Below, one piece after another: positions 1-64,000 of a DNA stretch of 64,000 nt. A program made the position numbers and the translations under genes. The notes beneath the pieces are model-generated. The model saw nothing but the letters and a program-made list of their open reading frames with translations, was not told the origin of the DNA and did not search any database. Position 1 is the stretch's first letter, and every line of letters begins with the position of its first letter. The stretch comes from Candidatus Latescibacterota bacterium (GTDB taxonomy: Bacteria > Latescibacterota > UBA2968 > GCA-2709665). Location of the stretch: assembly GCA_965237675.1 (NCBI GenBank), contig OZ250150.1, forward strand, positions 5,056,001 through 5,120,000, read 5' to 3'.

Positions 1-85
1 CCCGCGCCGGGACACCGGAAGGAACGCCGGGCGCCACGAAGGGCGCATCGACGGTGAGTCCGGCGGCAACAAATCCATTAGGGTG

Positions 86-2323
86 TCAGAAGGTATAATT
101 GATCCCCACGGTCGGTACGATTGGCAACATCTTCACGACCTCGGGATCCGTTTGAATAGAATCCGGATCGAATTGCACAAACCATTCGTTGCGGCGGCTA
201 TAGACGTTAAACACCTGAAGGTACGCCTCCGCGTTCGCTCCGAAAAGACGGATTCCACGCTTGACGCTCAGGTCCAGCCTGTGGTACGGCAACAACCGCG
301 CGCTGTTCCGGTCCGCCGGCAGCGCATAGTTCCCGGTTCTCGCCTCGGACTCGGCGGGCTGCCTCAACCTGTATACCGCCGAGGCTGGCGTAAACGCCTG
401 TCCCGTCGCGTACAACAGATTGGCTCCAAAGGTCCACCTGCCCAGCCGCCAGTTGCTCACAAAAGAAAGGTCGTGCCGCCGGTCGTATTTGGGCGGGAAC
501 CGTTTCCCGCCGTTCAACTCCGCAAATCGCCGGCGCGTCCAGCCCAGCGTATATCCGAACCAGCCGGTAACCGACCCCGTGCGCCTCTGCAGAAAGAACT
601 CAACGCCGGTAGCGACTCCCGTTCCGCCGCTCAGAAACGCGTCTTCGGAGGTCCCTCCTTCAGAGCCGACGGCCACGTTGTTGTCGATCAGCACCAGGTT
701 CGCGAAGTCCGTATAGTATCCTTCCAACGTGAGCTGATACCGCTTCGACGGTTCCCATTCCGCGCCCGCTACTCCCTGCCAGGAGCGGCCAGGCTCCACG
801 GTATTGTCGAGAGGGACCCAGAAATCGCCGCCACTGAAAGCCTCGGTCGTCACCAGCTGGATGTACTGTCTGTACGACCCGCCGCCCCACTTCAGTCTCA
901 ACGTTGGCGTAAAGCCATGGCTAAGGGCAATGCGAGGCTCGGCGTGAAACCTGTTTCCTTCACTGAAATAGTTCGCGCGCGCGCCCATCCGGACGCTGGT
1001 CTCCGGGCGTGGGTGCCACAGATCCTGAGCATATGCCGAAAACAGAAACGGCTTCTCACGGATATCCAATTGATCGACCTGATTGAAACTCTGTATGAAC
1101 GCGAAGTCGAGCCAGGTGGCCAGAAACCCGGAATTCAACGAATGACGGCTGCTCGCGAAAAAGTCCAGATCACCCTTGATCGTGACATCCCGAATCCCGT
1201 TGGAAAACCGAATGGGGGTCTCGATCACACGTACTTCCGTATTACTTTCATATTTGCTTCCCGAGACCACAAGATTTCCGAAAATCGCGGGCGAAAACAC
1301 ATGGGTCCATCGGCCGGTGAAGGCCGTATTGCCCCACCGTACGTTGAAGAAACTCCCGTCCTCCAGGTCGATTTTCAAGTCGTCACGTCCGAAATATCCG
1401 CTGAACATCAGCTTGTCGCCCTCACCGAAATCATGATTGAACTTTGCATTGGTATCGTAGAAATAATAGTACGGTACATCGGTGTCCTCGTCCCTTATCA
1501 GCGAAAGAACCGGTTCCAGGTACGTCCGCCGGCCGGAGACCATCCAGGAACCGTTGCCCGCCGGCCCCTCCAGGGTCATTCGCGCGGAAATCAGGCTGAT
1601 TCCCCCCGTTCCCTCGAATCCCTTCCGGTTGCCATCGCGGTTGCGCACATCCAGAACGGAACCGAGCCGCCCGCCGTATTGGGCCGGATAGGCGCCTTTG
1701 TGCAGGCTCATATCCTTAATGGCGTCGGGATTGAACGTAGAGAAAAAACCGAACGCGTGCGTCGGATTGTACAGCGGGATCTGATCCAGCAGGATCAACG
1801 TCTGGTCCGGTCCGCCGCCCCGGATATACAACCCGCTGCTGATATCCGAAGCCGCCTGTATTCCAGGCAGCAACTGAAGGCTGCGCAGCAGATCCGTTTC
1901 GCCAACGGCGGGCAACTCCTGCAACTGCGCCGTCTCCAGCGTCACAAAACCCGTCTGTACATTTCGCTCTGTCTCGTACGGGTCCGCTTCAACCACAATC
2001 TCGCGGGATAAAATCGGCTCGGGGATCAACTGCACACTCAACTCCAGCAACTCGGCCCCGGAAAAACGAACCGTATCCGCGTAACTTCGGTATCCGATGT
2101 AGGAGACGACGATTGTATATTCGCCGGGAGGAATATGCTGGACCGCGTAATACCCGTCCACGTTGCTCAACGCGCCCAGCGGCGACGCGCCTCCTCTCAA
2201 AACCACATTCGAATAGGGAAGCGACTCCCCGCTGGTACCGTCTGTCACGAATCCGCTCAACGTGGCCGCCCACACCCCGCCAGGGAAAAGAAAAGCCAGT
2301 ACCAGTAACCGCATCCGGTTCAC
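86..2323 (-). CDS. TonB-dependent outer-membrane receptor with N-terminal carboxypeptidase-regulatory-like domain
   Basis: 745-aa ORF; signal peptide; LSGFVTDGTSGESLPYSNV domain start; plug motif YIRGGGPDQTLILLD..YNPTH; ends in YTF. Confidence 0.9.
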   Translation of the reverse strand: MNRMRLLVLAFLFPGGVWAATLSGFVTDGTSGESLPYSNVVLRGGASPLGALSNVDGYYAVQHIPPGEYTIVVSYIGYRSYADTVRFSGAELLELSVQLIPEPILSREIVVEADPYETERNVQTGFVTLETAQLQELPAVGETDLLRSLQLLPGIQAASDISSGLYIRGGGPDQTLILLDQIPLYNPTHAFGFFSTFNPDAIKDMSLHKGAYPAQYGGRLGSVLDVRNRDGNRKGFEGTGGISLISARMTLEGPAGNGSWMVSGRRTYLEPVLSLIRDEDTDVPYYYFYDTNAKFNHDFGEGDKLMFSGYFGRDDLKIDLEDGSFFNVRWGNTAFTGRWTHVFSPAIFGNLVVSGSKYESNTEVRVIETPIRFSNGIRDVTIKGDLDFFASSRHSLNSGFLATWLDFAFIQSFNQVDQLDIREKPFLFSAYAQDLWHPRPETSVRMGARANYFSEGNRFHAEPRIALSHGFTPTLRLKWGGGSYRQYIQLVTTEAFSGGDFWVPLDNTVEPGRSWQGVAGAEWEPSKRYQLTLEGYYTDFANLVLIDNNVAVGSEGGTSEDAFLSGGTGVATGVEFFLQRRTGSVTGWFGYTLGWTRRRFAELNGGKRFPPKYDRRHDLSFVSNWRLGRWTFGANLLYATGQAFTPASAVYRLRQPAESEARTGNYALPADRNSARLLPYHRLDLSVKRGIRLFGANAEAYLQVFNVYSRRNEWFVQFDPDSIQTDPEVVKMLPIVPTVGINYTF

Positions 2324-2510
2324 CAGGACGCCTCCCTACACCGTAAATTGCCGCGCCGGTGAACAGTCCGACGATTCTTGCGGATCGCGCGGGAAACGAG
2401 GCCAATAGAGGGGTGACCCCACGTGGGTCCGAACCGAATCCATCCCTGAGTTCCCGGATTCCGCGCTCGCGCTGCTCCGCCAGGATTCCATGTGTCTGGC
2501 ACCGGTTTTC

Positions 2511-3542
2511 TCAGGACAACCACTTGAGCAGTCGAAGCACGCCCTGTTTCACCGGATCCCGGTGAATGGACCTCGCGCCCGATTCGCTTGTCCGAGATCC
2601 ATGCCTTATATACCAATCGTAAGCCTGGATCATCATCTCCACGTTGCCGTACCCGGGTTTCCAGCCAAGCTGTTCCATCGGCTCTGAAAGGTCGAAATAG
2701 AATGGCTTGTGGTAGGTCAGGTAGTGCCAGGGCGCAAGCGGACAGATTTTCAGGACATCCAGGACCTTCAATACCGACACGGTCAATTGGACCGGCAATC
2801 CCACAATTTTCGTCTTGCTGCCAGCATGCCTGATCGTTGCGTCCAAATCGTCGCGCAGCGTCGAATACCTGTCGGCACCGATATTGAACACGCCCCGCGT
2901 CTCTCTCTCTGCGCCCAGCAGCGCGGCCGTCACCAGGTCGTCGACGTGAACAAACTGGAACCGATTGTCACCGTTGCCAATGACGTAGATATTCCGGTCG
3001 TCGCGAATCCATTCGAACAGGATCTGAAAAATGCCCAACCTGCCTGGCCCCAGAATGGTTCGCGGGCGAAGGATCAGACTGGGAAGTCCTTTCCGGGCGG
3101 CTCTCAGAACCTGCTGCTCCGCGGCGAGCTTGGCCCGACCGTAAATCTCGACAGGCGCCGCCGGGGTCTTACTGGTAATCGGACAGGCTCCAGGCACGCC
3201 GAATACCGCCGAGGACGACATGTGAATGAATAGCCTGACACCGGCGTCAAAGGCGGCGTGCGCGGCGATCCTCGTGCCACCGACGTTGACGTTCCAGAAT
3301 TCCGAGCCCGCTTTCGCCAGAGGCACCAGCGCGACGTTATGGTGCACAAATTGCACCCCCTTCATCGCGTCCTGCACGCCGCGGCGATCGCGAATATCGC
3401 ACGTCACGAACTCCGTGCCGCGCGGACGGTCCGGCGAATCGATGACATCCAGAACCCGAACGTCCTCGCCCCTGGCGTGCAGCCTTCGAACGAAATGGCT
3501 TCCCAGAAAACCCGATCCGCCCGTTACCAGATGCATTGCCAT
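2511..3542 (-). CDS. NAD-dependent epimerase/dehydratase (extended SDR, 3-beta-HSD/HpnA-like)
   Basis: TGGSGFLG Rossmann motif, SSSAV, YGRAK (YxxxK). Confidence 0.88.
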   Translation of the reverse strand: MAMHLVTGGSGFLGSHFVRRLHARGEDVRVLDVIDSPDRPRGTEFVTCDIRDRRGVQDAMKGVQFVHHNVALVPLAKAGSEFWNVNVGGTRIAAHAAFDAGVRLFIHMSSSAVFGVPGACPITSKTPAAPVEIYGRAKLAAEQQVLRAARKGLPSLILRPRTILGPGRLGIFQILFEWIRDDRNIYVIGNGDNRFQFVHVDDLVTAALLGAERETRGVFNIGADRYSTLRDDLDATIRHAGSKTKIVGLPVQLTVSVLKVLDVLKICPLAPWHYLTYHKPFYFDLSEPMEQLGWKPGYGNVEMMIQAYDWYIRHGSRTSESGARSIHRDPVKQGVLRLLKWLS

Positions 3543-4102
3543 GCGGAAGACCTGCCTGCTCCGACGCCGCGAACGACCTCGCGCGCCAGCGCCACAATTT
3601 CATAGACCAGATGCAAGGGTTTAACCCGATAGTACCAGAGGCGGTCGACAATACGCTCGTTGGGAAAAACCCTGTAGGGAACCCGGTGGACCCGTGCAAT
3701 TCTGTAGCCCAACCTGGCAAAACAATAACGCGCCCTGTAAGAGTGAATATTGGCGCAGATCAGTTCGACAGGACCCAGCGGCCATCGCTTCCGGTCGAGA
3801 AGGTATCTTCTCAATAGAAGCGCATTGCCAAAGGTATCAACATAGTCCGGCGCCCGATAGACGGGACAGTGAATCTGCGCGCAATTCGTCCTGGCTTTCA
3901 GATACGCGTATCCAGCCTCCTGCTCATAGACTTCGCCGCGAAACCGATTCGCCGGCGCCAGATACACGACAGTATCCGAAGTGGCAATTGTCGAGGTATA
4001 GTCCAATACCTGACGAAAAACAAAACTGGGCTCGGGCAGGGTCTTTCCTCGGACGTCTTTGGCCAGACCTTCCGGTACAACAACCAGAGGCCTTTGTGTC
4101 AC
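3524..4102 (-). CDS. YdcF/DUF218 (SanA/ElyC-like) family protein
   Basis: DTFGNA...ICANIHSYRARYCF resembles the DUF218 T..NA / H..RA...F motifs; GTG start at 4102 overlaps the upstream TGA (GTGA). Confidence 0.55.
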   Translation of the reverse strand: MTQRPLVVVPEGLAKDVRGKTLPEPSFVFRQVLDYTSTIATSDTVVYLAPANRFRGEVYEQEAGYAYLKARTNCAQIHCPVYRAPDYVDTFGNALLLRRYLLDRKRWPLGPVELICANIHSYRARYCFARLGYRIARVHRVPYRVFPNERIVDRLWYYRVKPLHLVYEIVALAREVVRGVGAGRSSAWQCIW

Positions 4103-5142
4103 GGAAAGAATCCCCGGTCGATACACCACCTGATGGACCGCCTCATGCCCTCCTCCAGGCCGATCCGAGGACAATAGCCGAGTTCCCGTTCGGCTTTGTC
4201 GATCGAACACGCAATGGTCTTGTTCATCTCAGAAAGTACATGCACCTCCTGGCAGTATAGTCCGGCGCGCTGGATCATCCAGTCGCAGGCTAAAGCAAAT
4301 TCACTGGCTATTGCGGGCAATCTCAACCGCTTGTGTGCGACAGGCAGGTTGAATTCATGCTCCAGAAGGCTTTCGATGGTGTCAACCGTTTCGTTCATCG
4401 AGTAAGGTGTTCGATCTGCAATCCAGTAGGTCTGTCCGTTTGCTTTCTCAATCTGGCCGGCAAGTAGAATGGCCTGGCAAAGACTGTCTATGTACGACAT
4501 CGACCGTTTATTCTCTCCTCCGCCAACCACAGGTACGCGCCCATTCTGGACCATTTTGAAAAATCGCGTCTGCCGCGGCGGTTGGCCGGGGCCATAAAAC
4601 CAGCACGGACGCAGAATCGTGGTTTCAAGTTCGCCCGACTCATGCGCCGCATTGACGATATCTTCGGCCAGTTTTTTCGACTTGCCGTAACTCATGTATG
4701 GCCGATTCGGCGAATTCTCGTCAAACAGGCGTCCGTTGTCCGTGTGATAGCCTGCCGGACTGTTGGACGAAATCATCACCAACCGCTTCACTCCGTATTT
4801 GACGGCACAGTTGACAATATTGCGTGCGCCGCCCGTATTCACGTCATAAAAATCCCTGACTCGCCTCGGATGAATGACGCCAACCAGATGAAAAAGGGTT
4901 GCTCCCTCTCCCCCTCTAAAAAACGGCTCCATGGACGCCAGGTCGCGCACATCTCCTTCCACCACGGCGACCTCCCGGGAAAAACCGCGAAGCTCCTCTG
5001 CGTTGACGCCGTTAAATACAAAACAACGTATGCGACGTTCCGCATACGGTTCCGTAAGTGCCGGCAACTCAGGTAGGCCATTGATGATGGTATCAACCAG
5101 ACGGGTGCCCAGCCAACCTGGCACCCCGGTAATCAGGACCAT
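4099..5142 (-). CDS. NAD-dependent epimerase/dehydratase (extended SDR)
   Basis: TGVPGWLG nucleotide-binding motif, YGKSK, RPCWFYGPG. Confidence 0.88.
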   Translation of the reverse strand: MVLITGVPGWLGTRLVDTIINGLPELPALTEPYAERRIRCFVFNGVNAEELRGFSREVAVVEGDVRDLASMEPFFRGGEGATLFHLVGVIHPRRVRDFYDVNTGGARNIVNCAVKYGVKRLVMISSNSPAGYHTDNGRLFDENSPNRPYMSYGKSKKLAEDIVNAAHESGELETTILRPCWFYGPGQPPRQTRFFKMVQNGRVPVVGGGENKRSMSYIDSLCQAILLAGQIEKANGQTYWIADRTPYSMNETVDTIESLLEHEFNLPVAHKRLRLPAIASEFALACDWMIQRAGLYCQEVHVLSEMNKTIACSIDKAERELGYCPRIGLEEGMRRSIRWCIDRGFFP

Positions 5143-5283
5143 GCGTGCGATTTCCTTCCTGACGCGGAAAATTCCGATCCGGCCATACCCGGACCCGATT
5201 TCGAACCGCCTGTAACCGGCGGGTTACGGGACGAAATCCTTGGCGTCGTCTTTTAGGCCGCCTCGTTCAGGCGGTGGTAGACC

Positions 5284-5700
5284 CTATTCCACATCGGCCC
5301 CGACCCACTCGCTCCTGTTACAGGTGATGTCTACGATATTTCCGTCGGGATCCAGCACCTTGAACGAGACAGGCGGACGCACACGCGGATCGACCGGGTT
5401 GCGCTCTTTCACGTTCTCCCGCACGACCTCCGCTCCCCAGGCCAGTACACGGGCCCAGGTCGCGTCCAGATCCTCGACGATCACGCCGAAATGGATATAT
5501 TCGTCTCCCTCCGCGAGCAGCGGTCGATTCGAGTCCTCCGGCTGCTGGATCAACGTGATGTTATTCGTTCCGTCGGTCATATCCAGGGCATCGCCACGCG
5601 GGCGGAGCGAAACAAAACGCCAGCCGATCACCTCTTCGTAAAACCGCCTGGACAGTTCCATATCGGCGCATCTTAGCGCCAGATGCCGCAACAAACCCAT
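5284..5700 (-). CDS. VOC (glyoxalase/bleomycin resistance/dioxygenase) family protein
   Basis: HLAL...FYEEVIG...HFGVIV...DPDGNIVD; RBS AAGGAG. Confidence 0.88.
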   Translation of the reverse strand: MGLLRHLALRCADMELSRRFYEEVIGWRFVSLRPRGDALDMTDGTNNITLIQQPEDSNRPLLAEGDEYIHFGVIVEDLDATWARVLAWGAEVVRENVKERNPVDPRVRPPVSFKVLDPDGNIVDITCNRSEWVGADVE

Positions 5701-5770
5701 GGGAATTCTCCTTGGAAGCTGTTTTAAAACCCCCAGCGGTCTTCGCGCCTGTACGGCTTGAAGCTACAGC

Positions 5771-6751
5771 CTATAGAACACCCGCGGCTCGAAGAACCGT
5801 TTCCTGCACGATCAATTCATGATCCAGAGACCGGACCGTCGGTTTCCGGCCTCTGATCTCCGCGACCATAGACCGCAAACTCCCGACGTACCTCGGTTCG
5901 ACCTCAACGGGCACCGTCTGCCATCCCTTGTTGAAGCCGTCGCGAGCCTCGTCCAGACAGAGGCGTACCTCCGGGTCCGGCTCGAGCGGCTCCATTACGA
6001 TGCTCCCTCGCGTGCCGTACACTTCGAACCGCCGCGACGGAAAGGCGGACACCTCCAATGCGGAAGACTCGACGATCGCCAACGCGTTTTCATATTCAAA
6101 AATCGCCGCGGTATTATCCCTGAATGCCGGCACGGTTCCACGTTCGTTCCTCAGGAACGACGTTACCCTGTCCGGCCGTCCCAACACCGCAACGACGATA
6201 TCCATCAGATGGCATAGCAACTCAAACAGAATGCCGCCCTTATGTACGGCCAATCCCTCACGTCTGTCGTCGTCAACCCACGTGGACATCCGGCCCCGAA
6301 CGGAAAAAACGTCCCCGAGCCTGCCGGATTTGGCCCAGTCCAGGATAAATCGAAATCCGGCGTTGTACCGGAACATATACCCGAGCTGCAACAGCAGGCC
6401 CTTTTCCCTGGCCATGGCGACCAGAGCCTGAAATTTCTCCCAGTCATCCCCCGCCGGCTTGTCCAGCCAGACATGTTTGCCTCGCTCCAGCGCTTCGCGG
6501 GCGAATTCCAGATTCTGCGCTATCGCGCCTTCCACCGCGATAGCCGCGATGGACGCGTCGTCGAGCATGTCTTCCTTGGCCTCGAACCAGTTGACACCGT
6601 CGTACGCCTCGACTGCGCCTCGCGCCGCCCGCACGGACGGGTCCAGCTCATACACGCCGCAGAAAGACACGTCCGGATTGGCCTTCAATACTGCCGCCTT
6701 GCCCGCGGCGTGCGAATGCAGGATACCGTATTGCGCAAACTTGACTTTCAT
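5771..6751 (-). CDS. Gfo/Idh/MocA family oxidoreductase
   Basis: GKHVWLDKP, LGYMFRYN, CHLMD; start placed at MKVKFAQYG after GGAAGG. Confidence 0.88.
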   Translation of the reverse strand: MKVKFAQYGILHSHAAGKAAVLKANPDVSFCGVYELDPSVRAARGAVEAYDGVNWFEAKEDMLDDASIAAIAVEGAIAQNLEFAREALERGKHVWLDKPAGDDWEKFQALVAMAREKGLLLQLGYMFRYNAGFRFILDWAKSGRLGDVFSVRGRMSTWVDDDRREGLAVHKGGILFELLCHLMDIVVAVLGRPDRVTSFLRNERGTVPAFRDNTAAIFEYENALAIVESSALEVSAFPSRRFEVYGTRGSIVMEPLEPDPEVRLCLDEARDGFNKGWQTVPVEVEPRYVGSLRSMVAEIRGRKPTVRSLDHELIVQETVLRAAGVL

Positions 6752-6893
6752 ATTTCCTTCCAGCGTGTGACAGCAGAGAGTCCCGGCAGACCGGATCTCT
6801 TCCGGACTTACAGGTAGCAACTCACCGTGTGCTCCGGGAGCATCGGGGCACGCGTTATCCCTGTCGACGATACGATTCCCTCTGGCATGACCC

Positions 6894-7047
6894 TTAACAG
6901 TCCGTTGATAAAGTTGCTCTGCGGGCGAGGTCCAGTGTCCCGTCCCAGAAATATGTTACCATTCATCCGCCGATTCATCCCGTCTCGCTGCGTTGCCTTC
7001 GCTCGGCGGCCGAATTTCGGCAATCTATTTTCGGGACAGAACACTAG
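6894..7047. repeat. MITE-like repeat, copy 1: one end of the outer element fused to an internally deleted inner CTAG element
   Basis: Reverse-complement match to 12096-12300 and 45718-45885; inner part 6932-7047 is 52 nt shorter than copy 3. Confidence 0.85.
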
Positions 7048-8018
7048 AACGGTGTCTGTACGCCCAGTTCCGCCGCAACCTTTTCCAGGTCCCTCTGGTG
7101 ATCGGGCCCGATCGGAATCCCCTCAATAACCCAGGTACGCTCCCGTTCCCATTCCAGGGCCCCCGGAAGCAGCGCGCGGTCCTCGCCCGGAAACGGTTGA
7201 AGTCCTCGCACGGCGGCTATAAAGTCATCCATCTGCCGACGAAACGCTTCCGGCGGCGCAAAACCGGAAATATCCACAGCCAGAATAAACGATCCCTGGT
7301 TTACCGCCGGCCACTCCGGCTGCGCCTCCTCCGCCGTCTGTATCCCCGCCAGCAGACCTCCCAGCGCGTGACAGACCGCACCCAGACCGAGACTCTTGAA
7401 AAACGAGGAGGGCATGCGATGGAAGATCGTCTCGAATTCCGCGTTCCCGGCCAACGCGACACCCGTTGACATGTCCAGAACCAGCGGATGCTCCCTGCCC
7501 GATGGAATTGCGAAACTCATCGGCGATGCGCCGTTGGCGGACATGATTCCTTGCGTTGACGGCAGACGCCGGACGTGCGACGACACGACAAATCCGGCCA
7601 TGCCGGCGCCGGATATTACCCGGGAATATTTGCCGGCCGCGCCAAAATGGTGATGATTGCGGGTCGCCACCGCTGCCAGTCCCGAAGCCCTGGCCTTCTC
7701 CACGGCGAGGTGGGCCGCGCGCCACGAAGCAAAATGACCCAACCCTCCGTCCCCATCGATCGTACCCGTCGTTGAGGTCTGATGCACAACGGATACATCC
7801 GGGTTGGGATTCAGGTCGCCGTCGCGCAGGAGACGCAGGTAGCGCGCGGACTGTCGCGTCCCGTGACTGAACACGCCCCGTATATCGGTACCCACAAGCA
7901 GTTCGGCCATCAGCCGCGCCCGGTCTTCGGACATATCCACCCGCCGATACATGTCGAACACAAAAGCCCGCATGTCCTCCGGCATCACCCGTACGAATTC
8001 CACGGGAACGACATTCAC
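7044..8018 (-). CDS. Ldh_2 family oxidoreductase (malate/L-lactate/ureidoglycolate dehydrogenase-like)
   Basis: DIRGVFSHG, DGDGGLG, RNHHHFGA, LVLDMST, LPGALE. Confidence 0.88.
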   Translation of the reverse strand: MNVVPVEFVRVMPEDMRAFVFDMYRRVDMSEDRARLMAELLVGTDIRGVFSHGTRQSARYLRLLRDGDLNPNPDVSVVHQTSTTGTIDGDGGLGHFASWRAAHLAVEKARASGLAAVATRNHHHFGAAGKYSRVISGAGMAGFVVSSHVRRLPSTQGIMSANGASPMSFAIPSGREHPLVLDMSTGVALAGNAEFETIFHRMPSSFFKSLGLGAVCHALGGLLAGIQTAEEAQPEWPAVNQGSFILAVDISGFAPPEAFRRQMDDFIAAVRGLQPFPGEDRALLPGALEWERERTWVIEGIPIGPDHQRDLEKVAAELGVQTPF

Positions 8019-8060
8019 GCCATATCCCTCCCGGGACCTGCCCCAAAAAAAGACCGGGAC

Positions 8061-8747
8061 CTACATGATCCCATACCGGTCAAACGCCTCTCGCGCGGAC
8101 GTCCCGCCTTCAATCGCCTGCCTAACCCGGTTCTCTCCCCGAACTTTATCCAACGCCCGGTTAATGACGTCAGTCTCGGCGTCTTTAGGGACAATCACCA
8201 CGCCATCCAGATCTCCGAACACGATGTCACCCGGAGACACCGCGGCTCCGTTTGAAAATGTGAGCGCACATCGGTAGTCGACCACGCGCCCCCGGATTCG
8301 CTGGTCCTGCGCATATCGACCGGCGCAGAACGTCGGGAAATTCAATTCCAGTATTCCCCGAGTGTCGCGGCTGAATCCGTCCAGAACGGCGCCAGCGGCG
8401 CCCAGCTTCATCGCCCTCGTACTCATCAGCTCACCCCAGAGCGCATAGGTGGGCGATGCCCCTGTACATATATAGACTTCGTTCGCGGCCAGATCATCGA
8501 GCGCCTCGAACTTCAAGCCGAACGGCCGGTCGCCGTCCGCGGAACGGATTGACCGGTCCGCGTTATCGGCCTCCAGGACCGGCATCGCCCGGCCCGTGAC
8601 GACCATATCTTCCCGCAGTGGCTGAATCGCCGGTGGCAGAAACTGCCTGACCAGACCCACCTCATCCATCACGTCGCCCACCACGGCGGTGAACAGTTCG
8701 CGCTCCATCAGCTCAAAAAGGCCGGCATCGTCCCGCCATTCCGCCAT
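8061..8747 (-). CDS. RraA family protein (HMG/CHA aldolase-like)
   Basis: TAVVGD, WGELMS, DGFSRD, PGDIVFGDLDGVVIVP; start at MAEWRDD inferred. Confidence 0.88.
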   Translation of the reverse strand: MAEWRDDAGLFELMERELFTAVVGDVMDEVGLVRQFLPPAIQPLREDMVVTGRAMPVLEADNADRSIRSADGDRPFGLKFEALDDLAANEVYICTGASPTYALWGELMSTRAMKLGAAGAVLDGFSRDTRGILELNFPTFCAGRYAQDQRIRGRVVDYRCALTFSNGAAVSPGDIVFGDLDGVVIVPKDAETDVINRALDKVRGENRVRQAIEGGTSAREAFDRYGIM

Positions 8748-8902
8748 AACGTCGGTCTCCGCAACTCCGTTTTTGCTTAAGTTGGCCAAAGCGGGATCGG
8801 ATAATCCGACCGATGAACCGGAAACATCGGGCACCGATAGCCGGCCGGTCCCGATCCGGCGACCACCTTTCGCGCCCACCCGGATTCAAGGGCATCAGGG
8901 CA

Positions 8903-11872
8903 CTACCATCTGGTTTCGTACGTCCGCACGACGCGAAATTGCCGCCCCACCTCAAAGTCGTAAACAAACCCCTTCGAATAGTCCATGTCGTCGACCATTC
9001 CCCTTACGAAATCCACGTTCCCCAGGTCGATCAGCGTTCCGCCCGCCTCCCGGCGGATCTCGTGAATCCGATAAGTCGAATCGCGTTCGTTATCGTTGTC
9101 GATGGAAATGAATCCGCCGTTCAGCGGATCCGCAGGCGGCTCCGCGGAGGTCCAGATTCGGCCCGGCTCGCACGCTTCCACCCTGCCCCGCCACACCCCT
9201 GACGGCTTCCGAATGGATCGTTCCCGGGTGCCCAGTACCGTGCCCCCCACCAGTACGGCCCAACGGGCTTTGCCGTCCACCTCCGAATAGACACCCAAAT
9301 GCCCGTCAAACATGATTCGTCCGTCCACCTGTACGCAAGAAACACCGTCGCCGAAAATCAACGTATCGACACGGCCACCAGGCAGTTGAACCCTCAGTGA
9401 CCTGCCGGGCCCGGATATATCGACCTCTTCGGCGGAACGGACAACACGGCAGCCGTCATAGGCTTCGATCAGACTCAGAAACGTGGAATCAAGCCCGCCG
9501 CCCCCCTCGTGCGAGGCCACCCCGTAGGTCAATCGCCGCGGGTTTCCCGGTTTGTTCTGTGGCGGATCCCCGTGGCACACGGCCACTTCGCCGGGCGGAT
9601 CGAACAGACTCCACCGCAAGTGTACATCGGTCTTCAACGGCGCGCCTGCGGCACGGGAATGGGCCCGGACCTTCCAGGTATCTTTCACCCTCCAGTCCAC
9701 CGATACAACGCTATCGGGCGCAGGGCAACGCCGAACATCGTAGAGATACTGGAAGCCGCTTCCCTTATATCCGGATAAATCCACGACCGTCCCGTCGTAG
9801 AACTCGCCGAAACCGACATCCTCCCCTGCGTAGGTCCCGCGGGCTTGCGGCTGCAAGACCATTCCCGCCGTCTCCACTTCACCCTCTGCCGCATGAAACA
9901 TAAAATGGTGTGAACCCCCGCCGGACACGCGGAAGAGATCGGCGACATAGAAATCCCGTTCCGACACCCGAACCAGAACGCTCCGCCGCCCGTAGGCCGA
10001 ACACTGCGGATATACATCCGTGGACGACACGGAGACGACCTGAACATTGTCTGTCATTCCGACAAAATCGACCTTTCCGGAATAGGTGCCTTTCTGCGGG
10101 CTTCGATCCACCAATACCGTGTTGTGCGAAACCGTGTGATTTGTCCAGCCCGACCGTTTGGGCCAAACGCGGGCGTGTTCGGGATAACCAAGGTCCGGTA
10201 ACAAGTCCAGGCCGAAGGCGTAAAGGCCCAGATTGAGGCGATCCGCGTGCCCATGGCCCATGTTGCGCCCATAATATAGCCACAGCGTCCGTTCGAATTC
10301 CCCCTGGCCGTCGCGCAGCATGGCCAGGCCATATCCCGTCATCACGTCTGAAGACAATCGGAGCGGACCGTGCCTGTCGACCAGCGCCGCGATTTGGGCC
10401 CGTATCCCCTCCGGGTCCGGGTCCGTAATCGCTCCGTGCACCTTTGATAGATCGCCCTCCGCCAGGTGGCTTATCGCCTGCGCCAGTTCGGTGTCGCCGA
10501 ACATCTCAAACCCGTATAGACACTGCTCCATATCCACGCCGGCCAATCCGGGACTGCCTGTACTGCCGCTGTCTCCAATGGAGGGGACATAGCGATTCAG
10601 CGCCGTCAACCGCATAAACGCCAGGTACATCTGGCGGTATCGGGCGAAAACGCCAATCCTGTGGCGCGTATACGACGGCCGTGACCCAAGAATCATCTCC
10701 AGCGACCGCATCCCGAGCGGCCACCTCAGCCATCCGAGACTATATCCCGGCGCGCCCTCCGAACCCACACCATCCCGATCAATCTCACGGGCGAAAAGCA
10801 GAGGAATGTGTCCTCCGGTGGGCTGCCGGCCCATCAGGAATCCCTCCCGAAAGATCCAATCCAACCTTTCATCCGTACGATCGTCGTTCAGTGCGACGGC
10901 CAATAAGGCCATGGTGGCCTGATCGCCTGGCTCGTTATGGTGAATGTCACCCTGCAGGATGGCCTCGACTCCTTCACGCAAGACATGGTTTTCAAAATGA
11001 GCGCACAACGCATCCGCTGTGTCCTGTTCGACCAGGCCATATTGCAGCTGTTTCGCTCCAAGAAATTGAAACAGCGCGTCTTCGTCCTTCCAGGCCGCAC
11101 GCACCAGATCGAAGCACTCGGCAAACGCCTTCAGCAGGCCGGGCTCCCAGATTCGACCGTAAATCCGACCCCGGCCGCTCAGTCCGTCGGAATTGAAGAA
11201 ACCCTGCCGGGCCCAGAACGACCAGTCCATCCCGGGGTAAACGTCCGCGATCCGGGCAAGCAGCACCCCCGCCTTGTGGGCATAAATGCGGTCTCCCGTC
11301 AGCAGAAACGCCTCCCCGAACGCCCTGCAGGCCGAATTGATCTCCGACCAGATCCCATAGTGTGCGTAAACCCCCACCAGTTTGAACGACTCTCCTGCCT
11401 CGTCCCTCCATCCCATCCCGTCGTCTACTGCGAACATGTGCTTCGCATCTTCAGGATCCGGATGGTTGGCGTTAAAGAGAAGCGTCCTATCTGCACGATC
11501 AGGGTGGAATAGCCCGTCTTCGCCGATTCCACTTCGGTAAAATGCCTCGAAATCGTTGGTCGGAAAGCGCCCTTTACACGAGGGACACATGATTTTCCAC
11601 GGATCCGCGATTACATCCACGCTGAAGTGTCCTCCATACCGGTAGATCTCACTGCCGCACTGCGGGCAACCCTTTTCGACGCTCGCATTCGTGCTCCGCC
11701 CGATCGTCTGGCCGGTCACCATCGCCCAAAGCTTGTCGTCGTCAAGACGCGCCCATCGTTGCACCTGCGCCACGGCAGCATCCCGCCGGGCAGCCGCCCA
11801 ATCGAACCGCGACACATTTCGCCGGGCGTTCCTCACCTGCTCCGGCGTCACCAACTGCCCGCCGCCCCTCAT
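8903..11872 (-). CDS. Heparinase II/III family protein (putative polysaccharide lyase)
   Basis: GHGHADRLN...DLGYP and HTVSHNTVLVD motifs; RBS AAGGAGG before ATG 11872; N-terminal CPQC/CPSC. Confidence 0.8.
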   Translation of the reverse strand: MRGGGQLVTPEQVRNARRNVSRFDWAAARRDAAVAQVQRWARLDDDKLWAMVTGQTIGRSTNASVEKGCPQCGSEIYRYGGHFSVDVIADPWKIMCPSCKGRFPTNDFEAFYRSGIGEDGLFHPDRADRTLLFNANHPDPEDAKHMFAVDDGMGWRDEAGESFKLVGVYAHYGIWSEINSACRAFGEAFLLTGDRIYAHKAGVLLARIADVYPGMDWSFWARQGFFNSDGLSGRGRIYGRIWEPGLLKAFAECFDLVRAAWKDEDALFQFLGAKQLQYGLVEQDTADALCAHFENHVLREGVEAILQGDIHHNEPGDQATMALLAVALNDDRTDERLDWIFREGFLMGRQPTGGHIPLLFAREIDRDGVGSEGAPGYSLGWLRWPLGMRSLEMILGSRPSYTRHRIGVFARYRQMYLAFMRLTALNRYVPSIGDSGSTGSPGLAGVDMEQCLYGFEMFGDTELAQAISHLAEGDLSKVHGAITDPDPEGIRAQIAALVDRHGPLRLSSDVMTGYGLAMLRDGQGEFERTLWLYYGRNMGHGHADRLNLGLYAFGLDLLPDLGYPEHARVWPKRSGWTNHTVSHNTVLVDRSPQKGTYSGKVDFVGMTDNVQVVSVSSTDVYPQCSAYGRRSVLVRVSERDFYVADLFRVSGGGSHHFMFHAAEGEVETAGMVLQPQARGTYAGEDVGFGEFYDGTVVDLSGYKGSGFQYLYDVRRCPAPDSVVSVDWRVKDTWKVRAHSRAAGAPLKTDVHLRWSLFDPPGEVAVCHGDPPQNKPGNPRRLTYGVASHEGGGGLDSTFLSLIEAYDGCRVVRSAEEVDISGPGRSLRVQLPGGRVDTLIFGDGVSCVQVDGRIMFDGHLGVYSEVDGKARWAVLVGGTVLGTRERSIRKPSGVWRGRVEACEPGRIWTSAEPPADPLNGGFISIDNDNERDSTYRIHEIRREAGGTLIDLGNVDFVRGMVDDMDYSKGFVYDFEVGRQFRVVRTYETRW

Positions 11873-11970
11873 GCAAACCTCCTTGTTCCGGTCGGATTCA
11901 CGCAAAGTAGAATGCGACAAGATACGCGGGCCCCGCCCGATGATCAACGGTTTTATTGCCGGACGCATCT

Positions 11971-12300
11971 TGACAGCCCGTTGAAAAAGCCCATCCGGGC
12001 TGCGGCCGGCTCTCGTGGCCGAATTACTGCGTTGCGCTCCCTCCTCGAATCCACCGATTCGACTCGGTCGCGCGCCTTGTCTTCGGGCACGATGGCAAGT
12101 GTTCTGTTCCGGAAATAGGTTGCCTAAATTCGGCCGATGAGTCGCCCGGCTGGCAAGGCGCCTGAGCGAGGCGACCTGCGTAAGGTCGGCGAGCGATGGC
12201 AACGCAGCGAGTCGGGATGAATCGTCGGATGAATGGTGACATATTTCTGGGACGGGACACTCTACCTCGCCTGCAGAGCGACTCTATCAACGGACTGTCA
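11971..12300. mobile_element. Composite nested MITE: outer element containing the inner CTAG-family element (~12096-12264)
   Basis: Outer terminal inverted repeats TGACAGCCCGTTGAAAAAG / TGACAGTCCGTTGATAGAG (16/19 match); inner segment homologous to 45718-45885; no transposase. Confidence 0.8.
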
Positions 12301-12390
12301 GCCTGCGGCCCTGCCGATAGGGGTTGACTTGGGATTCTGACCCAACTATCATAACGCCCGTCAGCCGGCCACGCCACGGAGGAGCATTCC

Positions 12391-13794
12391 ATGTCTCACA
12401 ATAGTGTCTTCACGTTCCGTACCCATGGCGGTGTCTGCGCCGGCGAGACATGGATTTACGATCACGAAGAGCCCATCGCGCGCCTCGAAGACAAAGTGAT
12501 CGAACAGCCTGAACAGAACCTGCGCTATTTCAACGGAAACGCCAAACCGGTCAACCTGCGAGACCTGAAGCTGGCCCCCGGGGGCCGCCCGCTTGTGTGC
12601 GGCGTCCAGATGTACTGGGTGTTCCAGCACCGGGTCCTCGCCACCACGAATCTCATCGACATCCGGGCCGCGGGCCAGGAAACCGACCGCCTCGTTCTCA
12701 CGGTGATCACCGCGGACCCGGGAGGCGTGGCCACCTCGCACCGTGTGCTCTCGCTGACATACGACGCCGAATTGGCATCGTATGTTTACGACTTCAAAGC
12801 CCACCTGGATATCCACAGTCCGGAAGCACTTGACCGGGAAGAGACCGTCCACTTCGAGTATTGCGACCCCTGGTACAACGACATCCCCGGACCCACCGTC
12901 GAATTCTCCGGGATGTGGAAAAAACGATACTCGCATCTCCTGGCCGAAACCGGAGACGGCGCCATCTGGCAGATGCCGCTCAACCACATGGCGACCGGCA
13001 TTCCCGGCCCAGGACCGCTCAAGCGCGACGGGGCCCTGGTCCTGGCCTATGATCCCGGGAACAACCCCGCCTTCGAATTCATGGGCGACACCGCCGAACG
13101 TACCTCGGTGGGTGTGTGTAACTGGGGATACGACGTCCATTTCGCGGGTCTCTATACCCGCGACGAACTCTATGCGCCATTGTGTCCGCACTTTCGCATC
13201 CACCTTTGTCCGGACCGGAAGGTGAAGCAAATGATGGCTCGAGCCGAGCCCGTCCCCAAAGTCTCGTACAACGGTTTCGAAGAACTCCCGCTCTACGAAC
13301 GCAAAACCAGTTTCTCCAGTGGCTTGCTGCTCAACAAACCCACCCCGTGCAACACCGACCCCTGGCCCTGGCTACCTGAAGGCGAAGGCGTGGAATGGTG
13401 TAAGGATCACGGACGCTCCGACACGTTCTCCCTTAAAATCAGCAAACTGACAGACGGCCCCACCGAGTGGATTATGGATCGCGAGAGCGAAGGCGCCTGG
13501 ACCGAACGCTGGACCCATTCGACCGGCTTTCGTATTACTATTTACATCAAGACCCGGGACGTTCAGGGGCGGGGCGCCTTTCTGGCCGTACGCTGGGGCG
13601 TCTTCAACGACCCGGAAAGATATCCCTACATTTGCTCACGAAAACTCACCGGTACCAATGACTGGACGCAGGTGAGCGTAGAGATCCTCGGACCGGCTCC
13701 GCCGGACAGCGGGGCCATCTACCTCATCCTGCGCCAGGACGGCCAAGGCACAAGTTGGTTCGACGACCTTTTAGTCAATCATACCACCAACTGA
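12391..13794 (+). CDS. Hypothetical protein with probable C-terminal carbohydrate-binding (CBM4/9-like) module
   Basis: RBS GGAGGAG; C-terminal GRSDTFSLKI...IKTRDVQG...GTNDWTQV...GTSWFDDL pattern. Confidence 0.65.
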   Translation: MSHNSVFTFRTHGGVCAGETWIYDHEEPIARLEDKVIEQPEQNLRYFNGNAKPVNLRDLKLAPGGRPLVCGVQMYWVFQHRVLATTNLIDIRAAGQETDRLVLTVITADPGGVATSHRVLSLTYDAELASYVYDFKAHLDIHSPEALDREETVHFEYCDPWYNDIPGPTVEFSGMWKKRYSHLLAETGDGAIWQMPLNHMATGIPGPGPLKRDGALVLAYDPGNNPAFEFMGDTAERTSVGVCNWGYDVHFAGLYTRDELYAPLCPHFRIHLCPDRKVKQMMARAEPVPKVSYNGFEELPLYERKTSFSSGLLLNKPTPCNTDPWPWLPEGEGVEWCKDHGRSDTFSLKISKLTDGPTEWIMDRESEGAWTERWTHSTGFRITIYIKTRDVQGRGAFLAVRWGVFNDPERYPYICSRKLTGTNDWTQVSVEILGPAPPDSGAIYLILRQDGQGTSWFDDLLVNHTTN

Positions 13795-13979
13795 ACATTT
13801 CCTTTTCAAGTCCGGATGATTTCATTGTCGTTCGACGCAGGGTCGACAATCGTCGAAGAAGGATACGCACACGCCCAGCCCGATCTCCGACCGGTGATGC
13901 CGGACGTGCTCAAACCCGCCGGTTTTCGCAGACGACAGCCGCCGCCAGGAACCCTGGAGTCTTCCAACCGGAACCCGAC

Positions 13980-14897
13980 ATGAGTCGACCTCTCGCGCCA
14001 TCGCCGGTGGGCTTTATCGGCCTGGGCGAAATGGGAAGCGGAATGGCCCGCAATGTGTTGAAAGCGGGGTTTCCGCTACTCGCCTACGACACGAGAAAGG
14101 AACCGCTGGACCGGATCGCGTTGTCCGGCGCACAGCCCGCGGAGGACATACCCCGGATGGCCGGTATATGTGAACGGATCATCCTGATGCTTCCCGATAC
14201 GAGGGCCGTGGAAACCGTGCTCTTCGGAGAAAAAGGCCTTCAACCTCTGCTGAAGGCCGGGCACATCGTCGTCGATTGCGGCACGACACACCCCGATTTC
14301 ACGCGCGAGGCTTCACGAATTCTGGGTGATCTCGGCGTTCATCTCCTGGATGCGCCCTGCTCCGGGATGAGTAGCCGCGCGGCCGATGGAACCCTTACCC
14401 TGATGGTGGGCGGCGACAGAGATGCCTTTTGCGCCGTCCAACCGCTCCTGAATGCCATGGGTTCGTACGTTTTCTACATGGGCGGATCCGGTAACGGCCA
14501 GCTTGCCAAGATCGTTAACAACACCCTCTTCAACATCTCCTGCGCCGCGCTGGCCGAGATGCTTCCACTCGCGGTCAGACTCGGCCTGAGCGCGGAAAAG
14601 ATATGCGACGCTGTGAACACCGGCAGCGGTCAGAGCTACGGTTTCGACACCTTCGCGCCTCTGATCCTCGAACGGGATTTCGAACCCGGTTATCCGATGG
14701 CAAACGCCCGCAAAGATATCGACGCCATCGTCGAGATACTCGAAAGAGAGGGCGTGAGACTGCCTGTGGTCTCCGCCGCCGCCCATACCTTTCGCGCAGC
14801 ACTGGAAAGGGGTCTGGGAAACCTGAACAAAGGCGGAATGATCCACGTCTGGGAAGCGGCTCTGGGCGTTGAAGTCCGAAAGGATCCCCAAAACTGA
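13980..14897 (+). CDS. Beta-hydroxyacid dehydrogenase (3-hydroxyisobutyrate/tartronate semialdehyde reductase family)
   Basis: GFIGLGEMGSGMA, DAPCSG, GTLTLMVGG, KIVNN. Confidence 0.9.
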   Translation: MSRPLAPSPVGFIGLGEMGSGMARNVLKAGFPLLAYDTRKEPLDRIALSGAQPAEDIPRMAGICERIILMLPDTRAVETVLFGEKGLQPLLKAGHIVVDCGTTHPDFTREASRILGDLGVHLLDAPCSGMSSRAADGTLTLMVGGDRDAFCAVQPLLNAMGSYVFYMGGSGNGQLAKIVNNTLFNISCAALAEMLPLAVRLGLSAEKICDAVNTGSGQSYGFDTFAPLILERDFEPGYPMANARKDIDAIVEILEREGVRLPVVSAAAHTFRAALERGLGNLNKGGMIHVWEAALGVEVRKDPQN

Positions 14898-15026
14898 TCC
14901 GCTTTGGGTCATGACCATCGAATGACCGCGGCCCGACGATGCCTTCGCGGTCGGCACATGTGGCAACCGCAGACGTCCCGCAGGCACGCCGTCGACTTTG
15001 ACCGATCCCGCGGCAAGGTCCATTCA

Positions 15027-16295
15027 ATGAAAACCAAAACCGACATCCTCATCATCGGCGGCGGCTCCATCGGCGTTTGTTCCGCGCACTATCTCTCGGA
15101 AGCGGGAAAGGACGTTGTCCTCGTCGACAAAACCGATATCTGCGCGGGCAGTTCCTACGGCAACGCGGGCCTGATTGTCCCCAGCCACAGCATTCCCCTC
15201 GCCGCCCCCGGCGTTATCGGCAAAGCGCTCAAGTGGATGTTCGATCCTGAAAGCCCATTCTACATCAAGCCCCGTCTGGACCTGGAACTCGCCAAATGGC
15301 TGTGGGAATTTCAAGCGGCCTGTACCCCGACGCGCATGCAACCGTCCCTGGCGGTCCTGAGGGATCTCAACCTGACGAGCGTGCAGCTTTTCACGGAAAT
15401 CGCCGCCATCGAAGGCCTGGATTTCGGTTTCGAGAAAAAAGGCGGCCTGATGGTCTATAAGACCGAACAGGGGCTGGACGGAGGCATCAAAGAAGCCGGC
15501 ATTCTGTCGGCAAAGGGAATCCAGACGGAAATACTCGATCCCGGCGACCTGCGAAGACTGGATCCGATGGCCAACTACCACGCCGCGGGCGCCGTGTACT
15601 ATCCACAGGACGCCCACCTCATTCCCGCGAAATTTGTGAGGGAACTCGCGCGTCATATTACCCGAAACAGTGCAAACGTCAGAATTCACCCATCCACCGA
15701 AGTCATCGGCTTCCAGGGCAGGAACCGCCGGATCCAATCGGTCGTCACCACGCGGGGCGAATTCAGTGCGAATGAAGTCGTACTCGCCGGCGGCGCCTGG
15801 TCGCCCGCCATTGCCTCGGAACTCGGCCTGAAACTGCCCATCCAGCCGGCCAAGGGCTACAGCGTCACCTTCGAACGACCGGACCGGTGCCCCACGATTC
15901 CAGCCTCGCTCGCAGAATCCAAAGTGGCCGTTACACCCATGGGCGACATGCTTCGCTTCGGCGGCACCCTGGAACTGGCCGGGATGGACCTTTCCATCAA
16001 TAAACGGCGCGTGGCAGCCATTCTCAATGCCGTTCCTCGTTACCTGCCCGACCTGAACCCGAACAACCTGAAACATATCGAAACCTGGCGCGGCCTCCGG
16101 CCCTGTACTCCAGACGGTCTGCCGTTTCTGGGCCGCAGCCGAACCTACAAGAACCTTACCGTTGCCGCCGGACATGCGATGATCGGGGTCTCGCTGGGAC
16201 CCATCACCGGCAGACTGGTCTCACAGGTGGTCACCGGCCAGACTCCCGCGATTGACCTTGGCCCCCTGCGCGTGGACAGATTCGAAAATAAATAA
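15027..16295 (+). CDS. D-amino acid dehydrogenase (DadA/DAO family FAD oxidoreductase)
   Basis: IIGGGSIG, SSYGNAG, PAKGYS, GLRPCTPDGLP, GHAMIG. Confidence 0.9.
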   Translation: MKTKTDILIIGGGSIGVCSAHYLSEAGKDVVLVDKTDICAGSSYGNAGLIVPSHSIPLAAPGVIGKALKWMFDPESPFYIKPRLDLELAKWLWEFQAACTPTRMQPSLAVLRDLNLTSVQLFTEIAAIEGLDFGFEKKGGLMVYKTEQGLDGGIKEAGILSAKGIQTEILDPGDLRRLDPMANYHAAGAVYYPQDAHLIPAKFVRELARHITRNSANVRIHPSTEVIGFQGRNRRIQSVVTTRGEFSANEVVLAGGAWSPAIASELGLKLPIQPAKGYSVTFERPDRCPTIPASLAESKVAVTPMGDMLRFGGTLELAGMDLSINKRRVAAILNAVPRYLPDLNPNNLKHIETWRGLRPCTPDGLPFLGRSRTYKNLTVAAGHAMIGVSLGPITGRLVSQVVTGQTPAIDLGPLRVDRFENK

Positions 16296-16514
16296 GAAGC
16301 CGACACGGACAACGGTTCAGAGTACAAGGATGCGAGCCGCCCTGACTTTCGGCGCGTTCCATTGTACCTGGACGATCGGGAACGAAGTTACTTCCGGGTA
16401 ATCTGATTGGACGTATATCGACGCCGACGTTTCGCAGGCAAACCCGACCGCGAACGATCCCAACGCAACGGCCGAAGCGCTCATCCGAACCAATCATCAA
16501 ACGAAAGGTCGCGT

Positions 16515-17993
16515 ATGCCCGAATTCATTCGTTCCGACAAGCCCAATGTGCTGCTGATCTGCACGGACCACTGGAGCGGAATGCTGACCGGCGAGGCGGG
16601 GCACCCCGTTGTCACGACGCCGACGATCGATCACCTCGCCCGGTGTGGCGTCACCTACACCCATGCCTATTCCGCGTGCCCCTCCTGCATACCCGCCCGA
16701 CGCTCCCTGATGACCGGCATGAGCCCGAGGGCGAACGGAATGCGCTCCTATGCCGAAGGCGTGGACTTTCCCGACCCACCCACCGTCGCACAATGCTTTC
16801 GCGATGCAGGTTATCAGGCGTACGCCGTGGGGAAACTGCACGTGTACCCACAACGCCGCCGGGTCGGCTTCGATGACGTCCTTTTGGAGGAGCAAGGCCG
16901 CCACATTCATCATGATATTCCCGACGGGATGGCCGATGATTACGAACTCTTCCTGGCAGAACAGGGTTACGGAGGGCAGGAATACGCGGGCGGCATGACC
17001 CAGAACGATTACATCGCACGTGCCTGGCACCTGCCCGAGTACTGCCACCCGATCAATTGGGCGGCAAGAGAGATGTGCAAAACCATTCGCCGGAGGGATC
17101 CGCGAAAACCCGGCTTCTGGTACCTCTCCTTTTCCGCGCCGCATCCGCCCATGACGCCGCTGCAGGCCTACATGGAACTCTACCGGGATGCGCCCCTCGA
17201 CGAACCGGCCACGGGTAACTGGTCGGAAAACTTCGATGACCTGCCTTACCATATCAAAACACTCACCAACCCCGACAACCTCGCGATGGCACGCGCCAAA
17301 CAACACGAATGGGAATTTTCCCGGCGCGCCTACTACGCTACGCTAACCCATATCGACCATCAGATCCGGATCGTAATCGGATACCTGCGGGAATGCGGGC
17401 TTCTGGACAACACCATCGTCGTCTTCACGAGCGACCACGGTCACATGGTCGGCGAACACGGCCTGTGGTGTATGACGCCGTTCTACGAAATGTCGGCCAA
17501 GATTCCGCTGGTCATGATGCCAGTGAAGGACGACTCTCGTCTTCCCGGCGGAACGCGGGACGACCGTCTGGCCGAGTTTGGGGACATCATGCCCACCTTG
17601 CTGGACCTGGCGGGCATCCCCATACCGGATCACGTCGACCGGCAGAGCCTCGCCGGCGACCGGCGTCGCGACGAACTCTACGGCGAACACGGCGAAGGAT
17701 CCGCGGCCATGCGAATGATACACGACGGGCGATTCAAACTCATCTATTATCCCGTGGGCAACCAGGCCCAGCTTTTCGACATCGCCAACGACCCGCGGGA
17801 AACGCGAGACCTCGCCGGCGACACCGGCCACGCAGACACACTGAACAGACTCAAAGAACGCCTCGTAAAAAACCTCTACGGCGAAGATCTCAACTGGCTG
17901 AAAAACGGCGAACTCGTCGGCCTGCCCGCCAGGCAATACATACCCGCGCCCTCGCGCGCGATGCGCGGCCAGCGCGGCCTTCGGTTCATGTAA
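16515..17993 (+). CDS. Sulfatase (Cys-type, formylglycine-dependent)
   Basis: CIPARRSLMTG (CxPxR), GKLH, PHPP, SDHG. Confidence 0.92.
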   Translation: MPEFIRSDKPNVLLICTDHWSGMLTGEAGHPVVTTPTIDHLARCGVTYTHAYSACPSCIPARRSLMTGMSPRANGMRSYAEGVDFPDPPTVAQCFRDAGYQAYAVGKLHVYPQRRRVGFDDVLLEEQGRHIHHDIPDGMADDYELFLAEQGYGGQEYAGGMTQNDYIARAWHLPEYCHPINWAAREMCKTIRRRDPRKPGFWYLSFSAPHPPMTPLQAYMELYRDAPLDEPATGNWSENFDDLPYHIKTLTNPDNLAMARAKQHEWEFSRRAYYATLTHIDHQIRIVIGYLRECGLLDNTIVVFTSDHGHMVGEHGLWCMTPFYEMSAKIPLVMMPVKDDSRLPGGTRDDRLAEFGDIMPTLLDLAGIPIPDHVDRQSLAGDRRRDELYGEHGEGSAAMRMIHDGRFKLIYYPVGNQAQLFDIANDPRETRDLAGDTGHADTLNRLKERLVKNLYGEDLNWLKNGELVGLPARQYIPAPSRAMRGQRGLRFM

Positions 17994-18047
17994 CCGGCGT
18001 CGCCGGAAGGCGCACCCGTCGCGGTCAGTCACCGGAAGGAGCCATGC

Positions 18048-20408
18048 ATGCCCTCGTCCGCAACCCAATCGTCCGCCCGTGCGGTTACCGTGATGATTTA
18101 CACACGTTACGAATATCGCAAGGTGTACGCCCGGGTCCACCTGCTCGGCGAAGCCCATCTCGCACATGGCGGCAGAGTTGAACTCGTCCTGTACAGTACG
18201 CGCTCAGGGGAAACCCGGGAACGCAGAGTCATCAAAAACCTAGGCCATGAGGAAGTCGCCTTCGACACCCGAAATATTCCCTCGGGCTGCTGCGACTTCA
18301 AAGCCACGTTTATCGACCGGTTCGGCACCCGGTTCGCCACCCGGACGCTTCAGGACAAATGGCCGGGCGACGTCCCCTGGCTGGGGTCCCGCGCCGGAAT
18401 CTCCCGCCGGGTACCCAAGCCATGGACGCCACTAAACACATCGGAAACGGAAAACGGCCTGCAAATCACCGCATGGGGCAGAACGTATACCTTTTCAACG
18501 ACCGCTTTCGCCTCGGGGGTGAGTTCCGCCGGCAGCCAGCTACTCGCCGGCCCCTTGAGGCCGGTCGCACGAGTAAACGGCGAAAAAACCCGCTGGACCA
18601 GCGGCCATCTCGAACTGATCTCGGCAGAGAGCGACCAGGTGGTCTTCAATGTCCGCTTTGAATCCCCCGCTGGTCTTTCCGTGACTGCCAGAACCGAGAT
18701 CGACTTCGACGGCATGGCGCGAATAGACTGGTCCGTCACGGCCAGCACCATCCTGCGCCTCGACGCGCTTTCGGTTGAAATGCCCGTTCTCAAGAACCAC
18801 GCCAAGTACCTGTACCACTTTCCGGGAAGCTGGGGCGAGGTCAGAAACGTCGGGGCGCTGTCGGAAAGCCATCTCAAGCTGGGGTTTCGCCCGTACATAT
18901 GGCTTGGCGACGAGGATCGCGGCATTTCGTTGTTTACGGAATCGGACGCGGGCTTTCACATCCGCAATCCACGGAAAGTCACCGAAATTGACCGGCGGAA
19001 GAATCGTGTGCGGCTTCGCATCCACTGCGTCTCGACACCAATCAAACTCGTTCCCGGCAGCAACGAGGGCGGGCAATTCACGGGCTTCGGAACCGAAGAC
19101 GTGAAACCGCTCACGCCCGGGGGCGTCGTTACCGATAAACTCCGTTATACCTTCGGGCTGCAGGCCACGCCGGTCAAGCCCATCGTGAACGACGCCTGGG
19201 ATCAGCGTGTTTTCTGTATCGGCCAAACCACAACCGGCTTCAGCCCGCGCCTCAACGTCTCGGACGCTCTGTTGGACAGATGTGTAGAATCGGGCGTCCG
19301 CGCCGTTATCCTTTTCGAACACTGGACGGATGCCGAAGCCTATACCCGGACGCCACATGCCGACGCCGTCAGGAAAATCGTCAAAGCATGCCAGGATCGC
19401 GGCCTCCAGATCCTGCTCTACTTCGGCTTCCTCATCTCGGACATCATCGACGAATGGCAGGCCGTTGGTAAAGACGCACTCATCCTGCCCAAAGGCGGGT
19501 ATCCCGTCTTCCACTACCAGCCGCAGCCCGAACAGTCCGCTTGGCGAGTCTGCCTCAACAGCGCATGGCAGGACCTCCTCATCGACGGTATGGCCAGGGT
19601 GATGGATGAATTCGACATCGACGGCGTCTACCTGGACGGGACTGAATACCCGTTCGGCTGCTGCAATACCGAACACGGCTGCGGGCATGTCAGAACTGAC
19701 GGCAGTATCGCCCAGACCTATCCCATCTTCAGCGCGCGCTCCGCGATGCGGCGCATCTACGAAATCGTAAAGTCCCACAAGAGTGACGGCCACGTCAACG
19801 TACATAACTCCACGTGCATGACCATGCCCTCCCTCGGCTGGGCGACAGGCTACTGGGACGGCGAGCAATTCCAGGGCGTCGGCAGCGGGGTGGACGTTGC
19901 CCGACTGTTACCCCTGGACGCCTTTCGCGCCGAATTCATGGGCCGCCAGTGGGGCGTGCCCGCCGAATTCCTCCACGCCGGCGCCGCGTACACGTATGAA
20001 CAGGCCTGGGCGTTCACGCTGTTGCACGACGTGCCCGTCCGACCGCACAATGCGGACGAAGACCTGGACCTCGCTGCGGAAGTCTGGCGGGCAATGGACG
20101 CATTCGGCCGCAAAAACGCGGAATGGATTCCATATTGGCGGAACCACGACTACATACGCGTTTCTCCCAAAAACGCCCACGCCAGCATCTATCGCCACCC
20201 CGAAAACGGCGTACTTGCGGCTATTTCCAATATGGACAACCAACGCAAGACCGTCACGGTCAGGCTGAACATGAAGGAATTGGGCCTCCGGGTTTCCGCG
20301 AATGCAAAGGATACCCTCAAAAACAAAACCGTCCCCATCAGGGACGGCGTTTTGGAATTTCCTCTTTCCAGCCTGGAGTGGAAACTTATCCAGATCCGCA
20401 ATGCTTGA
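18048..20408 (+). CDS. Putative glycoside hydrolase-like protein (DUF6067-like)
   Basis: PKPWTPL, DFDGM, FGLQATPVKP, DGVYLDG, DGEQF motifs; RBS AGGAG. Confidence 0.65.
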   Translation: MPSSATQSSARAVTVMIYTRYEYRKVYARVHLLGEAHLAHGGRVELVLYSTRSGETRERRVIKNLGHEEVAFDTRNIPSGCCDFKATFIDRFGTRFATRTLQDKWPGDVPWLGSRAGISRRVPKPWTPLNTSETENGLQITAWGRTYTFSTTAFASGVSSAGSQLLAGPLRPVARVNGEKTRWTSGHLELISAESDQVVFNVRFESPAGLSVTARTEIDFDGMARIDWSVTASTILRLDALSVEMPVLKNHAKYLYHFPGSWGEVRNVGALSESHLKLGFRPYIWLGDEDRGISLFTESDAGFHIRNPRKVTEIDRRKNRVRLRIHCVSTPIKLVPGSNEGGQFTGFGTEDVKPLTPGGVVTDKLRYTFGLQATPVKPIVNDAWDQRVFCIGQTTTGFSPRLNVSDALLDRCVESGVRAVILFEHWTDAEAYTRTPHADAVRKIVKACQDRGLQILLYFGFLISDIIDEWQAVGKDALILPKGGYPVFHYQPQPEQSAWRVCLNSAWQDLLIDGMARVMDEFDIDGVYLDGTEYPFGCCNTEHGCGHVRTDGSIAQTYPIFSARSAMRRIYEIVKSHKSDGHVNVHNSTCMTMPSLGWATGYWDGEQFQGVGSGVDVARLLPLDAFRAEFMGRQWGVPAEFLHAGAAYTYEQAWAFTLLHDVPVRPHNADEDLDLAAEVWRAMDAFGRKNAEWIPYWRNHDYIRVSPKNAHASIYRHPENGVLAAISNMDNQRKTVTVRLNMKELGLRVSANAKDTLKNKTVPIRDGVLEFPLSSLEWKLIQIRNA

Positions 20409-20416
20409 ACTGCTTC

Positions 20417-21397
20417 TCAGGTTTCATTGACCGCCTGCAACAATGCGTGGATGTACCCGTAAGTATAGGAGAAAGCGACCTGAGCAGGTTCCTCGCCCGA
20501 AATTCCGGGGACGTGATCGGGCATGATCATATATTCGTAACCCACCTCTTCGAACGTCCGCAGCGCTCTCAGCATGTCCACATCCCCTTCGTCGGGAAAC
20601 ACCTCCACGAAGTCCCTGAACCCACCCCTGATATTTCGAAAATGCAAGTTGAAGATTTTCTTGCGCCGACCGAACCAGCGGATAATTTCGTAGATGTCCT
20701 CGCCCGGATTCTCAAGGCTTTCGGATATCGTGCCCAAACAGAAATTGAGCCCGTTGTACGGACTATCGTATAACTCGACCAGTTTCTTGAGCCCATCCAC
20801 CATTCCCATCACACGGGCTACACCCCTGTAAGTGGCATCCCCAATGCCCGGATCCGACGGATGACAGGCCATCTGAATACGGTACTCTTCGGCCACCGGC
20901 ATAACGCGTCCGAGCCAGTAGTCGATGCGTTCCCACATGATATCGGCATCGGCCGCCCCCCCTTCAAACTCTCCGAGCGACTGATCCAGTTTGGCGTATT
21001 CGAAAGAGGACAACCGCGCCCCCCCGCGCCCGTATCGGGATTCGGTCCGGAGGTGGCCCAGAATGGTAATATTGTAATTGAGACCGCGAAGTCCCGCCTT
21101 GGACGCCATCCGGACGATATCGCACAGCCGGTCGATCTGCCGGTCCCGTTCCTCGCTCGGCCCCAGAAACACGGCGCCCGCCGGGTTCCCAAAGGCAGAG
21201 CCTGACCCAAGTGGAATGTGAATCATCTCGAGATTGATGCCGTACCTGTCGAATCGTTCGCGCATTCGGATCAGCATTTCCGCCGTCCATTCGGTCCACG
21301 GCGCCGCTGGCGTCTGGTCCACGTTGTACACGCCCAACTGCGAAAGGACGTTTATATGGGTATCATCGCGACATCCGACCTGGGTTCCTATGTACAT
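20417..21397 (-). CDS. uxuA: Mannonate dehydratase family
   Basis: MACHPSDP, NGLNFCLGT, HFRNI, FPDEGDVDM, PDHVP. Confidence 0.82.
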   Translation of the reverse strand: MYIGTQVGCRDDTHINVLSQLGVYNVDQTPAAPWTEWTAEMLIRMRERFDRYGINLEMIHIPLGSGSAFGNPAGAVFLGPSEERDRQIDRLCDIVRMASKAGLRGLNYNITILGHLRTESRYGRGGARLSSFEYAKLDQSLGEFEGGAADADIMWERIDYWLGRVMPVAEEYRIQMACHPSDPGIGDATYRGVARVMGMVDGLKKLVELYDSPYNGLNFCLGTISESLENPGEDIYEIIRWFGRRKKIFNLHFRNIRGGFRDFVEVFPDEGDVDMLRALRTFEEVGYEYMIMPDHVPGISGEEPAQVAFSYTYGYIHALLQAVNET

Positions 21398-21571
21398 GAT
21401 ACGTCCTTTCGGTTGATTTCAATTCACGGAAAAGGAACGACGACCTGAAAAGAAAGCGCCTGTTCTGTCCGTTTCGCCGTTTACCGTCGGCGGACCAATT
21501 AACCCGGAATTCGGCGGACGGGCAATGCAACCGGGAGATCGTCGACAATCGGTGCCGTTGTTTCGTTGGGT

Positions 21572-22450
21572 TTACAGCTTACCGATTGTGGGACGGGAGG
21601 GCAGCGCCATCGAAAACTGGGCTACGCTTTCCCATGGCGGTTTGAGTGCATGTCGAGAGGCCACCGGCTCCGGCTGACGGTAGCGTACATGCACCGTGTG
21701 CCTTGGACGCCGGGTGTGTCTGACGGATCCACAGTGATAGCTGCAATTGTTAAACACGACAGCCGTTCCCGCCCGCCCGTATATATCTACCCGACCCGTG
21801 CGGCGAGTCAGTTCACGTCCGAAGGCGTCCACCCATGTCGGACGCCCCGGATCCACGTAGCTGACTTCGGCGTCGTCGATGCGCAGCCGGTCGACTGCAC
21901 CCCAACCGCTGCTACCGGTGCGCGTTGTGGGCAGATTTCTTTTGGTCTCGACGCTCTCCGGAATGACGCTAAAGCAGTGAGATTGGGCGTCAACGTCATC
22001 CAGATAGTAGATCACCTGAAGTGCCGGCACAAATAAGTCGTTCCGGTCCGCGCCTTCCACGTTTCCACTGTCTTCCCGGTGCCACACGCGCGTGAGACAC
22101 AGCGGATCGTCACCGTCCTGATCTTCGGGGGGCCGGACGTCACAGGGCTCGCGCCTGAGAAACGTCAGACCGGACATTTGCGCGCCCGGGCCGAGAATAC
22201 ATCGGGCGATGGGTGCGATTGAGGGATGGCAGGCCAGTCCGTCCAGAGCCTCGGTCCGGTGGAGGAGCTCGGGCGCATCGCAGCCCACGGATAGATGACC
22301 AGACGCGGTCGGAGCGGGCACCCAATATTGCGGGTGCGCGGCCCGATCTGCGGCGATTCCGTCGTTGACTTCGGCAACCTCTTCATCCGTCAGCGCGTCG
22401 CGCACGACAATGTAACCGTTCTTCACGAAGAACCTGATCATTTCTTCCAT
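21572..22450 (-). CDS. Phytanoyl-CoA dioxygenase (PhyH) family Fe(II)/2OG enzyme
   Basis: FFVKNGYIVVRDAL, WHRE, YYLDD, VIPES, AGTAVVFN..YH. Confidence 0.82.
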   Translation of the reverse strand: MEEMIRFFVKNGYIVVRDALTDEEVAEVNDGIAADRAAHPQYWVPAPTASGHLSVGCDAPELLHRTEALDGLACHPSIAPIARCILGPGAQMSGLTFLRREPCDVRPPEDQDGDDPLCLTRVWHREDSGNVEGADRNDLFVPALQVIYYLDDVDAQSHCFSVIPESVETKRNLPTTRTGSSGWGAVDRLRIDDAEVSYVDPGRPTWVDAFGRELTRRTGRVDIYGRAGTAVVFNNCSYHCGSVRHTRRPRHTVHVRYRQPEPVASRHALKPPWESVAQFSMALPSRPTIGKL

Positions 22451-22832
22451 GGGCGTTCTTCCTTTCTGTTATCTGTTCGTCCGCGCGAATCATCAGAACT
22501 CGCCCCCGCGCGTCTGATTCGATCATACCGCCGAATCGAGGACGCGCGAATCCGGTTATGGCTGGTTGTCGCCCCGGACATCGACGGCTTCGGTCCGCAT
22601 TTCCTCAAGCAATGAATAGATAGTAATGAAAGGCCATAAGTCAAGGCAAAAACTGCCGTAACCCTTGCTGTGCGCAAGGGGGTTGCAGGACGCGAAGACG
22701 ATGGATATATTATACGAGATTTCACCGGCTACGAAGCCGAATTTTCAATCGCACAGACCCGCGGAACAAAAAACAGCGAATTGCGCCGGCACGCCAAGCT
22801 CCGATCGCCGGGCCCGTGAAGGGGGACCCCCG

Positions 22833-24395
22833 ATGTCCAAACTCCGGAACGTTAACACAACCGATATCGCGGACGCCATCCGTCTGGGCTGCCGCACCAT
22901 GTGCAACGTGTTCAACGCCGACGACAACAACGTCCCGTTCTTCAGTTCAAGGGTGCTCCCGGAAGCCCGGCTAAGCTTCAGTTCCGTGCATTCCGAATCC
23001 CATGTTTCGGGGCGCCACCTGAACGCCCTGCTCAACGCCGAAGACACCATCGGCATCGAACTGGATGAACGCTGCGTTGATAACCATGCCAACGCAGCGT
23101 TTCTCGCGTACAGCGGCCCGGTTGCCTTGCCGATCAACCGGGACTCCGTTGACGGACCGCCTGTTAATTTCACACCGCACAACTGCCGGGAAGGATTTCA
23201 CGCGCTGTACCCGCTGGTCCGTTTCCGGCATTCCGAACGCGCCCGGGAGATCGCCAGAGCCAGTATCCGGTCGATTCCGAAGTACTGGAGTCGAAAAACC
23301 GGTTGGGATTACAACTACCTGGAGGGGGAACTCGGACTCCGGGTTCGTCGCTGCACCTTTATTGTGGGGCTCGGTCGATCCATCGGCCCGCTGGTCAAGT
23401 ACTATAAGGCAACGGGATACGGCCCCGCACTCGACCTGGCCATCGTTCTCAAGGACAAGGCGCTGGAGTTTTTCAACGACAGCGGTGACTATAACCGCGA
23501 GACCTTCGGGTCGCATACGCACTCCACCACATGCGTGATGTCGTCACTCGCCCAGTTCGCCGAACTGACGTCCGACGCCGACGTGATGCGCCGCGTGAAA
23601 GCCTTCTACGACAACGGCCTCCGCGAATTCAGCGATCCGCTTGGTTGGGTCATCGAAAACAGCGGAGACGATGCGCCTGCCGACCGGGGAGAAATCAACA
23701 ACTCCGGTGACATTCTCGAGACCGCCCTGATCCTCGGCCGCTGGGGATATCCCGAATATTACGGCGACGCCGAACGCATCCTGCGGTGCCATATCCTGCC
23801 GTCCCAGCTGCGCGACACATCCTTTATCAATGATCCACCCAACCCTGAGCGCGATGACGGCAAACGGGCCGTCGCCGACCGCCACCTCGGGGCCTTCGGC
23901 TTCCCCGCACCCTACGGCCACCACGCGATCGACACCGACTCCATCAGCTTCAACATGGACATTGTGGGCGGGGGGGTGGCCTCGCTGTGCGAGGCGTACC
24001 GGGAAATCGCCCGTACCGACGACGCGGGCCACCGGGTCAACCTGCTCTTCGACCACGAAACGCCAGCCCTGAGGATCGAATCACCCTACACTCATCCGGC
24101 GCTGAGCGTCCGCGTAAAACGCGCGGGGCCGCTGTTCGTGCGTGTCCCTGACTGGGTGGAAGCGTCACAAATCCGCACCCGCGGCGCGTGCGAAAAGCCG
24201 CGCCACACTAACGGCTATCTCTTCGTCGCCCGGCCCCCGCTCAACCGCCCGATCACATTCGAGTTCCCACTCGCCGAACGGGAAATCGTCCTGGACCACC
24301 GTACCCGTCAGATCCGCACACGACTGCGGGGAGACGAAGGTTTGGCTATGGACAACTTTGGCGCGGATCTGACGTTCTTCGATCCGTACGAGTAA
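22833..24395 (+). CDS. Hypothetical protein, possible (alpha/alpha)6-barrel glycosidase-like
   Basis: 520-aa ORF with typical codon usage; C-terminal LFVRVPDW beta-sandwich motif as in GH127/GH146-like proteins. Confidence 0.55.
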   Translation: MSKLRNVNTTDIADAIRLGCRTMCNVFNADDNNVPFFSSRVLPEARLSFSSVHSESHVSGRHLNALLNAEDTIGIELDERCVDNHANAAFLAYSGPVALPINRDSVDGPPVNFTPHNCREGFHALYPLVRFRHSERAREIARASIRSIPKYWSRKTGWDYNYLEGELGLRVRRCTFIVGLGRSIGPLVKYYKATGYGPALDLAIVLKDKALEFFNDSGDYNRETFGSHTHSTTCVMSSLAQFAELTSDADVMRRVKAFYDNGLREFSDPLGWVIENSGDDAPADRGEINNSGDILETALILGRWGYPEYYGDAERILRCHILPSQLRDTSFINDPPNPERDDGKRAVADRHLGAFGFPAPYGHHAIDTDSISFNMDIVGGGVASLCEAYREIARTDDAGHRVNLLFDHETPALRIESPYTHPALSVRVKRAGPLFVRVPDWVEASQIRTRGACEKPRHTNGYLFVARPPLNRPITFEFPLAEREIVLDHRTRQIRTRLRGDEGLAMDNFGADLTFFDPYE

Positions 24396-24484
24396 CCCCA
24401 CCGCGCCATCGACGGAAAGCCGTCTCTGTGAAAGCGCCGTCCTGGAAAGCAGGGACAGATTCGAGCCATGGAAAGGAGCACGGT

Positions 24485-25579
24485 TTGAAGATTACCCGCA
24501 TAGAGGCCACCCCGATCCGCGTACCTCGCCCGCAAACCTTTACCAGCAGTCTTGGGCGCAGCCAGGAAACGGAAAACGCGATTGTTGAAATCCAGACCGA
24601 TGAGGGCATTACCGGGATTGGCGAAATCTGTAGCATCTGGGACCGCAAGGGCCGGGGTCAGGCCGAAGATATCAACGATCTGCTTGCAGAGGCCCTTTCG
24701 GGCCGAGATCCTTTCCGTATCGCAGAAATTCACGCCCTGATGAACCGCCTGCTCCACCGCTCCGAACCGGCGAAAGCCGGCGTGGATATGGCCCTTTACG
24801 ATATCGTTGGCAAAGCACTTGACACGCCGGTTTACAACCTGCTGGGCGGGCTGGTCCGGGACCGCGTTCTGCTCAGCCATTCGCTTTCCATGGGCGAACC
24901 GGATCAGGTCGCCGAACAGGCCGCCTCTCTCGCGACCCAGGGATACAAGACGCTCAAGGCAAAAATCGGCATGGATCCGGAAGCCGATCTTGCCACCGTA
25001 AAGGCCATCCGTGAACGTCTGGGAAACGATGTCGTGCTGCGTGTGGACGCCAACATGGGCTGGCGCAACGCCAAAGAGGCCGTGCGCAACATCAAATCCC
25101 TGGAACCCTACCGGCTCGAACTGGTGGAACAACCGCTTCACTTCAGCGATCTCGAGGGTCTGCGGCACATCCGGGATCACGTAGACACACCCATTATGGC
25201 CGACGAGAGTGTCTGGACGCCCACCGACGCCATGGCCTGCATCAGAGCCGGCGCCGTGGACGTCTTCAACGTCTATGTGGCCGAAGCGGGTGGAATCTAC
25301 CCTGCAGCACAGATCTTCGCTATCGCCGAAGCCGCACGCCTGCCCTGCATCATCGGCAGCATGCCGGAACTCGGCGTTGGTACGTCTGCGCAGGCCCACC
25401 TGGCTTTCGCCATGCAAAACCTGGGCTATGCCAGCGACGTAAACGGCTTTGTCTATCACGCGGATGACGTCATCGTCGAGACCCTGAATATAGAGGACGG
25501 TCATCTTCTCCCGCCACCCGGACCGGGGCTGGGCGTGAGCCTGAACCGAGACAAAATTGACAGGTATCGAATCACGTGA
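24485..25579 (+). CDS. Enolase superfamily (muconate lactonizing enzyme/dipeptide epimerase subgroup)
   Basis: GITGIGE, DMALYD, KAKIG, DAN, EQP, DES, GPGLG; TTG start after AAGGAG. Confidence 0.9.
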   Translation: MKITRIEATPIRVPRPQTFTSSLGRSQETENAIVEIQTDEGITGIGEICSIWDRKGRGQAEDINDLLAEALSGRDPFRIAEIHALMNRLLHRSEPAKAGVDMALYDIVGKALDTPVYNLLGGLVRDRVLLSHSLSMGEPDQVAEQAASLATQGYKTLKAKIGMDPEADLATVKAIRERLGNDVVLRVDANMGWRNAKEAVRNIKSLEPYRLELVEQPLHFSDLEGLRHIRDHVDTPIMADESVWTPTDAMACIRAGAVDVFNVYVAEAGGIYPAAQIFAIAEAARLPCIIGSMPELGVGTSAQAHLAFAMQNLGYASDVNGFVYHADDVIVETLNIEDGHLLPPPGPGLGVSLNRDKIDRYRIT

Positions 25580-25628
25580 ACCCGCCCCCCGAACTCCGCA
25601 TTTCTCCTATTGACCACAGGAGCGCGCC

Positions 25629-26963
25629 ATGACCACCGCCAGAGCCGGTTGGGCGGAAGTTGAAACCACGCCGCCACTCGGATTGCCCATGGGAGGGCGC
25701 GGCCCCCGCTTCACACCTGGTGGAAACATCATCGATCCGCTTTGCGCGCAGGCAACGGCACTGGAAGATCCCGAGGGCAAGCGGACACTCTGGATTTCCA
25801 TCGACCTCATTGGGCTCTCGCCGACTATCGCAGAACCTCTCCGGTACGACCTCTCCGCACTCACCGGTATTCCTATCGAAGCCGTTATCCTCAATTTCTC
25901 GCACACCCACAGCGGCCCCATGGGCGGCTTTGAAGGTTATGCGACGCCTGTATCCAAACCGCGCGAACTCCAGACGTATGACGAGATCCTGTGCCAAAAC
26001 ATCGTCCGCGTTGCGCTCGAAGCCGTGGAAAACCTTCAACCGGTTACGGTAACCGAATACCGCGGCGGATCGGTGGTTGGCATCAACCGCCGCAGGAAAG
26101 ACCCATCCGGAGAGATCGCAATGGGTCCCAATCCTGATGGCGCACACAACCCGGATCTGTGGGTACTCGAGGTTTCCGCGACGGAGAGTGACGAGCGGTG
26201 CGTCGTCTTCAGCTACGGATGCCACCCCGTCATCGTCTACGGCTATGCCTGGGACGGCATCTCCGCCGACTATCCCGGCGTTTGCCGCAAAACCCTGCGG
26301 TCGATACTCGGCGCCAACACCCATTGCCAGTTCATCCAGGGTCTTGCGGGCAACATCCGACCCCGCGTTCTGGCCGACCTGGATCGGGCGAGGTTTCGCA
26401 AATCCACGCCCGGCGACACACTGGCCGCCGGAACGGAACTCGCAAGCGATATTGTCGGTGCACTCCGCAACAAAGGCACGAGGTTGGACCTCGACATAGC
26501 GGCAGTTCAGGGACGTTTCCTCGCCCCGAGAGACCAGAGGAGAATACCGCCTGTGGACCACTGGCGGTCGCTGATAAACTCGGAAGACGAACTCAACCGC
26601 AATCTGGGCGGCTACTGGGTCGAGCGGCTCGAGAGCGGTATTCCACCGGTCAAAGCAGTGCCCTGGCCCGTTGGCCTGATACGTCTTTCAGCCGGTCACA
26701 TGATCGCCTGGATCGCAGGCGAAGTTCTCGCCGAATGGCTTGATCTCGTGAGAGCTTGGATTAACGACCCGAACCTGATCGCCTGGGGCTACTGCCAGGA
26801 AGGACGCGGTTACCTTCCCACCGACGAACTTCTGCCGGAAGGGGGTTATGAAGTTGACCGCGCCAACACCTACACCACCACCGGCCCGGGTCCCTTCGCG
26901 GAAGGACTCAATGCATCGGCCCGACAGACCTTTCTGTCGCTCGTCCGCCAACTCGAGGTCTGA
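25629..26963 (+). CDS. Neutral/alkaline ceramidase N-terminal-domain family hydrolase
   Basis: SHTHSGP, INRR, YGCHP, SADYPG, GYLPT..GGYE. Confidence 0.82.
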   Translation: MTTARAGWAEVETTPPLGLPMGGRGPRFTPGGNIIDPLCAQATALEDPEGKRTLWISIDLIGLSPTIAEPLRYDLSALTGIPIEAVILNFSHTHSGPMGGFEGYATPVSKPRELQTYDEILCQNIVRVALEAVENLQPVTVTEYRGGSVVGINRRRKDPSGEIAMGPNPDGAHNPDLWVLEVSATESDERCVVFSYGCHPVIVYGYAWDGISADYPGVCRKTLRSILGANTHCQFIQGLAGNIRPRVLADLDRARFRKSTPGDTLAAGTELASDIVGALRNKGTRLDLDIAAVQGRFLAPRDQRRIPPVDHWRSLINSEDELNRNLGGYWVERLESGIPPVKAVPWPVGLIRLSAGHMIAWIAGEVLAEWLDLVRAWINDPNLIAWGYCQEGRGYLPTDELLPEGGYEVDRANTYTTTGPGPFAEGLNASARQTFLSLVRQLEV

Positions 26964-27032
26964 CTTCCGCCCGTCCTGAGCTCCAAAGAGCACAACGCGG
27001 CACTCGGGCTTACTCCGACCGTTTTCGCGCAT

Positions 27033-27058
27033 GGTCCGGGCAGGCCCGGCCCTTTTTT
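27033..27058 (+). terminator. Probable intrinsic terminator
   Basis: CCGGG-CAGG-CCCGG hairpin followed by a T-tract, downstream of 22833-26963. Confidence 0.55.
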
Positions 27059-27114
27059 AATAACCGTTTCCGTTTGACCGAAGAACCGTTGATATTCGAA
27101 TCGGTGTTTATATA

Positions 27115-28812
27115 ATGCCCCAAGACTGGCGAAAAAAAGCCGGCGCGCTATTTGAAGTTCAAAAACAGCCGGCAGCCGGATCGCGCGGCGTGGTTGCTGC
27201 CAACAACCCGATCGGCTCCGCCGCCGGCGCGCAGATGATCGCGCTGGGTGGGAACGCCATCGACGCCGCCGTAGCCTCGCTCTTCGCCCTCAACGTGGTC
27301 GAGCCTCAGATGGTGGGTCTCTTCGGCGCGGGTTGGATTAACATTCGCCTCGCCGACGGCACGCCCGTCATCCTCGACGCCTATGCCTGCGCGCCCGCCG
27401 CGGCGACGCCCGACATGTATGTACCTGTCTCCGACACATGGCCGGATTACATGCGGGCCGAAAACGACGCCAACAAAATCGGCACGCTGGCCACCGGTGT
27501 TCCGGGCGCGCTGAAAGGATGGTGCGAGGCGCTCAGGCGCTGGGGTGTCCTGGACCTGAAGACCGTCCTTCAGCCCGCCATCCAGGTTGCCGAAAACGGG
27601 TTTCCCGTTAGCCGCTACCTGGCTGAATCCGTGGCACAGAATAAGCGGCACCTCAGTAGATTTCCTGAAACGGCCCGCATATTTCTTCCTCACGGGCGCC
27701 CGCTCGCATCGGGCACCCGCCTTGTTCAACCCGACCTCGCAGCGTCGCTGAGCGACATCGCCGATGGAGGGCCGGACGTACTCTACAACGGCCCACTGGG
27801 ACAGACCATAGTCGACCACATCCAACAGAGCGGCGGTATTCTCTCGATAGAAGATCTGGGCGCCTATCGCGCGGTCCGGCGCAGAGCGATCAGGGGAACA
27901 TACCGTGGATATGAACTCACTGTACCGTCTCCACCCTGCTCCGGTGGTGTACACATTCTCCAGATCCTCAATCTGCTCGAGGGGTTCGACATTGCCGACC
28001 TTGGGTTCGGCACAGCGGACTGTATCCACGTCCTCGCCGAATGCTTTAAGGTCGCCTTTGCCGACCGAACCAAACACATGGGCGACCCTGAACAGATAGA
28101 CGTGCCCGTAGACTGGCTGATATCGAAAGCCTACGGAAAACAGAGACGCGCGGATATCGACCTGACAAACGCGATCCATCCCGATGCCCGTGTTCCGCCC
28201 TCGTCCGAATCCGCGTGTACCACCCATGTCACCACCGCCGATGCGGCCGGCAATGTGGCCGCGATGACCCAGACCATCAACGAAGGATTCGGCTGCAAGG
28301 TCGTTGCCCCGGGGACGGGCCTGCTCCTGAACAACAATATGGCCCTTTTCGATCCCCACCCCGGTATGGCCAACTCGGTCGGATCCAACCGGCGCATGCT
28401 CAGCAGCAACGCACCCACCATAGTGACCAGAAACGGCGACCCCCATATCGCCCTGGGTACCCCCGGCGGTGTACGCATCTTTCCGGCGGTACTGCAGGCC
28501 CTTGTCAACCTCATCGACCACGGAATGACCCTGCAGGAAGCCGTTGAAGCCCCCAGAGTCTGGACCCAGGGCCAGGAACTGGAAGTCGAACCCGCCATCC
28601 CGCAGACCGTAAGAACCCGGCTCATCCGCCGAGGTCACCACATTCGCGAGGTAAACACGGTGGCGGGAGGGATGAACGGCATCGTCTACAATCACAACAC
28701 CGGGATCATCACGGGCGCTGCATGCTGGCGCGCCGACGGATCTCCCGTTGCCGTTGCGGGTGGCCCGGCGCGCCCCGGGATCAGGTTCAGACCCGACGCC
28801 GGCAGCACGTAG
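27115..28812 (+). CDS. ggt: Gamma-glutamyltransferase
   Basis: GGNAIDAAVA, GVPG, autoprocessing TTHVTTAD, LLNNNM, GTPGG. Confidence 0.93.
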   Translation: MPQDWRKKAGALFEVQKQPAAGSRGVVAANNPIGSAAGAQMIALGGNAIDAAVASLFALNVVEPQMVGLFGAGWINIRLADGTPVILDAYACAPAAATPDMYVPVSDTWPDYMRAENDANKIGTLATGVPGALKGWCEALRRWGVLDLKTVLQPAIQVAENGFPVSRYLAESVAQNKRHLSRFPETARIFLPHGRPLASGTRLVQPDLAASLSDIADGGPDVLYNGPLGQTIVDHIQQSGGILSIEDLGAYRAVRRRAIRGTYRGYELTVPSPPCSGGVHILQILNLLEGFDIADLGFGTADCIHVLAECFKVAFADRTKHMGDPEQIDVPVDWLISKAYGKQRRADIDLTNAIHPDARVPPSSESACTTHVTTADAAGNVAAMTQTINEGFGCKVVAPGTGLLLNNNMALFDPHPGMANSVGSNRRMLSSNAPTIVTRNGDPHIALGTPGGVRIFPAVLQALVNLIDHGMTLQEAVEAPRVWTQGQELEVEPAIPQTVRTRLIRRGHHIREVNTVAGGMNGIVYNHNTGIITGAACWRADGSPVAVAGGPARPGIRFRPDAGST

Positions 28813-28891
28813 CGTCCAAGGATGCCGCGAGGCCTCCCACTACAGGAACGGGATATTCAGTCCTGCAAAAACAGAATAGAGAGATATTTGC

Positions 28892-31654
28892 GTGTTGAAT
28901 GACTGGCTTGAAACCTGGCACGGCGAATTCGATATCCAGGAGATGCTGGATCCGAGCCGCTGGCAACAATACCGGTCTCACGTCCAACATCCCGCAACCC
29001 TCTTCTCACCGGCCGACATAGGCCGCGCCAGAGAAAATGCATCCCGTCACACCTGGGGTCGAAGGGTCTTCAAGTTGCTTCTTCAGCGAGTCGAAGCTGC
29101 CGGCACAGTCACGGAGAAATGGGCGCGGACCTTTGTTCCGTCAACCACCCCTTATTCACCGCATTTCACCATGTGTCCGAAGTGCGAGTTCGCGCCAATG
29201 CACGGAGCTTACGACTGGTTCCCCGGTGATCCGACGCACATCCGATGCAAGGGTTGCGGCACCGTGTATCCCAACGAAAACTATCCGGAAGACGTGGTTT
29301 TCGAAAGCCGTTTCGACCCCCGGCAGAAAATTACACTCTACGGTGGAAAATCCTGGCAAGCATACGGATATGCCGCCATCCACTCCAGCTTCTCCGGCCA
29401 AGCTCGCATACATCGGTGCCGGCACGCGGCCAACACCGCCGAAGATCTGGCGCTGGCCTACGCCCTGACGGGAAGACGACATTTTGCGACAGGCGCCGCA
29501 ATCATCCTGAAGCGGTTTGCCGACGTCCATCCCGCGTATCTTGTACATTCCTCATACGGCGACATTGCGGATTTGGATCCGAAGATCGCTGCAACCCGGG
29601 TGGACAATCTGCCCGAAGACGAGTGGTGCCCGCCAGGCAATAGACCGAACCGAAAGCTGCATCCCGGATACTGGGCCGTACTGCGTTGGGGCTCTTCCGG
29701 AGGGATGGAAGGCACCTCCCTGCAAAAACTCATCCTCGCCTACGATTTGGTTGCCGAAACCCTGTCAGAAGCGAAAAAACGGCATATCGAGCACGACCTG
29801 CTTCTCGACGCGGCCGTGATGCTCTTCTCGGACGACGTCATCAACAACAAGACCGGCATGAACCGGTGCGCCGTCGGCCTGATCGGAATCGTCTGCGGCG
29901 ACCCGCTGCTGATCCGTTTCGGCCTGGACGGATTTGTAAGGGCCGTGCGGGACTGGTGGCTGCCCGATGGCGGCACCCCGGAATCCATCGGGTACGCAGG
30001 CATGATGCTATCCGGTATCTGGCGCATCGCCGAAGCCCTGAAACGCTACTCGGATCCGGATGGTGTCGATTTTCAGCCGGCGACCCTGGATCGGGTGGAC
30101 CTCTACAGGTGGCCGCGCTACCGTGCGGTATGGCAGAACATGGCCCGTCCTCTTTTGCCGGACCTGAGCTATCCTCTGCTTGCCGACAACCGGCTGCCCT
30201 GCCACCTATCCGCCATGTTCGCCGACATCCTCACGCGGAATTACCCGTCGGAAAACCATCGCCTGCTTCAACGCGACATCGCGAAGCTGGATCGCTGTTA
30301 TGCGGGCCGAATCGCCCAGTTCTGGTACGGCGGCAACCTGGACACGGCGGCCGCCTTCTACCGTCAGCCTGTCGAGTTGCCCGAACAACCGCCCAGGTTC
30401 GTGGACGACCTTGGGCCCCACGTGAACATCGGAACCCAGCGCACGGGGCACCGGGGTAGCGGCGGCGCAGTCATCCTCTACGGCGCGGACTGGAAAGGTC
30501 ACCACCACCACGACCATCTCAATCTTTACTACTGGAAAGACGGGCGTGAACTGCTCACCGACCTCGGCTATCTCTGGGATATGGAAGACCTCCGTTACGG
30601 AGTCAACCGCACCCTTGCCCACAATCTGGTGGTCGTAGACGGCGAAGAACAGACGACACGCAGCCGCCGGGCGACCTTCCACCTTTTTTCGGAATGTCCG
30701 CATGCGAAGGTGATGGAGGCCTCTTCAAACGTCTACCCGGGCACCTCGATCTACTGCCGGACAATCGCCACCGTCGGCAACGGCCCGGGCGAGTACGTCG
30801 TGGATATCTTTCGCGTCAAAGGGGGCGACGTCCACGACTGGGTCGTGCACGGGCCGGACAGATCCCTTTCCCTCTCCGGCATCCAGTCCCGCCCGACAGA
30901 CGAGAAAATCTACGATCTCACGCAGATTCGCGCGGGGGGGTCCGCATCCCCGTGGTCCGCCACGTGGAAGTCCGCCAACGGGAAGCCCTTCCGTGTGCAC
31001 GTCCCGGCATGTGAACACGAACAGGTCTTTATCGGCCAGGGATTCGGCCAGCGCAAGGCCCGCGACATAGGCGCCACCACACCTTACCTCGTGCGACGTC
31101 GGAACAACGGCGTCAGTACCTTCGTTACGGTGTATTGCAATGGGAACGCCGTCAGATCCGTACGCATCCTCTACCTGAACCAGACCACCCTCGCAACCGT
31201 CGTTGAGGTCGCCACGAACGGTGGGAAAGATGTCATAATCAGCGCCGGATCCGGACAGACCCCCGAAGCTATCGAGCCGGTCGACCTCCCTCTGAGTTTC
31301 AATGGCCGATTCGGTCTCATCTCGGGTAAAGATGCCTGGCTTGTGGGGGGTAAACGTCTTCAACACGGCAATGTCGCCCTCGAACAGGAATTCGCGGCGC
31401 TGTCGGGGCCCGTCCTGGGAACCTGCGTGACCGAAAGGGAATCCGGCCTGGTGACCCTTGGCGAGGCGACCATGTTGCGCCAGTTGGAGGGCAAACACAT
31501 CTTCGTTACCGACAGCCGGCAAATGATCCGCGCTTACCCTGTTCTCGGGCTCACCGAGTTCGAAGGTCGTCCTGCATTGGTCACACGACGTGGCGACAGG
31601 GGTTACGATATCCGCGACGGACAGACCTGGACGGCCTGGTCCGAGACATCCTGA
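28892..31654 (+). CDS. Heparinase II/III family protein (putative polysaccharide lyase)
   Basis: GHHHHDHLN...TDLGY and RTLAHNLVVVDG; N-terminal CPKC/CKGC. Confidence 0.8.
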   Translation: MLNDWLETWHGEFDIQEMLDPSRWQQYRSHVQHPATLFSPADIGRARENASRHTWGRRVFKLLLQRVEAAGTVTEKWARTFVPSTTPYSPHFTMCPKCEFAPMHGAYDWFPGDPTHIRCKGCGTVYPNENYPEDVVFESRFDPRQKITLYGGKSWQAYGYAAIHSSFSGQARIHRCRHAANTAEDLALAYALTGRRHFATGAAIILKRFADVHPAYLVHSSYGDIADLDPKIAATRVDNLPEDEWCPPGNRPNRKLHPGYWAVLRWGSSGGMEGTSLQKLILAYDLVAETLSEAKKRHIEHDLLLDAAVMLFSDDVINNKTGMNRCAVGLIGIVCGDPLLIRFGLDGFVRAVRDWWLPDGGTPESIGYAGMMLSGIWRIAEALKRYSDPDGVDFQPATLDRVDLYRWPRYRAVWQNMARPLLPDLSYPLLADNRLPCHLSAMFADILTRNYPSENHRLLQRDIAKLDRCYAGRIAQFWYGGNLDTAAAFYRQPVELPEQPPRFVDDLGPHVNIGTQRTGHRGSGGAVILYGADWKGHHHHDHLNLYYWKDGRELLTDLGYLWDMEDLRYGVNRTLAHNLVVVDGEEQTTRSRRATFHLFSECPHAKVMEASSNVYPGTSIYCRTIATVGNGPGEYVVDIFRVKGGDVHDWVVHGPDRSLSLSGIQSRPTDEKIYDLTQIRAGGSASPWSATWKSANGKPFRVHVPACEHEQVFIGQGFGQRKARDIGATTPYLVRRRNNGVSTFVTVYCNGNAVRSVRILYLNQTTLATVVEVATNGGKDVIISAGSGQTPEAIEPVDLPLSFNGRFGLISGKDAWLVGGKRLQHGNVALEQEFAALSGPVLGTCVTERESGLVTLGEATMLRQLEGKHIFVTDSRQMIRAYPVLGLTEFEGRPALVTRRGDRGYDIRDGQTWTAWSETS

Positions 31655-31794
31655 CCATTGGAACAGGCCGCGCGTCCCAATGCGCCTGGAGATTACGGGC
31701 GTTTCGAACCACTGCATCGGGGAACTTCGAACGGGCCGAAGCGTTTCAGAATTATCCCGCCTCATCATTCCTCCATATTCCGTCGGAGGCCTCA

Positions 31795-32253
31795 ATGACG
31801 CCCGGACCCTTCTTACGCGCCCTCTCCTTCGTTATCTTTGTGCATTTTTTTGCGGATTCGACAGGAGGAGATCCACGGGCGGGGGCCGATTCACTGAAAC
31901 TCGAACCACCGCAGCATATGGATGGATTGTCCCGTCAGGAACGGATGAAACGACGCCAACAGCGACTTTTGCGTAACTGGGATCTCCTGAAAGAACTTGC
32001 AACTCAAATAGTCGTACTTGAAAGCCTGCCCGTCCGACGTTCGCCGCTGGACAACATGCCACTCGCGAACCCAGGCTCCGGTTTTGCGTACAACATGCCC
32101 CTCGTCAACCCAGGCTCCGGTTTTACGTACACCATGCCGATTGCGAAACCCAACCCTTACATCGACCAAAGGCTGAAGATACTCAGAACGCCAACCGTCA
32201 CATACCGCAAGGATTCGATCCGGCCCGAATTCCGACATTTCAAGCGGAAGTAA
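31795..32253 (+). CDS. Hypothetical exported protein with 13-aa tandem repeats
   Basis: RBS GGAGG, hydrophobic N-terminus, followed by a terminator. Confidence 0.6.
   Translation: MTPGPFLRALSFVIFVHFFADSTGGDPRAGADSLKLEPPQHMDGLSRQERMKRRQQRLLRNWDLLKELATQIVVLESLPVRRSPLDNMPLANPGSGFAYNMPLVNPGSGFTYTMPIAKPNPYIDQRLKILRTPTVTYRKDSIRPEFRHFKRK
32051..32151 (+). repeat. 39-bp in-frame tandem repeat (~2.6 units)
   Basis: Units start at 32051, 32090 and 32129 (ACAACATGCC...CCAGGCTCCGGTTTT). Confidence 0.9.
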
Positions 32254-32283
32254 CCCAACCGGGCGACTTACCTCACGACCTAA

Positions 32284-32313
32284 AAAAGGCTCCGGTCACT
32301 ACCGGAGCCTTTT
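32284..32313. terminator. Bidirectional intrinsic terminator
   Basis: AAAAGGCTCCGGT-CACT-ACCGGAGCCTTTT perfect inverted repeat between convergent genes. Confidence 0.88.
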
Positions 32314-32374
32314 CGCCGTCTAATTCGAAACGGATTTCCGGGTGAAAGCCACCCGGAACGACCACCGAATCGCA

Positions 32375-33604
32375 CTACGCCAGGGTAAGCGCCGTATCGA
32401 TCAATCTCTGCCCGGCCTCCCACGTTATCGGCGCCGGCAAATCGGAATTGAACATGAAAGCCGATCGGACCTCGTAACCTCCTCCGTCCCATGCCGCTTT
32501 CGACGGGAAATAGCCGGCATGCGCGTTCGCCTGATTGACGATAAACAGTCGATCGCCCGGCCATCGATGCCTCAGCTCAAGCCCCCACGAACCGAAAAGC
32601 TGCCCAGGAAAACACGCCAGGAACACATCCCCGATACGAAACCCCTGCACCTCCAATCGCACCGAGGTGGGAACCGCCTCATCCGCCGCTCGCATCGCCA
32701 GTTGATCTCTTGCCCAACCCGCCTGGTACGAATCAGGCCTGGAGCGAGCCAACTGTTCCTTCAGATCGGCCTCGGTCGGTATTGCATTCAACGGGCACGT
32801 GCAATAAAGCCGTTGCGCGTCGAGTCCACGATTGCCCTTTTGCGTGATGTCCCTGGCCATATTCAGCACCGAACCCGCCAGCCCGCTGCCGATCTTTTTC
32901 ACTTCAGCGAAGTTCTGTTCCGGCCGGTACGGCCCCACATCGCCCAGGCAACCGTTGAAAAACGCGGCCGAACCGCCCCAGGCGTCTTCCAGTTTGTCGC
33001 AGACCACTCCGGGAAAGTCCGGGGACCAATGGAGATTCGTCCCCGTCAGGATCGTCGGATGGCAGCCGTAGTTCACCCAGGCGGCCACGACCCGTCCGTC
33101 CGCTCCTGAAAAGCGCACCAGCCCGAGCGTAGAATCTATGGGTCGATCGTCCTTGCGCCGGTTGTGGTGAAATTCAGGTTCCTGCACCTGTGCGAACCCC
33201 ATCGTTACCGGCTGCAGATCATCGGAAGCCCTGACCACCGCCTCGACGATCCGTTCCTCCAGGTCCGCCATATACGAGGGATCGGGTGCGTTTTCACGGA
33301 ACCGGGTGGTTACCGGTCCGGAGTGGGTGTGTGTCGTTGCAACGAGGATGCGGTCGATCGCAATTCCCATCCGCTCCCGAATCGACGTACGTATCCGCTC
33401 CGTGGTCTTCCCGCTGAATCCGACCACGTCCACCACGACAAGTGCGACCCGCACCGAACCCTGTTGGCACACAAAAGCCCTTGCCCACAGCGGCAAATGC
33501 GTTCCTGCGGCCGGGCTCTTTCGACCTGAATATCCGGCCATTGACATACCTATTGGCGGCGTCACGTCAACCTTCGCGGCGCCCATTGTCAGGTTGCCCG
33601 GCAT
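32375..33604 (-). CDS. Neutral/alkaline ceramidase N-terminal-domain family hydrolase
   Basis: THTHSGP, HNRR, NYGCHP, SPDFPG, GYFPS..GGYE; RBS GGAGGAG. Confidence 0.82.
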   Translation of the reverse strand: MPGNLTMGAAKVDVTPPIGMSMAGYSGRKSPAAGTHLPLWARAFVCQQGSVRVALVVVDVVGFSGKTTERIRTSIRERMGIAIDRILVATTHTHSGPVTTRFRENAPDPSYMADLEERIVEAVVRASDDLQPVTMGFAQVQEPEFHHNRRKDDRPIDSTLGLVRFSGADGRVVAAWVNYGCHPTILTGTNLHWSPDFPGVVCDKLEDAWGGSAAFFNGCLGDVGPYRPEQNFAEVKKIGSGLAGSVLNMARDITQKGNRGLDAQRLYCTCPLNAIPTEADLKEQLARSRPDSYQAGWARDQLAMRAADEAVPTSVRLEVQGFRIGDVFLACFPGQLFGSWGLELRHRWPGDRLFIVNQANAHAGYFPSKAAWDGGGYEVRSAFMFNSDLPAPITWEAGQRLIDTALTLA

Positions 33605-33659
33605 ATTCTCCTCCTTCGATCTCGTCGCACCGGAAGCGGTGGGTTCCACTGAATTGCCC

Positions 33660-33688
33660 TTGACACGAATACGTCGCTTATGTATTTT
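33660..33688 (+). promoter_or_regulatory. Sigma70-type promoter of the tRNA gene
   Basis: TTGACA-17 nt-TATTTT about 50 nt upstream of the tRNA. Confidence 0.6.
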
Positions 33689-33736
33689 ATACCGGCCGAA
33701 TTCATGGATGATAATGATCTGTTTTTCATTGCCTTA

Positions 33737-33812
<76 letters not shown>

Positions 33813-33820
33813 CTTACAGG

Positions 33821-33857
33821 AAAGGGCCTGTGCGCTTCTATACACAAGCCCTTTTTG
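33821..33857. terminator. Terminator between the tRNA and the convergent tal gene
   Basis: AAAGGGC...GCCCTTTT inverted repeat with T-tract. Confidence 0.65.
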
Positions 33858-33892
33858 GTTGTCAGCTGTGCCGCCACGCCCGGACAGAAATC

Positions 33893-34561
33893 CTATGCGA
33901 TAACCGTCTCTCGCTGATTTTCCTTCCACGCGTTCCAATCGTTCAAAAAACGCTCCAGGCCGTCATCGGTCAATGGATGCGCCAATAGTTTCTTCAGCAC
34001 GTCCGGCGGCAACGTAGACACATCAGCTCCCGCCCGAGCCGCGTCGATGACATGGAGAGGGTGTCGGAGACTGGCCGCCAGTACCTCCGTTTGGAAATCA
34101 TAATTGTCGTAGATCTGCCGTATGGTCTTGACCAGCTCCATTCCAACGTGTCCTATATCGTCCAGGCGCCCCACAAAAGGACTGATATAAGCCGCTCCGG
34201 CCTTGGCGGCCAGCAGCGCCTGGTTGGCGGAAAAACACAGGGTCACATTGGTTCTGATCTGTTCATCGCTACAGGCCTTAATAGCCTTCAACCCGTCCAG
34301 GGTTATGGGAATCTTGACAACCACGTTGTCATGTATGCTTGCCAGATGGCGAGCCTCCTGGAGCATCAGTCGCCACTCGGTACTCACGACCTCCGCGCTG
34401 ACCGGACCGTCCACCAACTCGCAGATTTCCAATATTATCTGTTCAAACGTGCCTTCTTCCTTTGAAATATGCGTCGGATTGGTTGTTACACCATCCAGAA
34501 CCCCCATTTCGTTGGCCTCGCGGATCTCATCCAGATCGGCAGTGTCGATAAAGAACTTCAT
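33893..34561 (-). CDS. tal: Transaldolase (FSA/TalC-type, family 3B)
   Basis: FIDTA, GVTTNP, VVKIP; SAEV (Glu) and SPFVGR (Phe) favour transaldolase over F6P aldolase. Confidence 0.9.
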
Positions 34562-34677
34562 TGCGCCCTCCTGTAATGTGGTTATCGAGGGAGACTCAAT
34601 ATTCCAGGTATCGGTGAATCTTCAGATGTCCCTTTATAGCAACTCGTCCGGTGCGGTGGGTTCGGGTCTTACGCGAT

Positions 34678-35727
34678 TCAAAACACCCGCTCTACCAGAA
34701 AGCTGCACATCTCGCGCATCGTTTCCCGGGCCTCGGACGGAGGTATCTCATCCAGATGCGCTTCGGCGGAAGCCGCCCACTCCCGGCATGCATCTTCGGC
34801 CCGCTCGATCGAACCGTAGTGCTCCATTAGCGAAATCGTCCGTTCGACCTCGTCCATCCCCGTCTTGGAACGATCCCGATTCAGAATATCCCGTACCCAT
34901 TCCCGTTCATTCGCCGTACATCTATGAAACAGATCGATCACCATCAGGGTCCGTTTGCCCTCTGCGATGTCTCCGCCACGTTCCTTGCCGTAACCGCCGG
35001 AGGTCGTCATTGGGGCCTGGAGTGCATCCTCGGCCCGCACCGTCAGATTCAGCAGATCGTCCCTGATTTGAAACGCCACCGCCATTCGCTCGCCGAATGT
35101 GCCCACTGCCCGTTGACAAGCTGAAGATGCACCGGCGATGATCGCACCCGCGGTGCAGGGGCCCCAACCGCTATACCAGCCCGTCTTCAGGCGTAACATC
35201 TCCAAGAAGGCATCAACTTCGGGAACCTCGCCCGATTCGATCCATCCAATGTCGTAAGCCTGTCCTTCAAATGTGCGCTGCGCTCCCTGAAGCATCTCCT
35301 GGATCAGATGAAGCGCCACGTCATCGCCGAGAGTCTCGCGATTGGAAGCGAGAATTTCAAACACCTTCGAATGTAGCGCATCGCCGGCATTGATGCTCAG
35401 CGGCACACCGTGGAGGTGGTGCAAACAGGGTTTGCCCCTGCGCATTTCCGAACCGTCTTCAATATCGTCGTGAACCAGTGCAAAAGACTGAAACATCTCA
35501 AACGCCGCCGCCGTCCGCAGCGCCTTCTCCGCGGCTCCTCCCAACCCCTCACAGGCCAGCAGCACCAGTGCCGACCGAAACCGCTTTCCGCCCCGAATCG
35601 GATAATCCCGCATCGGTTCGTACAAATATCTGAGTGGCTCGGCCTTAGGCAGGAACCTGAAAAGCTCTGCGTCGATGAGGGGTACAAAGGACTCGAGGTA
35701 AACCTTTAGACGATCCTTCACCGGCAA
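34678..35727 (-). CDS. Polyprenyl diphosphate synthase (GGPP synthase-like)
   Basis: GGKRFR, FARM FALVHDDIED..RRG, KT, SARM FQIRDDLLN, GDIAEGK. Confidence 0.9.
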   Translation of the reverse strand: MPVKDRLKVYLESFVPLIDAELFRFLPKAEPLRYLYEPMRDYPIRGGKRFRSALVLLACEGLGGAAEKALRTAAAFEMFQSFALVHDDIEDGSEMRRGKPCLHHLHGVPLSINAGDALHSKVFEILASNRETLGDDVALHLIQEMLQGAQRTFEGQAYDIGWIESGEVPEVDAFLEMLRLKTGWYSGWGPCTAGAIIAGASSACQRAVGTFGERMAVAFQIRDDLLNLTVRAEDALQAPMTTSGGYGKERGGDIAEGKRTLMVIDLFHRCTANEREWVRDILNRDRSKTGMDEVERTISLMEHYGSIERAEDACREWAASAEAHLDEIPPSEARETMREMCSFLVERVF

Positions 35728-36040
35728 ATTCCTTGCGCTCTTGTCCGGAGCTTCGGTGCGACTTTAACTTCGGGCTGTTCACCTGAGCGGCGAGACGTCC
35801 CTTGTGTACGCAATCCATCCGTGGCAATCAGACCCGTTCTGTGAAGGGGCTGCAGACTTGACAATATTCGTTCAGGAGAAATTGGTGAGAAGGAGCAATA
35901 CCAGGGAAGGAGGAGGTTGGGGAAGACTATGCACGACAATATAGCGACAAGCATAAATGCGGTCAACTGTTTTCGTCTCCGAGCGCAGAATGTATTTAGA
36001 TGTCCGCAGAGGTTCACGCGCTCGATGCAAAGACCCGCCC

Positions 36041-36979
36041 TCATCGCCCCCGGTAGGCATCAAAGACAATTCTCAGATCCTGTTTGGCTCTCAGAAAGTC
36101 CGAATGCGGCTTCCGGCTTCGATCTTCCAGACATCGCAAGAAATCCCGGGTCATTTCCCGATACCCCATCAGGTCCGACATTCCGGGAAAGTACAACCGG
36201 ACTCCACAATGCCCTGTCTGGAGAACATAGAGACCATTGCTCTCAAATGTAATCTGCCCGTGTGTGCCACAAATGCGGGAATGCTGGAAGGCGCCCTTAG
36301 TGCGGCTCCTCGTGTTCCACGAATACCTCAGCTCAGCCGTCACGCCGCCAGGATAGGTCAGCGTTGTAACCGATGACCGCTCCGGTTGTCCCTCGCGGCG
36401 TCCGGGAAACCACCCAATGACGCGTTCCGGCGCACACTCGAACAGTGCGGAAATCAACGCGACGAAATGGATTCCGCCCTCAAGCAACGCCCCGTACCGG
36501 CGTTTCCAACCGGATGTCGACTGTGTGAACAGCTTTTTCACGAGTACCGACCTGATGTCTCCGAACCGGCTCTTCCCGGTCAATACCCTGATTTTCTTGA
36601 GCGACGGCTTGTAATAGTAGTTTTCGGCCACCATCAACAGCGCGTCCGGATGCAGGACCAGCGCTTCCTCGACCTCATCCACCTCCGCCGGCGAAACGCA
36701 CATCGGCTTTTCAACCATCACCGCTTTGCCCGCCGCCAGCGAACGGATCACCTGATCCTTATGGAACGCCGGCGGGGATGCGATCAACACCGCATCCACG
36801 TCGGATGTCGCCAGCGCATCCCCCAGACGGCTGAAGGTGCCGCCGCCGCGAAATTCAACATTGAAACGACGGGCGCTTTCCTCGGATCGACTGCAAAAAA
36901 GAAGCTCGGCGGCGCCTGCCAGGTTTTTCGCGTGCAGCCGAGCGATGTTCCCACAGCCGACCAGACAGATTTTTTTCAT
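36041..36979 (-). CDS. Gfo/Idh/MocA family oxidoreductase
   Basis: VGCGNIA, VEKP, AENY, GALLEGGIH. Confidence 0.9.
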   Translation of the reverse strand: MKKICLVGCGNIARLHAKNLAGAAELLFCSRSEESARRFNVEFRGGGTFSRLGDALATSDVDAVLIASPPAFHKDQVIRSLAAGKAVMVEKPMCVSPAEVDEVEEALVLHPDALLMVAENYYYKPSLKKIRVLTGKSRFGDIRSVLVKKLFTQSTSGWKRRYGALLEGGIHFVALISALFECAPERVIGWFPGRREGQPERSSVTTLTYPGGVTAELRYSWNTRSRTKGAFQHSRICGTHGQITFESNGLYVLQTGHCGVRLYFPGMSDLMGYREMTRDFLRCLEDRSRKPHSDFLRAKQDLRIVFDAYRGR

Positions 36980-37045
36980 GTTCCGGATTCCAGGACGGAT
37001 GAGTCAGGTCCAGGCGTCGTCATCGCCAGCCAGGCAGTGGGGTCT

Positions 37046-38542
37046 CTATCCGTATTCCGCGCGGATGACATCCCCTACCCGTAACGCATTGGCGGCGATG
37101 GTGAGGCTCGGATTCACCCCTCCAGATGTGGGCATAAAGCTGCCGTCGAGGACGAAGAGATTGTCAATACCTCGAAACCGGCAGAATTCATCGAGAACGC
37201 TGTCTCGGGCGTGGTCACCAAAACGAAGCGACCCCACGGCGTGGGAGAACGTCTCCAGTTTGTACACGCGGCGGAAGAGGCCGCCCCCCTGCTTCAGAAT
37301 TCGTCCGGCTCTTTCGGTCAGGTAATCCCTTCGGACGCGGTCTGCATCCGAGTATTGATGGACGACTCCGGTGACCGCGATTCCGTAATCGTCCTGGCGG
37401 GTGGTCAGACGCACACGATTTTCAAATTGGGGATCGTCTTCCGCGATGCAGAGCAGATTTTGAACGTAGTTCGCCACCAGTGCGGACAACTTACCGTATC
37501 CGAGGGGTGCGTAGTGCTTCAACACCTCCGGGGCGGGGGTGTAGATATCCTGAATCGTTCCCACTGCCGTGCCCAGTCGATCTCTCAGGTCTTCGTAGAA
37601 ATCCGTAAAGCACAACTGCTTGTGAAATACACGATCCGGATTGGTCCGGAATGGAAAGAGACCGGTGACCACTGCATTACAATGCCGCATCAAGAACCTG
37701 CCGACCAGGCGTTGGTTGCCGAGTCGCTCCAGCCCGGACCGCAACAGAATGGCGGGGCTCTGCAGGGCCCCGGCGCTGAGTATCACGATCTTGGCAGTGA
37801 AATCCACCGCCCGTTTTGAAGTCCCATCCAGACATCTGACCCGCATGACCCTCCCGCTCCGTGTTTCCAGTTGCAGTACGATCATCCCGGGCATGATATC
37901 CAGGTCGAATGCCTGAGCCTTTGCCAGAAGGGTCATAGCCACATCGTTTTTTGCTTCGATTCGGCATGGAAATCCATCGCAGGTCGAACATCGGATACAC
38001 GTGGGCCGATCCCTGTTTGTGAAATTCAGCGCCAGCGGTATCTTAAAGGGACGGTGCCCGAGTGCCCTCGCGGCTTCGTATATCCGCTTCGCCGGAGGCG
38101 TAAGTTCTATGCATTCGAACCGATAGGCCCCGGACCTCGGTGGCTCGTACATATCCTTGCCCGCCTGACCATGCACCTCCAGCAGATGCTCCGCCAGCGT
38201 ATAGTACGGCTCCATTGCCGCGTAATCAATCGGCCAATTCGAGAAATCCTTCTCGCGCAACCGGAGCGACGCCCCTCCATAAAAGACCGACATTCCACCG
38301 ACCGCTTCGTTCGGATAAACGGATTGAGGGGCCCGGTCACCCTCTACCACCACCGGCGAACGGCTTCTGTACCGTTGATCAATAAGGATCCCGCGCGGGC
38401 TCCAGTCCAGTGCATCCCGCTTCACCCACCCGCCTCGTTCGAGCAGAAGCGTCCGGAAACCCGCCCGGCTGAGCGCATACGCCGCGGCGCCGCCTCCAAG
38501 ACCGGACCCGATTACAATGGCTTCATAGGGCCGTGAGTTCAT
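37046..38542 (-). CDS. GMC family flavin oxidoreductase
   Basis: IGSGLGG, CIRCSTCDGFPC, SAGALQSPAILLRS, HAVGS, NPSLTIAANA. Confidence 0.9.
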   Translation of the reverse strand: MNSRPYEAIVIGSGLGGGAAAYALSRAGFRTLLLERGGWVKRDALDWSPRGILIDQRYRSRSPVVVEGDRAPQSVYPNEAVGGMSVFYGGASLRLREKDFSNWPIDYAAMEPYYTLAEHLLEVHGQAGKDMYEPPRSGAYRFECIELTPPAKRIYEAARALGHRPFKIPLALNFTNRDRPTCIRCSTCDGFPCRIEAKNDVAMTLLAKAQAFDLDIMPGMIVLQLETRSGRVMRVRCLDGTSKRAVDFTAKIVILSAGALQSPAILLRSGLERLGNQRLVGRFLMRHCNAVVTGLFPFRTNPDRVFHKQLCFTDFYEDLRDRLGTAVGTIQDIYTPAPEVLKHYAPLGYGKLSALVANYVQNLLCIAEDDPQFENRVRLTTRQDDYGIAVTGVVHQYSDADRVRRDYLTERAGRILKQGGGLFRRVYKLETFSHAVGSLRFGDHARDSVLDEFCRFRGIDNLFVLDGSFMPTSGGVNPSLTIAANALRVGDVIRAEYG

Positions 38543-39323
38543 AGACGTACAGAATTGTCAGACCAACAATTATGATCCACGCCATATAGTGGTATTTTTC
38601 GCGTGTCTCGATATAACGGGATATTCGCGGCAGGTCCGGTCTGAACTTGCCGGACATGGTGCGCTGCACGAAGGTCTTGTAATACTCGACCAGAAACCGC
38701 TCCAATCCACCGTTCATGAAAATCAGATAACCGAGCGGCACCGGTGAAAGCGGATCGTTCGAAAAGAAAAACAGTGGAGAACAAATGGCCAGCACCGTTG
38801 CGGACCGGAAAAACTTCAGGGGAGCGAATCCTTCAAAGGGAGCGTCCTTGTACGCCCCTCCGAGAGAAACCAGCAATCCCGTCGAAAAGGCGACCGCGGC
38901 GAATCCCGGGAAATCCTCGATCCGGACTGAAAGAAACAGCAGGGAAAAGACCCCCGACACCAGAACAACACCGGAGAAGAGTCGCAACGGTTCGCTGGTA
39001 ACCGGCCGGCCGAAAAACGTAATTCTGGACGGCACGGCGTATTTCGACTGATCCTCCGATCTGAAGAACCCCTTGTACAGCTCCGCGAGGAACCGTTCCA
39101 GGCCCATGATGGCAAAGAAGACCTGGAACAGGCTCAATTGGCGGAAACTTCCATGAAATAAGGGCAGCCAATAAAGCGCACAAAAAATAACGGCATGAAA
39201 ATAAACGCTGCGGGGAAAGGTGCGCCGCTTCAGGCCCTCAAAGGGAGAGTCCTTGAAAGCACCCCACAAAGAGGTGTATAGTCCTGAAATCAAACTGACG
39301 ACAAAAGAGAACCAAAAGTGCAT
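38523..39323 (-). CDS. Integral membrane protein of unknown function with two-fold internal duplication
   Basis: Several hydrophobic segments; GAFKDSPFEG/GAYKDAPFEG and GLERFLAELYK/GLERFLVEYYK repeated; overlaps the GMC gene. Confidence 0.8.
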   Translation of the reverse strand: MHFWFSFVVSLISGLYTSLWGAFKDSPFEGLKRRTFPRSVYFHAVIFCALYWLPLFHGSFRQLSLFQVFFAIMGLERFLAELYKGFFRSEDQSKYAVPSRITFFGRPVTSEPLRLFSGVVLVSGVFSLLFLSVRIEDFPGFAAVAFSTGLLVSLGGAYKDAPFEGFAPLKFFRSATVLAICSPLFFFSNDPLSPVPLGYLIFMNGGLERFLVEYYKTFVQRTMSGKFRPDLPRISRYIETREKYHYMAWIIIVGLTILYVYELTAL

Positions 39324-39511
39324 GTGTGGCCGCCCGGGTCGGTTCCTGCATGAATCAGAAACAATCGAAAATGATACATCCGCCTGTCTAACGGGTCAAG
39401 ATTTGGCCCGTTAGGACAAAAAAGACAGAACACGCGGCGGAGCGCATCTTCTGTCTTCGAAAAATAGAGTCTTCGATCAGCCCGGCGGGCGTCTAACAAC
39501 CGGGCGTCAAC

Positions 39512-41968
39512 CTACCTGGCCATGTCGGACGGCCGCGCGCTCTTTACTCTCGCCGCTCCCCGGTTCCGTTTCCATCGATCGAGGATCTCAAGCACCGCGG
39601 GCAATACCACAATGGCCGCGACAAAACAGGTCAGAAGGCCGATCACGGCCAGCTTGCCAATTGAGTTCAACCCGGGATGTCTGGCCGTAATCAAACCGAA
39701 AAAGCCGATCATCGTGGTCAGCATCGATACGAGCATCGCGCCGCCGGTATTCCTGAGGATCACAGGTATCGAATTCGCGCCTTCCTCCTGATACCGGTGG
39801 AACAGATGAACGCCGTTATCGATCCCCATACCGATAATGGTCGGCAGGGCAACCATGTTATAAAAGTTTAATTTCATTCCGGACACGAACATACTCCCAC
39901 ACATCCAGACTGCACCACACGTTAGAGGCAACATAACCAACAATCCGTTTCGGATACTTCGAAAATCAATAAAAACAATAAGAAACACGACGAGAAGCGT
40001 GATGCTTATCGCCCACTTGCTGTCCCGAATCATCAATTTCAGCATATCGGCGAAAATAACGCTGGAACTGGAGGAATAAATCGTCTTGCCGGAGTCGGTC
40101 GTTATCAAATGGGTGTCGTCCGCAAACTCGATGGCCTTTCGACCGTCCCGAAGTGGCACGCTGGGGTAGATGAACGCAAAGTACGCCCGGCTTCCGTCGA
40201 CGGTGGAGAATTTGCGCAGTATGATCCTCGGCAGGTCATCCACGTCCAGCCTTTTCACATCCATCAGCTTACGCAAATCGTCCACCCGCTCCATCTGCTC
40301 GCCCTTCAGCAGTTTCACACCTTCGCCGTCTACAAGCTCACGCAGTTCAGCGACGACCTCCAGCTTCTCCTCCTGTTGTTCGGGAAGGAAGGACCAGAGC
40401 GTCCTGATCTTGTCGATCGTTGGCGTCGGGTCATCCGCTGCAATCTTGGCGTTCAAGGCCGCGACAATTTCGTCCAGTTCTTCTTTGCTGTCGGCCAGAA
40501 CCACGCTCGGAGAATGGGACTCGCCCCTGAATTTCGAAAGCGTATTGATCTTGTCTTTCACTTTCTTGGATGTGGCAAGATTGGACCGCAAATTGGTAAA
40601 ATCGTATTCGAATTGTATTCGGTCGAGATTATAACCCAGATAGACCGTGACCGCGATAGCAACCACGAACACCGGCCACGCCAACGGAAACCTGCCCTTC
40701 CCACCGCCCCGGTCGTGCCCCAGTACATGCCGCATTCGAACAAGCTTCAGGCGCTCGTCAGCCAGAACCAGAAAGGCCGGCAGAACGATCGTCATCGACA
40801 CGAGCGACATAACGATCCCCGTACCCACAATGAAACCGAATTCGGAGAATCCCTTGAAATCCGTGATCGTCAGTGAATAGAACGCCATCGACGTGGTCAA
40901 TGCGGCCGTCAGGATGGCCTGCCCCGTCCGGATCAACATTGTCTCCACGGACCGCCTCACGTCCATGTTCGCCATGCGATCTTCCAGGTACCGTCCAAAC
41001 ATGTGAATACCGAAATCGATACCCAGACCGAACAGAATCACAAACAGGAATCCGGTCATCGTATTCAAGTTGCCAATGGTCCAATAGGTGATGGCGAAAG
41101 CCCACGTCAACCCCATAATGAGCGGGATGGCAACAAAAAAGACAGCCAGCGGCTGCCGAAAATAAAACGTGAGGAGCAAAACAACACCGACCACACCAAA
41201 TATCAACGTCGACTTGATGTCGCCGAGAATAACATTATATTCATCGATCTTGTTCTTGTACGATCCCCCGATCGAGATCAGCATTTCGGGATGATAAGAC
41301 CCTGGGTTCAGCTCTTGCACGGCGTTCTGAAGCATACCGTACATCTCTTTGCTGAAACCAATATTACTCACCGTTCCTGATGCCATAACCTCCACGGCAA
41401 CGATGGTGCTGTCCGGATTGGTATAATAGACTTCGTGGCCACGGTCACCGTCTTCTTTGTACTTCGCTTCAATATCCGAAAAGTCCAGCGCCTCTTCGTC
41501 GTCGTCCAGCCTGAAAAACAAAGGTGATAACTTCAGTTTCTCCTGGCGGATGCGATCGTCGATGCGAAGCTGAATTTCCTCCAGATCCTCCAGATCCATA
41601 TACAGCAGCGCGTTATCTTTGAAAAAATCGACATCCCGCTTGTAATCGACGTAATTTACGTATTTCCAATATTTTTCGGCCTTCAGTTCAACAACCAGAT
41701 CATCCACAAATCGCCTGGATAGCGAAAAATCATCACACTCGACCAGAACCACCATACTTCCCACGCCGCCAAGCCGGGCTTTGATATCTTCCAGCGTCTG
41801 TACGCTGGGGTAATGTTCCGGAATCAGGGAAGCGATATCCGTCTCAAGACGCTGGATCAGACGAAAGACAAAAAAACCGCAAAAAATGGACAGGAGAGCC
41901 GCAACGACAATTATACCGGCGTACCGTCGATAGACAAAGTCCGCCAGAAACCGCAACCATTCCTGCAT
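39512..41968 (-). CDS. MMPL/RND family lipid transporter (HpnN-like)
   Basis: Two repeats of TM plus large periplasmic loop plus TM cluster; GLGIDFGIH and GMGIDNGVH. Confidence 0.9.
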   Translation of the reverse strand: MQEWLRFLADFVYRRYAGIIVVAALLSIFCGFFVFRLIQRLETDIASLIPEHYPSVQTLEDIKARLGGVGSMVVLVECDDFSLSRRFVDDLVVELKAEKYWKYVNYVDYKRDVDFFKDNALLYMDLEDLEEIQLRIDDRIRQEKLKLSPLFFRLDDDEEALDFSDIEAKYKEDGDRGHEVYYTNPDSTIVAVEVMASGTVSNIGFSKEMYGMLQNAVQELNPGSYHPEMLISIGGSYKNKIDEYNVILGDIKSTLIFGVVGVVLLLTFYFRQPLAVFFVAIPLIMGLTWAFAITYWTIGNLNTMTGFLFVILFGLGIDFGIHMFGRYLEDRMANMDVRRSVETMLIRTGQAILTAALTTSMAFYSLTITDFKGFSEFGFIVGTGIVMSLVSMTIVLPAFLVLADERLKLVRMRHVLGHDRGGGKGRFPLAWPVFVVAIAVTVYLGYNLDRIQFEYDFTNLRSNLATSKKVKDKINTLSKFRGESHSPSVVLADSKEELDEIVAALNAKIAADDPTPTIDKIRTLWSFLPEQQEEKLEVVAELRELVDGEGVKLLKGEQMERVDDLRKLMDVKRLDVDDLPRIILRKFSTVDGSRAYFAFIYPSVPLRDGRKAIEFADDTHLITTDSGKTIYSSSSSVIFADMLKLMIRDSKWAISITLLVVFLIVFIDFRSIRNGLLVMLPLTCGAVWMCGSMFVSGMKLNFYNMVALPTIIGMGIDNGVHLFHRYQEEGANSIPVILRNTGGAMLVSMLTTMIGFFGLITARHPGLNSIGKLAVIGLLTCFVAAIVVLPAVLEILDRWKRNRGAARVKSARPSDMAR

Positions 41969-41972
41969 GAAA

Positions 41973-42596
41973 TCAGTCCTTCCCTTTCCCGTCGGCCTCG
42001 TCCTCGTTGAGCTTATCCCTCAGTTTCTTTACAAGACCCTCGTACGATGACTTGCGAATTTCCTTGTAGAATTGCGATCGATTGTTCCTGGCAACACTCA
42101 AATCGTCAATTACCATATCGTAAACCAGCCATTTTTCGTCGACCGGATGGAGTTTATAGTTAATGTTGCTCTGCTCATCCTTGTAATGCACGATGGTCCT
42201 CACGAGACCTTCCGTACTGTCGACCTTCGAACCCACATATTCAATTTTCCCGGATTTCGTATAGAGTTTCGGATCAGCGTAGTTTTTGACGATCAGACGA
42301 CGGCAGAGGTCCGCAAATTCAGACTGCTCGGCCTCGGTGCGCCGTTGCCAGTGACGGCCCAACGCAACCCTGCTGAAGCGGTGGAAATCGAACATTTCTT
42401 CGACAATCGTCTTCAGCTTCTCGCGTTCCTCGGCGGTCTCTCCCTCTGTTTCCGAATTCACGATTGCCTTTATTGACCTGTCCCGTGTCTTCATCATCTC
42501 AAGCAGCATTCCCGCGTGGTCTGCACTCCAGGCGGAGCCGTCCCCTCTAAACCCAACAAAAGCATAAAACACAATAATATATAACAATATTCTCAT
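41973..42596 (-). CDS. MlaC/Ttg2D (HpnM-like) periplasmic lipid-binding protein
   Basis: Signal peptide; FDFHRFSRVALGRHW, WLVYDMVIDDLSV..NRSQF. Confidence 0.88.
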   Translation of the reverse strand: MRILLYIIVFYAFVGFRGDGSAWSADHAGMLLEMMKTRDRSIKAIVNSETEGETAEEREKLKTIVEEMFDFHRFSRVALGRHWQRRTEAEQSEFADLCRRLIVKNYADPKLYTKSGKIEYVGSKVDSTEGLVRTIVHYKDEQSNINYKLHPVDEKWLVYDMVIDDLSVARNNRSQFYKEIRKSSYEGLVKKLRDKLNEDEADGKGKD

Positions 42597-42621
42597 TTTA
42601 GCCAGTTCCTTTTGCGGTCAG

Positions 42622-42664
42622 AAATAAAACGATCCGGCAGAAGGACACCTCCCCTGCCGGATCG
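42622..42664 (-). terminator. Intrinsic terminator/attenuator inside the lipid cluster
   Basis: 11-bp stem CGATCCGGCAG/CTGCCGGATCG followed on the minus strand by TTTTATTT. Confidence 0.7.
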
Positions 42665-42711
42665 ATACCCGTTCTATTCTTCCCATGATTTGCGTGCATC
42701 CATCTCCTCCT

Positions 42712-44151
42712 TCAATCCGCCTTACCTGAAACCAGCTTATCCGCTTCCGTCGTGCGGGTTCGCATAATATGTCCAATAAATCCGAAAACGGCGCTCACAA
42801 CCAGGCCGGAACCGAGCACAAAGATCCAGAAGATCGCCTCGAGGCTATTCAAAACCGCCAGAACACAGAACAAAGCCGCGAAGAAGTCTCGACGACACGC
42901 GAACTTCAGTCCACAATATATCCGGTGCAAACGTCCACGATGTTCTTCGGGAACCTCGCTGGAAAACCTCATGTTGAAGCTTACGATACTGCCCGAACCG
43001 CTCTGTTTCAGGTAAACGCAGATGAGCAAGACAGCCAGTACGTCCAGCGCAAGGGCAATGAATCCCAGGGCGATCACAACCGGCTCTCCGGTCAATTTGT
43101 ACATGCCGTAGATGACACCTGAGAAAAATGCCAGATAGGATACGTTGTCCGCCACCGTATCCAGCCATTCCCCAAGTCGCGATCCCACAAACTTGAGCTT
43201 GGCGATCTCCCCGTCGCAGCCGTCCGCAATTGAAGCAAACTGGAACAGCAGCCCGCCCAGCGCCACGTGAAAATAGCCTCCTTCCGCCATCGCCCAGCCC
43301 GCAAGAAAGGTTACCATCATTGCGGCAATCGAAATCTGATTGGGCGTCACCGGCGTTCTTACCAATAATCTGGAGATCCAGGTGGAGATCTTGCGGTTGA
43401 AATGGCGCGATACAACCCCATCGGTCGGCTTGCCCAACTGGCCGAACAACGCCTTCTCTCCCTGGTGCAAGGCTTCGGGTGTATCCACATCCTGCCAAAA
43501 CAGCCCATCGATTTCCACCGCCCGCATGTTTCCGTGAGAACCCAGGACGCGGACACCTCCTGAGAGCGTTTCGTCACCCTGGGCAACAGAACGCTCAAGT
43601 CCGTCAAATAACGCGGGGCTGGAGAGAAAAATACCGGTATCCACCGCGTCGTATTGGCCCAGCGCTTTTCCGATCTGTAGAATCCGGTCACCTTCCAGGA
43701 CGACTTTGGTGGCATCGTCCAGATCCTGAATCCGGTCCAGCCGGGTGTCAACGCACAACGCCGATTCACCGGTGCCCAGCAACAGACGCCGCATTCGGGT
43801 GATTACTTGGGGTTCAAACAGATGGTCTGCCATCAAGAGAAGAAATGGACCCTCCACAAAATCCCTGGCTTTCAGGACAGAGAGGCCGTTGCCACGCCGC
43901 CATTCCGGGTTTTCAACCCAATCTATGGGTACATCGATTTGCGGATCGTCTGCAATGGCCTCGCGTATTTCATCGCCTCGATAACCGATAACAATGGCAA
44001 ACTCGATGATCCCCGCTCGTTTCGCAGTCAATATGGCCCGCTTTAGCAACCCGACGCCGGCAACTTTAACCAACGGCTTTGGCTGCCCGCGTCCGTGCCC
44101 GTTTAAGCGGCTGCCCATACCGGCAGCAATAATCACTGCCTTATCTACCAT
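42712..44151 (-). CDS. Bifunctional NTP-transferase / CDP-alcohol phosphotransferase (IPCT/DIPPS-like)
   Basis: AAGMGSRL..KPL cytidylyltransferase domain; TPNQIS and DGCDGEIAK...GEWLDTVAD CDP-AP signature; RBS GGGAGG. Confidence 0.9.
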   Translation of the reverse strand: MVDKAVIIAAGMGSRLNGHGRGQPKPLVKVAGVGLLKRAILTAKRAGIIEFAIVIGYRGDEIREAIADDPQIDVPIDWVENPEWRRGNGLSVLKARDFVEGPFLLLMADHLFEPQVITRMRRLLLGTGESALCVDTRLDRIQDLDDATKVVLEGDRILQIGKALGQYDAVDTGIFLSSPALFDGLERSVAQGDETLSGGVRVLGSHGNMRAVEIDGLFWQDVDTPEALHQGEKALFGQLGKPTDGVVSRHFNRKISTWISRLLVRTPVTPNQISIAAMMVTFLAGWAMAEGGYFHVALGGLLFQFASIADGCDGEIAKLKFVGSRLGEWLDTVADNVSYLAFFSGVIYGMYKLTGEPVVIALGFIALALDVLAVLLICVYLKQSGSGSIVSFNMRFSSEVPEEHRGRLHRIYCGLKFACRRDFFAALFCVLAVLNSLEAIFWIFVLGSGLVVSAVFGFIGHIMRTRTTEADKLVSGKAD

Positions 44152-44164
44152 GACGCCCTCCCTG

Positions 44165-45544
44165 TTACTCCAGAATCGAATTCCCCGTCGCACGCCTCAA
44201 TGCCACCCAGGCCACATTGAACTCCAACACAGCCTGATAGTATTTGGCGCGGATAATTCCATACTCCTTGACCGCATCGACCATCTCCCCCGCCTCCTCC
44301 AACCCGGCATTGAATCCATCTCTCGCCGAAATAAACCACCGTCTTGTTGCCCGTCGGGCTTCTCGTGCCGCCCTGATATTGGCTTTCGCCTCTATGAGCG
44401 ACCGATAGGCCCGTTCGATTTCCAGCCGGGCACCCTGTACCGCCAGTTGCGCCTGGTAGCTGAGTTTTTTATAGGCCAGGCGGGCTTCTTTCACCCTAGC
44501 TGTCGTGTTCGCGAATGACAATGACTGCCGAAAGCCAAGGACGGCGCCCAACTCAGTAACATTAAACTCGTCTTTCAGGAATGGATTCCGCTGCCGGTCT
44601 CTGTTCGGCGCATAACCGTATCTAAACTGGCCGGCGAGAAATACCTGTGGAAACAAATCGGTTCGGATGGCACGCACCTGTGCAGACCGCACCCGCAACC
44701 CCTCCCGAAGTTGCCCCAGATCCGGTCGACCCTCCACCCGCGACAGATAATGTTCCAGTGGACGGATCTCGACGTCAACCGGTTTCAGACTCCCGTCGGC
44801 GAGAACAAGGGAGTCAGACTGAGAAAGCCCCAGGAGGATACGCAACGCCGACCGTGCGAGCGCCTGACTCTTCACGACCTTATTTGCATTCTCCTCCACG
44901 TCGAACACAAACCTGTCAATCCGGTGCAGATCGGTGTACGTAAAATCCCCAGTATCGGCTTCCAGCTTTTCGGCGATTGTTCGCCGTGCCCTGTCAATCT
45001 CCACCCGCGACTCATCCGCCAGGGCCCGAAGCTGATTTGCCAATAACAGCAGATAGTAGGCCCTGGCTACCTGCCGCTCCACGTCGATGCGGGATCGGGT
45101 CAGTCCGGCGCGCCCCGCACCGATGCCGCCGGATGCGGCTTCTACCGCCGCATCAAGTTTGCCGAAGGTGAAAAGTGGCTGAACCAGCGACAATTCGGTT
45201 CTCGTAAACACACTCATCTGCCGCCAATTGCTGACTCCCGTAATGGCGTCGCCCCGAGCCTCCGGCGAGGGTCCAAATATCCAGGTCAGATCCAAACGGG
45301 GAAGAAATCGCGCCGCATGTACCTGTCTAAGCCTATTCTCAGCGATCTCAAGATCCGCCTCGGCGGCGTGAATGGACGGACTCGACGCGAGTGCCATCCG
45401 TACGCACACGGCGAGATCGTATCGACCCTGTCCGGATTCGGAATAAGACGGACGGATACCGATCCCCATCACACAGATCAGGACAATTGAAACGGGAAGC
45501 CATACCCGCTGTGAATTTTTACCACATGTGTGGGAAAATTGCAA
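44165..45544 (-). CDS. TolC family outer-membrane efflux protein
   Basis: QPLFTFGK, VARAYY, RPDL, DLFPQV OEP repeats; start uncertain (TTG 45544 after GGAGG chosen). Confidence 0.85.
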   Translation of the reverse strand: MQFSHTCGKNSQRVWLPVSIVLICVMGIGIRPSYSESGQGRYDLAVCVRMALASSPSIHAAEADLEIAENRLRQVHAARFLPRLDLTWIFGPSPEARGDAITGVSNWRQMSVFTRTELSLVQPLFTFGKLDAAVEAASGGIGAGRAGLTRSRIDVERQVARAYYLLLLANQLRALADESRVEIDRARRTIAEKLEADTGDFTYTDLHRIDRFVFDVEENANKVVKSQALARSALRILLGLSQSDSLVLADGSLKPVDVEIRPLEHYLSRVEGRPDLGQLREGLRVRSAQVRAIRTDLFPQVFLAGQFRYGYAPNRDRQRNPFLKDEFNVTELGAVLGFRQSLSFANTTARVKEARLAYKKLSYQAQLAVQGARLEIERAYRSLIEAKANIRAAREARRATRRWFISARDGFNAGLEEAGEMVDAVKEYGIIRAKYYQAVLEFNVAWVALRRATGNSILE

Positions 45545-45717
45545 CGCCTCCTCCGTCAACCTCCCGGATATACGGCGTGTCAGTTTATGCACAAAAAGCA
45601 GAGAAATATTTGTATATATTAAAGATATTTTCATTAGACCGGCGTTTCTTCGATCTCAGAATCTGTATGATTGATAGCGAATGCCGTGCCATGAAACAGT
45701 GAACCTGCGACACATCT

Positions 45718-45885
45718 CTAGTGTTCTGTCCCGGAAATAGATCGCGTAAATTCGGCCGTCGAGTCGCCCGGCTCGTAAGGCGCCTGCGCAAGGCGACCTG
45801 GGCAAGGTCGGCGAGCAAAGGGAACGCAGCGAGACGTGATGAATCGGCGGAAGAATGGTGACATATTTCTGGGACGGGACACTAG
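45718..45885. mobile_element. MITE (inner CTAG family), full-length solo copy
   Basis: 168 bp bounded by CTAG at both ends; terminal inverted repeats CTAGTGTTCTGTCCCGGAAATA / CTAGTGTCCCGTCCCAGAAATA (19/22). Confidence 0.87.
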
Positions 45886-47138
45886 ACCCCCAGCGCTTCA
45901 AACATAACGGCCTGCACACTGCGGGCCACTTCGGCCGCGTCGTGCCGTTGTACCGCGGAGACGCGCGCGGCCGAACCCATTCGTTGCCGCAACTCCCTAT
46001 TCTCAATCACCCTGAGGATGGTCTCCGCCAACCCCGTAACGTCGTTTGGCTTCACCAGAAATCCATTGTAGCCATCCCGTATCAACTCCGGAACGCCGCC
46101 AATTGCAGACCCAACCACCGGCGTGCCCAGGGCCAGAGATTCGATAACGCTGCGGGGGCAGGGGTCTGGCGCCACGGACGGCACAAGTGTGACATCCATA
46201 TCCTTCAGATACGGCCTGACGTCAGTTCGAAATCCCGTAAACCGGACCCGGCCCGAATATCGCCCGTTCGCGACCCTTCGGCGATAGTGATCCAGCAGAT
46301 TCAACGACCGTCGGGGGCTCCCGCCGACAACCACCAGAACGACGTCCTGCCGCTGAGCCAGAACATGCTCCATCGCCGACAGTAAAGTATCGATTCCCTT
46401 CCATTCTACAATACGACCGACGAAGCCCAGCACCACGTCGTCCGGTGCAATGCGGTACATCCGGCGCACACACCCCCGAATCCTCGCCGGGTCGAAACTG
46501 GCCAGGTCCGCGCCATTGTACACAACATGAACCTTCTCTTGCACCGACGGGAAATTCTCAGCACACGCCTGGGATACGGCAATAATCCTGGTCACGGTGG
46601 TTAACCGCGCGAGCCGGTCGAAAAACCAACCTCTGAAAGACGGGCCATAAAGGGTGCGGCAGTGCCAGACGACGGGGACGCCGCAAACCAAGCCCGCCAA
46701 CGTGCCCATCAGTTTAACCATCATCTGGTTGCAATAAACCAACGCAACACGCTCACGGGAGACCATGCAAATCAGATCAAATGTAAAGCGTACGCTATCG
46801 ATGGCATTCAGAACCGCGGAAACCATGAGGCAGACGCGGTTCTGCCTACGGAACCTCAACTCCATGAATCGTTCTTTCAACCTGGGTGTGATTCGGTAGC
46901 GGATCCGGTTCTCCGCAAGCTTTTTCTTCAACACACCCTCGTTCGGCATAACCACCAAGGGCTCGAATACTGCGGGATCGAGATGTTTCAACAGGTAATA
47001 AAGACTGTTCCCCGCCCCGCCCCGCCCGGTACATCCCGTGAGGAAGAGCACCTTGACCCTCTTCCTGCCGTTTCCGGCGTACAAATTGGGCGACGATACA
47101 CCTGCGTCGTCGCCCAATTTCCCGAAACACGCCAACAT
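45882..47138 (-). CDS. GT4 family glycosyltransferase
   Basis: VGRIVEWKG, DPCPRSVIESLALGTPVV (Ex7E-like, Asp first), GGVPELI; TGATG coupling to the upstream gene. Confidence 0.9.
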   Translation of the reverse strand: MLACFGKLGDDAGVSSPNLYAGNGRKRVKVLFLTGCTGRGGAGNSLYYLLKHLDPAVFEPLVVMPNEGVLKKKLAENRIRYRITPRLKERFMELRFRRQNRVCLMVSAVLNAIDSVRFTFDLICMVSRERVALVYCNQMMVKLMGTLAGLVCGVPVVWHCRTLYGPSFRGWFFDRLARLTTVTRIIAVSQACAENFPSVQEKVHVVYNGADLASFDPARIRGCVRRMYRIAPDDVVLGFVGRIVEWKGIDTLLSAMEHVLAQRQDVVLVVVGGSPRRSLNLLDHYRRRVANGRYSGRVRFTGFRTDVRPYLKDMDVTLVPSVAPDPCPRSVIESLALGTPVVGSAIGGVPELIRDGYNGFLVKPNDVTGLAETILRVIENRELRQRMGSAARVSAVQRHDAAEVARSVQAVMFEALGV

Positions 47139-48769
47139 CAGTTCAGCCGCCGGATAATGTGGTATCCCAGAGGTGTATGAACGACCCCGCTGGTCTCACC
47201 CACCCGCAATTTCAGCACCGCTTCCTCAAACGCAGGATTCAAATCGCCAGGCGAGAAAAACCCCAGATCGCCGCCGGTCTGCGCCGAAGCATCACCGGAG
47301 TGTTCCCTGGCCAGTACCCTGAAATCCTCGCCCGCCCTCAGCTTTTCAAGTACTTGTTGCGCCTCCGTTTCCGTTTCCACCAGAATATGATACACCCACA
47401 ACTTGCCTGACTGTATCCCTTCGATCTCGTCGATCTTTGTCTGCGCCGCCTGCTCGATCTCTTCGTTCGGACTGAAGGCCCCGGCCTTTTCAAACGCCCG
47501 CCTCGCCCGGTCAAACTCCCGTCTTGAAGTATGGGCAAGGCCCATATTGAAATGCACACCCGCGTTGGTGGAATCCACCGCCAATGCCCGATTGTAGACC
47601 ACGAGGGCCGAATCGAGGTCCTGCTGTCCCGCGTAAATCAATGCAAGATCTCCATACGGCTCCAGAATGTCCGGGCTTAATTGAATTGTAGCTTCCAGAG
47701 CCTTCTTGGCTTGCCCGATGTCCCCCTTCTGCAGGTAAACCTGCGCGACGCCGTACTGGAGGCGCGCCTGTTCCGCCTCCGGCGCTATCTCCATGATCAA
47801 ACGATACTCCCTCAGGGCCCGGTCCCAGTTCTGCTGAACGGTGTACAACCTGGCAAGCGCAGAACGTGTATCCAAATCGCCGGGCACCAACTGCGATACT
47901 CTCTCCCACGCTTCCCGTGCAACATCCAGCGAGTCCACCTCGGCCGCCATCTGCCCCATGGAACGGTGCACTTCCGGATCGTCCGGGGCCACGGAAACCG
48001 CGCGCCGGTACGCGGCAAAAGCTTCCGAACTCCGCCGCATCGAATGGTAGATGGCACCCTTGTTTACAAGCAAGGAAACGTCGTTGGGGTTTTTTCCCAA
48101 CTCCTCTTCGAGGACCGAAATCGCCCGTACATACAGTTGATTCGCTTCCTGGGGTTTACCCAATGCACCGTAGATTTGCCCCTGATTGATCATCAATACC
48201 ACACTCTCAGGGTTGCTCTGCAATCCCTGGCCGAAAACAGCAAGCGCTTTATCGGGGTCCTTGAGCGCGACATGCAACCCCGCCAGGGACTGGTATGCCT
48301 CGATGTTTTGCGGATCTAACGTAATCGCGGCCCTGAGATCCTGTACCGCCAGACCCGGATTACCGGCCTCCTGATACAGCATCGCCCTGTCCATCAGCAA
48401 GAGGACGGAATTGGGGATCTGGTGCAACCCCTTATTCAATACCTCCAGCGCCTCTCGGCCCCTGTTGAGTCGCGCATGAATCCTGAAAAGCGCATCGTAT
48501 GACGCCTCAAGATTCGGCCCCAACTCTACCGCTTTCTCAAAGGCGTCGATAGCGCCTTCGGCCTGTCCCATCTGCACGAATACCATCCCGAGGACACCAA
48601 AAGCATTTGCGCTGTCCGGAAACGTCTCCGCGAACAACCGCGCCGTGACCAGCGCGGAATCGGCTCTGCCCTGCGCACCATGGGTGCTGATCTCCGCCAG
48701 GAAATCCCGGGCAGCCACACCTTCACACCACAGTATCAGGCAACAAAATACAAAAATCGTCCGTTTCAA
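47138..48769 (-). CDS. Exported TPR-repeat protein with C-terminal parvulin (PpiC-type) PPIase domain
   Basis: Signal peptide, many TPRs, HILV...FRVLAREHS.D.SAQTGGDLGFF...FEEAV..TPLGYHII. Confidence 0.87.
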   Translation of the reverse strand: MKRTIFVFCCLILWCEGVAARDFLAEISTHGAQGRADSALVTARLFAETFPDSANAFGVLGMVFVQMGQAEGAIDAFEKAVELGPNLEASYDALFRIHARLNRGREALEVLNKGLHQIPNSVLLLMDRAMLYQEAGNPGLAVQDLRAAITLDPQNIEAYQSLAGLHVALKDPDKALAVFGQGLQSNPESVVLMINQGQIYGALGKPQEANQLYVRAISVLEEELGKNPNDVSLLVNKGAIYHSMRRSSEAFAAYRRAVSVAPDDPEVHRSMGQMAAEVDSLDVAREAWERVSQLVPGDLDTRSALARLYTVQQNWDRALREYRLIMEIAPEAEQARLQYGVAQVYLQKGDIGQAKKALEATIQLSPDILEPYGDLALIYAGQQDLDSALVVYNRALAVDSTNAGVHFNMGLAHTSRREFDRARRAFEKAGAFSPNEEIEQAAQTKIDEIEGIQSGKLWVYHILVETETEAQQVLEKLRAGEDFRVLAREHSGDASAQTGGDLGFFSPGDLNPAFEEAVLKLRVGETSGVVHTPLGYHIIRRLN

Positions 48770-48852
48770 CCCCACGCCTCCATTTGAAAAGTCAATCCAA
48801 AATCCTTCGTCATGTACTCTGATCGTTCCAGTTCCGCTATTCCGCGAATACC

Positions 48853-48881
48853 TTGACAAGTTCCGGGAATCCCCGTATAAT
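48853..48881 (+). promoter_or_regulatory. Consensus sigma70 promoter
   Basis: TTGACA-17 nt-TATAAT exact match. Confidence 0.85.
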
Positions 48882-48886
48882 CCTGA

Positions 48887-49040
48887 GGCTTTCGACCCAC
48901 CCGACGCCGCGGCGTCTTTTGACATGCTTCGGTGCCAGGCCTGCTGCTCGTGGAAACGTCGACCTCCTGGCAACAGTGCGGTCCCGGCCGCAGCAGGTGA
49001 CGATTGTCGCGCATCCCCCGGTTGGCGGCGACAAAGCGCC
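48887..49040 (+). ncRNA. Candidate structured RNA (6S-like or cis-regulatory leader)
   Basis: Directly after a consensus promoter; CCTGCTGC/GCAGCAGG stem enclosing two GNRA-capped hairpins; ends partly complementary; family not recognised. Confidence 0.35.
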
Positions 49041-49062
49041 CTTGAACCCCCAGTTTCCGTGT

Positions 49063-49686
49063 ATGAGCGTCCTTCAACGGGATCCCATTGCCGCCATACT
49101 GCTCTGTCTTGTGGCGAGTTATCTGGCGTACAACCATCTTCCGGAACGCATTCCCGTACACTGGGACGTTTTCGGACGCATCGACGTGGAGTTGAATAAA
49201 TTTGTGGGCGTCTTTCTGCATCCTGGCGCAATGACCCTCGTCTATATCTTCTTCCGTCTGATCCCGTATGCCGACAAGACCCGTGTGCGCCAGTTGAAAG
49301 AGATCGGCCTTTACGATCCGTTCCGCAACGGCGCGGTCCTCCTCTTCGGGTACAGCCATCTCCTTGTGCTGGGCATCGGTCTGGGGTGGGTAAACCGCGG
49401 GGCAAACCTTTTTGCCGGACTGCTCTCGCTTGCCGCCATCCTCACCGGAGACCACCTCAAAAACGTGCGTCCGGTACGGTTCGATCTTCTGCTCCGCAGG
49501 ATCGACATCTCCAACGCTCCGCCCATCCGGAAGGTCGTCTGTAATGTCCTCATCCTCTGTGGCGCGCTCGGGCAGTTAGGCACCGCAGCCGGCATCCTGC
49601 AAGTCGCCTGGCTTCTCTTGCCGCTGGGCGTCGGTTACATTCTTGTGCGCAGGCGCTTTCCCGCAGATCGGAAACCGGCGCCGTGA
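49063..49686 (+). CDS. DUF1648/SdpI-like membrane protein
   Basis: YNHLPERIPVHWDVFGRID motif plus several TM helices. Confidence 0.78.
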   Translation: MSVLQRDPIAAILLCLVASYLAYNHLPERIPVHWDVFGRIDVELNKFVGVFLHPGAMTLVYIFFRLIPYADKTRVRQLKEIGLYDPFRNGAVLLFGYSHLLVLGIGLGWVNRGANLFAGLLSLAAILTGDHLKNVRPVRFDLLLRRIDISNAPPIRKVVCNVLILCGALGQLGTAAGILQVAWLLLPLGVGYILVRRRFPADRKPAP

Positions 49687-50639
49687 CCGTGCTCAACGAA
49701 CGTCTCACCGTTCAAGCCGGAAGCCTCGCGCTGCTTACCGCTATCTTGTGGGGCGGTAACTCCATCGCCATCAAAATCGCCTTGGACGGCCTGCCTCCAC
49801 TAGCCCTGGCTGCCGCTCGCTTTCTTCTAGGCGGGCTGGCCGTAATGCTCTGGGCGATCTTCGCCCGCGTCCCCCTCGTCCGGCCCGGATCCGGCGAAAG
49901 ACGAGGTCTGTTTCAACTGGTGCTGCTCTTTATCGCACAAATCTATCTGCTCAACGCCGGTACACATTTCACGACGGCCGGTCGTTCAACTGTCTTCATT
50001 TCCACCTACCCTTTTTTTACTGCCGTCTTCGCCCATCTCTTCATGTCCGGTGACCGGCTCAGCCGGCTCAAAATTATGGGCATGGCACTCTCGTTTTCGG
50101 GGGTGGTCCTCGTTTTTGCCGAAAGCCTCACCAAAGGCCACCTCGGCTATCTGCTGGGCGACGTTATGGTCCTGATCAGCGGTCTGCTGCTTGGCGCCCG
50201 GCAGGTCTACACCAAGAAGCTCACCCAATCCATTCATCCCACCCGTCTTCTGTTGTGGCAAGCCGCCCTCAGCCTGCCCGTTTTCATCCTTCTCAGCGCC
50301 CTCCTCGAGAACCAGATCCCCTCACGCATCCGCCTGGACATCGTCGGTGCCATTTTCTACCAGGGTCTTGTGATTGCAGGGTTTTGTTTTCTTGTATCCG
50401 TTTCTCTCCTCCGGCGCTATAGAGCCAGTCGCCTGGGGGTGTTCGGTTTCGTCACTCCTGTCGTGGGCGTCGTGTTCAGTAACCTGCTGCTGGGCGAGGC
50501 GATCTCCGCGACACTTCTCAGCAGCGTGCTCCTGGTCGGTATCGGCGTCGCTATTGTCAATTCCGAGACCCGAAGAAAGTCCGGGGCAGTATGCGAAGAC
50601 AATGCTTCCGCAGATCGCGACCCGGGCGCGGGCTTATAG
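49683..50639 (+). CDS. DMT/EamA family transporter
   Basis: LWGGN..AIK, ~10 TM helices, LLGE; GTGA overlap with the upstream gene. Confidence 0.9.
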   Translation: MTVLNERLTVQAGSLALLTAILWGGNSIAIKIALDGLPPLALAAARFLLGGLAVMLWAIFARVPLVRPGSGERRGLFQLVLLFIAQIYLLNAGTHFTTAGRSTVFISTYPFFTAVFAHLFMSGDRLSRLKIMGMALSFSGVVLVFAESLTKGHLGYLLGDVMVLISGLLLGARQVYTKKLTQSIHPTRLLLWQAALSLPVFILLSALLENQIPSRIRLDIVGAIFYQGLVIAGFCFLVSVSLLRRYRASRLGVFGFVTPVVGVVFSNLLLGEAISATLLSSVLLVGIGVAIVNSETRRKSGAVCEDNASADRDPGAGL

Positions 50640-50652
50640 GCGTTTCATCCGT

Positions 50653-51996
50653 CTAAGTTGCCCCAACCATAACAAACGCCACGTCCGCGACATTGGTTCC
50701 CGTCGGACCCGTCATCACAAGATCGCCCAGCGGTTTAAAGAAGTGGTAGGCATCGTTGTTCTTTAAAGAATCGATCGCAGAAAGGCCCGCTGTTTCCGAA
50801 CGCGCGATCGTCTCGGCATCCGCGATCGCCCCCGCCGCGTCCGTCGGCCCGTCGGTTCCATCCGTCCCGCCGCTGAACAGTACCGTCCCGCTCCATCCCG
50901 ACAGATGCAAGGCGCCTGCAAGTACCAGTTCCTGGTTGCGTCCACCCTTGCCGCGTCCTCGAACGGTTACCGTTGTCTCCCCACCGGCAATCACACAGGC
51001 AGGCGCGGTCACAGGCGCCCCGGATGTGAGAATTTCCTTACCGATGGCCGAGTAAATGTGGGCGACCTCGCGTGCCTCACCCTCCAGCCGCGTGGACAGC
51101 ACCAACGTATTGTAACCCAGATCCCGAGCCCGTTCGTCGGCCGCGGCCACAGCCAGACCGTTACTGCCTACGACCACGTTGTGGCATCTCTCCAGCGCGG
51201 CGTCACCCGGCTTCGGCGTTTCCGGAATCTCTCCCGCCAGGCCTGCTTCGAACCGCTCCCGCACCGATTCCGGCAGGCGATCCGAAACCTCGTACTTCTG
51301 AAAAACCTCCATACAGGTCTTGAAGGTGGATGTATCGGGCACCGTGGGCCCCGATGCAATCACGTCCATCGGATCGCCGATTACGTCGGATAACATGAGT
51401 GACACCACCGTGGCAGGAAACGCCGCACGGGCAAGACCTCCGCCTTTTACCCTGGACAGATGCTTGCGGACCGCATTCAATTCCACAATATTGGCGCCGC
51501 ATTCGAGCAGCAGCCGGGTTGTCTCCCCTTTCTCCGACAGCGAGATACCGTCCGAGGGCGCAGGCATCAATGCCGAACCCCCGCCTGAAATCAGGCAAAT
51601 CACCAGGGTCCGGTCGGCGGCGGCCTCCAGCAGCGCCAGGACTCTCTGCGTCCCCCCGACACCCGCCTCATCCGGAACGGGATGGCCGCACTCCACGATG
51701 CGTATCCTGTCCAACGGCTCCGCATGCTCGTACTTGGTATTGATCACGCCATCCGAAATCCGGTCGCCCAGCACCGCCTCGAGCGCCACACCCATCCGGG
51801 GCGACGCCTTGCCGGTTCCCACCACCAGCACCCGGTCGAATGTCTCCAGATCGTAGTCGACGCCACCGATGCGGAGCGTCTGCCCGTCCAATCTCACGAA
51901 TCGTTTCATGCACTCCCGCGCGTCCACGGCCGCCACCGCCGATTCAAAGATCAACGCCGCGTCCGCGCGCATTTGGGCAACCGTGAACTCACCCAT
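50653..51996 (-). CDS. Glycerate 2-kinase (MOFRL/TtuD family)
   Basis: GKAS, GHPVPD, SGGGSAL, SDVIGD..IASGPT, GGETTV, GGRNQE, GTDGTDG, TGTNVAD. Confidence 0.93.
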   Translation of the reverse strand: MGEFTVAQMRADAALIFESAVAAVDARECMKRFVRLDGQTLRIGGVDYDLETFDRVLVVGTGKASPRMGVALEAVLGDRISDGVINTKYEHAEPLDRIRIVECGHPVPDEAGVGGTQRVLALLEAAADRTLVICLISGGGSALMPAPSDGISLSEKGETTRLLLECGANIVELNAVRKHLSRVKGGGLARAAFPATVVSLMLSDVIGDPMDVIASGPTVPDTSTFKTCMEVFQKYEVSDRLPESVRERFEAGLAGEIPETPKPGDAALERCHNVVVGSNGLAVAAADERARDLGYNTLVLSTRLEGEAREVAHIYSAIGKEILTSGAPVTAPACVIAGGETTVTVRGRGKGGRNQELVLAGALHLSGWSGTVLFSGGTDGTDGPTDAAGAIADAETIARSETAGLSAIDSLKNNDAYHFFKPLGDLVMTGPTGTNVADVAFVMVGAT

Positions 51997-52063
51997 GTTG
52001 AATGCTCCTCAAATACGAAGACCGGCTCGTCCCGCACGCCGGTTTACGACCCGGGCCAGGTAG

Positions 52064-54337
52064 CTACTGTCGAATATCGAAATTGATGGCCGCCCTGCCC
52101 GTCTGCCCGCTGTTTTCGTCGGTAACCGTAATCTTCAACAACTGCATCCCCGGTACGGTCGCTTCCATATCCAGTTCAAGGTGAGCCCGTTCGTCGGACT
52201 GTGTTCCGACATGATCGTATTCGATGCTGATGACGTTGCCCTCCTCACGCTTCCCGATCAGCCGCCCCAGGCCGCCCAATATCCGAGCGCCCACGTTTGT
52301 CCGACGCAAGGACCGTATCTGGTAGGAAATACGATATCGTGTCGCCCCGAATTCATCACGCGTGAGGTTATAAATCTCGTAATAAATAAACACCGGCTCG
52401 CCAGGGCGGTACGCTTTGGACGCCATCGGGATTACCTCGATATCGCCCTTTATAAAGCGCCCCCGCTCCGCCACATCGATCCGGGCGCCCATTTCCACGT
52501 CGCTCAACGTCAATGCCGCCACAGGATACGCCTTCAAAATGCGATCTTCCCGGTATATCTGAGTCCTGCCGGAATTGCGGTCCATCACCTGCACGTCTAC
52601 CCGGTAGGCGCCCGGAGGCAACAGGAGGCGATCTATCGCCGGAATGAACGCCCCGGCCGACGTGTCCACCAAACCCGAAGCGCGCAGGGTCATTTCATCG
52701 TCCATCCGATACACGGGCCTATTCTCGCCGTCGTAGACCGCAACACCCCGGACAAGATGCGCCAACCGCCCGGCATCGCCATCACGAAACGTCAAATCAC
52801 GAGTTGGAATCCCATAATAGACCTCCATCGCCGTCTTGTCATCGTCGCCCCGAAAAGAGGCCGTATAGAAATAAAAGTCCAGCGGTCCCGTGGCAAATGT
52901 CGGACGATAGGCAGTCGGTTGCCGGGCTACCTGATTGAGCATCACGGTCTCGGGGTTCATTCTTTGCCAGATTCTTGCGATCCGTCCGGTTCCCAGGGGC
53001 ATTCTCGCGAACTCGTACGGACCGGGAAAATTCGGCTGCACAAAGGTCATTTCGATACCCTGCCCCACGTGGGCATAAATCCAGTACTCCCAAATCCCTC
53101 CCACAGGGTAGACCGGCCGACCCAGAATGGACGACTGTGCGACCTGTCCCAGGAATCGTACCTCTTCCTTGAGGAGCTTCGCGCCGGCCGCTCCCGCCGA
53201 CGCCAGCAGACGATCCTTGACCGCCAGTACCCTGGGATCCGTCTCGAACCGGATATCTCCGGACCGGCTGACATGATCCGGTTCCCCAAAACGCACATAC
53301 ACTTCCCCGCGGTCGTCCCACGGGAATTTGTGCTTTCCGTGATTCTCCCTTGCCGTGGCCACTCGGCGATAATGCTCAACCAGACGCTCATTGGCGGCCG
53401 ATGCCGGCGCCGGATCCTGCCAGACCCAGAATTCCTCTGCCGCGGCCATCACCTCCTCCAACGATTTGGCGTCGGCATCATCCGCGGTACGGGTTACCAG
53501 ACTCAAATCGAAATAGAGCCTCTGCTCCTTGGGTTCCAGACGGTCAATATAGGCTTCGAACAACGCCTCCGACCGATCGTAATCCCGACGCCTCTGGTGG
53601 ATATCCGCCAGTTCCAGCACCGCACGTCGCTGGTGTGGGTTCCGGTTCTGGAACACCGCCTTCAGTTCAGCGATCGCCTGATCGGTCCGATCCTGCAGTT
53701 TCAGGACAACCCCCAGCCGCAACCGTGCCTCGTAGTGGTGTGCATTCGCCGAAATCTGATTCAGGTAGGCCTTTTCGGCATTCCCGTACTCGCCCTTGGT
53801 TTCTTCAATCACGCCAATCTGGAAAAACGCATCCGGGTGGCCCGGGTCCATTTTGACCACCTTGCGGTAGGCCCTGAGCGTTTCGCTGCTGCCGAACTGC
53901 CGGTACGTCTCAGCCAGATTGTACTGTGCTTCGACATAGGCCTTATCCGCCCGCAGCGCGTTCCGAAACGCATCGATCGCCTGACGAAGCCCTTTGGGTC
54001 GGCTGCGGAAGACGAGGCCCAGGCCGTTGAAGGCGGGCGCAAACCGCTTTTTTTTACGTAGCGCCTGCCGGAACATCTTTTCTGCCGCATCCAGATCGCC
54101 CCGTTGGAGATGGATGTGCCCGAGACCCACATAGGACGGCGCATGTTTGTCGTAAACGTCAATGGCCGATTGAAACGATTCGGCCGCCCGCTCGGACGCT
54201 CCCTCAGCCACCTGCGCGATCGCCTGTTTGTAAAGCGCCTCAGCCCGGGCGCGAGCGTCGTTGCCTTCGTCTCGCGCCTGTGCCGCCCCGACAAGCGCGA
54301 ACACCGTCCAGAACAACAGGGGCAGCCGCCTCATCAC
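52064..54337 (-). CDS. TPR + GWxTD-domain exported protein
   Basis: Signal peptide, TPRs, FWVWQDPAPASAANERLVEHYRR, PWDDRGEVYVRFGEPD, C-terminal VFIYYEIYNL. Confidence 0.85.
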   Translation of the reverse strand: MMRRLPLLFWTVFALVGAAQARDEGNDARARAEALYKQAIAQVAEGASERAAESFQSAIDVYDKHAPSYVGLGHIHLQRGDLDAAEKMFRQALRKKKRFAPAFNGLGLVFRSRPKGLRQAIDAFRNALRADKAYVEAQYNLAETYRQFGSSETLRAYRKVVKMDPGHPDAFFQIGVIEETKGEYGNAEKAYLNQISANAHHYEARLRLGVVLKLQDRTDQAIAELKAVFQNRNPHQRRAVLELADIHQRRRDYDRSEALFEAYIDRLEPKEQRLYFDLSLVTRTADDADAKSLEEVMAAAEEFWVWQDPAPASAANERLVEHYRRVATARENHGKHKFPWDDRGEVYVRFGEPDHVSRSGDIRFETDPRVLAVKDRLLASAGAAGAKLLKEEVRFLGQVAQSSILGRPVYPVGGIWEYWIYAHVGQGIEMTFVQPNFPGPYEFARMPLGTGRIARIWQRMNPETVMLNQVARQPTAYRPTFATGPLDFYFYTASFRGDDDKTAMEVYYGIPTRDLTFRDGDAGRLAHLVRGVAVYDGENRPVYRMDDEMTLRASGLVDTSAGAFIPAIDRLLLPPGAYRVDVQVMDRNSGRTQIYREDRILKAYPVAALTLSDVEMGARIDVAERGRFIKGDIEVIPMASKAYRPGEPVFIYYEIYNLTRDEFGATRYRISYQIRSLRRTNVGARILGGLGRLIGKREEGNVISIEYDHVGTQSDERAHLELDMEATVPGMQLLKITVTDENSGQTGRAAINFDIRQ

Positions 54338-54564
54338 CTGCCTCCTCGGTGGGATGACACCAGTGCCGAAGAATTGCCTTTATTGACATCTCGAGCGTAT
54401 TGAGCACGCCCGGGCAAACACGTAACGCGGGGTTTGCATCGCAATATCCGCGATTGGCGCCCCGTTTGTCGTTCGTGCATTGCGGCGGCGGCCATATAAC
54501 TCCGCCACCGCGAGCTAATGATACAAAAAACCCCTCAAAAACACAAGCACGGCCTGGCGACAGA

Positions 54565-55530
54565 TCACATCACGTCGCCCCGCTCCATACGCTCGAACAG
54601 GGGCCAATAATCCCGTATCCACACCAATGCCCGATCGTTGGACCGTTCCAGGTACGCGATTCGCATCCACAGAGTCAGGCCCCTCAGAACCGCCAGTCGC
54701 AGCGCATCGGAAAGCAGGGATTTCTCCTTTCCGGTCAATGCCGCCTCGTCATCGTACGCCCGCAAGAATGCAGCCATCTCCTCCCGTGTGAGCGGACTGT
54801 CCGCAACCACCGCCTGAAAAAACGCCAGGGCGTAAGCCAGATCACACAGCCGCGCGGCAAGACATGCCGTATCCAGATCCAGCACAGCGGCCACCCTCCC
54901 GCCCCGAAACAGCAGGTTCTGCGCACGGTAGTCCCCGTGAATAACCACGTGCCGCAATTCCGCCCATTCTCCTGCGCCTGCGCAGCTACCCAATACACTC
55001 CGAAAACGCTTCAACTCGGGGGCCACATCGCCCAATTTATCCAGCGCGCCCCATGTGGCCTCGAGTTCTCGCAAAACGCACTTATAGACGGGCTCGCCGG
55101 TCTGTCCCCCGGAAGCCGACATTCCAGATCCGATGGTATGAATCCTGCCCAACATCGCACCCGCATGTCCAATCTGCGCCAAATCGTGCGGCGTAAAGGC
55201 CTCGCCTTCGACGAATGTCCATAACTGAAACAGATTCTCACCCTCAACGACCAGAGTCATCCCATCTGTTGTGGAAATCAGTTCCGCCACGGGAATTCCC
55301 GAATCTCGCAACCGATCGCTCAACTGCGCGCCGAAACTTATCCGGTCGGCGGCCACCACGTCACTGTCGAATACTTTCAGCAAATAAGCCTCGGCGCCTC
55401 TCGTCAGGCGAACCGTCGTACTCGTCAGTCCGAACCGGACGTGATCCACCAGAACACGCAGACCGTACCGACGGAACACGATGCTCACAATCCGTTCCAA
55501 AGGCATCCGCAGGCTACTCCGGTACGCCAC
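54565..55530 (-). CDS. APH/type II homoserine kinase-like phosphotransferase
   Basis: YLLK, Brenner motif HGDYRAQN, VLDLD; overlaps the lysR 3' end. Confidence 0.85.
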   Translation of the reverse strand: MAYRSSLRMPLERIVSIVFRRYGLRVLVDHVRFGLTSTTVRLTRGAEAYLLKVFDSDVVAADRISFGAQLSDRLRDSGIPVAELISTTDGMTLVVEGENLFQLWTFVEGEAFTPHDLAQIGHAGAMLGRIHTIGSGMSASGGQTGEPVYKCVLRELEATWGALDKLGDVAPELKRFRSVLGSCAGAGEWAELRHVVIHGDYRAQNLLFRGGRVAAVLDLDTACLAARLCDLAYALAFFQAVVADSPLTREEMAAFLRAYDDEAALTGKEKSLLSDALRLAVLRGLTLWMRIAYLERSNDRALVWIRDYWPLFERMERGDVM

Positions 55531-56443
55531 GGCCGCCCCCTTCGGGTATACGCAGCCCCATCGTGTCCAGATGTATCTCCAAGAACCCTAGAAACGATGC
55601 GGCCGCACGCGAGAGATGCCCTCCTTCACGCCGCACCATCCCCACCTTGCGGACCGGAAGCCCCAACACTCGAAGCGCCGCCAGCCTGCCCGATCTCACT
55701 TCGTCCCGAACCGCGACTTCGGGAACGATCGCGATCCCCAGTCCAATCTCCACGAACCGCTTGATCACTTCAATGCTGCCCAACTCCATCGTAACCTGCG
55801 GCATAAGCCCGGCCTCGGCAAACATCCGATCCATCAACCCCCTGCTCGTACTGCCCCGCTCCAGCATCAGCATCGCACAGGTGCTCAGCGAATGCAGATC
55901 GACCGCGTCCTTACAGGCGAGGGGATGGCTTGCACCGCAAATGGCAACATCTTCTCTCAAAAAGAACGGTCTCGTCCTCACCCTGGGTTCAGTTACCGGT
56001 AACGTGGCCAGCCCGAAATCCACCGCACCCTCGAATACCAGCCGCACTACCTCCGGCGACATCCGGTCCGTGAGGCGGATCTCGACACCTGGATACGCCT
56101 GTCGAAATGCTTTTACTGCGGGGGGCAACACATAGGCGCAATTCGTGTCGCTAGTGCCGATACACAGCCGGCCCGTTCGCAACTCACCGAGAGCCGCCAG
56201 ATCCTGGCGGACCTGCTCGGTCATTTCAAGAATGGTTTCGGCACGTGATAACAGAAGCCGGCCGGCCTCGGTTAACAGAATCTGCTTGCCCCGGCGCTCA
56301 AAAAGCTTTTCTCCGAGCTCGTCTTCAAGTGCCTTCACCTGAAGACTCACGGCGGGCTGTGTCAGAAACAGTTTCCCCGCGGCACGGGTAAAGCTCTTCT
56401 CTCGCGCTGTTTCGACAAACCCCTTCAGGCGATCCAGGTCCAT
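55514..56443 (-). CDS. LysR family transcriptional regulator
   Basis: SFTRAAGKLFLTQPAVSLQVKALEDELGEKLFER helix-turn-helix. Confidence 0.95.
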   Translation of the reverse strand: MDLDRLKGFVETAREKSFTRAAGKLFLTQPAVSLQVKALEDELGEKLFERRGKQILLTEAGRLLLSRAETILEMTEQVRQDLAALGELRTGRLCIGTSDTNCAYVLPPAVKAFRQAYPGVEIRLTDRMSPEVVRLVFEGAVDFGLATLPVTEPRVRTRPFFLREDVAICGASHPLACKDAVDLHSLSTCAMLMLERGSTSRGLMDRMFAEAGLMPQVTMELGSIEVIKRFVEIGLGIAIVPEVAVRDEVRSGRLAALRVLGLPVRKVGMVRREGGHLSRAAASFLGFLEIHLDTMGLRIPEGGGRGVPE

Positions 56444-56530
56444 ATGGCGGTCTCCGGCGTAACGCGTTGTCTGGCCGATCATCACTCTCGAGCCTCCCCG
56501 TCCGATCGATCGGGAGATTCCACAAGATAC

Positions 56531-56597
56531 TATAAATTATTAATATAACAAAGATAATATTAATAAATTTTACTTATTTATCCAGAAGCCGCATAAT
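56531..56597 (+). promoter_or_regulatory. Two LysR-type T-N11-A boxes plus promoter of the purA-like gene
   Basis: ATA-N9-TAT at 56532-56546 and ATA-N9-AAT at 56554-56568 (22 bp apart); TTTACT-17 nt-CATAAT at 56569-56597. Confidence 0.65.
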
Positions 56598-56695
56598 AGG
56601 TCCGGACATTGTCCAAGCATCCCCGGCGGTCAACCCGAACTTCGCGCCAACTCTCGACTCAAACCTCAACGCAACACTCGACCTGGAGGAATACC

Positions 56696-57706
56696 GTGTG
56701 TGCGACCATTGTTGTAGACGCGCTTTGGGGCGATTCCGGCAAGGGCAAAATTTCCGCCTATGCCGCCCTCAAGCAGAAAGCCGCCTTTTGTGTTCGCGCG
56801 GGCACCGGCACAAATGCCGGTCACAGCATCTACTTTGAAGACGGCTTCCAGATTCGAACCCACCAACTGTGCTGCGGCTGGCTATATCCAGGAACCTCGC
56901 TTCGGATCGGAAGCGGAGTCGCGGTAGATCCAGAGATCTTCCTCCGGGAAGTCCACGCCTACGGACTCGCCGGACGAGTAGGGGTGGATCTGCGCTGCCC
57001 GGTGATTACACCCGAACATCGCGCGCGGGAAGCCCAGGACCGGCATCTGGCTGCCGTCTTGGGCAGTGTCTGCATCGGCAGCGGCGCAGCCAGAGCGGAT
57101 TTTGTCCTGCGCCGCGCCCGGCAGGCGCGGGACATCCGGGAACTTGAGGATTACCTTACCGACGTACCGCGCGAGATCAACGCGGCCTGCAGTGAGGGCC
57201 GTGCCGTCATCATCGAATGCAGCCAGGGTACCCACCTTTCCCTGGCGCTGACCAGGGATTACCCCTTTTGCACTTCCGACAACTGCACCTCTGTTGCCGC
57301 GGCAGACGACGTGGGCCTGAATTGGCAGTTTATCAAAGAGGTCATCCTGGTCGTTAAAGCCGTGCCCAGTCGCGTCGGCGAGGGCCCTCTGCCGTTCGAA
57401 ATGGGAATTGGTGAACAGGATAGGCGAGGTATTGCCGAATACGGTGTGACCACCGGCCGACGTCGCAGAAAAGCCCATGGGATCTCCTGGCCGCACTTTG
57501 AAGAGGCGGTAATACTCAACGGGCCCACCCAGATCGCCCTCACTTTTTGCGACCACCTTGACCCCGGCGTACGGGGCGCGCGGAAGCCGGAGGCGCTCAC
57601 GGAACCGGTTCTGGAACTGATTCGCGAGGTGGAAACACGCGCAAGAGTACCGGTAACCCTCGTGGAAACGGGAAAGTATTTCGGAGACATCGTAGACCTA
57701 TCATAG
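56696..57706 (+). CDS. purA: Adenylosuccinate synthetase family protein, short archaeal type (divergent paralogue)
   Basis: WGDSGKGK, NAGH, SQG, YPFCTS, RVGEGP, EYGVTTGRRRR; 336 aa; GTG start after GGAGG. Confidence 0.85.
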   Translation: MCATIVVDALWGDSGKGKISAYAALKQKAAFCVRAGTGTNAGHSIYFEDGFQIRTHQLCCGWLYPGTSLRIGSGVAVDPEIFLREVHAYGLAGRVGVDLRCPVITPEHRAREAQDRHLAAVLGSVCIGSGAARADFVLRRARQARDIRELEDYLTDVPREINAACSEGRAVIIECSQGTHLSLALTRDYPFCTSDNCTSVAAADDVGLNWQFIKEVILVVKAVPSRVGEGPLPFEMGIGEQDRRGIAEYGVTTGRRRRKAHGISWPHFEEAVILNGPTQIALTFCDHLDPGVRGARKPEALTEPVLELIREVETRARVPVTLVETGKYFGDIVDLS

Positions 57707-57999
57707 CGGAGTTGATTGCACACACAGAACGAGCGGATTTTCGGTTTGAAAATCCGCCCATCATAACCTTCGGCGACCAACCGTCCAATGCCAACTCTCT
57801 ACCCACCTCCCTCGCAGGTCGGGTGGAAGAAGGACCGGCAGACCTCGTAACGCCGCTGAGTCACTTGCCTTCCCGGTATTGCAGGGTATTCGACGGGGTG
57901 CCATCCTCCATCGATGGGGGTGGCGGCAGGCCCCCTTCCGAACAACATGACCCGTACCCGCCAGCGCCCCGCGCCGAGACCCGCGGTATCCAAGCCGCG

Positions 58000-58296
58000 C
58001 TAATTCCTTCTGTTACGCCCACTACCGACTATTGCCAGCCATGCCGACTCGTAGTCTAAGAGCGCGGTCCGCCATGCGTCGCGGTCTCCAAGACCGCGTT
58101 GCAACTCCAGCGCCAGTGCATCGACGGTCTGCTCGGCTGCATCGACGGTTGCCAGCCGTTCCGCATCCACTGTATGCAGGGCGACACCGTTAAGCTCCGT
58201 TTGTATGCGTTCCACAACCCGGCGAAAGTCTTCGCTCAAGCTCGTAAGTGCGCCCGTGCCGGTGACCTCGCCCTGATGCACTGCATGGTCAGACAT
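58000..58296 (-). CDS. Small hypothetical helical protein
   Basis: 98-aa ORF with strong RBS AAGGAGG. Confidence 0.6.
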   Translation of the reverse strand: MSDHAVHQGEVTGTGALTSLSEDFRRVVERIQTELNGVALHTVDAERLATVDAAEQTVDALALELQRGLGDRDAWRTALLDYESAWLAIVGSGRNRRN

Positions 58297-58430
58297 ATCG
58301 GACCTCCTTGCCCGGGTTTTAAATGGGTCCTCGTTACGGCATCTTGCATAACATATATACTAAACAAATGTGCAGCTGTCAAGCTGATTCAATGGGTTTA
58401 ATTGTTTAAAATTAAATTATTTACGATTAA

Positions 58431-60118
58431 CCCGATTAATTCATGAATCGTCAGATAGAGCATTTTAAGGAAGCAGAAAGAGCTTCCGAGTGAGACAAGA
58501 AACGAAAGCGCATGGGCTGTGACGGATTTGGCGTGTTCAAGCCGTTTGGGCGGCGCCTGCTTTGCCTCGTGACGTCAGGTTGACCTCGATGCCCGTGTCA
58601 AGCGCACAGACTTCTCCATGACCTTTGGTGGTGGTCGATGCAAATGTGAAGGCGGGGTCAGCACGTCGATGGGTTATGGAACACCCGTTGCCAGATTATA
58701 GAGGATCTTGCCATAAAGGTGTTTGAGTGGAAACGCCGTTGGCAGATGGAACTTGATTTTAGTTTTCAACTCACAAACGCGCCCGGCGACTTTCAAGAGA
58801 CGATTTTGCAGGGTATTGAACTGTGCGTTGGTCCACTTCGTGCCGCGCAATCCGATTGCAGCCAGGCTGTGCATCAGGACATAGGCGGCGCTGTGGAGAA
58901 AGAGACGGAAGTGATTGGCCTGGAAGGTGTGACAAGAGGTGCGATCGGAATGGAGAAAGGTCTTGTGATTTTTGATGAAGTTTTCCATCCTGCCGCGTGT
59001 GCAATAGGCGGTTTTGTAGATGAATGACGGTTGGGCGCGCTTCAGGTTGGTGACCACGAATCGGATATTGACACCTTGCGGTGTCACTTCCGCCTTGCAG
59101 ACGATGCGTTGTGGACACGCCCAGGTGCCGGCCTGATAGGCCCAACAGCGATAAAGGCGCACGGTTTCTCCGGAATCGGCATACCGCGTTTTGGCCTGGT
59201 CTATCAAGGACTGTGCCTTCCGCAGGAGTTTGGCGTTGCCGTTCTGTCCGAGGACAAAATACACATCTTCTTCCTCACACAACACGTGCACTTCCGGACA
59301 CGAAAAATGCGCATCGCCACGTAACAGGATCTCCACGTCGGGCCAGGCTTTACGCAGGTAGGCGATCACCCGTTTGAGGATGGTGACGATCTCTTTACCC
59401 GCAGGCCGCCTGCCAGGACGCAAGACCGTCGTGATCAACTTGCCGGTTTGGCCTTCATAGATATGCAGGGGCTGGTAGCAATAGCCATTGAAATACGCAT
59501 TGAACAACGACAACTGTTGAGACCCATGCACCTTGTCTTCGGTGTCATCGATGTCCAACAGAATGGCTTCCGGCGGTTCCTCATACGAGGCGACAAACAC
59601 ATCCGCAAAGGCCTTGGCGATCCGATACAAATCGGTTCTGCTGATGCGGTTCTCGAACCGACTCATCGTGGGCTGACTGGCCAGGTCCGCGCCAGACAAC
59701 GGCAACCGATCACAGGCCGCCTTGAAGCCGGGGTCCTCGCGTAACGTCTTGCAATCATTCGCATCCTCATACCCACAGGCCATCTGAAAGACACGTTGTT
59801 TGATCAGGTCCATCATCGAATGATGTACGTAACTTTGATGTCGATGATCGGTGAGCGCCGCAACCATCCGATGCAAAATGCCGACATTGGCCTCGACCTC
59901 ACGAAGCAGCATCACCCCGACGTCGGTCGTCAGCACGCCCCCGTCGAACGTGGCTTCTACCTGCCTACCAGAAAGACTTGCGAAAGACAACCTGTGATGT
60001 TTATCTTGAACTCCCACGGTAGTTTCCTCCTGTTTCATTGTTATTAGGTTATTTGCGTAACCATAATATAATACAATGACTTGGGTATGGAAACTACCTT
60101 TTTTGTGAATTATTCAGG
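58431..60118 (-). mobile_element. IS1380 family insertion sequence (1688 bp)
   Basis: Inverted repeats CCCGATTAATTCATGAA / CCTGAATAATTCACAAA; TTAA on both sides (58427-58430 and 60119-60122). Confidence 0.9.
58674..60038 (-). CDS. IS1380 family DDE transposase
   Basis: FDGGVLTTD, GYEDAND, LASQPTMSRFEN, LDID, RGDAHF, RGRMENFIK. Confidence 0.95.
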   Translation of the reverse strand: MKQEETTVGVQDKHHRLSFASLSGRQVEATFDGGVLTTDVGVMLLREVEANVGILHRMVAALTDHRHQSYVHHSMMDLIKQRVFQMACGYEDANDCKTLREDPGFKAACDRLPLSGADLASQPTMSRFENRISRTDLYRIAKAFADVFVASYEEPPEAILLDIDDTEDKVHGSQQLSLFNAYFNGYCYQPLHIYEGQTGKLITTVLRPGRRPAGKEIVTILKRVIAYLRKAWPDVEILLRGDAHFSCPEVHVLCEEEDVYFVLGQNGNAKLLRKAQSLIDQAKTRYADSGETVRLYRCWAYQAGTWACPQRIVCKAEVTPQGVNIRFVVTNLKRAQPSFIYKTAYCTRGRMENFIKNHKTFLHSDRTSCHTFQANHFRLFLHSAAYVLMHSLAAIGLRGTKWTNAQFNTLQNRLLKVAGRVCELKTKIKFHLPTAFPLKHLYGKILYNLATGVP

Positions 60119-60545
60119 TTAAGCGTACTGTGTCACAGATACATCAACTTCGAGTTCAACGGCTGGTAGCGGTCGCATGCCCCGAAATACGCCCGGTCGT
60201 GTGAATTAACTTTGCACAGGCCGTCCTTCTCTCATATATTGGGTGACGAGCCTTCCGGAAAGACTAAAGAGCGTCTGTGGATTGGATATGGGGTCGATGC
60301 CCGTCTCTCAGTACGTCTGGCCGCGGTCCGGGATCATGGCCGATTTCTACCACGACCGGCTGTGTTCGACGATCGCGTGGACGAATCGCCTTTGCCCGTT
60401 GTCACGGCTTTGAGGCGGAATCGGGTGCCTGCCTCAGTGACCTGTTCTGACAATATACGATTCGCCCGGAAGCTGTCTCTGATTCCGGGCACCTCCATCG
60501 GCACCGTTTTGTAATTTCATCTCGATTGGAAGGAGGAGAACAGCC

Positions 60546-61370
60546 ATGCCCGAAATGCCGGTTGGCGTCATGATGAGCGTTGGATGGACCCTTGACCAGC
60601 TCAGGCAGGTCCGGGATCTGGGTTTCGCCAGTGTACAGATTGCCGCACCATCCGAGGATGTCCTGAAAGATAGACAAAGAAGTACCGCGCTGATCCGAGA
60701 CATTCATTCGGTCGGCATTGAAGTTACTACCGTCTTCGCGGGGTTTTCAGAAGAGAGTTACGCTGACATTCCGACCATCAGAGAGACGGTGGGGTATCTC
60801 AATCCATCCCTGCGTGAGGAACGTATAAGAAAAACCGAGCGCATTTCCGATTTTGCAAAAGCGCTCGGCGTTGACAAGGTTGCCGCACACATCGGCTTCG
60901 TCCCGGAAGATCCGGATCACCCGGACCACCAAGCCATGGTTGCATGTGTGAGACGAGTGGCCGACTATTGCGGCCGGAACGGACAGGACTTCTGCCTGGA
61001 AACCGGTCAGGAAACGGCTTCCGCGCTGCGCCATTTTCTCCAGGCACTGAGTCGAGACAACGTGAAAGTCAACTTCGACCCCGCCAATATGATTCTTTAT
61101 GGAAGCGGTGAACCCATCGAGGCCCTCGGTATTGCGGGCGACTACGTCGTCAGCGTCCACGCGAAAGACGGAAAGTGGCCCCCCGGCGAAGGACAACTCG
61201 GCGCGGAATACCCCCTGGGCAAGGGCGACGTCGGTATGGCCGGTTTTGTTGCCAAACTCAAACAGATCGGATACCGAGGACCAGTCACCATGGAACGCGA
61301 AATACCGGATTGGGACCAAAAAGTGAGGGATCTGGTCCAGGGCAAAAAACTGCTGGAAAGCCTGATGTAG
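60546..61370 (+). CDS. Sugar phosphate isomerase/epimerase (AP endonuclease 2 TIM barrel)
   Basis: LETGQE, NFDPAN, HAKD, GYRGPVTMERE; RBS AGGAGG. Confidence 0.9.
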   Translation: MPEMPVGVMMSVGWTLDQLRQVRDLGFASVQIAAPSEDVLKDRQRSTALIRDIHSVGIEVTTVFAGFSEESYADIPTIRETVGYLNPSLREERIRKTERISDFAKALGVDKVAAHIGFVPEDPDHPDHQAMVACVRRVADYCGRNGQDFCLETGQETASALRHFLQALSRDNVKVNFDPANMILYGSGEPIEALGIAGDYVVSVHAKDGKWPPGEGQLGAEYPLGKGDVGMAGFVAKLKQIGYRGPVTMEREIPDWDQKVRDLVQGKKLLESLM

Positions 61371-61671
61371 CTGATGCCCACGGGGCCAGGCACGCAGAAA
61401 CGCCCTCTCTCCGTAGAGTAACCTTTTGGCGGGAGGGAAGGTCCAAAAGGACAACGACGGAAGAAAGGGCGTATCTATATCCTTATACTTCTGCGCAGCG
61501 GCAAAGTTTCAACATAAAGTGAATCTACGGTGGTGACAACCTCGCCGGGGAAGGGTCTCGTTTACGCTTACACATTGGCGTCTCAGATCCGGACGATCCA
61601 TCTTTTTTTTGTCAACCACCACCCGCGGCGCTTCTTGTCGGTTATGGCGATGATCGATCGTCCGCATCGCC

Positions 61672-62565
61672 TCAAAAATACTTCCCGACGCCAATTGACA
61701 GGGAGAATCCACTCAGGTCGCCGGGGTTGCCCAGCGCATCCGAAAAGCGCGCCAGCGTGTATCGCCCGTCGGTCGTTACGGCCAGATCTTTGTTCTTGCC
61801 AAACCGAACGTCAAAACCGGCCAGAACATACCCTCCCAGCGTGAATGAAATGTCGGAGAATCCACCAACGTGTATCCCCCGTTGCGACAACCACATATTC
61901 GCTCTGCCAGATCCACCCCCCGATCCAGTACCGATGCCCAATCCACCCGGAGAGTAGCCGCCGTAGCCACCCCCATGGTCGAATCGGACATATGGCCCGG
62001 CACCAAATCCGACATGGGGCACGATTCGCTTCTTCACCCCAAACTGCCGTTGTAATCCCACCGGAATCGATACGAGTGTCACCCGCTGCACCCCGGGGCG
62101 TAGATTCTCCCCGAGCTTCTTCGAAGCCTGGAGCGGTCCATACGTCATGTATTCATTACCCGCAATCAGGCGCACAGAGGGCGAGAGCCGCCGGTCGTAT
62201 CCAAAGCGGAACCCGAAGCCACCTGTCGCGCTCGAAAAATACAGGCTCAAACCGTTCAGATCGCGCATGGCCGATTGTGGCCCGACAAGATCCCCCGCTT
62301 CCGAATATTCGGACCACTTTATCGGACGGACCCCGTCTGCCGCCCCGGCCGACCGTCCGAACCGCGCCGCGGCGGACGGTACGACTATATCCGAACCCTT
62401 CCAGGGCATCTCGTCAGCCCCCGGAAAACCGTTCCCATTCTGGACAACACACGCCCCCGCACCGACTCCGGGCGTCGTCTCGACCGGATCCGGCTCCGCT
62501 GCCGCAACGGTCCACGCGGCACCGAGTAACACCTGACAGGTCAGAATTCCCAGAACGGTTCTCAT
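61672..62565 (-). CDS. Hypothetical outer-membrane beta-barrel protein
   Basis: Signal peptide after RBS AGGAGG, amphipathic beta-strands, C-terminal SIGVGKYF. Confidence 0.65.
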   Translation of the reverse strand: MRTVLGILTCQVLLGAAWTVAAAEPDPVETTPGVGAGACVVQNGNGFPGADEMPWKGSDIVVPSAAARFGRSAGAADGVRPIKWSEYSEAGDLVGPQSAMRDLNGLSLYFSSATGGFGFRFGYDRRLSPSVRLIAGNEYMTYGPLQASKKLGENLRPGVQRVTLVSIPVGLQRQFGVKKRIVPHVGFGAGPYVRFDHGGGYGGYSPGGLGIGTGSGGGSGRANMWLSQRGIHVGGFSDISFTLGGYVLAGFDVRFGKNKDLAVTTDGRYTLARFSDALGNPGDLSGFSLSIGVGKYF

Positions 62566-62633
62566 ATCCCACCTCCTGATAGACAACAGCCATATCGCCG
62601 GCCGTTGGTACGTGTTTTCTACGCTGATTGCCC

Positions 62634-63833
62634 TTATGGCGTGACGACCAGGATCCGATCGTCTCCAGTCCGCGGCTGACCCCGGCCGTCCCGGTTGCTG
62701 GTGGCCAGGTACACCTCGCCATCGGGCCCCACCAGCACATCCCGCAGCCGGCCGAATGCGCCGCGGAACAGGTCGTCCTTCGCCGTCGCACTCAGACCGT
62801 CGGCGGACAGGGTTATGCGCCAGAGCGCCTGCCCCTTCAACGTCGTGAACAGGAGGCCCCCCTTCCAGGCCGGTATCCGGTCCTCCGCGTATATGTCTGC
62901 GCCGGAAGGTGCGATTGTCGGTGTCCACGCCGCCAACGGTTCAGCGACATTGTTTGCCGTACAAAAAGTGGTTTCTCCGGTTAACACATCATTGTCACAA
63001 AATCCATGAACCTCGGGCCAGCCATAATTGCGTCCAGCCAGAATCAAGTTCACTTCATCGTTATCGCGCGGGCCATGTTCGGTACTGTAAAGCATCCCGG
63101 TTGACGGGTGAAACACGAGCCCCTGAGGATTCCGATGCCCAAATGTATAAACCGCTGTACCAAACGGATTTCCGGCCGCGGGCCTTCCATCGAGATCGAG
63201 TCGCAAGACCTTGCCCGCCAGCGAATTTAGATCCTGGGCAAGCCCGGGAGATTGTGCGTCGCCGGTTGTGAGATACAATAGTTCGTCCGGACCGACCACA
63301 AGCCTCGATCCGTCGTGGTTCGGTGCTCCGGGAATGTCGTTCAAAAGAACTTCAGGCTGGCCCAGCGCCGAGCCGTCGTATCGCATCCGTACAAGACGAT
63401 TCCGAACGCCACTGCCCGTACTGTACGAATATATCGCATAAACAAAGGGCCGGTTCTGAAAGTCCGGGTGAAACGCGATCCCCATCAACCCGCTTTCACT
63501 TAACTCGAAGGCGCCAATCTGCCCCACCTTCGTTACAGCACCCGTCTTCACATCCACGCGGGAAATCGTACCGGCGCGTTCACTCACCCAGATCTGGCCA
63601 TCCGGTCCCCACGCCAGATCCCAGGGTGTGTCCAACCCGGTGACCAGGGTTCGCACCGTCAGCCCGTCCACCGTGTTATCGACTGCCGACCCGCTTTCCT
63701 CGTCTGGAGCCGAATCCTCCGGCGTGGAGTCGTTTACGCTCTTTCCGCATCCCGACACCGCCAGTATCACCGCCAACACCAAAGTGACTCGGTAGCCCAC
63801 GACCGGCCTCCGTCTTCGTGAAATAGCGCGCAT
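62634..63833 (-). CDS. PQQ-dependent sugar (glucose/sorbosone, YliI-like) dehydrogenase lipoprotein
   Basis: Lipobox AVSGC, GLDTPWD, HDGSRL, GHRNPQG, EHGP, GRLRDV; start uncertain. Confidence 0.9.
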   Translation of the reverse strand: MRAISRRRRPVVGYRVTLVLAVILAVSGCGKSVNDSTPEDSAPDEESGSAVDNTVDGLTVRTLVTGLDTPWDLAWGPDGQIWVSERAGTISRVDVKTGAVTKVGQIGAFELSESGLMGIAFHPDFQNRPFVYAIYSYSTGSGVRNRLVRMRYDGSALGQPEVLLNDIPGAPNHDGSRLVVGPDELLYLTTGDAQSPGLAQDLNSLAGKVLRLDLDGRPAAGNPFGTAVYTFGHRNPQGLVFHPSTGMLYSTEHGPRDNDEVNLILAGRNYGWPEVHGFCDNDVLTGETTFCTANNVAEPLAAWTPTIAPSGADIYAEDRIPAWKGGLLFTTLKGQALWRITLSADGLSATAKDDLFRGAFGRLRDVLVGPDGEVYLATSNRDGRGQPRTGDDRILVVTP

Positions 63834-63881
63834 GCGAAAACGGGCCGACACGTTTTCTGGTTTCGTCCGCCGATGGACAGG

Positions 63882-64000
63882 CTAAAACAACCCGGTGTAG
63901 TCGATCGAAAAATACTGCTTGGGATGGCCAGTTTCCGCAAAATCAGTCGGCCAGGCCAGGTCGTACCGGAACAGATACCCGCCCAGGTTGACTCTTACAC
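63882..64000 (-). CDS. 3' end of a BamA/TamA-like outer-membrane protein (partial)
   Basis: Reads VRVNLGGYLFRYDLAWPTDFAETGHPKQYFSIDYTGLF-stop, resembling an Omp85 C-terminus. Confidence 0.55.
   Translation of the reverse strand, partial: VRVNLGGYLFRYDLAWPTDFAETGHPKQYFSIDYTGLF

Follow-up and report, generated by a model that had tools for sequence, protein, structure and literature searches.

A gene cluster in a Candidatus Latescibacterota genome may form a conserved system for making and exporting an envelope lipid, probably one with an inositol-phosphate head group, by way of an MMPL-type pump, an MlaC-like carrier and a TolC-family trimer; we give this reading about an even chance of being correct. 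The arrangement hints at a lipid-export scheme of the HpnN/HpnM type in which the outer-membrane partner belongs to the TolC family; this would be an undescribed lipid route to the outer membrane.

Gene content and conservation of the cluster

The window, meaning the whole 64 kb stretch of DNA analysed, contains 50 ORFs. Four consecutive, co-oriented ORFs on the minus strand were matched by Pfam and NCBIfam profiles to the families named in the original prediction, which confirms a gene set of TolC-family channel, cytidylyltransferase/CDP-alcohol phosphotransferase (CDP-AP) fusion, MlaC and MMPL transporter. These genes and their neighbors are as follows.

47138..49405, minus strand: TPR repeats and PPIC-type peptidyl-prolyl isomerase (Pfam)
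45882..47138, minus strand: GT4 glycosyltransferase (Pfam Glycos_transf_1, 1.3e-36)
44165..45544, minus strand: TolC-family outer-membrane factor (OEP), 459 aa from TTG 45544 (Pfam OEP)
42712..44151, minus strand: cytidylyltransferase (IPCT-like)/CDP-alcohol phosphotransferase fusion, 479 aa (Pfam, NCBIfam, PDB 4MND)
42630..42664, minus strand: terminator-like hairpin between the enzyme gene and mlaC, a 14-bp stem followed by a T-run
41973..42596, minus strand: MlaC/HpnM-like periplasmic lipid carrier, 207 aa (Pfam MlaC)
39512..41968, minus strand: MMPL/HpnN-like RND transporter, 818 aa (Pfam MMPL)
38523..39323, minus strand: polytopic membrane protein of 266 aa (U266), internally duplicated and without a Pfam or NCBIfam match
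37046..38542, minus strand: GMC-family FAD oxidoreductase (Pfam GMC_oxred_N/C)
36041..36979, minus strand: GFO/IDH/MocA NAD(P) oxidoreductase (Pfam)

The OEP reading frame is open from 44165 to 45634, and its true start is most likely the TTG at 45544, where it had originally been placed; the ribosome-binding site GGAGGAGG (Shine-Dalgarno) precedes this codon and supports the choice. The enzyme frame is open over 42712-44193 and probably starts at 44151, giving a length of 479 aa that matches its homologs. The stem and T-tract of the hairpin are kept in loci L001-L005 of the survey described below. Because this strong terminator-like structure lies between them, OEP plus enzyme and mlaC plus MMPL may not share one transcript.

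A survey with the fusion enzyme gave 598 confirmed relatives, and conservation was assessed in the loci of the best 80, with partner genes counted within 10 kb. Because the enzyme served as the survey query, its constancy is partly by construction. OEP genes are present in 21 of the 80 loci, MlaC genes in 20 and MMPL genes in 16, and the order of the genes varies among Latescibacterota, Gemmatimonadota, KSB1 and unclassified bacteria. Thirteen Latescibacterota-type loci, titled Gemmatimonadota in one case and ‘bacterium’ in another, show the order OEP-enzyme-MlaC-MMPL; two of them (L012 and L013) have IS elements between the enzyme gene and mlaC with the gene set still together. A Gemmatimonadaceae locus (L075) reads GMC-GFO-U266-OEP-MlaC-MMPL-enzyme, a Gemmatimonadota locus (L063) reads enzyme...MlaC/DUF3047-OEP-MlaC-MMPL and a KSB1 locus (L077) reads enzyme-DUF3047-OEP-MlaC. 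No MMPL gene lies within 10 kb in L077 or in L015-17. In each of the 20 loci where OEP and MlaC are both present, whatever the phylum, at most one gene lies between them. Since the grouping recurs in 21 of the 80 loci with altered order, it is not due to chance, and the predicted synteny is borne out as a linkage conserved across phyla rather than as a fixed order.

The original prediction also held that the window has no membrane-fusion adaptor and no MlaD/E/F ABC genes. None of the 50 ORFs in the window matched a membrane-fusion (HlyD-type), MlaD/MCE, MlaE, MlaF-type ABC or MlaA family, and the HlyD-type, MCE/MlaD, MlaE and MlaA families were equally absent from 126 ORFs of eight related loci and from 46 ORFs standing for unannotated genes in 13 more. 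The claim is therefore confirmed for the window, and no related locus was found to carry MFP or MlaFED genes. The description as adaptor-less is accurate, yet ordinary for an HpnN/MMPL-type pump; the unusual feature is the TolC gene. The window covers 64 kb, and MFP, MlaFED or hopanoid genes could sit elsewhere in the genome.

The four-gene core stands, but the limits first drawn around it were too narrow: the functional unit probably extends beyond 39512..45544 to GT4 upstream and to U266, GMC and GFO (36041-39323) downstream. GT4 keeps its position in L001-L005 and is probably an accessory enzyme that decorates the head group; in L006-L013 an HpnL-like, flippase-like gene takes this position instead, and in L008 an unrelated GT4 gene follows the enzyme gene. 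Loci with the HpnL-like gene (TIGR03476, 152 bits) are L006-L013, L018 and L019; those with a Wzx-like gene are L015-17, L043, L063 and L075. A lysyl-PG-synthase homolog adjoins both Bacteroidetes inositol-lipid clusters in the part of Heaver (2022, PMC9246714) used here. U266 has 410 homologs, and all 120 listed source names are ‘hypothetical protein’. It carries the invariant motifs WGAFKD.P.E / GGA.KDAP.EGF, and its AF2 model (pLDDT 84.5, pTM 0.86) found no fold match in the PDB (best E 0.1, TM at most 0.28). U266 comes after MMPL in L001-L013, and in L075 it lies ahead of OEP. The GMC gene overlaps the end of the U266 gene, and the two are found together in 14 of the 80 loci, including L075. 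The GFO/IDH/MocA protein has inositol 2-dehydrogenase IolG as its best NCBIfam match, with a score of 69.5 bits that falls far below the cut-off of 355, and occurs in cluster context in L001-L007, L013 and L075. The TPR/PPIC gene precedes the cluster in L001-L007 and L009-L011, is also matched in L008 and L012 (in the latter apart from the cluster) and is absent from distant cluster versions; it is possibly a periplasmic assembly factor, and its membership of the cluster is uncertain.

The fusion enzyme and its acceptor pocket

The fusion enzyme matches NTP_transf_3 (2e-13) and CDP-OH_P_transf (3.2e-8) in Pfam and aligns over its full length with the NCBIfam IPCT/DIPPS family NF041135 (8.5e-77), at 259 bits and below the curated cut-off of 580. 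Its top three PDB matches are IPCT/DIPPS 4MND (1.6e-52 over residues 4-449), IPCT 2XME and CDP-alcohol phosphotransferase AF2299. In the cytidylyltransferase N-domain, 48 of 54 positions conserved in the clade linked to inositol-3-phosphate synthase (MIPS) are kept, with E37K as the sole real substitution, and the enzyme probably makes CDP-inositol, judging from its sequence. A MIPS gene lies directly upstream of the homolog in 25 of the best 80 of 598 relatives. No inositol-phosphate synthase was matched among the 50 ORFs of the 64 kb window, and none adjoins the enzyme in the transport-linked loci except L029.

The transferase half has diverged. The CDP-AP motif D310xxD313G314xxA317K...G327xxxD331xxxD335 is intact, and 28 of 50 conserved positions of the domain are kept; the substitutions include R336N, D339Y, Y387G and R424F, and R418 and R455 are replaced by non-basic, mostly hydrophobic residues. 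The combination N/Q336-Y339-G387 is common to 20 of 21 transport-linked sequences, and RRDYRGRR or a near variant occurs in 48 of the 53 others. A quick tree places the enzyme outside the MIPS-linked clade. A Latescibacterota genome (L053) additionally bears a classical-clade copy. The enzyme does not look like a classical di-inositol-phosphate synthase; the conserved arginines are gone from its transferase half.

The cited portions of Clarke (2015, PMC4634129) describe two arginines in the TM4-6 pocket that bind the phosphate of the inositol-phosphate acceptor, state that the relatives characterised and solved so far, AfDIPPS and Af2299, do not process lipids, and note that CDP-APs with lipid acceptors typically bear three to four extra C-terminal helices. 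These helices, as described there, are absent from the fusion enzyme, which resembles the six-helix AfDIPPS in aligning end to end with a polar insert as the sole addition. The conserved N-domain and the loss of the transferase arginines suggest that CDP-inositol is probably made and handed to a different, possibly lipid, acceptor. The enzyme is accordingly classed as a ‘type II’ acceptor-pocket subfamily whose acceptor probably differs from inositol phosphate. We know of no lipid-acceptor signature for this CDP-AP subfamily. Of the original claim that the enzyme makes the exported lipid, the enzyme family stands; the lipid product is what we infer, and the solved relatives process no lipids.

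Pump, carrier and the predicted docking site

MlaC (Pfam MlaC, 1.6e-33) has a signal-like N-terminal segment, reaches 59 bits against HpnM TIGR03481 (cut-off 160) and has a family profile that matches MlaC-like PDB entries (best 2QGU, 1.1e-20). The pump (Pfam MMPL, 1.4e-41) scores 317 bits against HpnN TIGR03480 (cut-off 752) and 210 bits against BstA (cut-off 1400), and its best PDB match is HpnN 5KHN (1.4e-24). OEP contains two Pfam OEP repeats (1.3e-38), scores 79 bits against the TolC family TIGR01844, under the cut-off, and has an AF2 model (pLDDT 79.4) with canonical helix/strand order that matches TolC structures by Foldseek (E 3.6e-20, TM 0.72-0.77).

The MlaC-TolC complex prediction that had been proposed was run with controls and supports docking. 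OEP (66-489) with MlaC (26-207) gave an ipSAE of 0.69 (runs 0.69, 0.71 and 0.65). OEP was modelled as a monomer, and trimer formation could block part of the predicted site; the controls gave a best-of-three value of 0.01 (range 0.00-0.01). Partner pLDDT was 84, and at least 96% of contacts were common to the runs. Of 157 solved complexes, 116 reach this ipSAE mark, compared with 2 of 215 mismatched pairs; the counts are approximate because our own alignments were supplied. We are aware of no solved structure of an MlaC-TolC complex from which the predictor might have learned this pairing. The OEP contacts (228-230 and 427-446) lie on two helix-turn-helix tips of the AF2 model (turns 227-232 and 443-447), and W433 and F441 within the second stretch are invariant across phyla. 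The only reason to place the site on the outer face is that contacts 282 and 284 fall in the equatorial segment. The TolC-like protein is thus predicted to receive MlaC at its periplasmic tip.

Alternative explanations and the proposed export route

The foremost alternative, though an unlikely one, is that the transport genes form an export module for hopanoids or other isoprenoids (HpnN/HpnM/HpnL), with the enzyme modifying a hopanoid side chain or being a mere neighbor. It draws on the best NCBIfam names and the closest solved relative of the pump, on a polyprenyl diphosphate synthase gene downstream in the window, on HpnN-HpnM-HpnS transport as proposed in the consulted part of Lawrence et al. 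(2025, PMC12324291) and on a Methylomirabilota locus (L029) where OEP-MlaC-HpnN-MlaC lies beside squalene-hopene cyclase, about 4 kb from MIPS-enzyme-rSAM. However, the HpnN, HpnM and HpnL scores fall well under their cut-offs (196 for HpnL), whereas the L029 pump reaches 574 bits; neither the window nor the other 20 transport-linked loci contain a squalene-hopene cyclase or hpn biosynthesis gene, and the polyprenyl synthase stays with the cluster only in L001-L006. The constant partner is the enzyme gene and not a hopanoid gene, partly by construction of the search. We rate it rather improbable that the enzyme's product is instead a compatible solute in soluble form, either di-inositol phosphate or some related phosphodiester, and that its position beside transport genes has no functional meaning. 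Full-length homology to AfIPCT/DIPPS and the six-helix architecture without the helices that the cited text of Clarke (2015, PMC4634129) links to lipid acceptors would fit, as would the resemblance of most homologs to solute operons (MIPS upstream in 25 loci, HD/DUF4202 downstream in 24), but the transport-linked subfamily has neither MIPS nor HD neighbors, has lost its acceptor-pocket arginines, falls outside the classical clade and remains linked to OEP and MlaC, in rearranged order, across several phyla.

TolC proteins commonly serve several pumps and may be encoded apart from them, as in E. coli. By this precedent, an MFP-dependent efflux or type I secretion pump from another part of the genome could use OEP as an ordinary exit duct, with MMPL and MlaC independent of OEP; the complete TolC fold of OEP and the hairpin separating OEP and enzyme from mlaC and MMPL would agree. 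This too is unlikely, given the constant proximity of OEP to MlaC, the lack of any MFP gene within 10 kb in the 20 loci with both, and a predicted interface that appears specific relative to its controls. There is likewise only a slim chance that, in line with the usual proposal for Mla, the system works in the retrograde direction or maintains lipid homeostasis in the outer membrane and exports no new lipid. E. coli MlaC is usually assigned to retrograde traffic in the portion of bioRxiv 10.64898/2026.08.28.747810 consulted, but the characterised or proposed pump relatives HpnN, MmpL3 and BstA move lipids outward according to the cited parts of PMC11713862 and PMC12324291, and a biosynthetic enzyme is part of the cluster, joined in related loci by flippase-type genes.

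In the make-and-export reading, inositol-1-phosphate would be supplied by a synthase encoded elsewhere in the genome and converted with CTP to CDP-inositol by the N-terminal domain, as sequence conservation suggests. The CDP-AP domain would then pass phospho-inositol to an acceptor other than inositol phosphate, unlike its solute-making relatives; the acceptor is possibly a lipid, the likeliest candidate being a membrane lipid alcohol such as diacyl- or dialkyl-glycerol or ceramide. GT4 and U266/GMC/GFO may decorate or process the product, and the clusters of sister lineages include a flippase gene of HpnL-like or Wzx-like type. If it works as HpnN, MmpL3 and BstA do, the MMPL pump would draw on the proton gradient to lift the lipid from the inner membrane. 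The soluble MlaC-like protein would ferry it across the periplasm to a divergent TolC-family trimer and, on structure prediction, dock at the trimer's periplasmic tip. The trimer would act as outer-membrane receiver or exit with no membrane-fusion adaptor involved.

The lipid-acceptor step would have a counterpart in Rhodothermus marinus, for which a CDP-inositol route has been described. The originally proposed path from RND to MlaC to TolC gains from the linkage, the absence of an adaptor and the predicted docking, but its first half is not new: an RND pump with an MlaC-like shuttle and an MlaA-like outer-membrane partner has already been proposed for hopanoids in the part of Lawrence et al. 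(2025, PMC12324291) cited here. The difference lies in the outer-membrane partner, which would be a TolC-family trimer in this cluster and is an MlaA-type lipoprotein in Mla and in the hopanoid proposal.

Gene set and recurrence of the cluster

All 50 open reading frames (ORFs) called in the window with a GC3-aware caller were scanned against Pfam. Four consecutive minus-strand ORFs within 39512-45634 make up the cluster:

OEP, minus strand, ORF open to 45634, likely start TTG at 45544: TolC-family gene, Pfam OEP PF02321 at 1.3e-38, two tandem repeats
FUS, minus strand, likely start 44151, 479 aa as in homologs: IPCT-like cytidylyltransferase/CDP-alcohol phosphotransferase (CDP-AP) fusion, in Pfam a nucleotidyltransferase domain joined to a CDP-alcohol phosphotransferase domain
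MlaC, minus strand, third ORF: MlaC-domain protein, Pfam PF05494 at 1.6e-33, with a signal-like hydrophobic N-terminal segment
MMPL, minus strand, fourth ORF, 818 aa: HpnN-like RND pump, Pfam PF03176 at 1.4e-41, two MMPL half-domains

The TTG at 45544 is directly preceded by GGAGGAGG and agrees with the start of several orthologs, so the upstream end given in the original prediction is likely the true start of OEP. The MlaC family profile matches MlaC-like PDB structures. The pump has HpnN (317 bits, cut-off 752) and BstA as its best named NCBIfam relatives, and HpnN 5KHN (1.4e-24) as its best solved relative in the PDB search. Pfam found no HlyD-type membrane-fusion adaptor, MlaD/E/F, MlaA or inositol-phosphate synthase among the 50 ORFs, which bears out the earlier description of four co-oriented genes of these families in a window with neither an adaptor nor MlaD/E/F.

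The 115-nt gap between FUS and mlaC contains a hairpin (42630-42664, minus strand) with a 14-bp GC-rich stem followed by a T-run, and both stem and T-tract are kept in the related loci L001-L005. An Rfam scan of the window returned a tRNA gene only (33737-33809, plus strand, 67.9 bits) and no match at the hairpin. This conserved, terminator-like element suggests two transcription units or attenuation. In two Latescibacterota genomes the FUS-mlaC interval also holds DDE-transposase IS elements (L012:11667-12791 and L013:11891-13053), the latter with a second copy about 10 kb upstream.

For the survey of related loci, a GTDB set with one genome per species was scanned with the enzyme alignment, and the best 80 of 598 relatives were kept with 10-kb flanks. 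The enzyme of the closest locus, on a Candidatus Latescibacterota chromosome, is 93% identical, and most other close loci are labelled likewise. Searching the 80 loci by tblastn with the window proteins recovered OEP in 21 (the transport-linked loci below), MlaC in 20, MMPL in 16, and two downstream genes, the 266-aa membrane protein U266 and the oxidoreductase GMC, in 14 each; OEP, MlaC and MMPL are all absent from the remaining 59. Eight diverse loci were annotated with Pfam (126 ORFs) and 1104 called ORFs were clustered; together these show that the set is retained while its order is shuffled (GFO being a second oxidoreductase):

13 Latescibacterota-type loci: OEP-FUS-MlaC-MMPL-U266-GMC(-GFO)
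L075, Gemmatimonadaceae: GMC-GFO-U266-OEP-MlaC-MMPL-FUS-Wzx-like
L063, Gemmatimonadota: FUS, Wzx-like, radical SAM, MlaC/DUF3047 fusion, OEP, MlaC, MMPL
L077, KSB1: FUS-DUF3047-OEP-MlaC
L015-17, three unclassified genomes: FUS, methyltransferase, Wzx-like, second CDP-AP, OEP, DUF3047, MlaC

Families of the HlyD, MCE, MlaE and MlaA types were found neither in the 126 ORFs of the eight loci by Pfam nor in 46 ORFs representing the remaining unannotated clusters of the other 13 transport-linked loci. The sole ABC matches in transport-linked loci are opposite-strand fragments at the extreme edge of L016 and L017. The linkage of OEP, MlaC and MMPL, which the original prediction needed to be conserved, persists across lineages in altered order, and no adaptor or MlaFED gene occurs across the 21 transport-linked loci. 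The four genes very probably work together. Because the enzyme served as the query, the survey is blind to how often OEP-MlaC-MMPL occurs without it.

Several neighbours recur. A GT4 glycosyltransferase precedes OEP in the window and in L001-L005; its slot is occupied in L006-L013 by an HpnL-like, flippase-like LPG_synthase_TM protein (TIGR03476, 152 bits, cut-off 196), and Wzx-like flippase genes are present in the Gemmatimonadota and unclassified versions of the cluster. A lysyl-PG-synthase homolog is described as adjoining both Bacteroidetes inositol-lipid clusters (Heaver 2022, PMC9246714). Neighbours of the GT4 and flippase types are in keeping with a lipid whose head group is bulky. The best NCBIfam match of GFO is inositol 2-dehydrogenase, far below cut-off. 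DUF3047 proteins lie beside OEP in several cluster versions (L006:8467-9825, L063:14096-15826, L077:11729-12988, L015:16959-17954) and are absent from the window; some are fused to a second MlaC-like domain, and the literature on DUF3047 yielded a passing mention only.

The U266 gene always adjoins GMC:

38523-39323, minus strand, window: U266, polytopic, 266 aa
L006:14955-15755, L008:16497-17300, L013:16645-17448 and L075:4149-4976: U266 relatives

The protein has an internal duplication with the invariant charged motifs WGAFKD.P.E and GGA.KDAP.EGF, and matches no Pfam or NCBIfam family. It has 410 homologs, for which every source name among the 120 listed is 'hypothetical protein'; the Atlas clusters are likewise 'hypothetical'. 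Its AF2 model is confident (pLDDT 84.5, pTM 0.86) and found no fold match in the PDB (best E 0.1).

Genes further downstream, namely those for a polyprenyl diphosphate synthase, a transaldolase-like protein and a ceramidase-like protein, were rejected as cluster members, being syntenic in the closest relatives only. The synthase (34678-35727, minus strand; short-chain, GGPP-type, IdsA-like) and a 108-aa ORF of no family (35718-36044, minus strand) lie directly downstream of GFO. The ORF at 32375-33649 (minus strand) is weakly similar to neutral/alkaline ceramidase over that family's N-terminal half (Pfam, 8.7e-17) and is syntenic in L001, L002, L004 and L005, which may point to ceramide handling by the organism.

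The stretch 1-31654 is rich in polysaccharide-degradation genes, including a sulfatase, two heparinase II/III-like genes, a GH123-like gene, a mannonate dehydratase and a TonB-dependent receptor. Large ORFs in the first half (12391-13794, 22665-24395 and 25629-26963) have no Pfam family. At the other end a DDE_Tnp_1_4 transposase occupies 58674-60038 (minus strand, 1.7e-156), and a drop in G+C at about 58-62 kb points to a probable insertion.

Family and acceptor pocket of the fusion enzyme

FUS aligns end to end with the NCBIfam IPCT/DIPPS family (8.5e-77), although its 259 bits fall below the curated equivalog cut-off of 580. It also aligns with the solved Archaeoglobus fulgidus IPCT/DIPPS 4MND (1.6e-52, residues 4-449), and its N-domain with the PDB IPCT 2XME (1e-27). 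The CDP-AP motif DxxDGxxAR...GxxxDxxxD is intact, the R of 'AR' being K318.

Two neighbours distinguish many homologs. Directly upstream, 25 of the 80 loci encode an inositol-3-phosphate synthase (MIPS; TIGR03450, 456-471 bits); no Latescibacterota-type cluster locus is among them. A DUF4202/HD-domain protein of about 190 aa lies directly downstream of classical homologs, those of the MIPS-linked IPCT/DIPPS clade, in 24 of the 80 loci and in many phyla (for example L022:7538-8110 and L024:1373-1951, cluster c2), often with the synthase upstream. This HD protein is a candidate phosphatase finishing di-inositol-phosphate synthesis, and a synthase upstream with the HD protein downstream would look like what is expected of a di-inositol-phosphate solute operon with its phosphatase. 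Many of the HD-bearing genomes (Nitrospinota, Bacteroidota, Microbulbifer) are not obviously thermophiles. FUS in the window has neither neighbour. The common bacterial/archaeal-type synthase was recognised through ORF clustering and NCBIfam; a tblastn search with the eukaryote-like synthase of the Methylomirabilota locus L029 returned L029 itself and a weak match in L069 only.

A quick maximum-likelihood tree groups the MIPS/HD-linked loci in a single 48-row clade (SH-aLRT 98). The window enzyme belongs to a separate clade of 14 rows with support 100, and the other transport-linked lineages also fall outside the classical clade. Since the Latescibacterota genome of L053 carries a classical-clade copy, the two enzyme types are paralogs.

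The window's clade was then compared with 47 classical sequences at the 104 sites where these show 90% conservation or more. It retains 48 of 54 such sites in the N-terminal domain and 28 of 50 in the CDP-AP domain. Of the six N-terminal exceptions, E37K alone is a genuine substitution; the other five keep the classical residue at a reduced frequency. The window enzyme has N, Y, G, A, F and V in place of classical R336, D339, Y387, R418, R424 and R455. The combination N/Q336-Y339-G387 is common to 20 of 21 transport-linked and all four radical-SAM-linked sequences, while RRDYRGRR or a near variant is found in 48 of the 53 remaining ones.

According to Clarke et al. 2015 (PMC4634129), CDP-APs that use inositol phosphate bind the acceptor phosphate through two conserved arginines in a TM4-6 pocket, and those with lipid acceptors typically have three or four extra helices. 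From the sequence comparison we infer that the donor CDP-inositol is kept and that the acceptor is no longer inositol phosphate. Given the neighbouring genes and the precedent in Rhodothermus marinus, a lipid alcohol is the obvious candidate. A lipid acceptor is made less likely because the extra helices of lipid-acceptor CDP-APs are absent from FUS in its alignment to 4MND, and because no inositol-phosphate synthase was seen near the enzyme. On this evidence inositol is probably involved, and the balance leans slightly toward a lipid as the acceptor.

The residues N/Q336, Y339, G387 and F424 mark a sequence-defined subfamily and provide a signature usable for metagenomes. The subfamily would carry CDP-inositol-based lipid synthesis into uncultured Latescibacterota and KSB1, and also into Gemmatimonadota.

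A radical-SAM gene lies directly downstream of homologs of this changed-pocket subfamily that have no transport genes nearby (L014:11427-12389, L018, L019, L029:11444-12517, L050), and also nearby in L015-17 and L063. Its best NCBIfam match is the PTO1314 family (77-90 bits, far below cut-off). The linkage hints at an extra modification step or at a different pathway with the same enzyme subfamily.

Predicted docking of MlaC and the proposed route

OEP scores 79 bits against TolC TIGR01844 (cut-off 225) and 51 bits against NodT TIGR01845 (cut-off 210) in NCBIfam, and its family profile reaches PDB TolC-family chains at 2.7e-6 only; judged by these profiles, it is a divergent TolC-family member. 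Its AF2 model (pLDDT 79.4, pTM 0.70) is a complete TolC protomer with four beta-strands, two long and two short helix pairs and an equatorial segment, and Foldseek aligns it with TolC, OprM and CusC at E down to 3.6e-20 and TM 0.72-0.77. TolC-family proteins usually have an adaptor encoded with the pump, and none is found in the window or the 21 related loci.

Complex prediction was performed on OEP (66-489) and MlaC (26-207), each supplied as an alignment of cluster orthologs. The pair scored 0.69 (runs 0.69, 0.71 and 0.65) against 0.00, 0.00 and 0.01 for three controls, with a partner pLDDT of 84 and at least 96% of contacts common to the runs. In the benchmark of this score, which is the model's own confidence, 116 of 157 solved complexes and two of 215 mismatched pairs reach the mark, a rough guide only for user-supplied alignments. 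The predicted OEP contacts fall at 228-230 and 427-446, the two helix-turn-helix tips (turns 227-232 and 443-447 in the AF2 model), at 462 and 465 low on the last helix, and at 282 and 284 in the equatorial segment. Latescibacterota sequences hardly vary in the tip stretch RRWF.SARDGFNAGLEE, and every one of the 15 aligned sequences has W433 and F441. Because OEP was modelled as a monomer, part of this surface may be occupied in the trimer.

Adaptor hairpins contact the helix-turn-helix tips of TolC, and the predicted MlaC contacts lie at the same tips. We know of no solved complex of an MlaC with a TolC-like protein. The model supports rather than shows binding of MlaC to OEP, and we regard such docking as evenly poised between true and false. 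Direct contact between the MMPL pump and OEP seems unlikely, since the pump, at 818 aa, has a shorter chain than HpnN and its match to MmpL4/5 is confined to residues 249-443, which argues against a long periplasmic extension.

In the proposed route, CDP-inositol would be formed and its phospho-inositol passed to a membrane acceptor at the cytoplasmic face, after which the product would be decorated and flipped. The MMPL pump would extract it, MlaC would carry it, and delivery would take place at the tip of the TolC-like trimer. The original prediction had the RND protein extracting a lipid, MlaC ferrying it and the TolC-like protein acting as outer-membrane dock or exit; this export interpretation is partly supported, by computation, through the gene linkage without adaptor or MlaFED genes and through the MlaC-OEP docking model. 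The whole route, from CDP-inositol through a membrane acceptor, MMPL and MlaC to the TolC-like tip, has about equal prospects of holding or failing. A more specific version can be offered only tentatively and is rather doubtful: a soluble MlaC-fold carrier, loaded by an HpnN-like RND pump, would replace the adaptor, dock on a dedicated TolC-family trimer at its helix-turn-helix tips and pass to it, or into its duct, a phosphoinositol (glyco)lipid made by a previously unrecognised IPCT/CDP-AP subfamily.

Few systems are known that deliver specific lipids to the Gram-negative outer membrane, and the pairing of an RND pump with an MlaC-like shuttle is so far a proposal for hopanoid transport, in which the receiver is MlaA-like. 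If the proposal is true, a 'shuttle-fed TolC' would be a third trans-envelope lipid route beside the bridges (Lpt, AsmA-like, MCE tunnels) and the MlaA-type shuttle, and the first pathway of inositol-lipid export for Latescibacterota and Gemmatimonadota. If the TolC-family protein is the receiver, TolC channels would have an adaptor-free role in lipid traffic, and MlaC-fold proteins could engage the tips used by adaptors.

Comparison with known systems

No description of this cluster was found in the literature on MlaC/TolC/RND, HpnM/HpnN transport, DUF3047 or Gemmatimonadota/Latescibacterota inositol lipids. The nearest known concept is the HpnN-HpnM-HpnS model of hopanoid trafficking proposed by Lawrence, Pan, Ollikainen and Belin 2025 (PMC12324291). 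As described there, it shares with the present cluster an HpnN-type RND encoded beside an MlaC-like periplasmic protein, an HpnL-like (LPG_synthase_TM/AglD) gene, here found in sister loci, and a proposed shuttle from pump to outer-membrane receiver. That receiver is an MlaA-like lipoprotein, whereas here it would be a TolC-family channel ('TolC' occurs 0 times in PMC12324291); the linked genes are hopanoid genes there and an IPCT/CDP-alcohol phosphotransferase here; and the model concerns Proteobacteria rather than Latescibacterota, Gemmatimonadota and KSB1. Membership in the Hpn families fails on curated scores (HpnN TIGR03480 317 bits, cut-off 752; HpnM TIGR03481 59 bits, cut-off 160) and on context, since neither the window nor 20 of the 21 transport-linked loci have squalene-hopene cyclase or hpn genes.

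The exception is L029 (71-12517, Methylomirabilota), in which OEP-MlaC-HpnN (574 bits)-MlaC-PagL-squalene-hopene cyclase and MIPS-FUS-radical SAM are some 4 kb apart; a TolC-family gene is therefore found as well with what is probably a true hopanoid HpnN/HpnM pair. The L029 enzyme has a third acceptor-site signature, RGT.LRYL, common to two Verrucomicrobiae loci.

On the enzymatic side, the A. fulgidus IPCT/DIPPS (4MND) is the same two-domain fusion, with the same CDP-AP metal/catalytic motif, and 48 of 54 conserved N-domain positions are retained. The window enzyme differs from the MIPS-IPCT/DIPPS solute operon in lying outside the MIPS-linked clade, in having lost or moved the pocket arginines, and in its setting among lipid-transport genes. 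The R. marinus IPCT and BEPIS pathway was reportedly described by Jorge, Borges and Santos in 2015. As related by Megson 2015 (PMC4587543) and Heaver 2022 (PMC9246714), CDP-inositol there donates the head group to a lipid alcohol, the reaction proposed here; compared by description only, that operon includes an inositol-phosphate synthase, and these accounts of it do not mention transport genes.

Among transport systems, E. coli Mla (MlaFEDB-MlaC-MlaA/OmpC) likewise places a soluble MlaC-fold shuttle between an inner-membrane transporter and an outer-membrane protein, but the window and related loci have an RND pump and a TolC-family protein instead of the MlaFEDB ABC/MCE complex and MlaA. AcrAB-TolC-type pumps also combine an RND inner-membrane protein with a TolC-fold outer-membrane protein; here the pump is of the MMPL/HAE3 type, there is no adaptor, and it is a soluble MlaC-fold carrier that is predicted at the tips. 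For E. coli TolC, a lipoprotein partner has recently been reported (PMC13082787). BstABC sterol transport in Methylococcus capsulatus (PMC11713862) is described as having an MMPL pump, a periplasmic binding protein and an outer-membrane-associated protein beside biosynthesis genes, although its PhnD-like carrier and TatT-like lipoprotein have other folds and its lipid is another one. In the Negativicutes mlaEFD-tolC-tamB operon (Grasekamp et al. 2023, PMC10665443), a tolC homolog is similarly conserved beside lipid-trafficking genes; its partners are MlaEFD and TamB, MlaC is absent, and the account of the operon proposes no lipid role for TolC. It sets a precedent for finding tolC in operons of lipid traffic, one in which no role for the gene is shown.

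Follow-up and report, generated by a model that had tools for sequence, protein, structure and literature searches.

In textbooks, adenylosuccinate synthetase (PurA) is an enzyme present as a single copy, and both drugs and herbicides target it. To our knowledge, phage PurZ, which alters the chemistry of DNA, is the only functional offshoot of the PurA family to have been studied well. Extra PurA-family copies also occur beside the housekeeping PurA in nucleoside-antibiotic pathways, i.e. ToyG in that of toyocamycin and ForA in that of formycin, and ToyG works with a GMP-reductase-like partner. A short architecture is found in Pyrococcus horikoshii PurA (337 aa; 2D7U and 5K7X; profile NF003295), in PurZ (phiVC8, 6FM1; S-2L, 7ODX), and in PurZ0 (Gordonia phage Archimedes, 7VF6). 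PurZ and PurZ0 are described as phage genes acting on dGMP (PMC8342488; PMC12884076). Our literature search returned papers on PurZ, together with noise, and no paper on a GDSGKG motif or a short bacterial PurA clade.

The gene described here lies in a 64,000-nucleotide stretch of a Candidatus Latescibacterota genome (referred to as the window). The ORF listed at 56609..57706 on the plus strand holds a CDS at 56696..57706 (plus strand, stop codon included) that starts with GTG and encodes 336 aa. Based on profile and PDB sequence matches, an AF2 model, and dN/dS analysis, this CDS was assigned to the short PurA-family ligases, and its form, with Asp8 plus GDSGKG, is referred to as S-type. The GTG start is supported because a Shine-Dalgarno sequence, GGAGG (56685..56689, plus strand), is located six bases upstream of it; this layout is kept in eight close relatives, and GGAGG is invariant in the nine-locus alignment. 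The match to the adenylosuccinate synthetase superfamily profile, PF00709 (164.4 bits, cut-off 27), places the protein in the family and excludes a chance ORF. The dN/dS values of the gene, calculated against seven relatives, are 0.096–0.125, and the gene is under purifying selection. All of the motifs quoted in an earlier note on this DNA were found in the translation: GDSGKG (residues 12–17), NAGH (40–43), LGSVCIGSG (122–130), ECSQG (174–178), TTGRRRR (252–258), and LTFCD (282–286). In the alignment to P. horikoshii PurA (2d7u/5k7x), the counterparts are GDEGKG, IGTTGSGCG, EGTQG, TGRRRR, and VTMLD, and the equivalents of Asp13 and His41 and the aspartate loop, which the note had described as retained, were seen both in the translation and in this alignment.

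The protein scored below the cut-offs of NF003295, the short archaeal PurA equivalog (322–323 vs. 368 bits), TIGR00184 (205 vs. 395.55 bits), and NF002223 (152 vs. 402 bits), and all eight GDSGKG representatives scanned likewise fell under the PurA equivalog cut-offs. Neither the equivalog-level score nor the GDEGKG/Glu14 signature of EC 6.3.4.4 was found in the window protein. Among PDB sequences, it matches P. horikoshii PurA best (252 bits, full-length, 40% identity), and the best structural match to the AF2 model (pLDDT 88.2, pTM 0.90) is 5k7x_A, a PurA with GTP, IMP, and hadacidin (TM 0.93, rmsd 1.9). The description of the protein as archaeal-type holds for fold and length but not for phylogeny, in which the S-type clade falls outside the group of short and long PurA. 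The window protein and P. horikoshii PurA are of similar length, lack the insertions of long PurA, and agree in the aspartate loop, in both catalytic residues (Asp and His), and in the Asp that specifies guanine, whereas P. horikoshii PurA has Gly8/Glu14 in place of Asp8/Ser14. The window protein also differs from archaeal short PurA in its clade-specific TSxNCT, DDVGLxW, and TFCDH motifs and in being a bacterial, LysR-linked second copy. The GTP motif LTFCD, which had been regarded as altered, is present as described, but the difference is small: the corresponding VTMLD of archaeal short PurA is likewise without the NKxD-type Lys. Canonical bacterial PurA (TIGR00184/NF002223) shares with the window protein the superfamily and the conserved columns listed below, but the window protein is about 90 aa shorter.

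In E. coli numbering, and with catalytic and ligand-site roles that we take to be those known from the E. coli literature, the relevant residues are the catalytic Asp13 and His41, P-loop Lys16, Gln224, dimer-interface Arg143, aspartate-loop Arg305, and guanine-specifying Asp333. The window protein has equivalents of all of these and of Arg303, each present in at least 93% of 120 homologues. Among the columns common to short and canonical PurA, those kept in the 120 closest homologues include D13, K16, the Asn and His of NAGH (the His in 112/120), the dimer-interface Arg (120/120), the Gln of ExxQG, the Thr of YPxxTS, the Val of RVG, the arginines of GRxRR, and the guanine-specifying Asp, every one of which is present in the window protein. 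Other positions are less constant. At the Thr129 site, where a Thr presumably contacts the IMP phosphate as in the E. coli literature, the window protein has Val, and T and V alternate among close homologues, as do EG/EC/ES-SQG. The R303-equivalent Arg, which is retained, contacts O2' of IMP and the aspartate (PMC8342488).

The GDSGKG form of the P-loop defines the clade, being present in 120/120 close homologues (121/121 in a second homologue set) and always together with Asp8. Position 14 is Glu in 27/27 of the short and canonical PurA proteins sampled, vs. Ser in the window protein and in 120/120 clade members. Across the family (127 rows), Gly8/Glu14 was found in 86 rows, Asp8/non-Glu14 in 38, Gly8/Ser14 in one, and Asp8/Glu14 in none, and among eight independent pairs on starred branches, seven changed in the same direction, none in the opposite direction, and one showed no difference (p = 0.016). 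In PurZ of S-2L and of phiVC8, whose structures are solved and whose enzymology is characterised, Asp8 likewise occurs, together with GSTGKG (Thr14). Judged from these sequences, the replacement of Glu14 by Ser combined with that of Gly8 by Asp looks like a relocated carboxylate rather than a lost function. Since the pairing recurs independently, including in characterised PurZ, the Asp8/non-Glu14 pair by itself is not a sign of a new substrate. The earlier argument from altered motifs to a substrate other than IMP does not stand on this evidence, as the Val and ECSQG also vary; of the altered motifs that the note had listed, only GDSGKG marks the close clade, whereas the Val of GSV and the exact loop vary and ECSQG is not a clade feature.

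The genome also encodes a canonical PurA of 427 aa (G000:C1:817684-818940; 615 bits, and 626 bits on NF002223), and the window gene is a second copy, as had been suspected. Canonical PurA is near-universal in the phylum (160/168 genomes), the short S-type form is patchily distributed (52/168), and 51 of the 52 S-type carriers also possess canonical PurA, the remaining genome being 75% complete. Some S-type copies contain internal stops (those of G043, G149, G062, G151, and G121). Being always an extra copy in the phylum (51/52), patchy, and in some genomes decayed, the S-type form therefore fits a specialised rather than a core role. Across families, its divergence from the window sequence tracks that of canonical PurA (62–66% vs. 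62–64%), which indicates old vertical inheritance. In the tree, a branch with 100/100 support and a length of 0.6 separates the group of 25 rows that contains the window protein from every PurA and PurZ-like row, and this clade branches outside the group uniting short PurA, long PurA, and PurZ-like proteins. The S-type clade is thus a deep-branching bacterial branch of the PurA family, and because it lies outside every bona fide PurA and PurZ-like protein, its function is not transferable by descent from characterised members. Named members of the clade belong to Latescibacterota, Gemmatimonadota, and Chloroflexota, with one actinomycete and one alphaproteobacterial MAG. A few metagenome contigs with clade members look phage-like (L089 and L100).

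A gene for a LysR-family transcriptional regulator (55514..56485, minus strand; PF00126, 75 bits; PF03466, 178 bits) is divergent from the S-type gene. An orthologue occupies the same divergent position in 8/8 close loci, and a divergent LysR gene was found in 12 of 14 loci at 62–75% PurA-like identity (13 from a second family and L035 from the window's own). Most of the invariant columns of the nine-locus intergenic alignment fall in an AT-rich block (56530..56581, no strand assigned) with variable flanks, and this block contains a perfect inverted repeat, TTAATAT-N10-ATATTAA, at 56540-56563. The block is a candidate LysR-type operator, to which we infer that the LysR protein binds; the two features that mark a LysR-type divergent operon, a divergently adjacent LTTR gene and a conserved dyad in the shared intergenic region, are both present. 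A putative sigma-70-like promoter, TTTACT-17-CATAAT (56569..56597, plus strand), identified by consensus match, faces the S-type gene, and the promoter scan found three sites vs. 0.6 expected in shuffles. No riboswitch or leader RNA was detected by Rfam at E<=1 in 56300-56800, and no terminator was detected in 56300-58100. The idea that the gene is inducible, also put forward earlier, is plausible given the divergent regulator gene and the conserved operator-like block.

On balance, the S-type gene probably encodes a conditionally expressed second adenylosuccinate synthetase isozyme that uses IMP. Its product, a member of the adenylosuccinate synthetase superfamily, would be functional and would act as a dimer that ligates aspartate in a GTP-dependent manner; the conversion of IMP, L-aspartate, and GTP to adenylosuccinate is most likely retained, IMP being the predicted substrate. 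The carboxylate of Glu14 in the P-loop would have been replaced by Ser, with an Asp arising at position 8. Expressed from a promoter shared with the divergent LysR gene and putatively under LysR control, the enzyme would act as an accessory copy beside the housekeeping PurA. Candidate inducing conditions are a shortage of purines or adenine, or the need to relieve the effect of an inhibitor or feedback effector acting on the main enzyme.

It is also conceivable, although somewhat unlikely, that the protein is a ligase for an IMP analogue, applying PurA chemistry (6-oxo phosphorylation followed by aspartate displacement) to a non-canonical or xenobiotic 6-oxopurine nucleotide, e.g. XMP, a deoxy, thio, oxidised, or deaza form, or a nucleotide antibiotic, within a LysR-controlled salvage or detoxification regulon. 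The depth and separateness of the clade, its scores under the equivalog cut-offs, and its patchily retained, sometimes decayed, and always additional gene would suit such a role. So would the residues invariant in the clade itself (TSxNCT, DDVGLxW, and TFCDH), which adjoin the substrate loops, and a sub-branch (Chloroflexota, Longispora, and others; 8/120) in which Ala replaces the catalytic His (NAGA), a change that fits poorly with the textbook chemistry of PurA in the proteins concerned. Against this stand the unchanged columns common to short and canonical PurA, among them the Arg that contacts the ribose O2' (PMC8342488), and the fact that the only P-loop change shared by the whole clade is accompanied by a compensating one, which active enzymes have as well.

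The neighbouring genes bear on the same question from both sides. Next to the LysR gene, and overlapping its end by 17 bases, the window contains a gene for an APH-family (homoserine-kinase-like) phosphotransferase (54565..55530, minus strand; PF01636, 94 bits), whose best NCBIfam match is homoserine kinase (79 bits vs. a cut-off of 271) and which is probably co-transcribed with the LysR gene. In the relative L030, genes for a HAD phosphatase, a TehB/TPMT-like methyltransferase, a NUDIX hydrolase, and an alpha/beta hydrolase lie between the LysR and PurA-like genes, under the same divergent promoter; the HAD gene is also present in L036 and L037 and the methyltransferase gene in L033. These accessory genes and the APH-family kinase are compatible with the handling of unusual nucleotides or xenobiotics, which would favour an analogue as substrate. 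The accessory genes differ between lineages, however, and only the regulator is conserved with the PurA-like gene: the APH-family gene is a variable accessory, present in L005 only among the eight close loci and also in L035, and its family ('fam14') occurs in 5/76 loci. Where metabolic genes adjoin other clade members, they belong to ordinary purine or aspartate metabolism, i.e. GMP-reductase-like genes abutting the clade member in L087–L089 and L100 (the last being a GDSGKG member), IMPDH in L099, PurN-like genes in L050, L053, and L064, and aspartate kinase in L065, L066, and L085. ToyG and ForA, likened here by description only, are extra copies as well, and the GMP-reductase-like partner of ToyG resembles the neighbours of these few clade members, but the ~8 kb on either side of the window gene showed no genes for nucleoside antibiotics, whether of deazapurine, C-nucleoside, or other type. 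On its other side, the PurA-like gene of relatives is separated by a Peripla_BP_6 gene from a gene for a xylose-isomerase-like TIM-barrel protein; in the window, this place is occupied by an IS transposase gene (DDE_Tnp_1_4; 58674..60038, minus strand; PF13701, 521 bits), which is outside the system, and tblastn at E<=1e-3 detected no remnant of the periplasmic-binding-protein gene in the window.

A special case of the conditionally expressed isozyme, in itself distinctly unlikely, is a target-replacement or insensitive enzyme that uses IMP and is switched on by LysR when the main enzyme is blocked, either by a natural-product inhibitor, e.g. a compound of the hadacidin, hydantocidin, or alanosine type, or by an endogenous effector, e.g. 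(p)ppGpp, AMP, or GDP. Guanine nucleotides and alarmones bind PurA at the GTP site, and it is in this site that the altered P-loop and the base-pocket motif TFCDH are located. A second copy with its own regulator, and neighbours of antibiotic-kinase, hydrolase, or methyltransferase type in several lineages, would accord with such a function, but the argument is purely circumstantial, and neither a resistance marker nor a context of inhibitor production was seen. PADLOC, whose library covers phage defence and not antibiotic resistance, gave no match for the S-type gene or three neighbours, and an anti-phage defence role was rejected on this result.

That the gene is a decaying or non-catalytic paralogue is very unlikely: the patchy distribution and the internal stops in some relatives would fit decay, but the frame in the window is intact, dN/dS is ~0.1, active-site columns are conserved throughout 120 homologues, and relatives retain both the operator-like block and the Shine-Dalgarno sequence.

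The short architecture also invites comparison with PurZ and PurZ0. Asp8 with a small hydroxyl residue at position 14 is shared with PurZ proper, as is an F-C pair before the base-specifying residue (TFCDH in the window protein vs. NFCNY/NFAQY in PurZ). At the Asp13 site, Ser is found in both PurZ and PurZ0 but Asp in the window protein, and PurZ differs further in its insertion after RVG and in having Asn for the guanine-specifying Asp, the window protein being in the PurA state at both positions. PurZ0-type phage references have Gly8 with GSEAKG and lie inside the PurZ-like clade, apart from the window protein, which has neither GSE(G/A)KG with Ser13 nor a place in the actinophage PurA-like cluster and matches 7vf6 at 68.5 bits. 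An enzyme that converts (d)GMP to a 2-aminoadenine precursor is accordingly a highly improbable reading, and PurZ/PurZ0 identity was rejected, in agreement with the earlier note, given that Asp13 is kept (Ser in all 15 PurZ-like representatives and in solved PurZ), the NF038379 (PurZ) score is 107 bits vs. a cut-off of 300, no insertion follows RVG, the tree places the gene outside the PurZ-like group (100/98), and the window shows cellular neighbours with no phage context and no datZ/mazZ-like genes. A phage origin of the gene was also rejected: tblastn of phage records gave 159 records, all <60% identical (best, 31.7%), and an IMG/VR scan with the clade alignment gave three loci (best, 34%).

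A broader proposal, which we put forward tentatively as a possibility, is that the S-type proteins form a third functional class, as old as the PurA/PurZ split and switched by LysR, comprising either a ligase for a non-IMP 6-oxopurine nucleotide or a synthetase insensitive to effectors or natural inhibitors of the housekeeping enzyme, with the Ala-for-His41 sub-branch using a variant mechanism. The coupling of Gly8/Glu14 vs. Asp8/non-Glu14 provides a rule linking structure and function that can be tested throughout the family, including PurZ. The bacterial clade that branches outside PurA and PurZ is large and uncharacterised, and its members are annotated plainly as adenylosuccinate synthetase. 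If they are insensitive or alternative-substrate isozymes, this would matter for the control of purine pools, for resistance to inhibitors of PurA, and for automated annotation.

The short PurA-family ligase is encoded by an ORF at 56609..57706 (+ strand) and, according to the ORF listing and translation, comprises 336 amino acids when read from a GTG codon at 56696. A Shine-Dalgarno sequence (GGAGG, 56685-56689, + strand) is located six bases 5' of this codon. Because this layout is kept in eight close relatives, whereas the extension of the ORF 5' of the GTG is not, the coordinates proposed in an earlier sequence-only note (56696..57706) are right. The motifs read there, i.e. GDSGKG, NAGH, LGSVCIGSG, ECSQG, TTGRRRR, and LTFCD, are all present in the translation and align with GDEGKG, NAGH, IGTTGSGCG, EGTQG, TGRRRR, and VTMLD, respectively, of Pyrococcus horikoshii PurA. 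The protein scored 164 bits on Pfam PF00709, and its top NCBIfam model was the short archaeal PurA equivalog NF003295, with a score (322-323 bits) below the cut-off of 368; the scores on TIGR00184 (205 bits; cut-off, 395.55) and the PurZ model NF038379 (107 bits; cut-off, 300) were also under the cut-offs. An AlphaFold2 model built from a 20-sequence clade alignment is confident (pLDDT 88.2, pTM 0.90) and superimposes best on the P. horikoshii PurA structure with all ligands bound (5k7x_A; TM 0.93, rmsd 1.9, 40% identity), followed by the PurZ0 and PurZ structures (TM 0.82-0.86).

The genome containing this gene (5.6 Mb, three contigs), whose nearest named relatives are MAGs labelled Latescibacterota or Gemmatimonadota, also carries a canonical purA, for which the earlier note had suggested looking: a 427-aa PurA is encoded at C1:817684-818940 (PF00709, 615 bits; NF002223, 626 bits). 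The P-loop of this canonical protein (G000:C1:817684-818940, locus L001) is itself unusual, reading GDEGKAK, with Ala replacing the last Gly of the family. In the phylum, the short form was identified in 52 of 168 genomes (E ≤ 1e-20), including 14/21 in family f1 and 34/76 in family f4, and is rare elsewhere; canonical PurA is present in 160. The single carrier of the short form with no match to canonical PurA is G119, which is 75% complete, and the short-form copies of G043, G149, G062, G151, and G121 contain internal stops. Identities to the window's proteins, for the short form and canonical PurA, respectively, were 80-85% and 91-95% within the genus, 74 and 77% in G042, and 62-66 and 62-64% in family f4. 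This comparison of the two proteins in the same genomes indicates that the gene is old, has been passed on vertically in the lineage with repeated loss, and was not transferred recently. The dN/dS values of the window gene against seven relatives were 0.096-0.125.

A word-indexed protein search, in which 8000 candidates were scored, yielded 1059 homologues at E ≤ 1e-10, with source names including Gemmatimonadota, Latescibacteria, Chloroflexota, Longispora albida, and a Blastochloris-labelled MAG. The top 120 share 58-86% identity with the window protein, and the P-loop GDSGKG, which the earlier note had suggested testing as the marker of a conserved clade, is found in 121/121 sequences, the query included. 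An exhaustive search of representatives identified 6413 PurA-family members (E ≤ 0.001), with P-loops of the types GDEGKG, GSEGKG, GSTGKG, GGEGKG, GDGGKG, and GDSGKG; all eight GDSGKG representatives scanned scored 245-356 bits on NF003295, under the cut-off. A quick tree (127 rows) and a careful, unrooted tree (61 rows; IQ-TREE, LG+C20+F+G4 by PMSF, ultrafast bootstrap and SH-aLRT) were concordant. In the latter, a 25-row group containing the query is set off by a branch of length 0.6 with support of 100/100, and on the opposite side are the canonical PurA group (7 rows, 100/100), bona fide short PurA rows passing NF003295, and a PurZ-like group (15 rows, 100/98) that includes three phage reference proteins. 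PurZ groups with PurA in the unrooted tree, apart from the query's clade. Ten PurZ-like GSEGKG representatives (P0188, P0196, P0202, P0209, P0213, P0224, P0253, P0257, P0261, and P0263) are 465-540 aa long and have an additional N-terminal domain of about 120-200 residues.

Of the columns in which conservation reaches 80% or more in short as well as canonical PurA, only three differ consistently between PurA and the 120 close homologues: position 8 (Gly to Asp, 119/120), position 14 (Glu to Ser, 120/120), and position 186 (Gly to Ser/Thr, 120/120). Two other differences noted earlier do not characterize the clade, as Thr and Val alternate at the Thr129 site, which also removes GSV as a marker, and ECSQG (26 sequences) occurs beside EGSQG (81) and ESSQG (12). 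At all other such columns the close homologues keep the PurA residues, among them Asp13, Lys16, Asn and His in NAGH (His in 112/120), Arg at the dimer interface, Gln in ExxQG, Thr in YPxxTS, Val in RVG, the arginines of GRxRR, and the Asp that specifies guanine; in E. coli PurA, these residues have catalytic and ligand-binding roles. According to PMC8342488 (section 8), R303 contacts O2' of IMP and aspartate. In a sub-branch of the clade including proteins from Chloroflexota, Longispora albida, and others (P0083, P0099, P0101, P0123, P0113, P0117, and P0094; loci L060, L063, L064, L069-L071, L073, L074, L078, L080-L083, L093, L102, L105, and L108), NAGA replaces NAGH, placing Ala at the site of catalytic His41, with no change at the remaining active-site residues.

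Throughout the PurA/PurZ family, positions 8 and 14 are strictly coupled. In 127 aligned rows, Gly8/Glu14 was found in 86, Asp8 with a non-Glu residue at 14 (S, C, T, G, or N) in 38, Gly8/Ser14 in one, and Asp8/Glu14 in none, and two rows have a gap at position 8. Eight phylogenetically independent pairs, taken on starred branches, gave seven differences in the same direction, none in the opposite direction, and one without difference (sign test, p 0.016). The PurZ proteins of S-2L (7odx) and phiVC8 (6fm1), which have been solved and enzymatically characterized, combine Asp8 with GSTGKG (Thr14), whereas PurZ0-type phage proteins combine Gly8 with GSEAKG (Glu14); members from loci L087-L089, L097, L099, and L101, nested within the query's clade, have Gly8 with GDEGKG. 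On the simplest reading, a carboxylate could be supplied from either position, in which case GDSGKG would not indicate that the chemistry has been lost or altered.

A LysR-family gene (55514..56485, - strand) is divergent from the ligase gene, and its end is overlapped by an APH-family kinase gene (54565..55530, - strand). The LysR gene occupies the divergent position in 8/8 close loci and in 12 of 14 loci with 62-75% identity in the ligase (13 from a second family and L035 from the window's own). Of 97 loci examined (80 metagenome loci and 17 genome loci already in the 8- and 14-locus counts), 76 have an intact N-terminus, and in 27 of these the LysR gene is located within two genes of the ligase. 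Within the 210-bp intergenic region, a block (56530-56581) is near-invariant in a nine-locus comparison, with variable flanks, and includes a perfect dyad, TTAATAT-N10-ATATTAA. A sigma-70-like match is oriented towards the ligase gene, and an Rfam scan of the region detected no RNA element. The kinase is a variable accessory (the window, L005, L035, and 5/76 loci), and in some relatives the genes found between regulator and ligase include a Cof-type HAD phosphatase (L030, L036, and L037), a TehB/TPMT-like methyltransferase (L030 and L033), and NUDIX and alpha/beta hydrolases (L030). A TPR protein of 757 aa containing a GWxTD domain (52064-54337, - strand), encoded upstream of the kinase and kept in all close relatives, has no bearing on the ligase finding. 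Downstream of the ligase, all close relatives carry a periplasmic-binding-protein gene (507-562 aa), whose place in the disrupted interval 57707-60545 is taken by an IS with a DDE_Tnp_1_4 transposase (58674-60038, - strand); no remnant of the gene was found in the window. The IS is present in one copy within the window. Between it and the ligase gene lies a 98-aa ORF (58000-58296, - strand) with no Pfam or PADLOC match, and the small ORFs of relatives at this place are weakly similar to another ORF, 58099-58401 (+ strand).

In more distant clade members, a TrmB-family regulator is encoded directly upstream of the ligase in five loci, four of the NAGA (His-to-Ala) type and the fifth, L057, without a readable NAG motif. 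Other neighbours are PurN-like formyltransferases (L050, L053, and L064, the last scoring 148.7 bits on TIGR00639; cut-off, 150.1) and aspartate kinase (L065, L066, and L085). Directly adjoining the ligase are short GMP-reductase-like genes in L087-L089 (5999-8065) and in L100 (5999-7755), whose clade member carries GDSGKG, and in L099 (5956-9475) a radical-SAM-like gene, the ligase, and an IMPDH gene adjoining it lie in a row. These five loci are on metagenome contigs, of which L089 and L100 look phage-like, having PHROG matches to HNH endonuclease and tail proteins. They may represent a phage module shifting the nucleotide pool from guanine towards adenine. If the ligase consumes IMP, a gene of the GMP-reductase type just upstream would be expected; by analogy, it would also fit a deazapurine conversion like that of toyocamycin.

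Public records name the clade proteins 'adenylosuccinate synthetase' or 'hypothetical protein'. A description of neither the clade nor the 8/14 coupling was found in the open literature searched, which included passages of the PurZ papers PMC12884076 and PMC8342488; subscription papers and supplementary material, such as the figures in PMC8342488 that align PurZ with PurA, may be relevant to the coupling. The weight of evidence favours an active enzyme with PurA chemistry, whose active site is intact. The gene is maintained by purifying selection as an accessory copy and is probably expressed from a promoter that it has in common with its own LysR regulator. We somewhat favour an adenylosuccinate synthetase isozyme that acts on IMP and is conditionally expressed. 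Given how deep the clade is, the scores below equivalog cut-offs, the strict second-copy status, the sub-branch without the catalytic His, and the variable nucleotide-hydrolase, phosphatase, methyltransferase, and kinase neighbours, the enzyme may instead have another substrate or some special regulatory trait. A ligase for an IMP analogue is a less likely candidate, and an isozyme insensitive to inhibitors or effectors, which would be one form of the IMP reading, appears unlikely. Every defining feature tested speaks against a PurZ-like function, and decay is excluded for the window copy.
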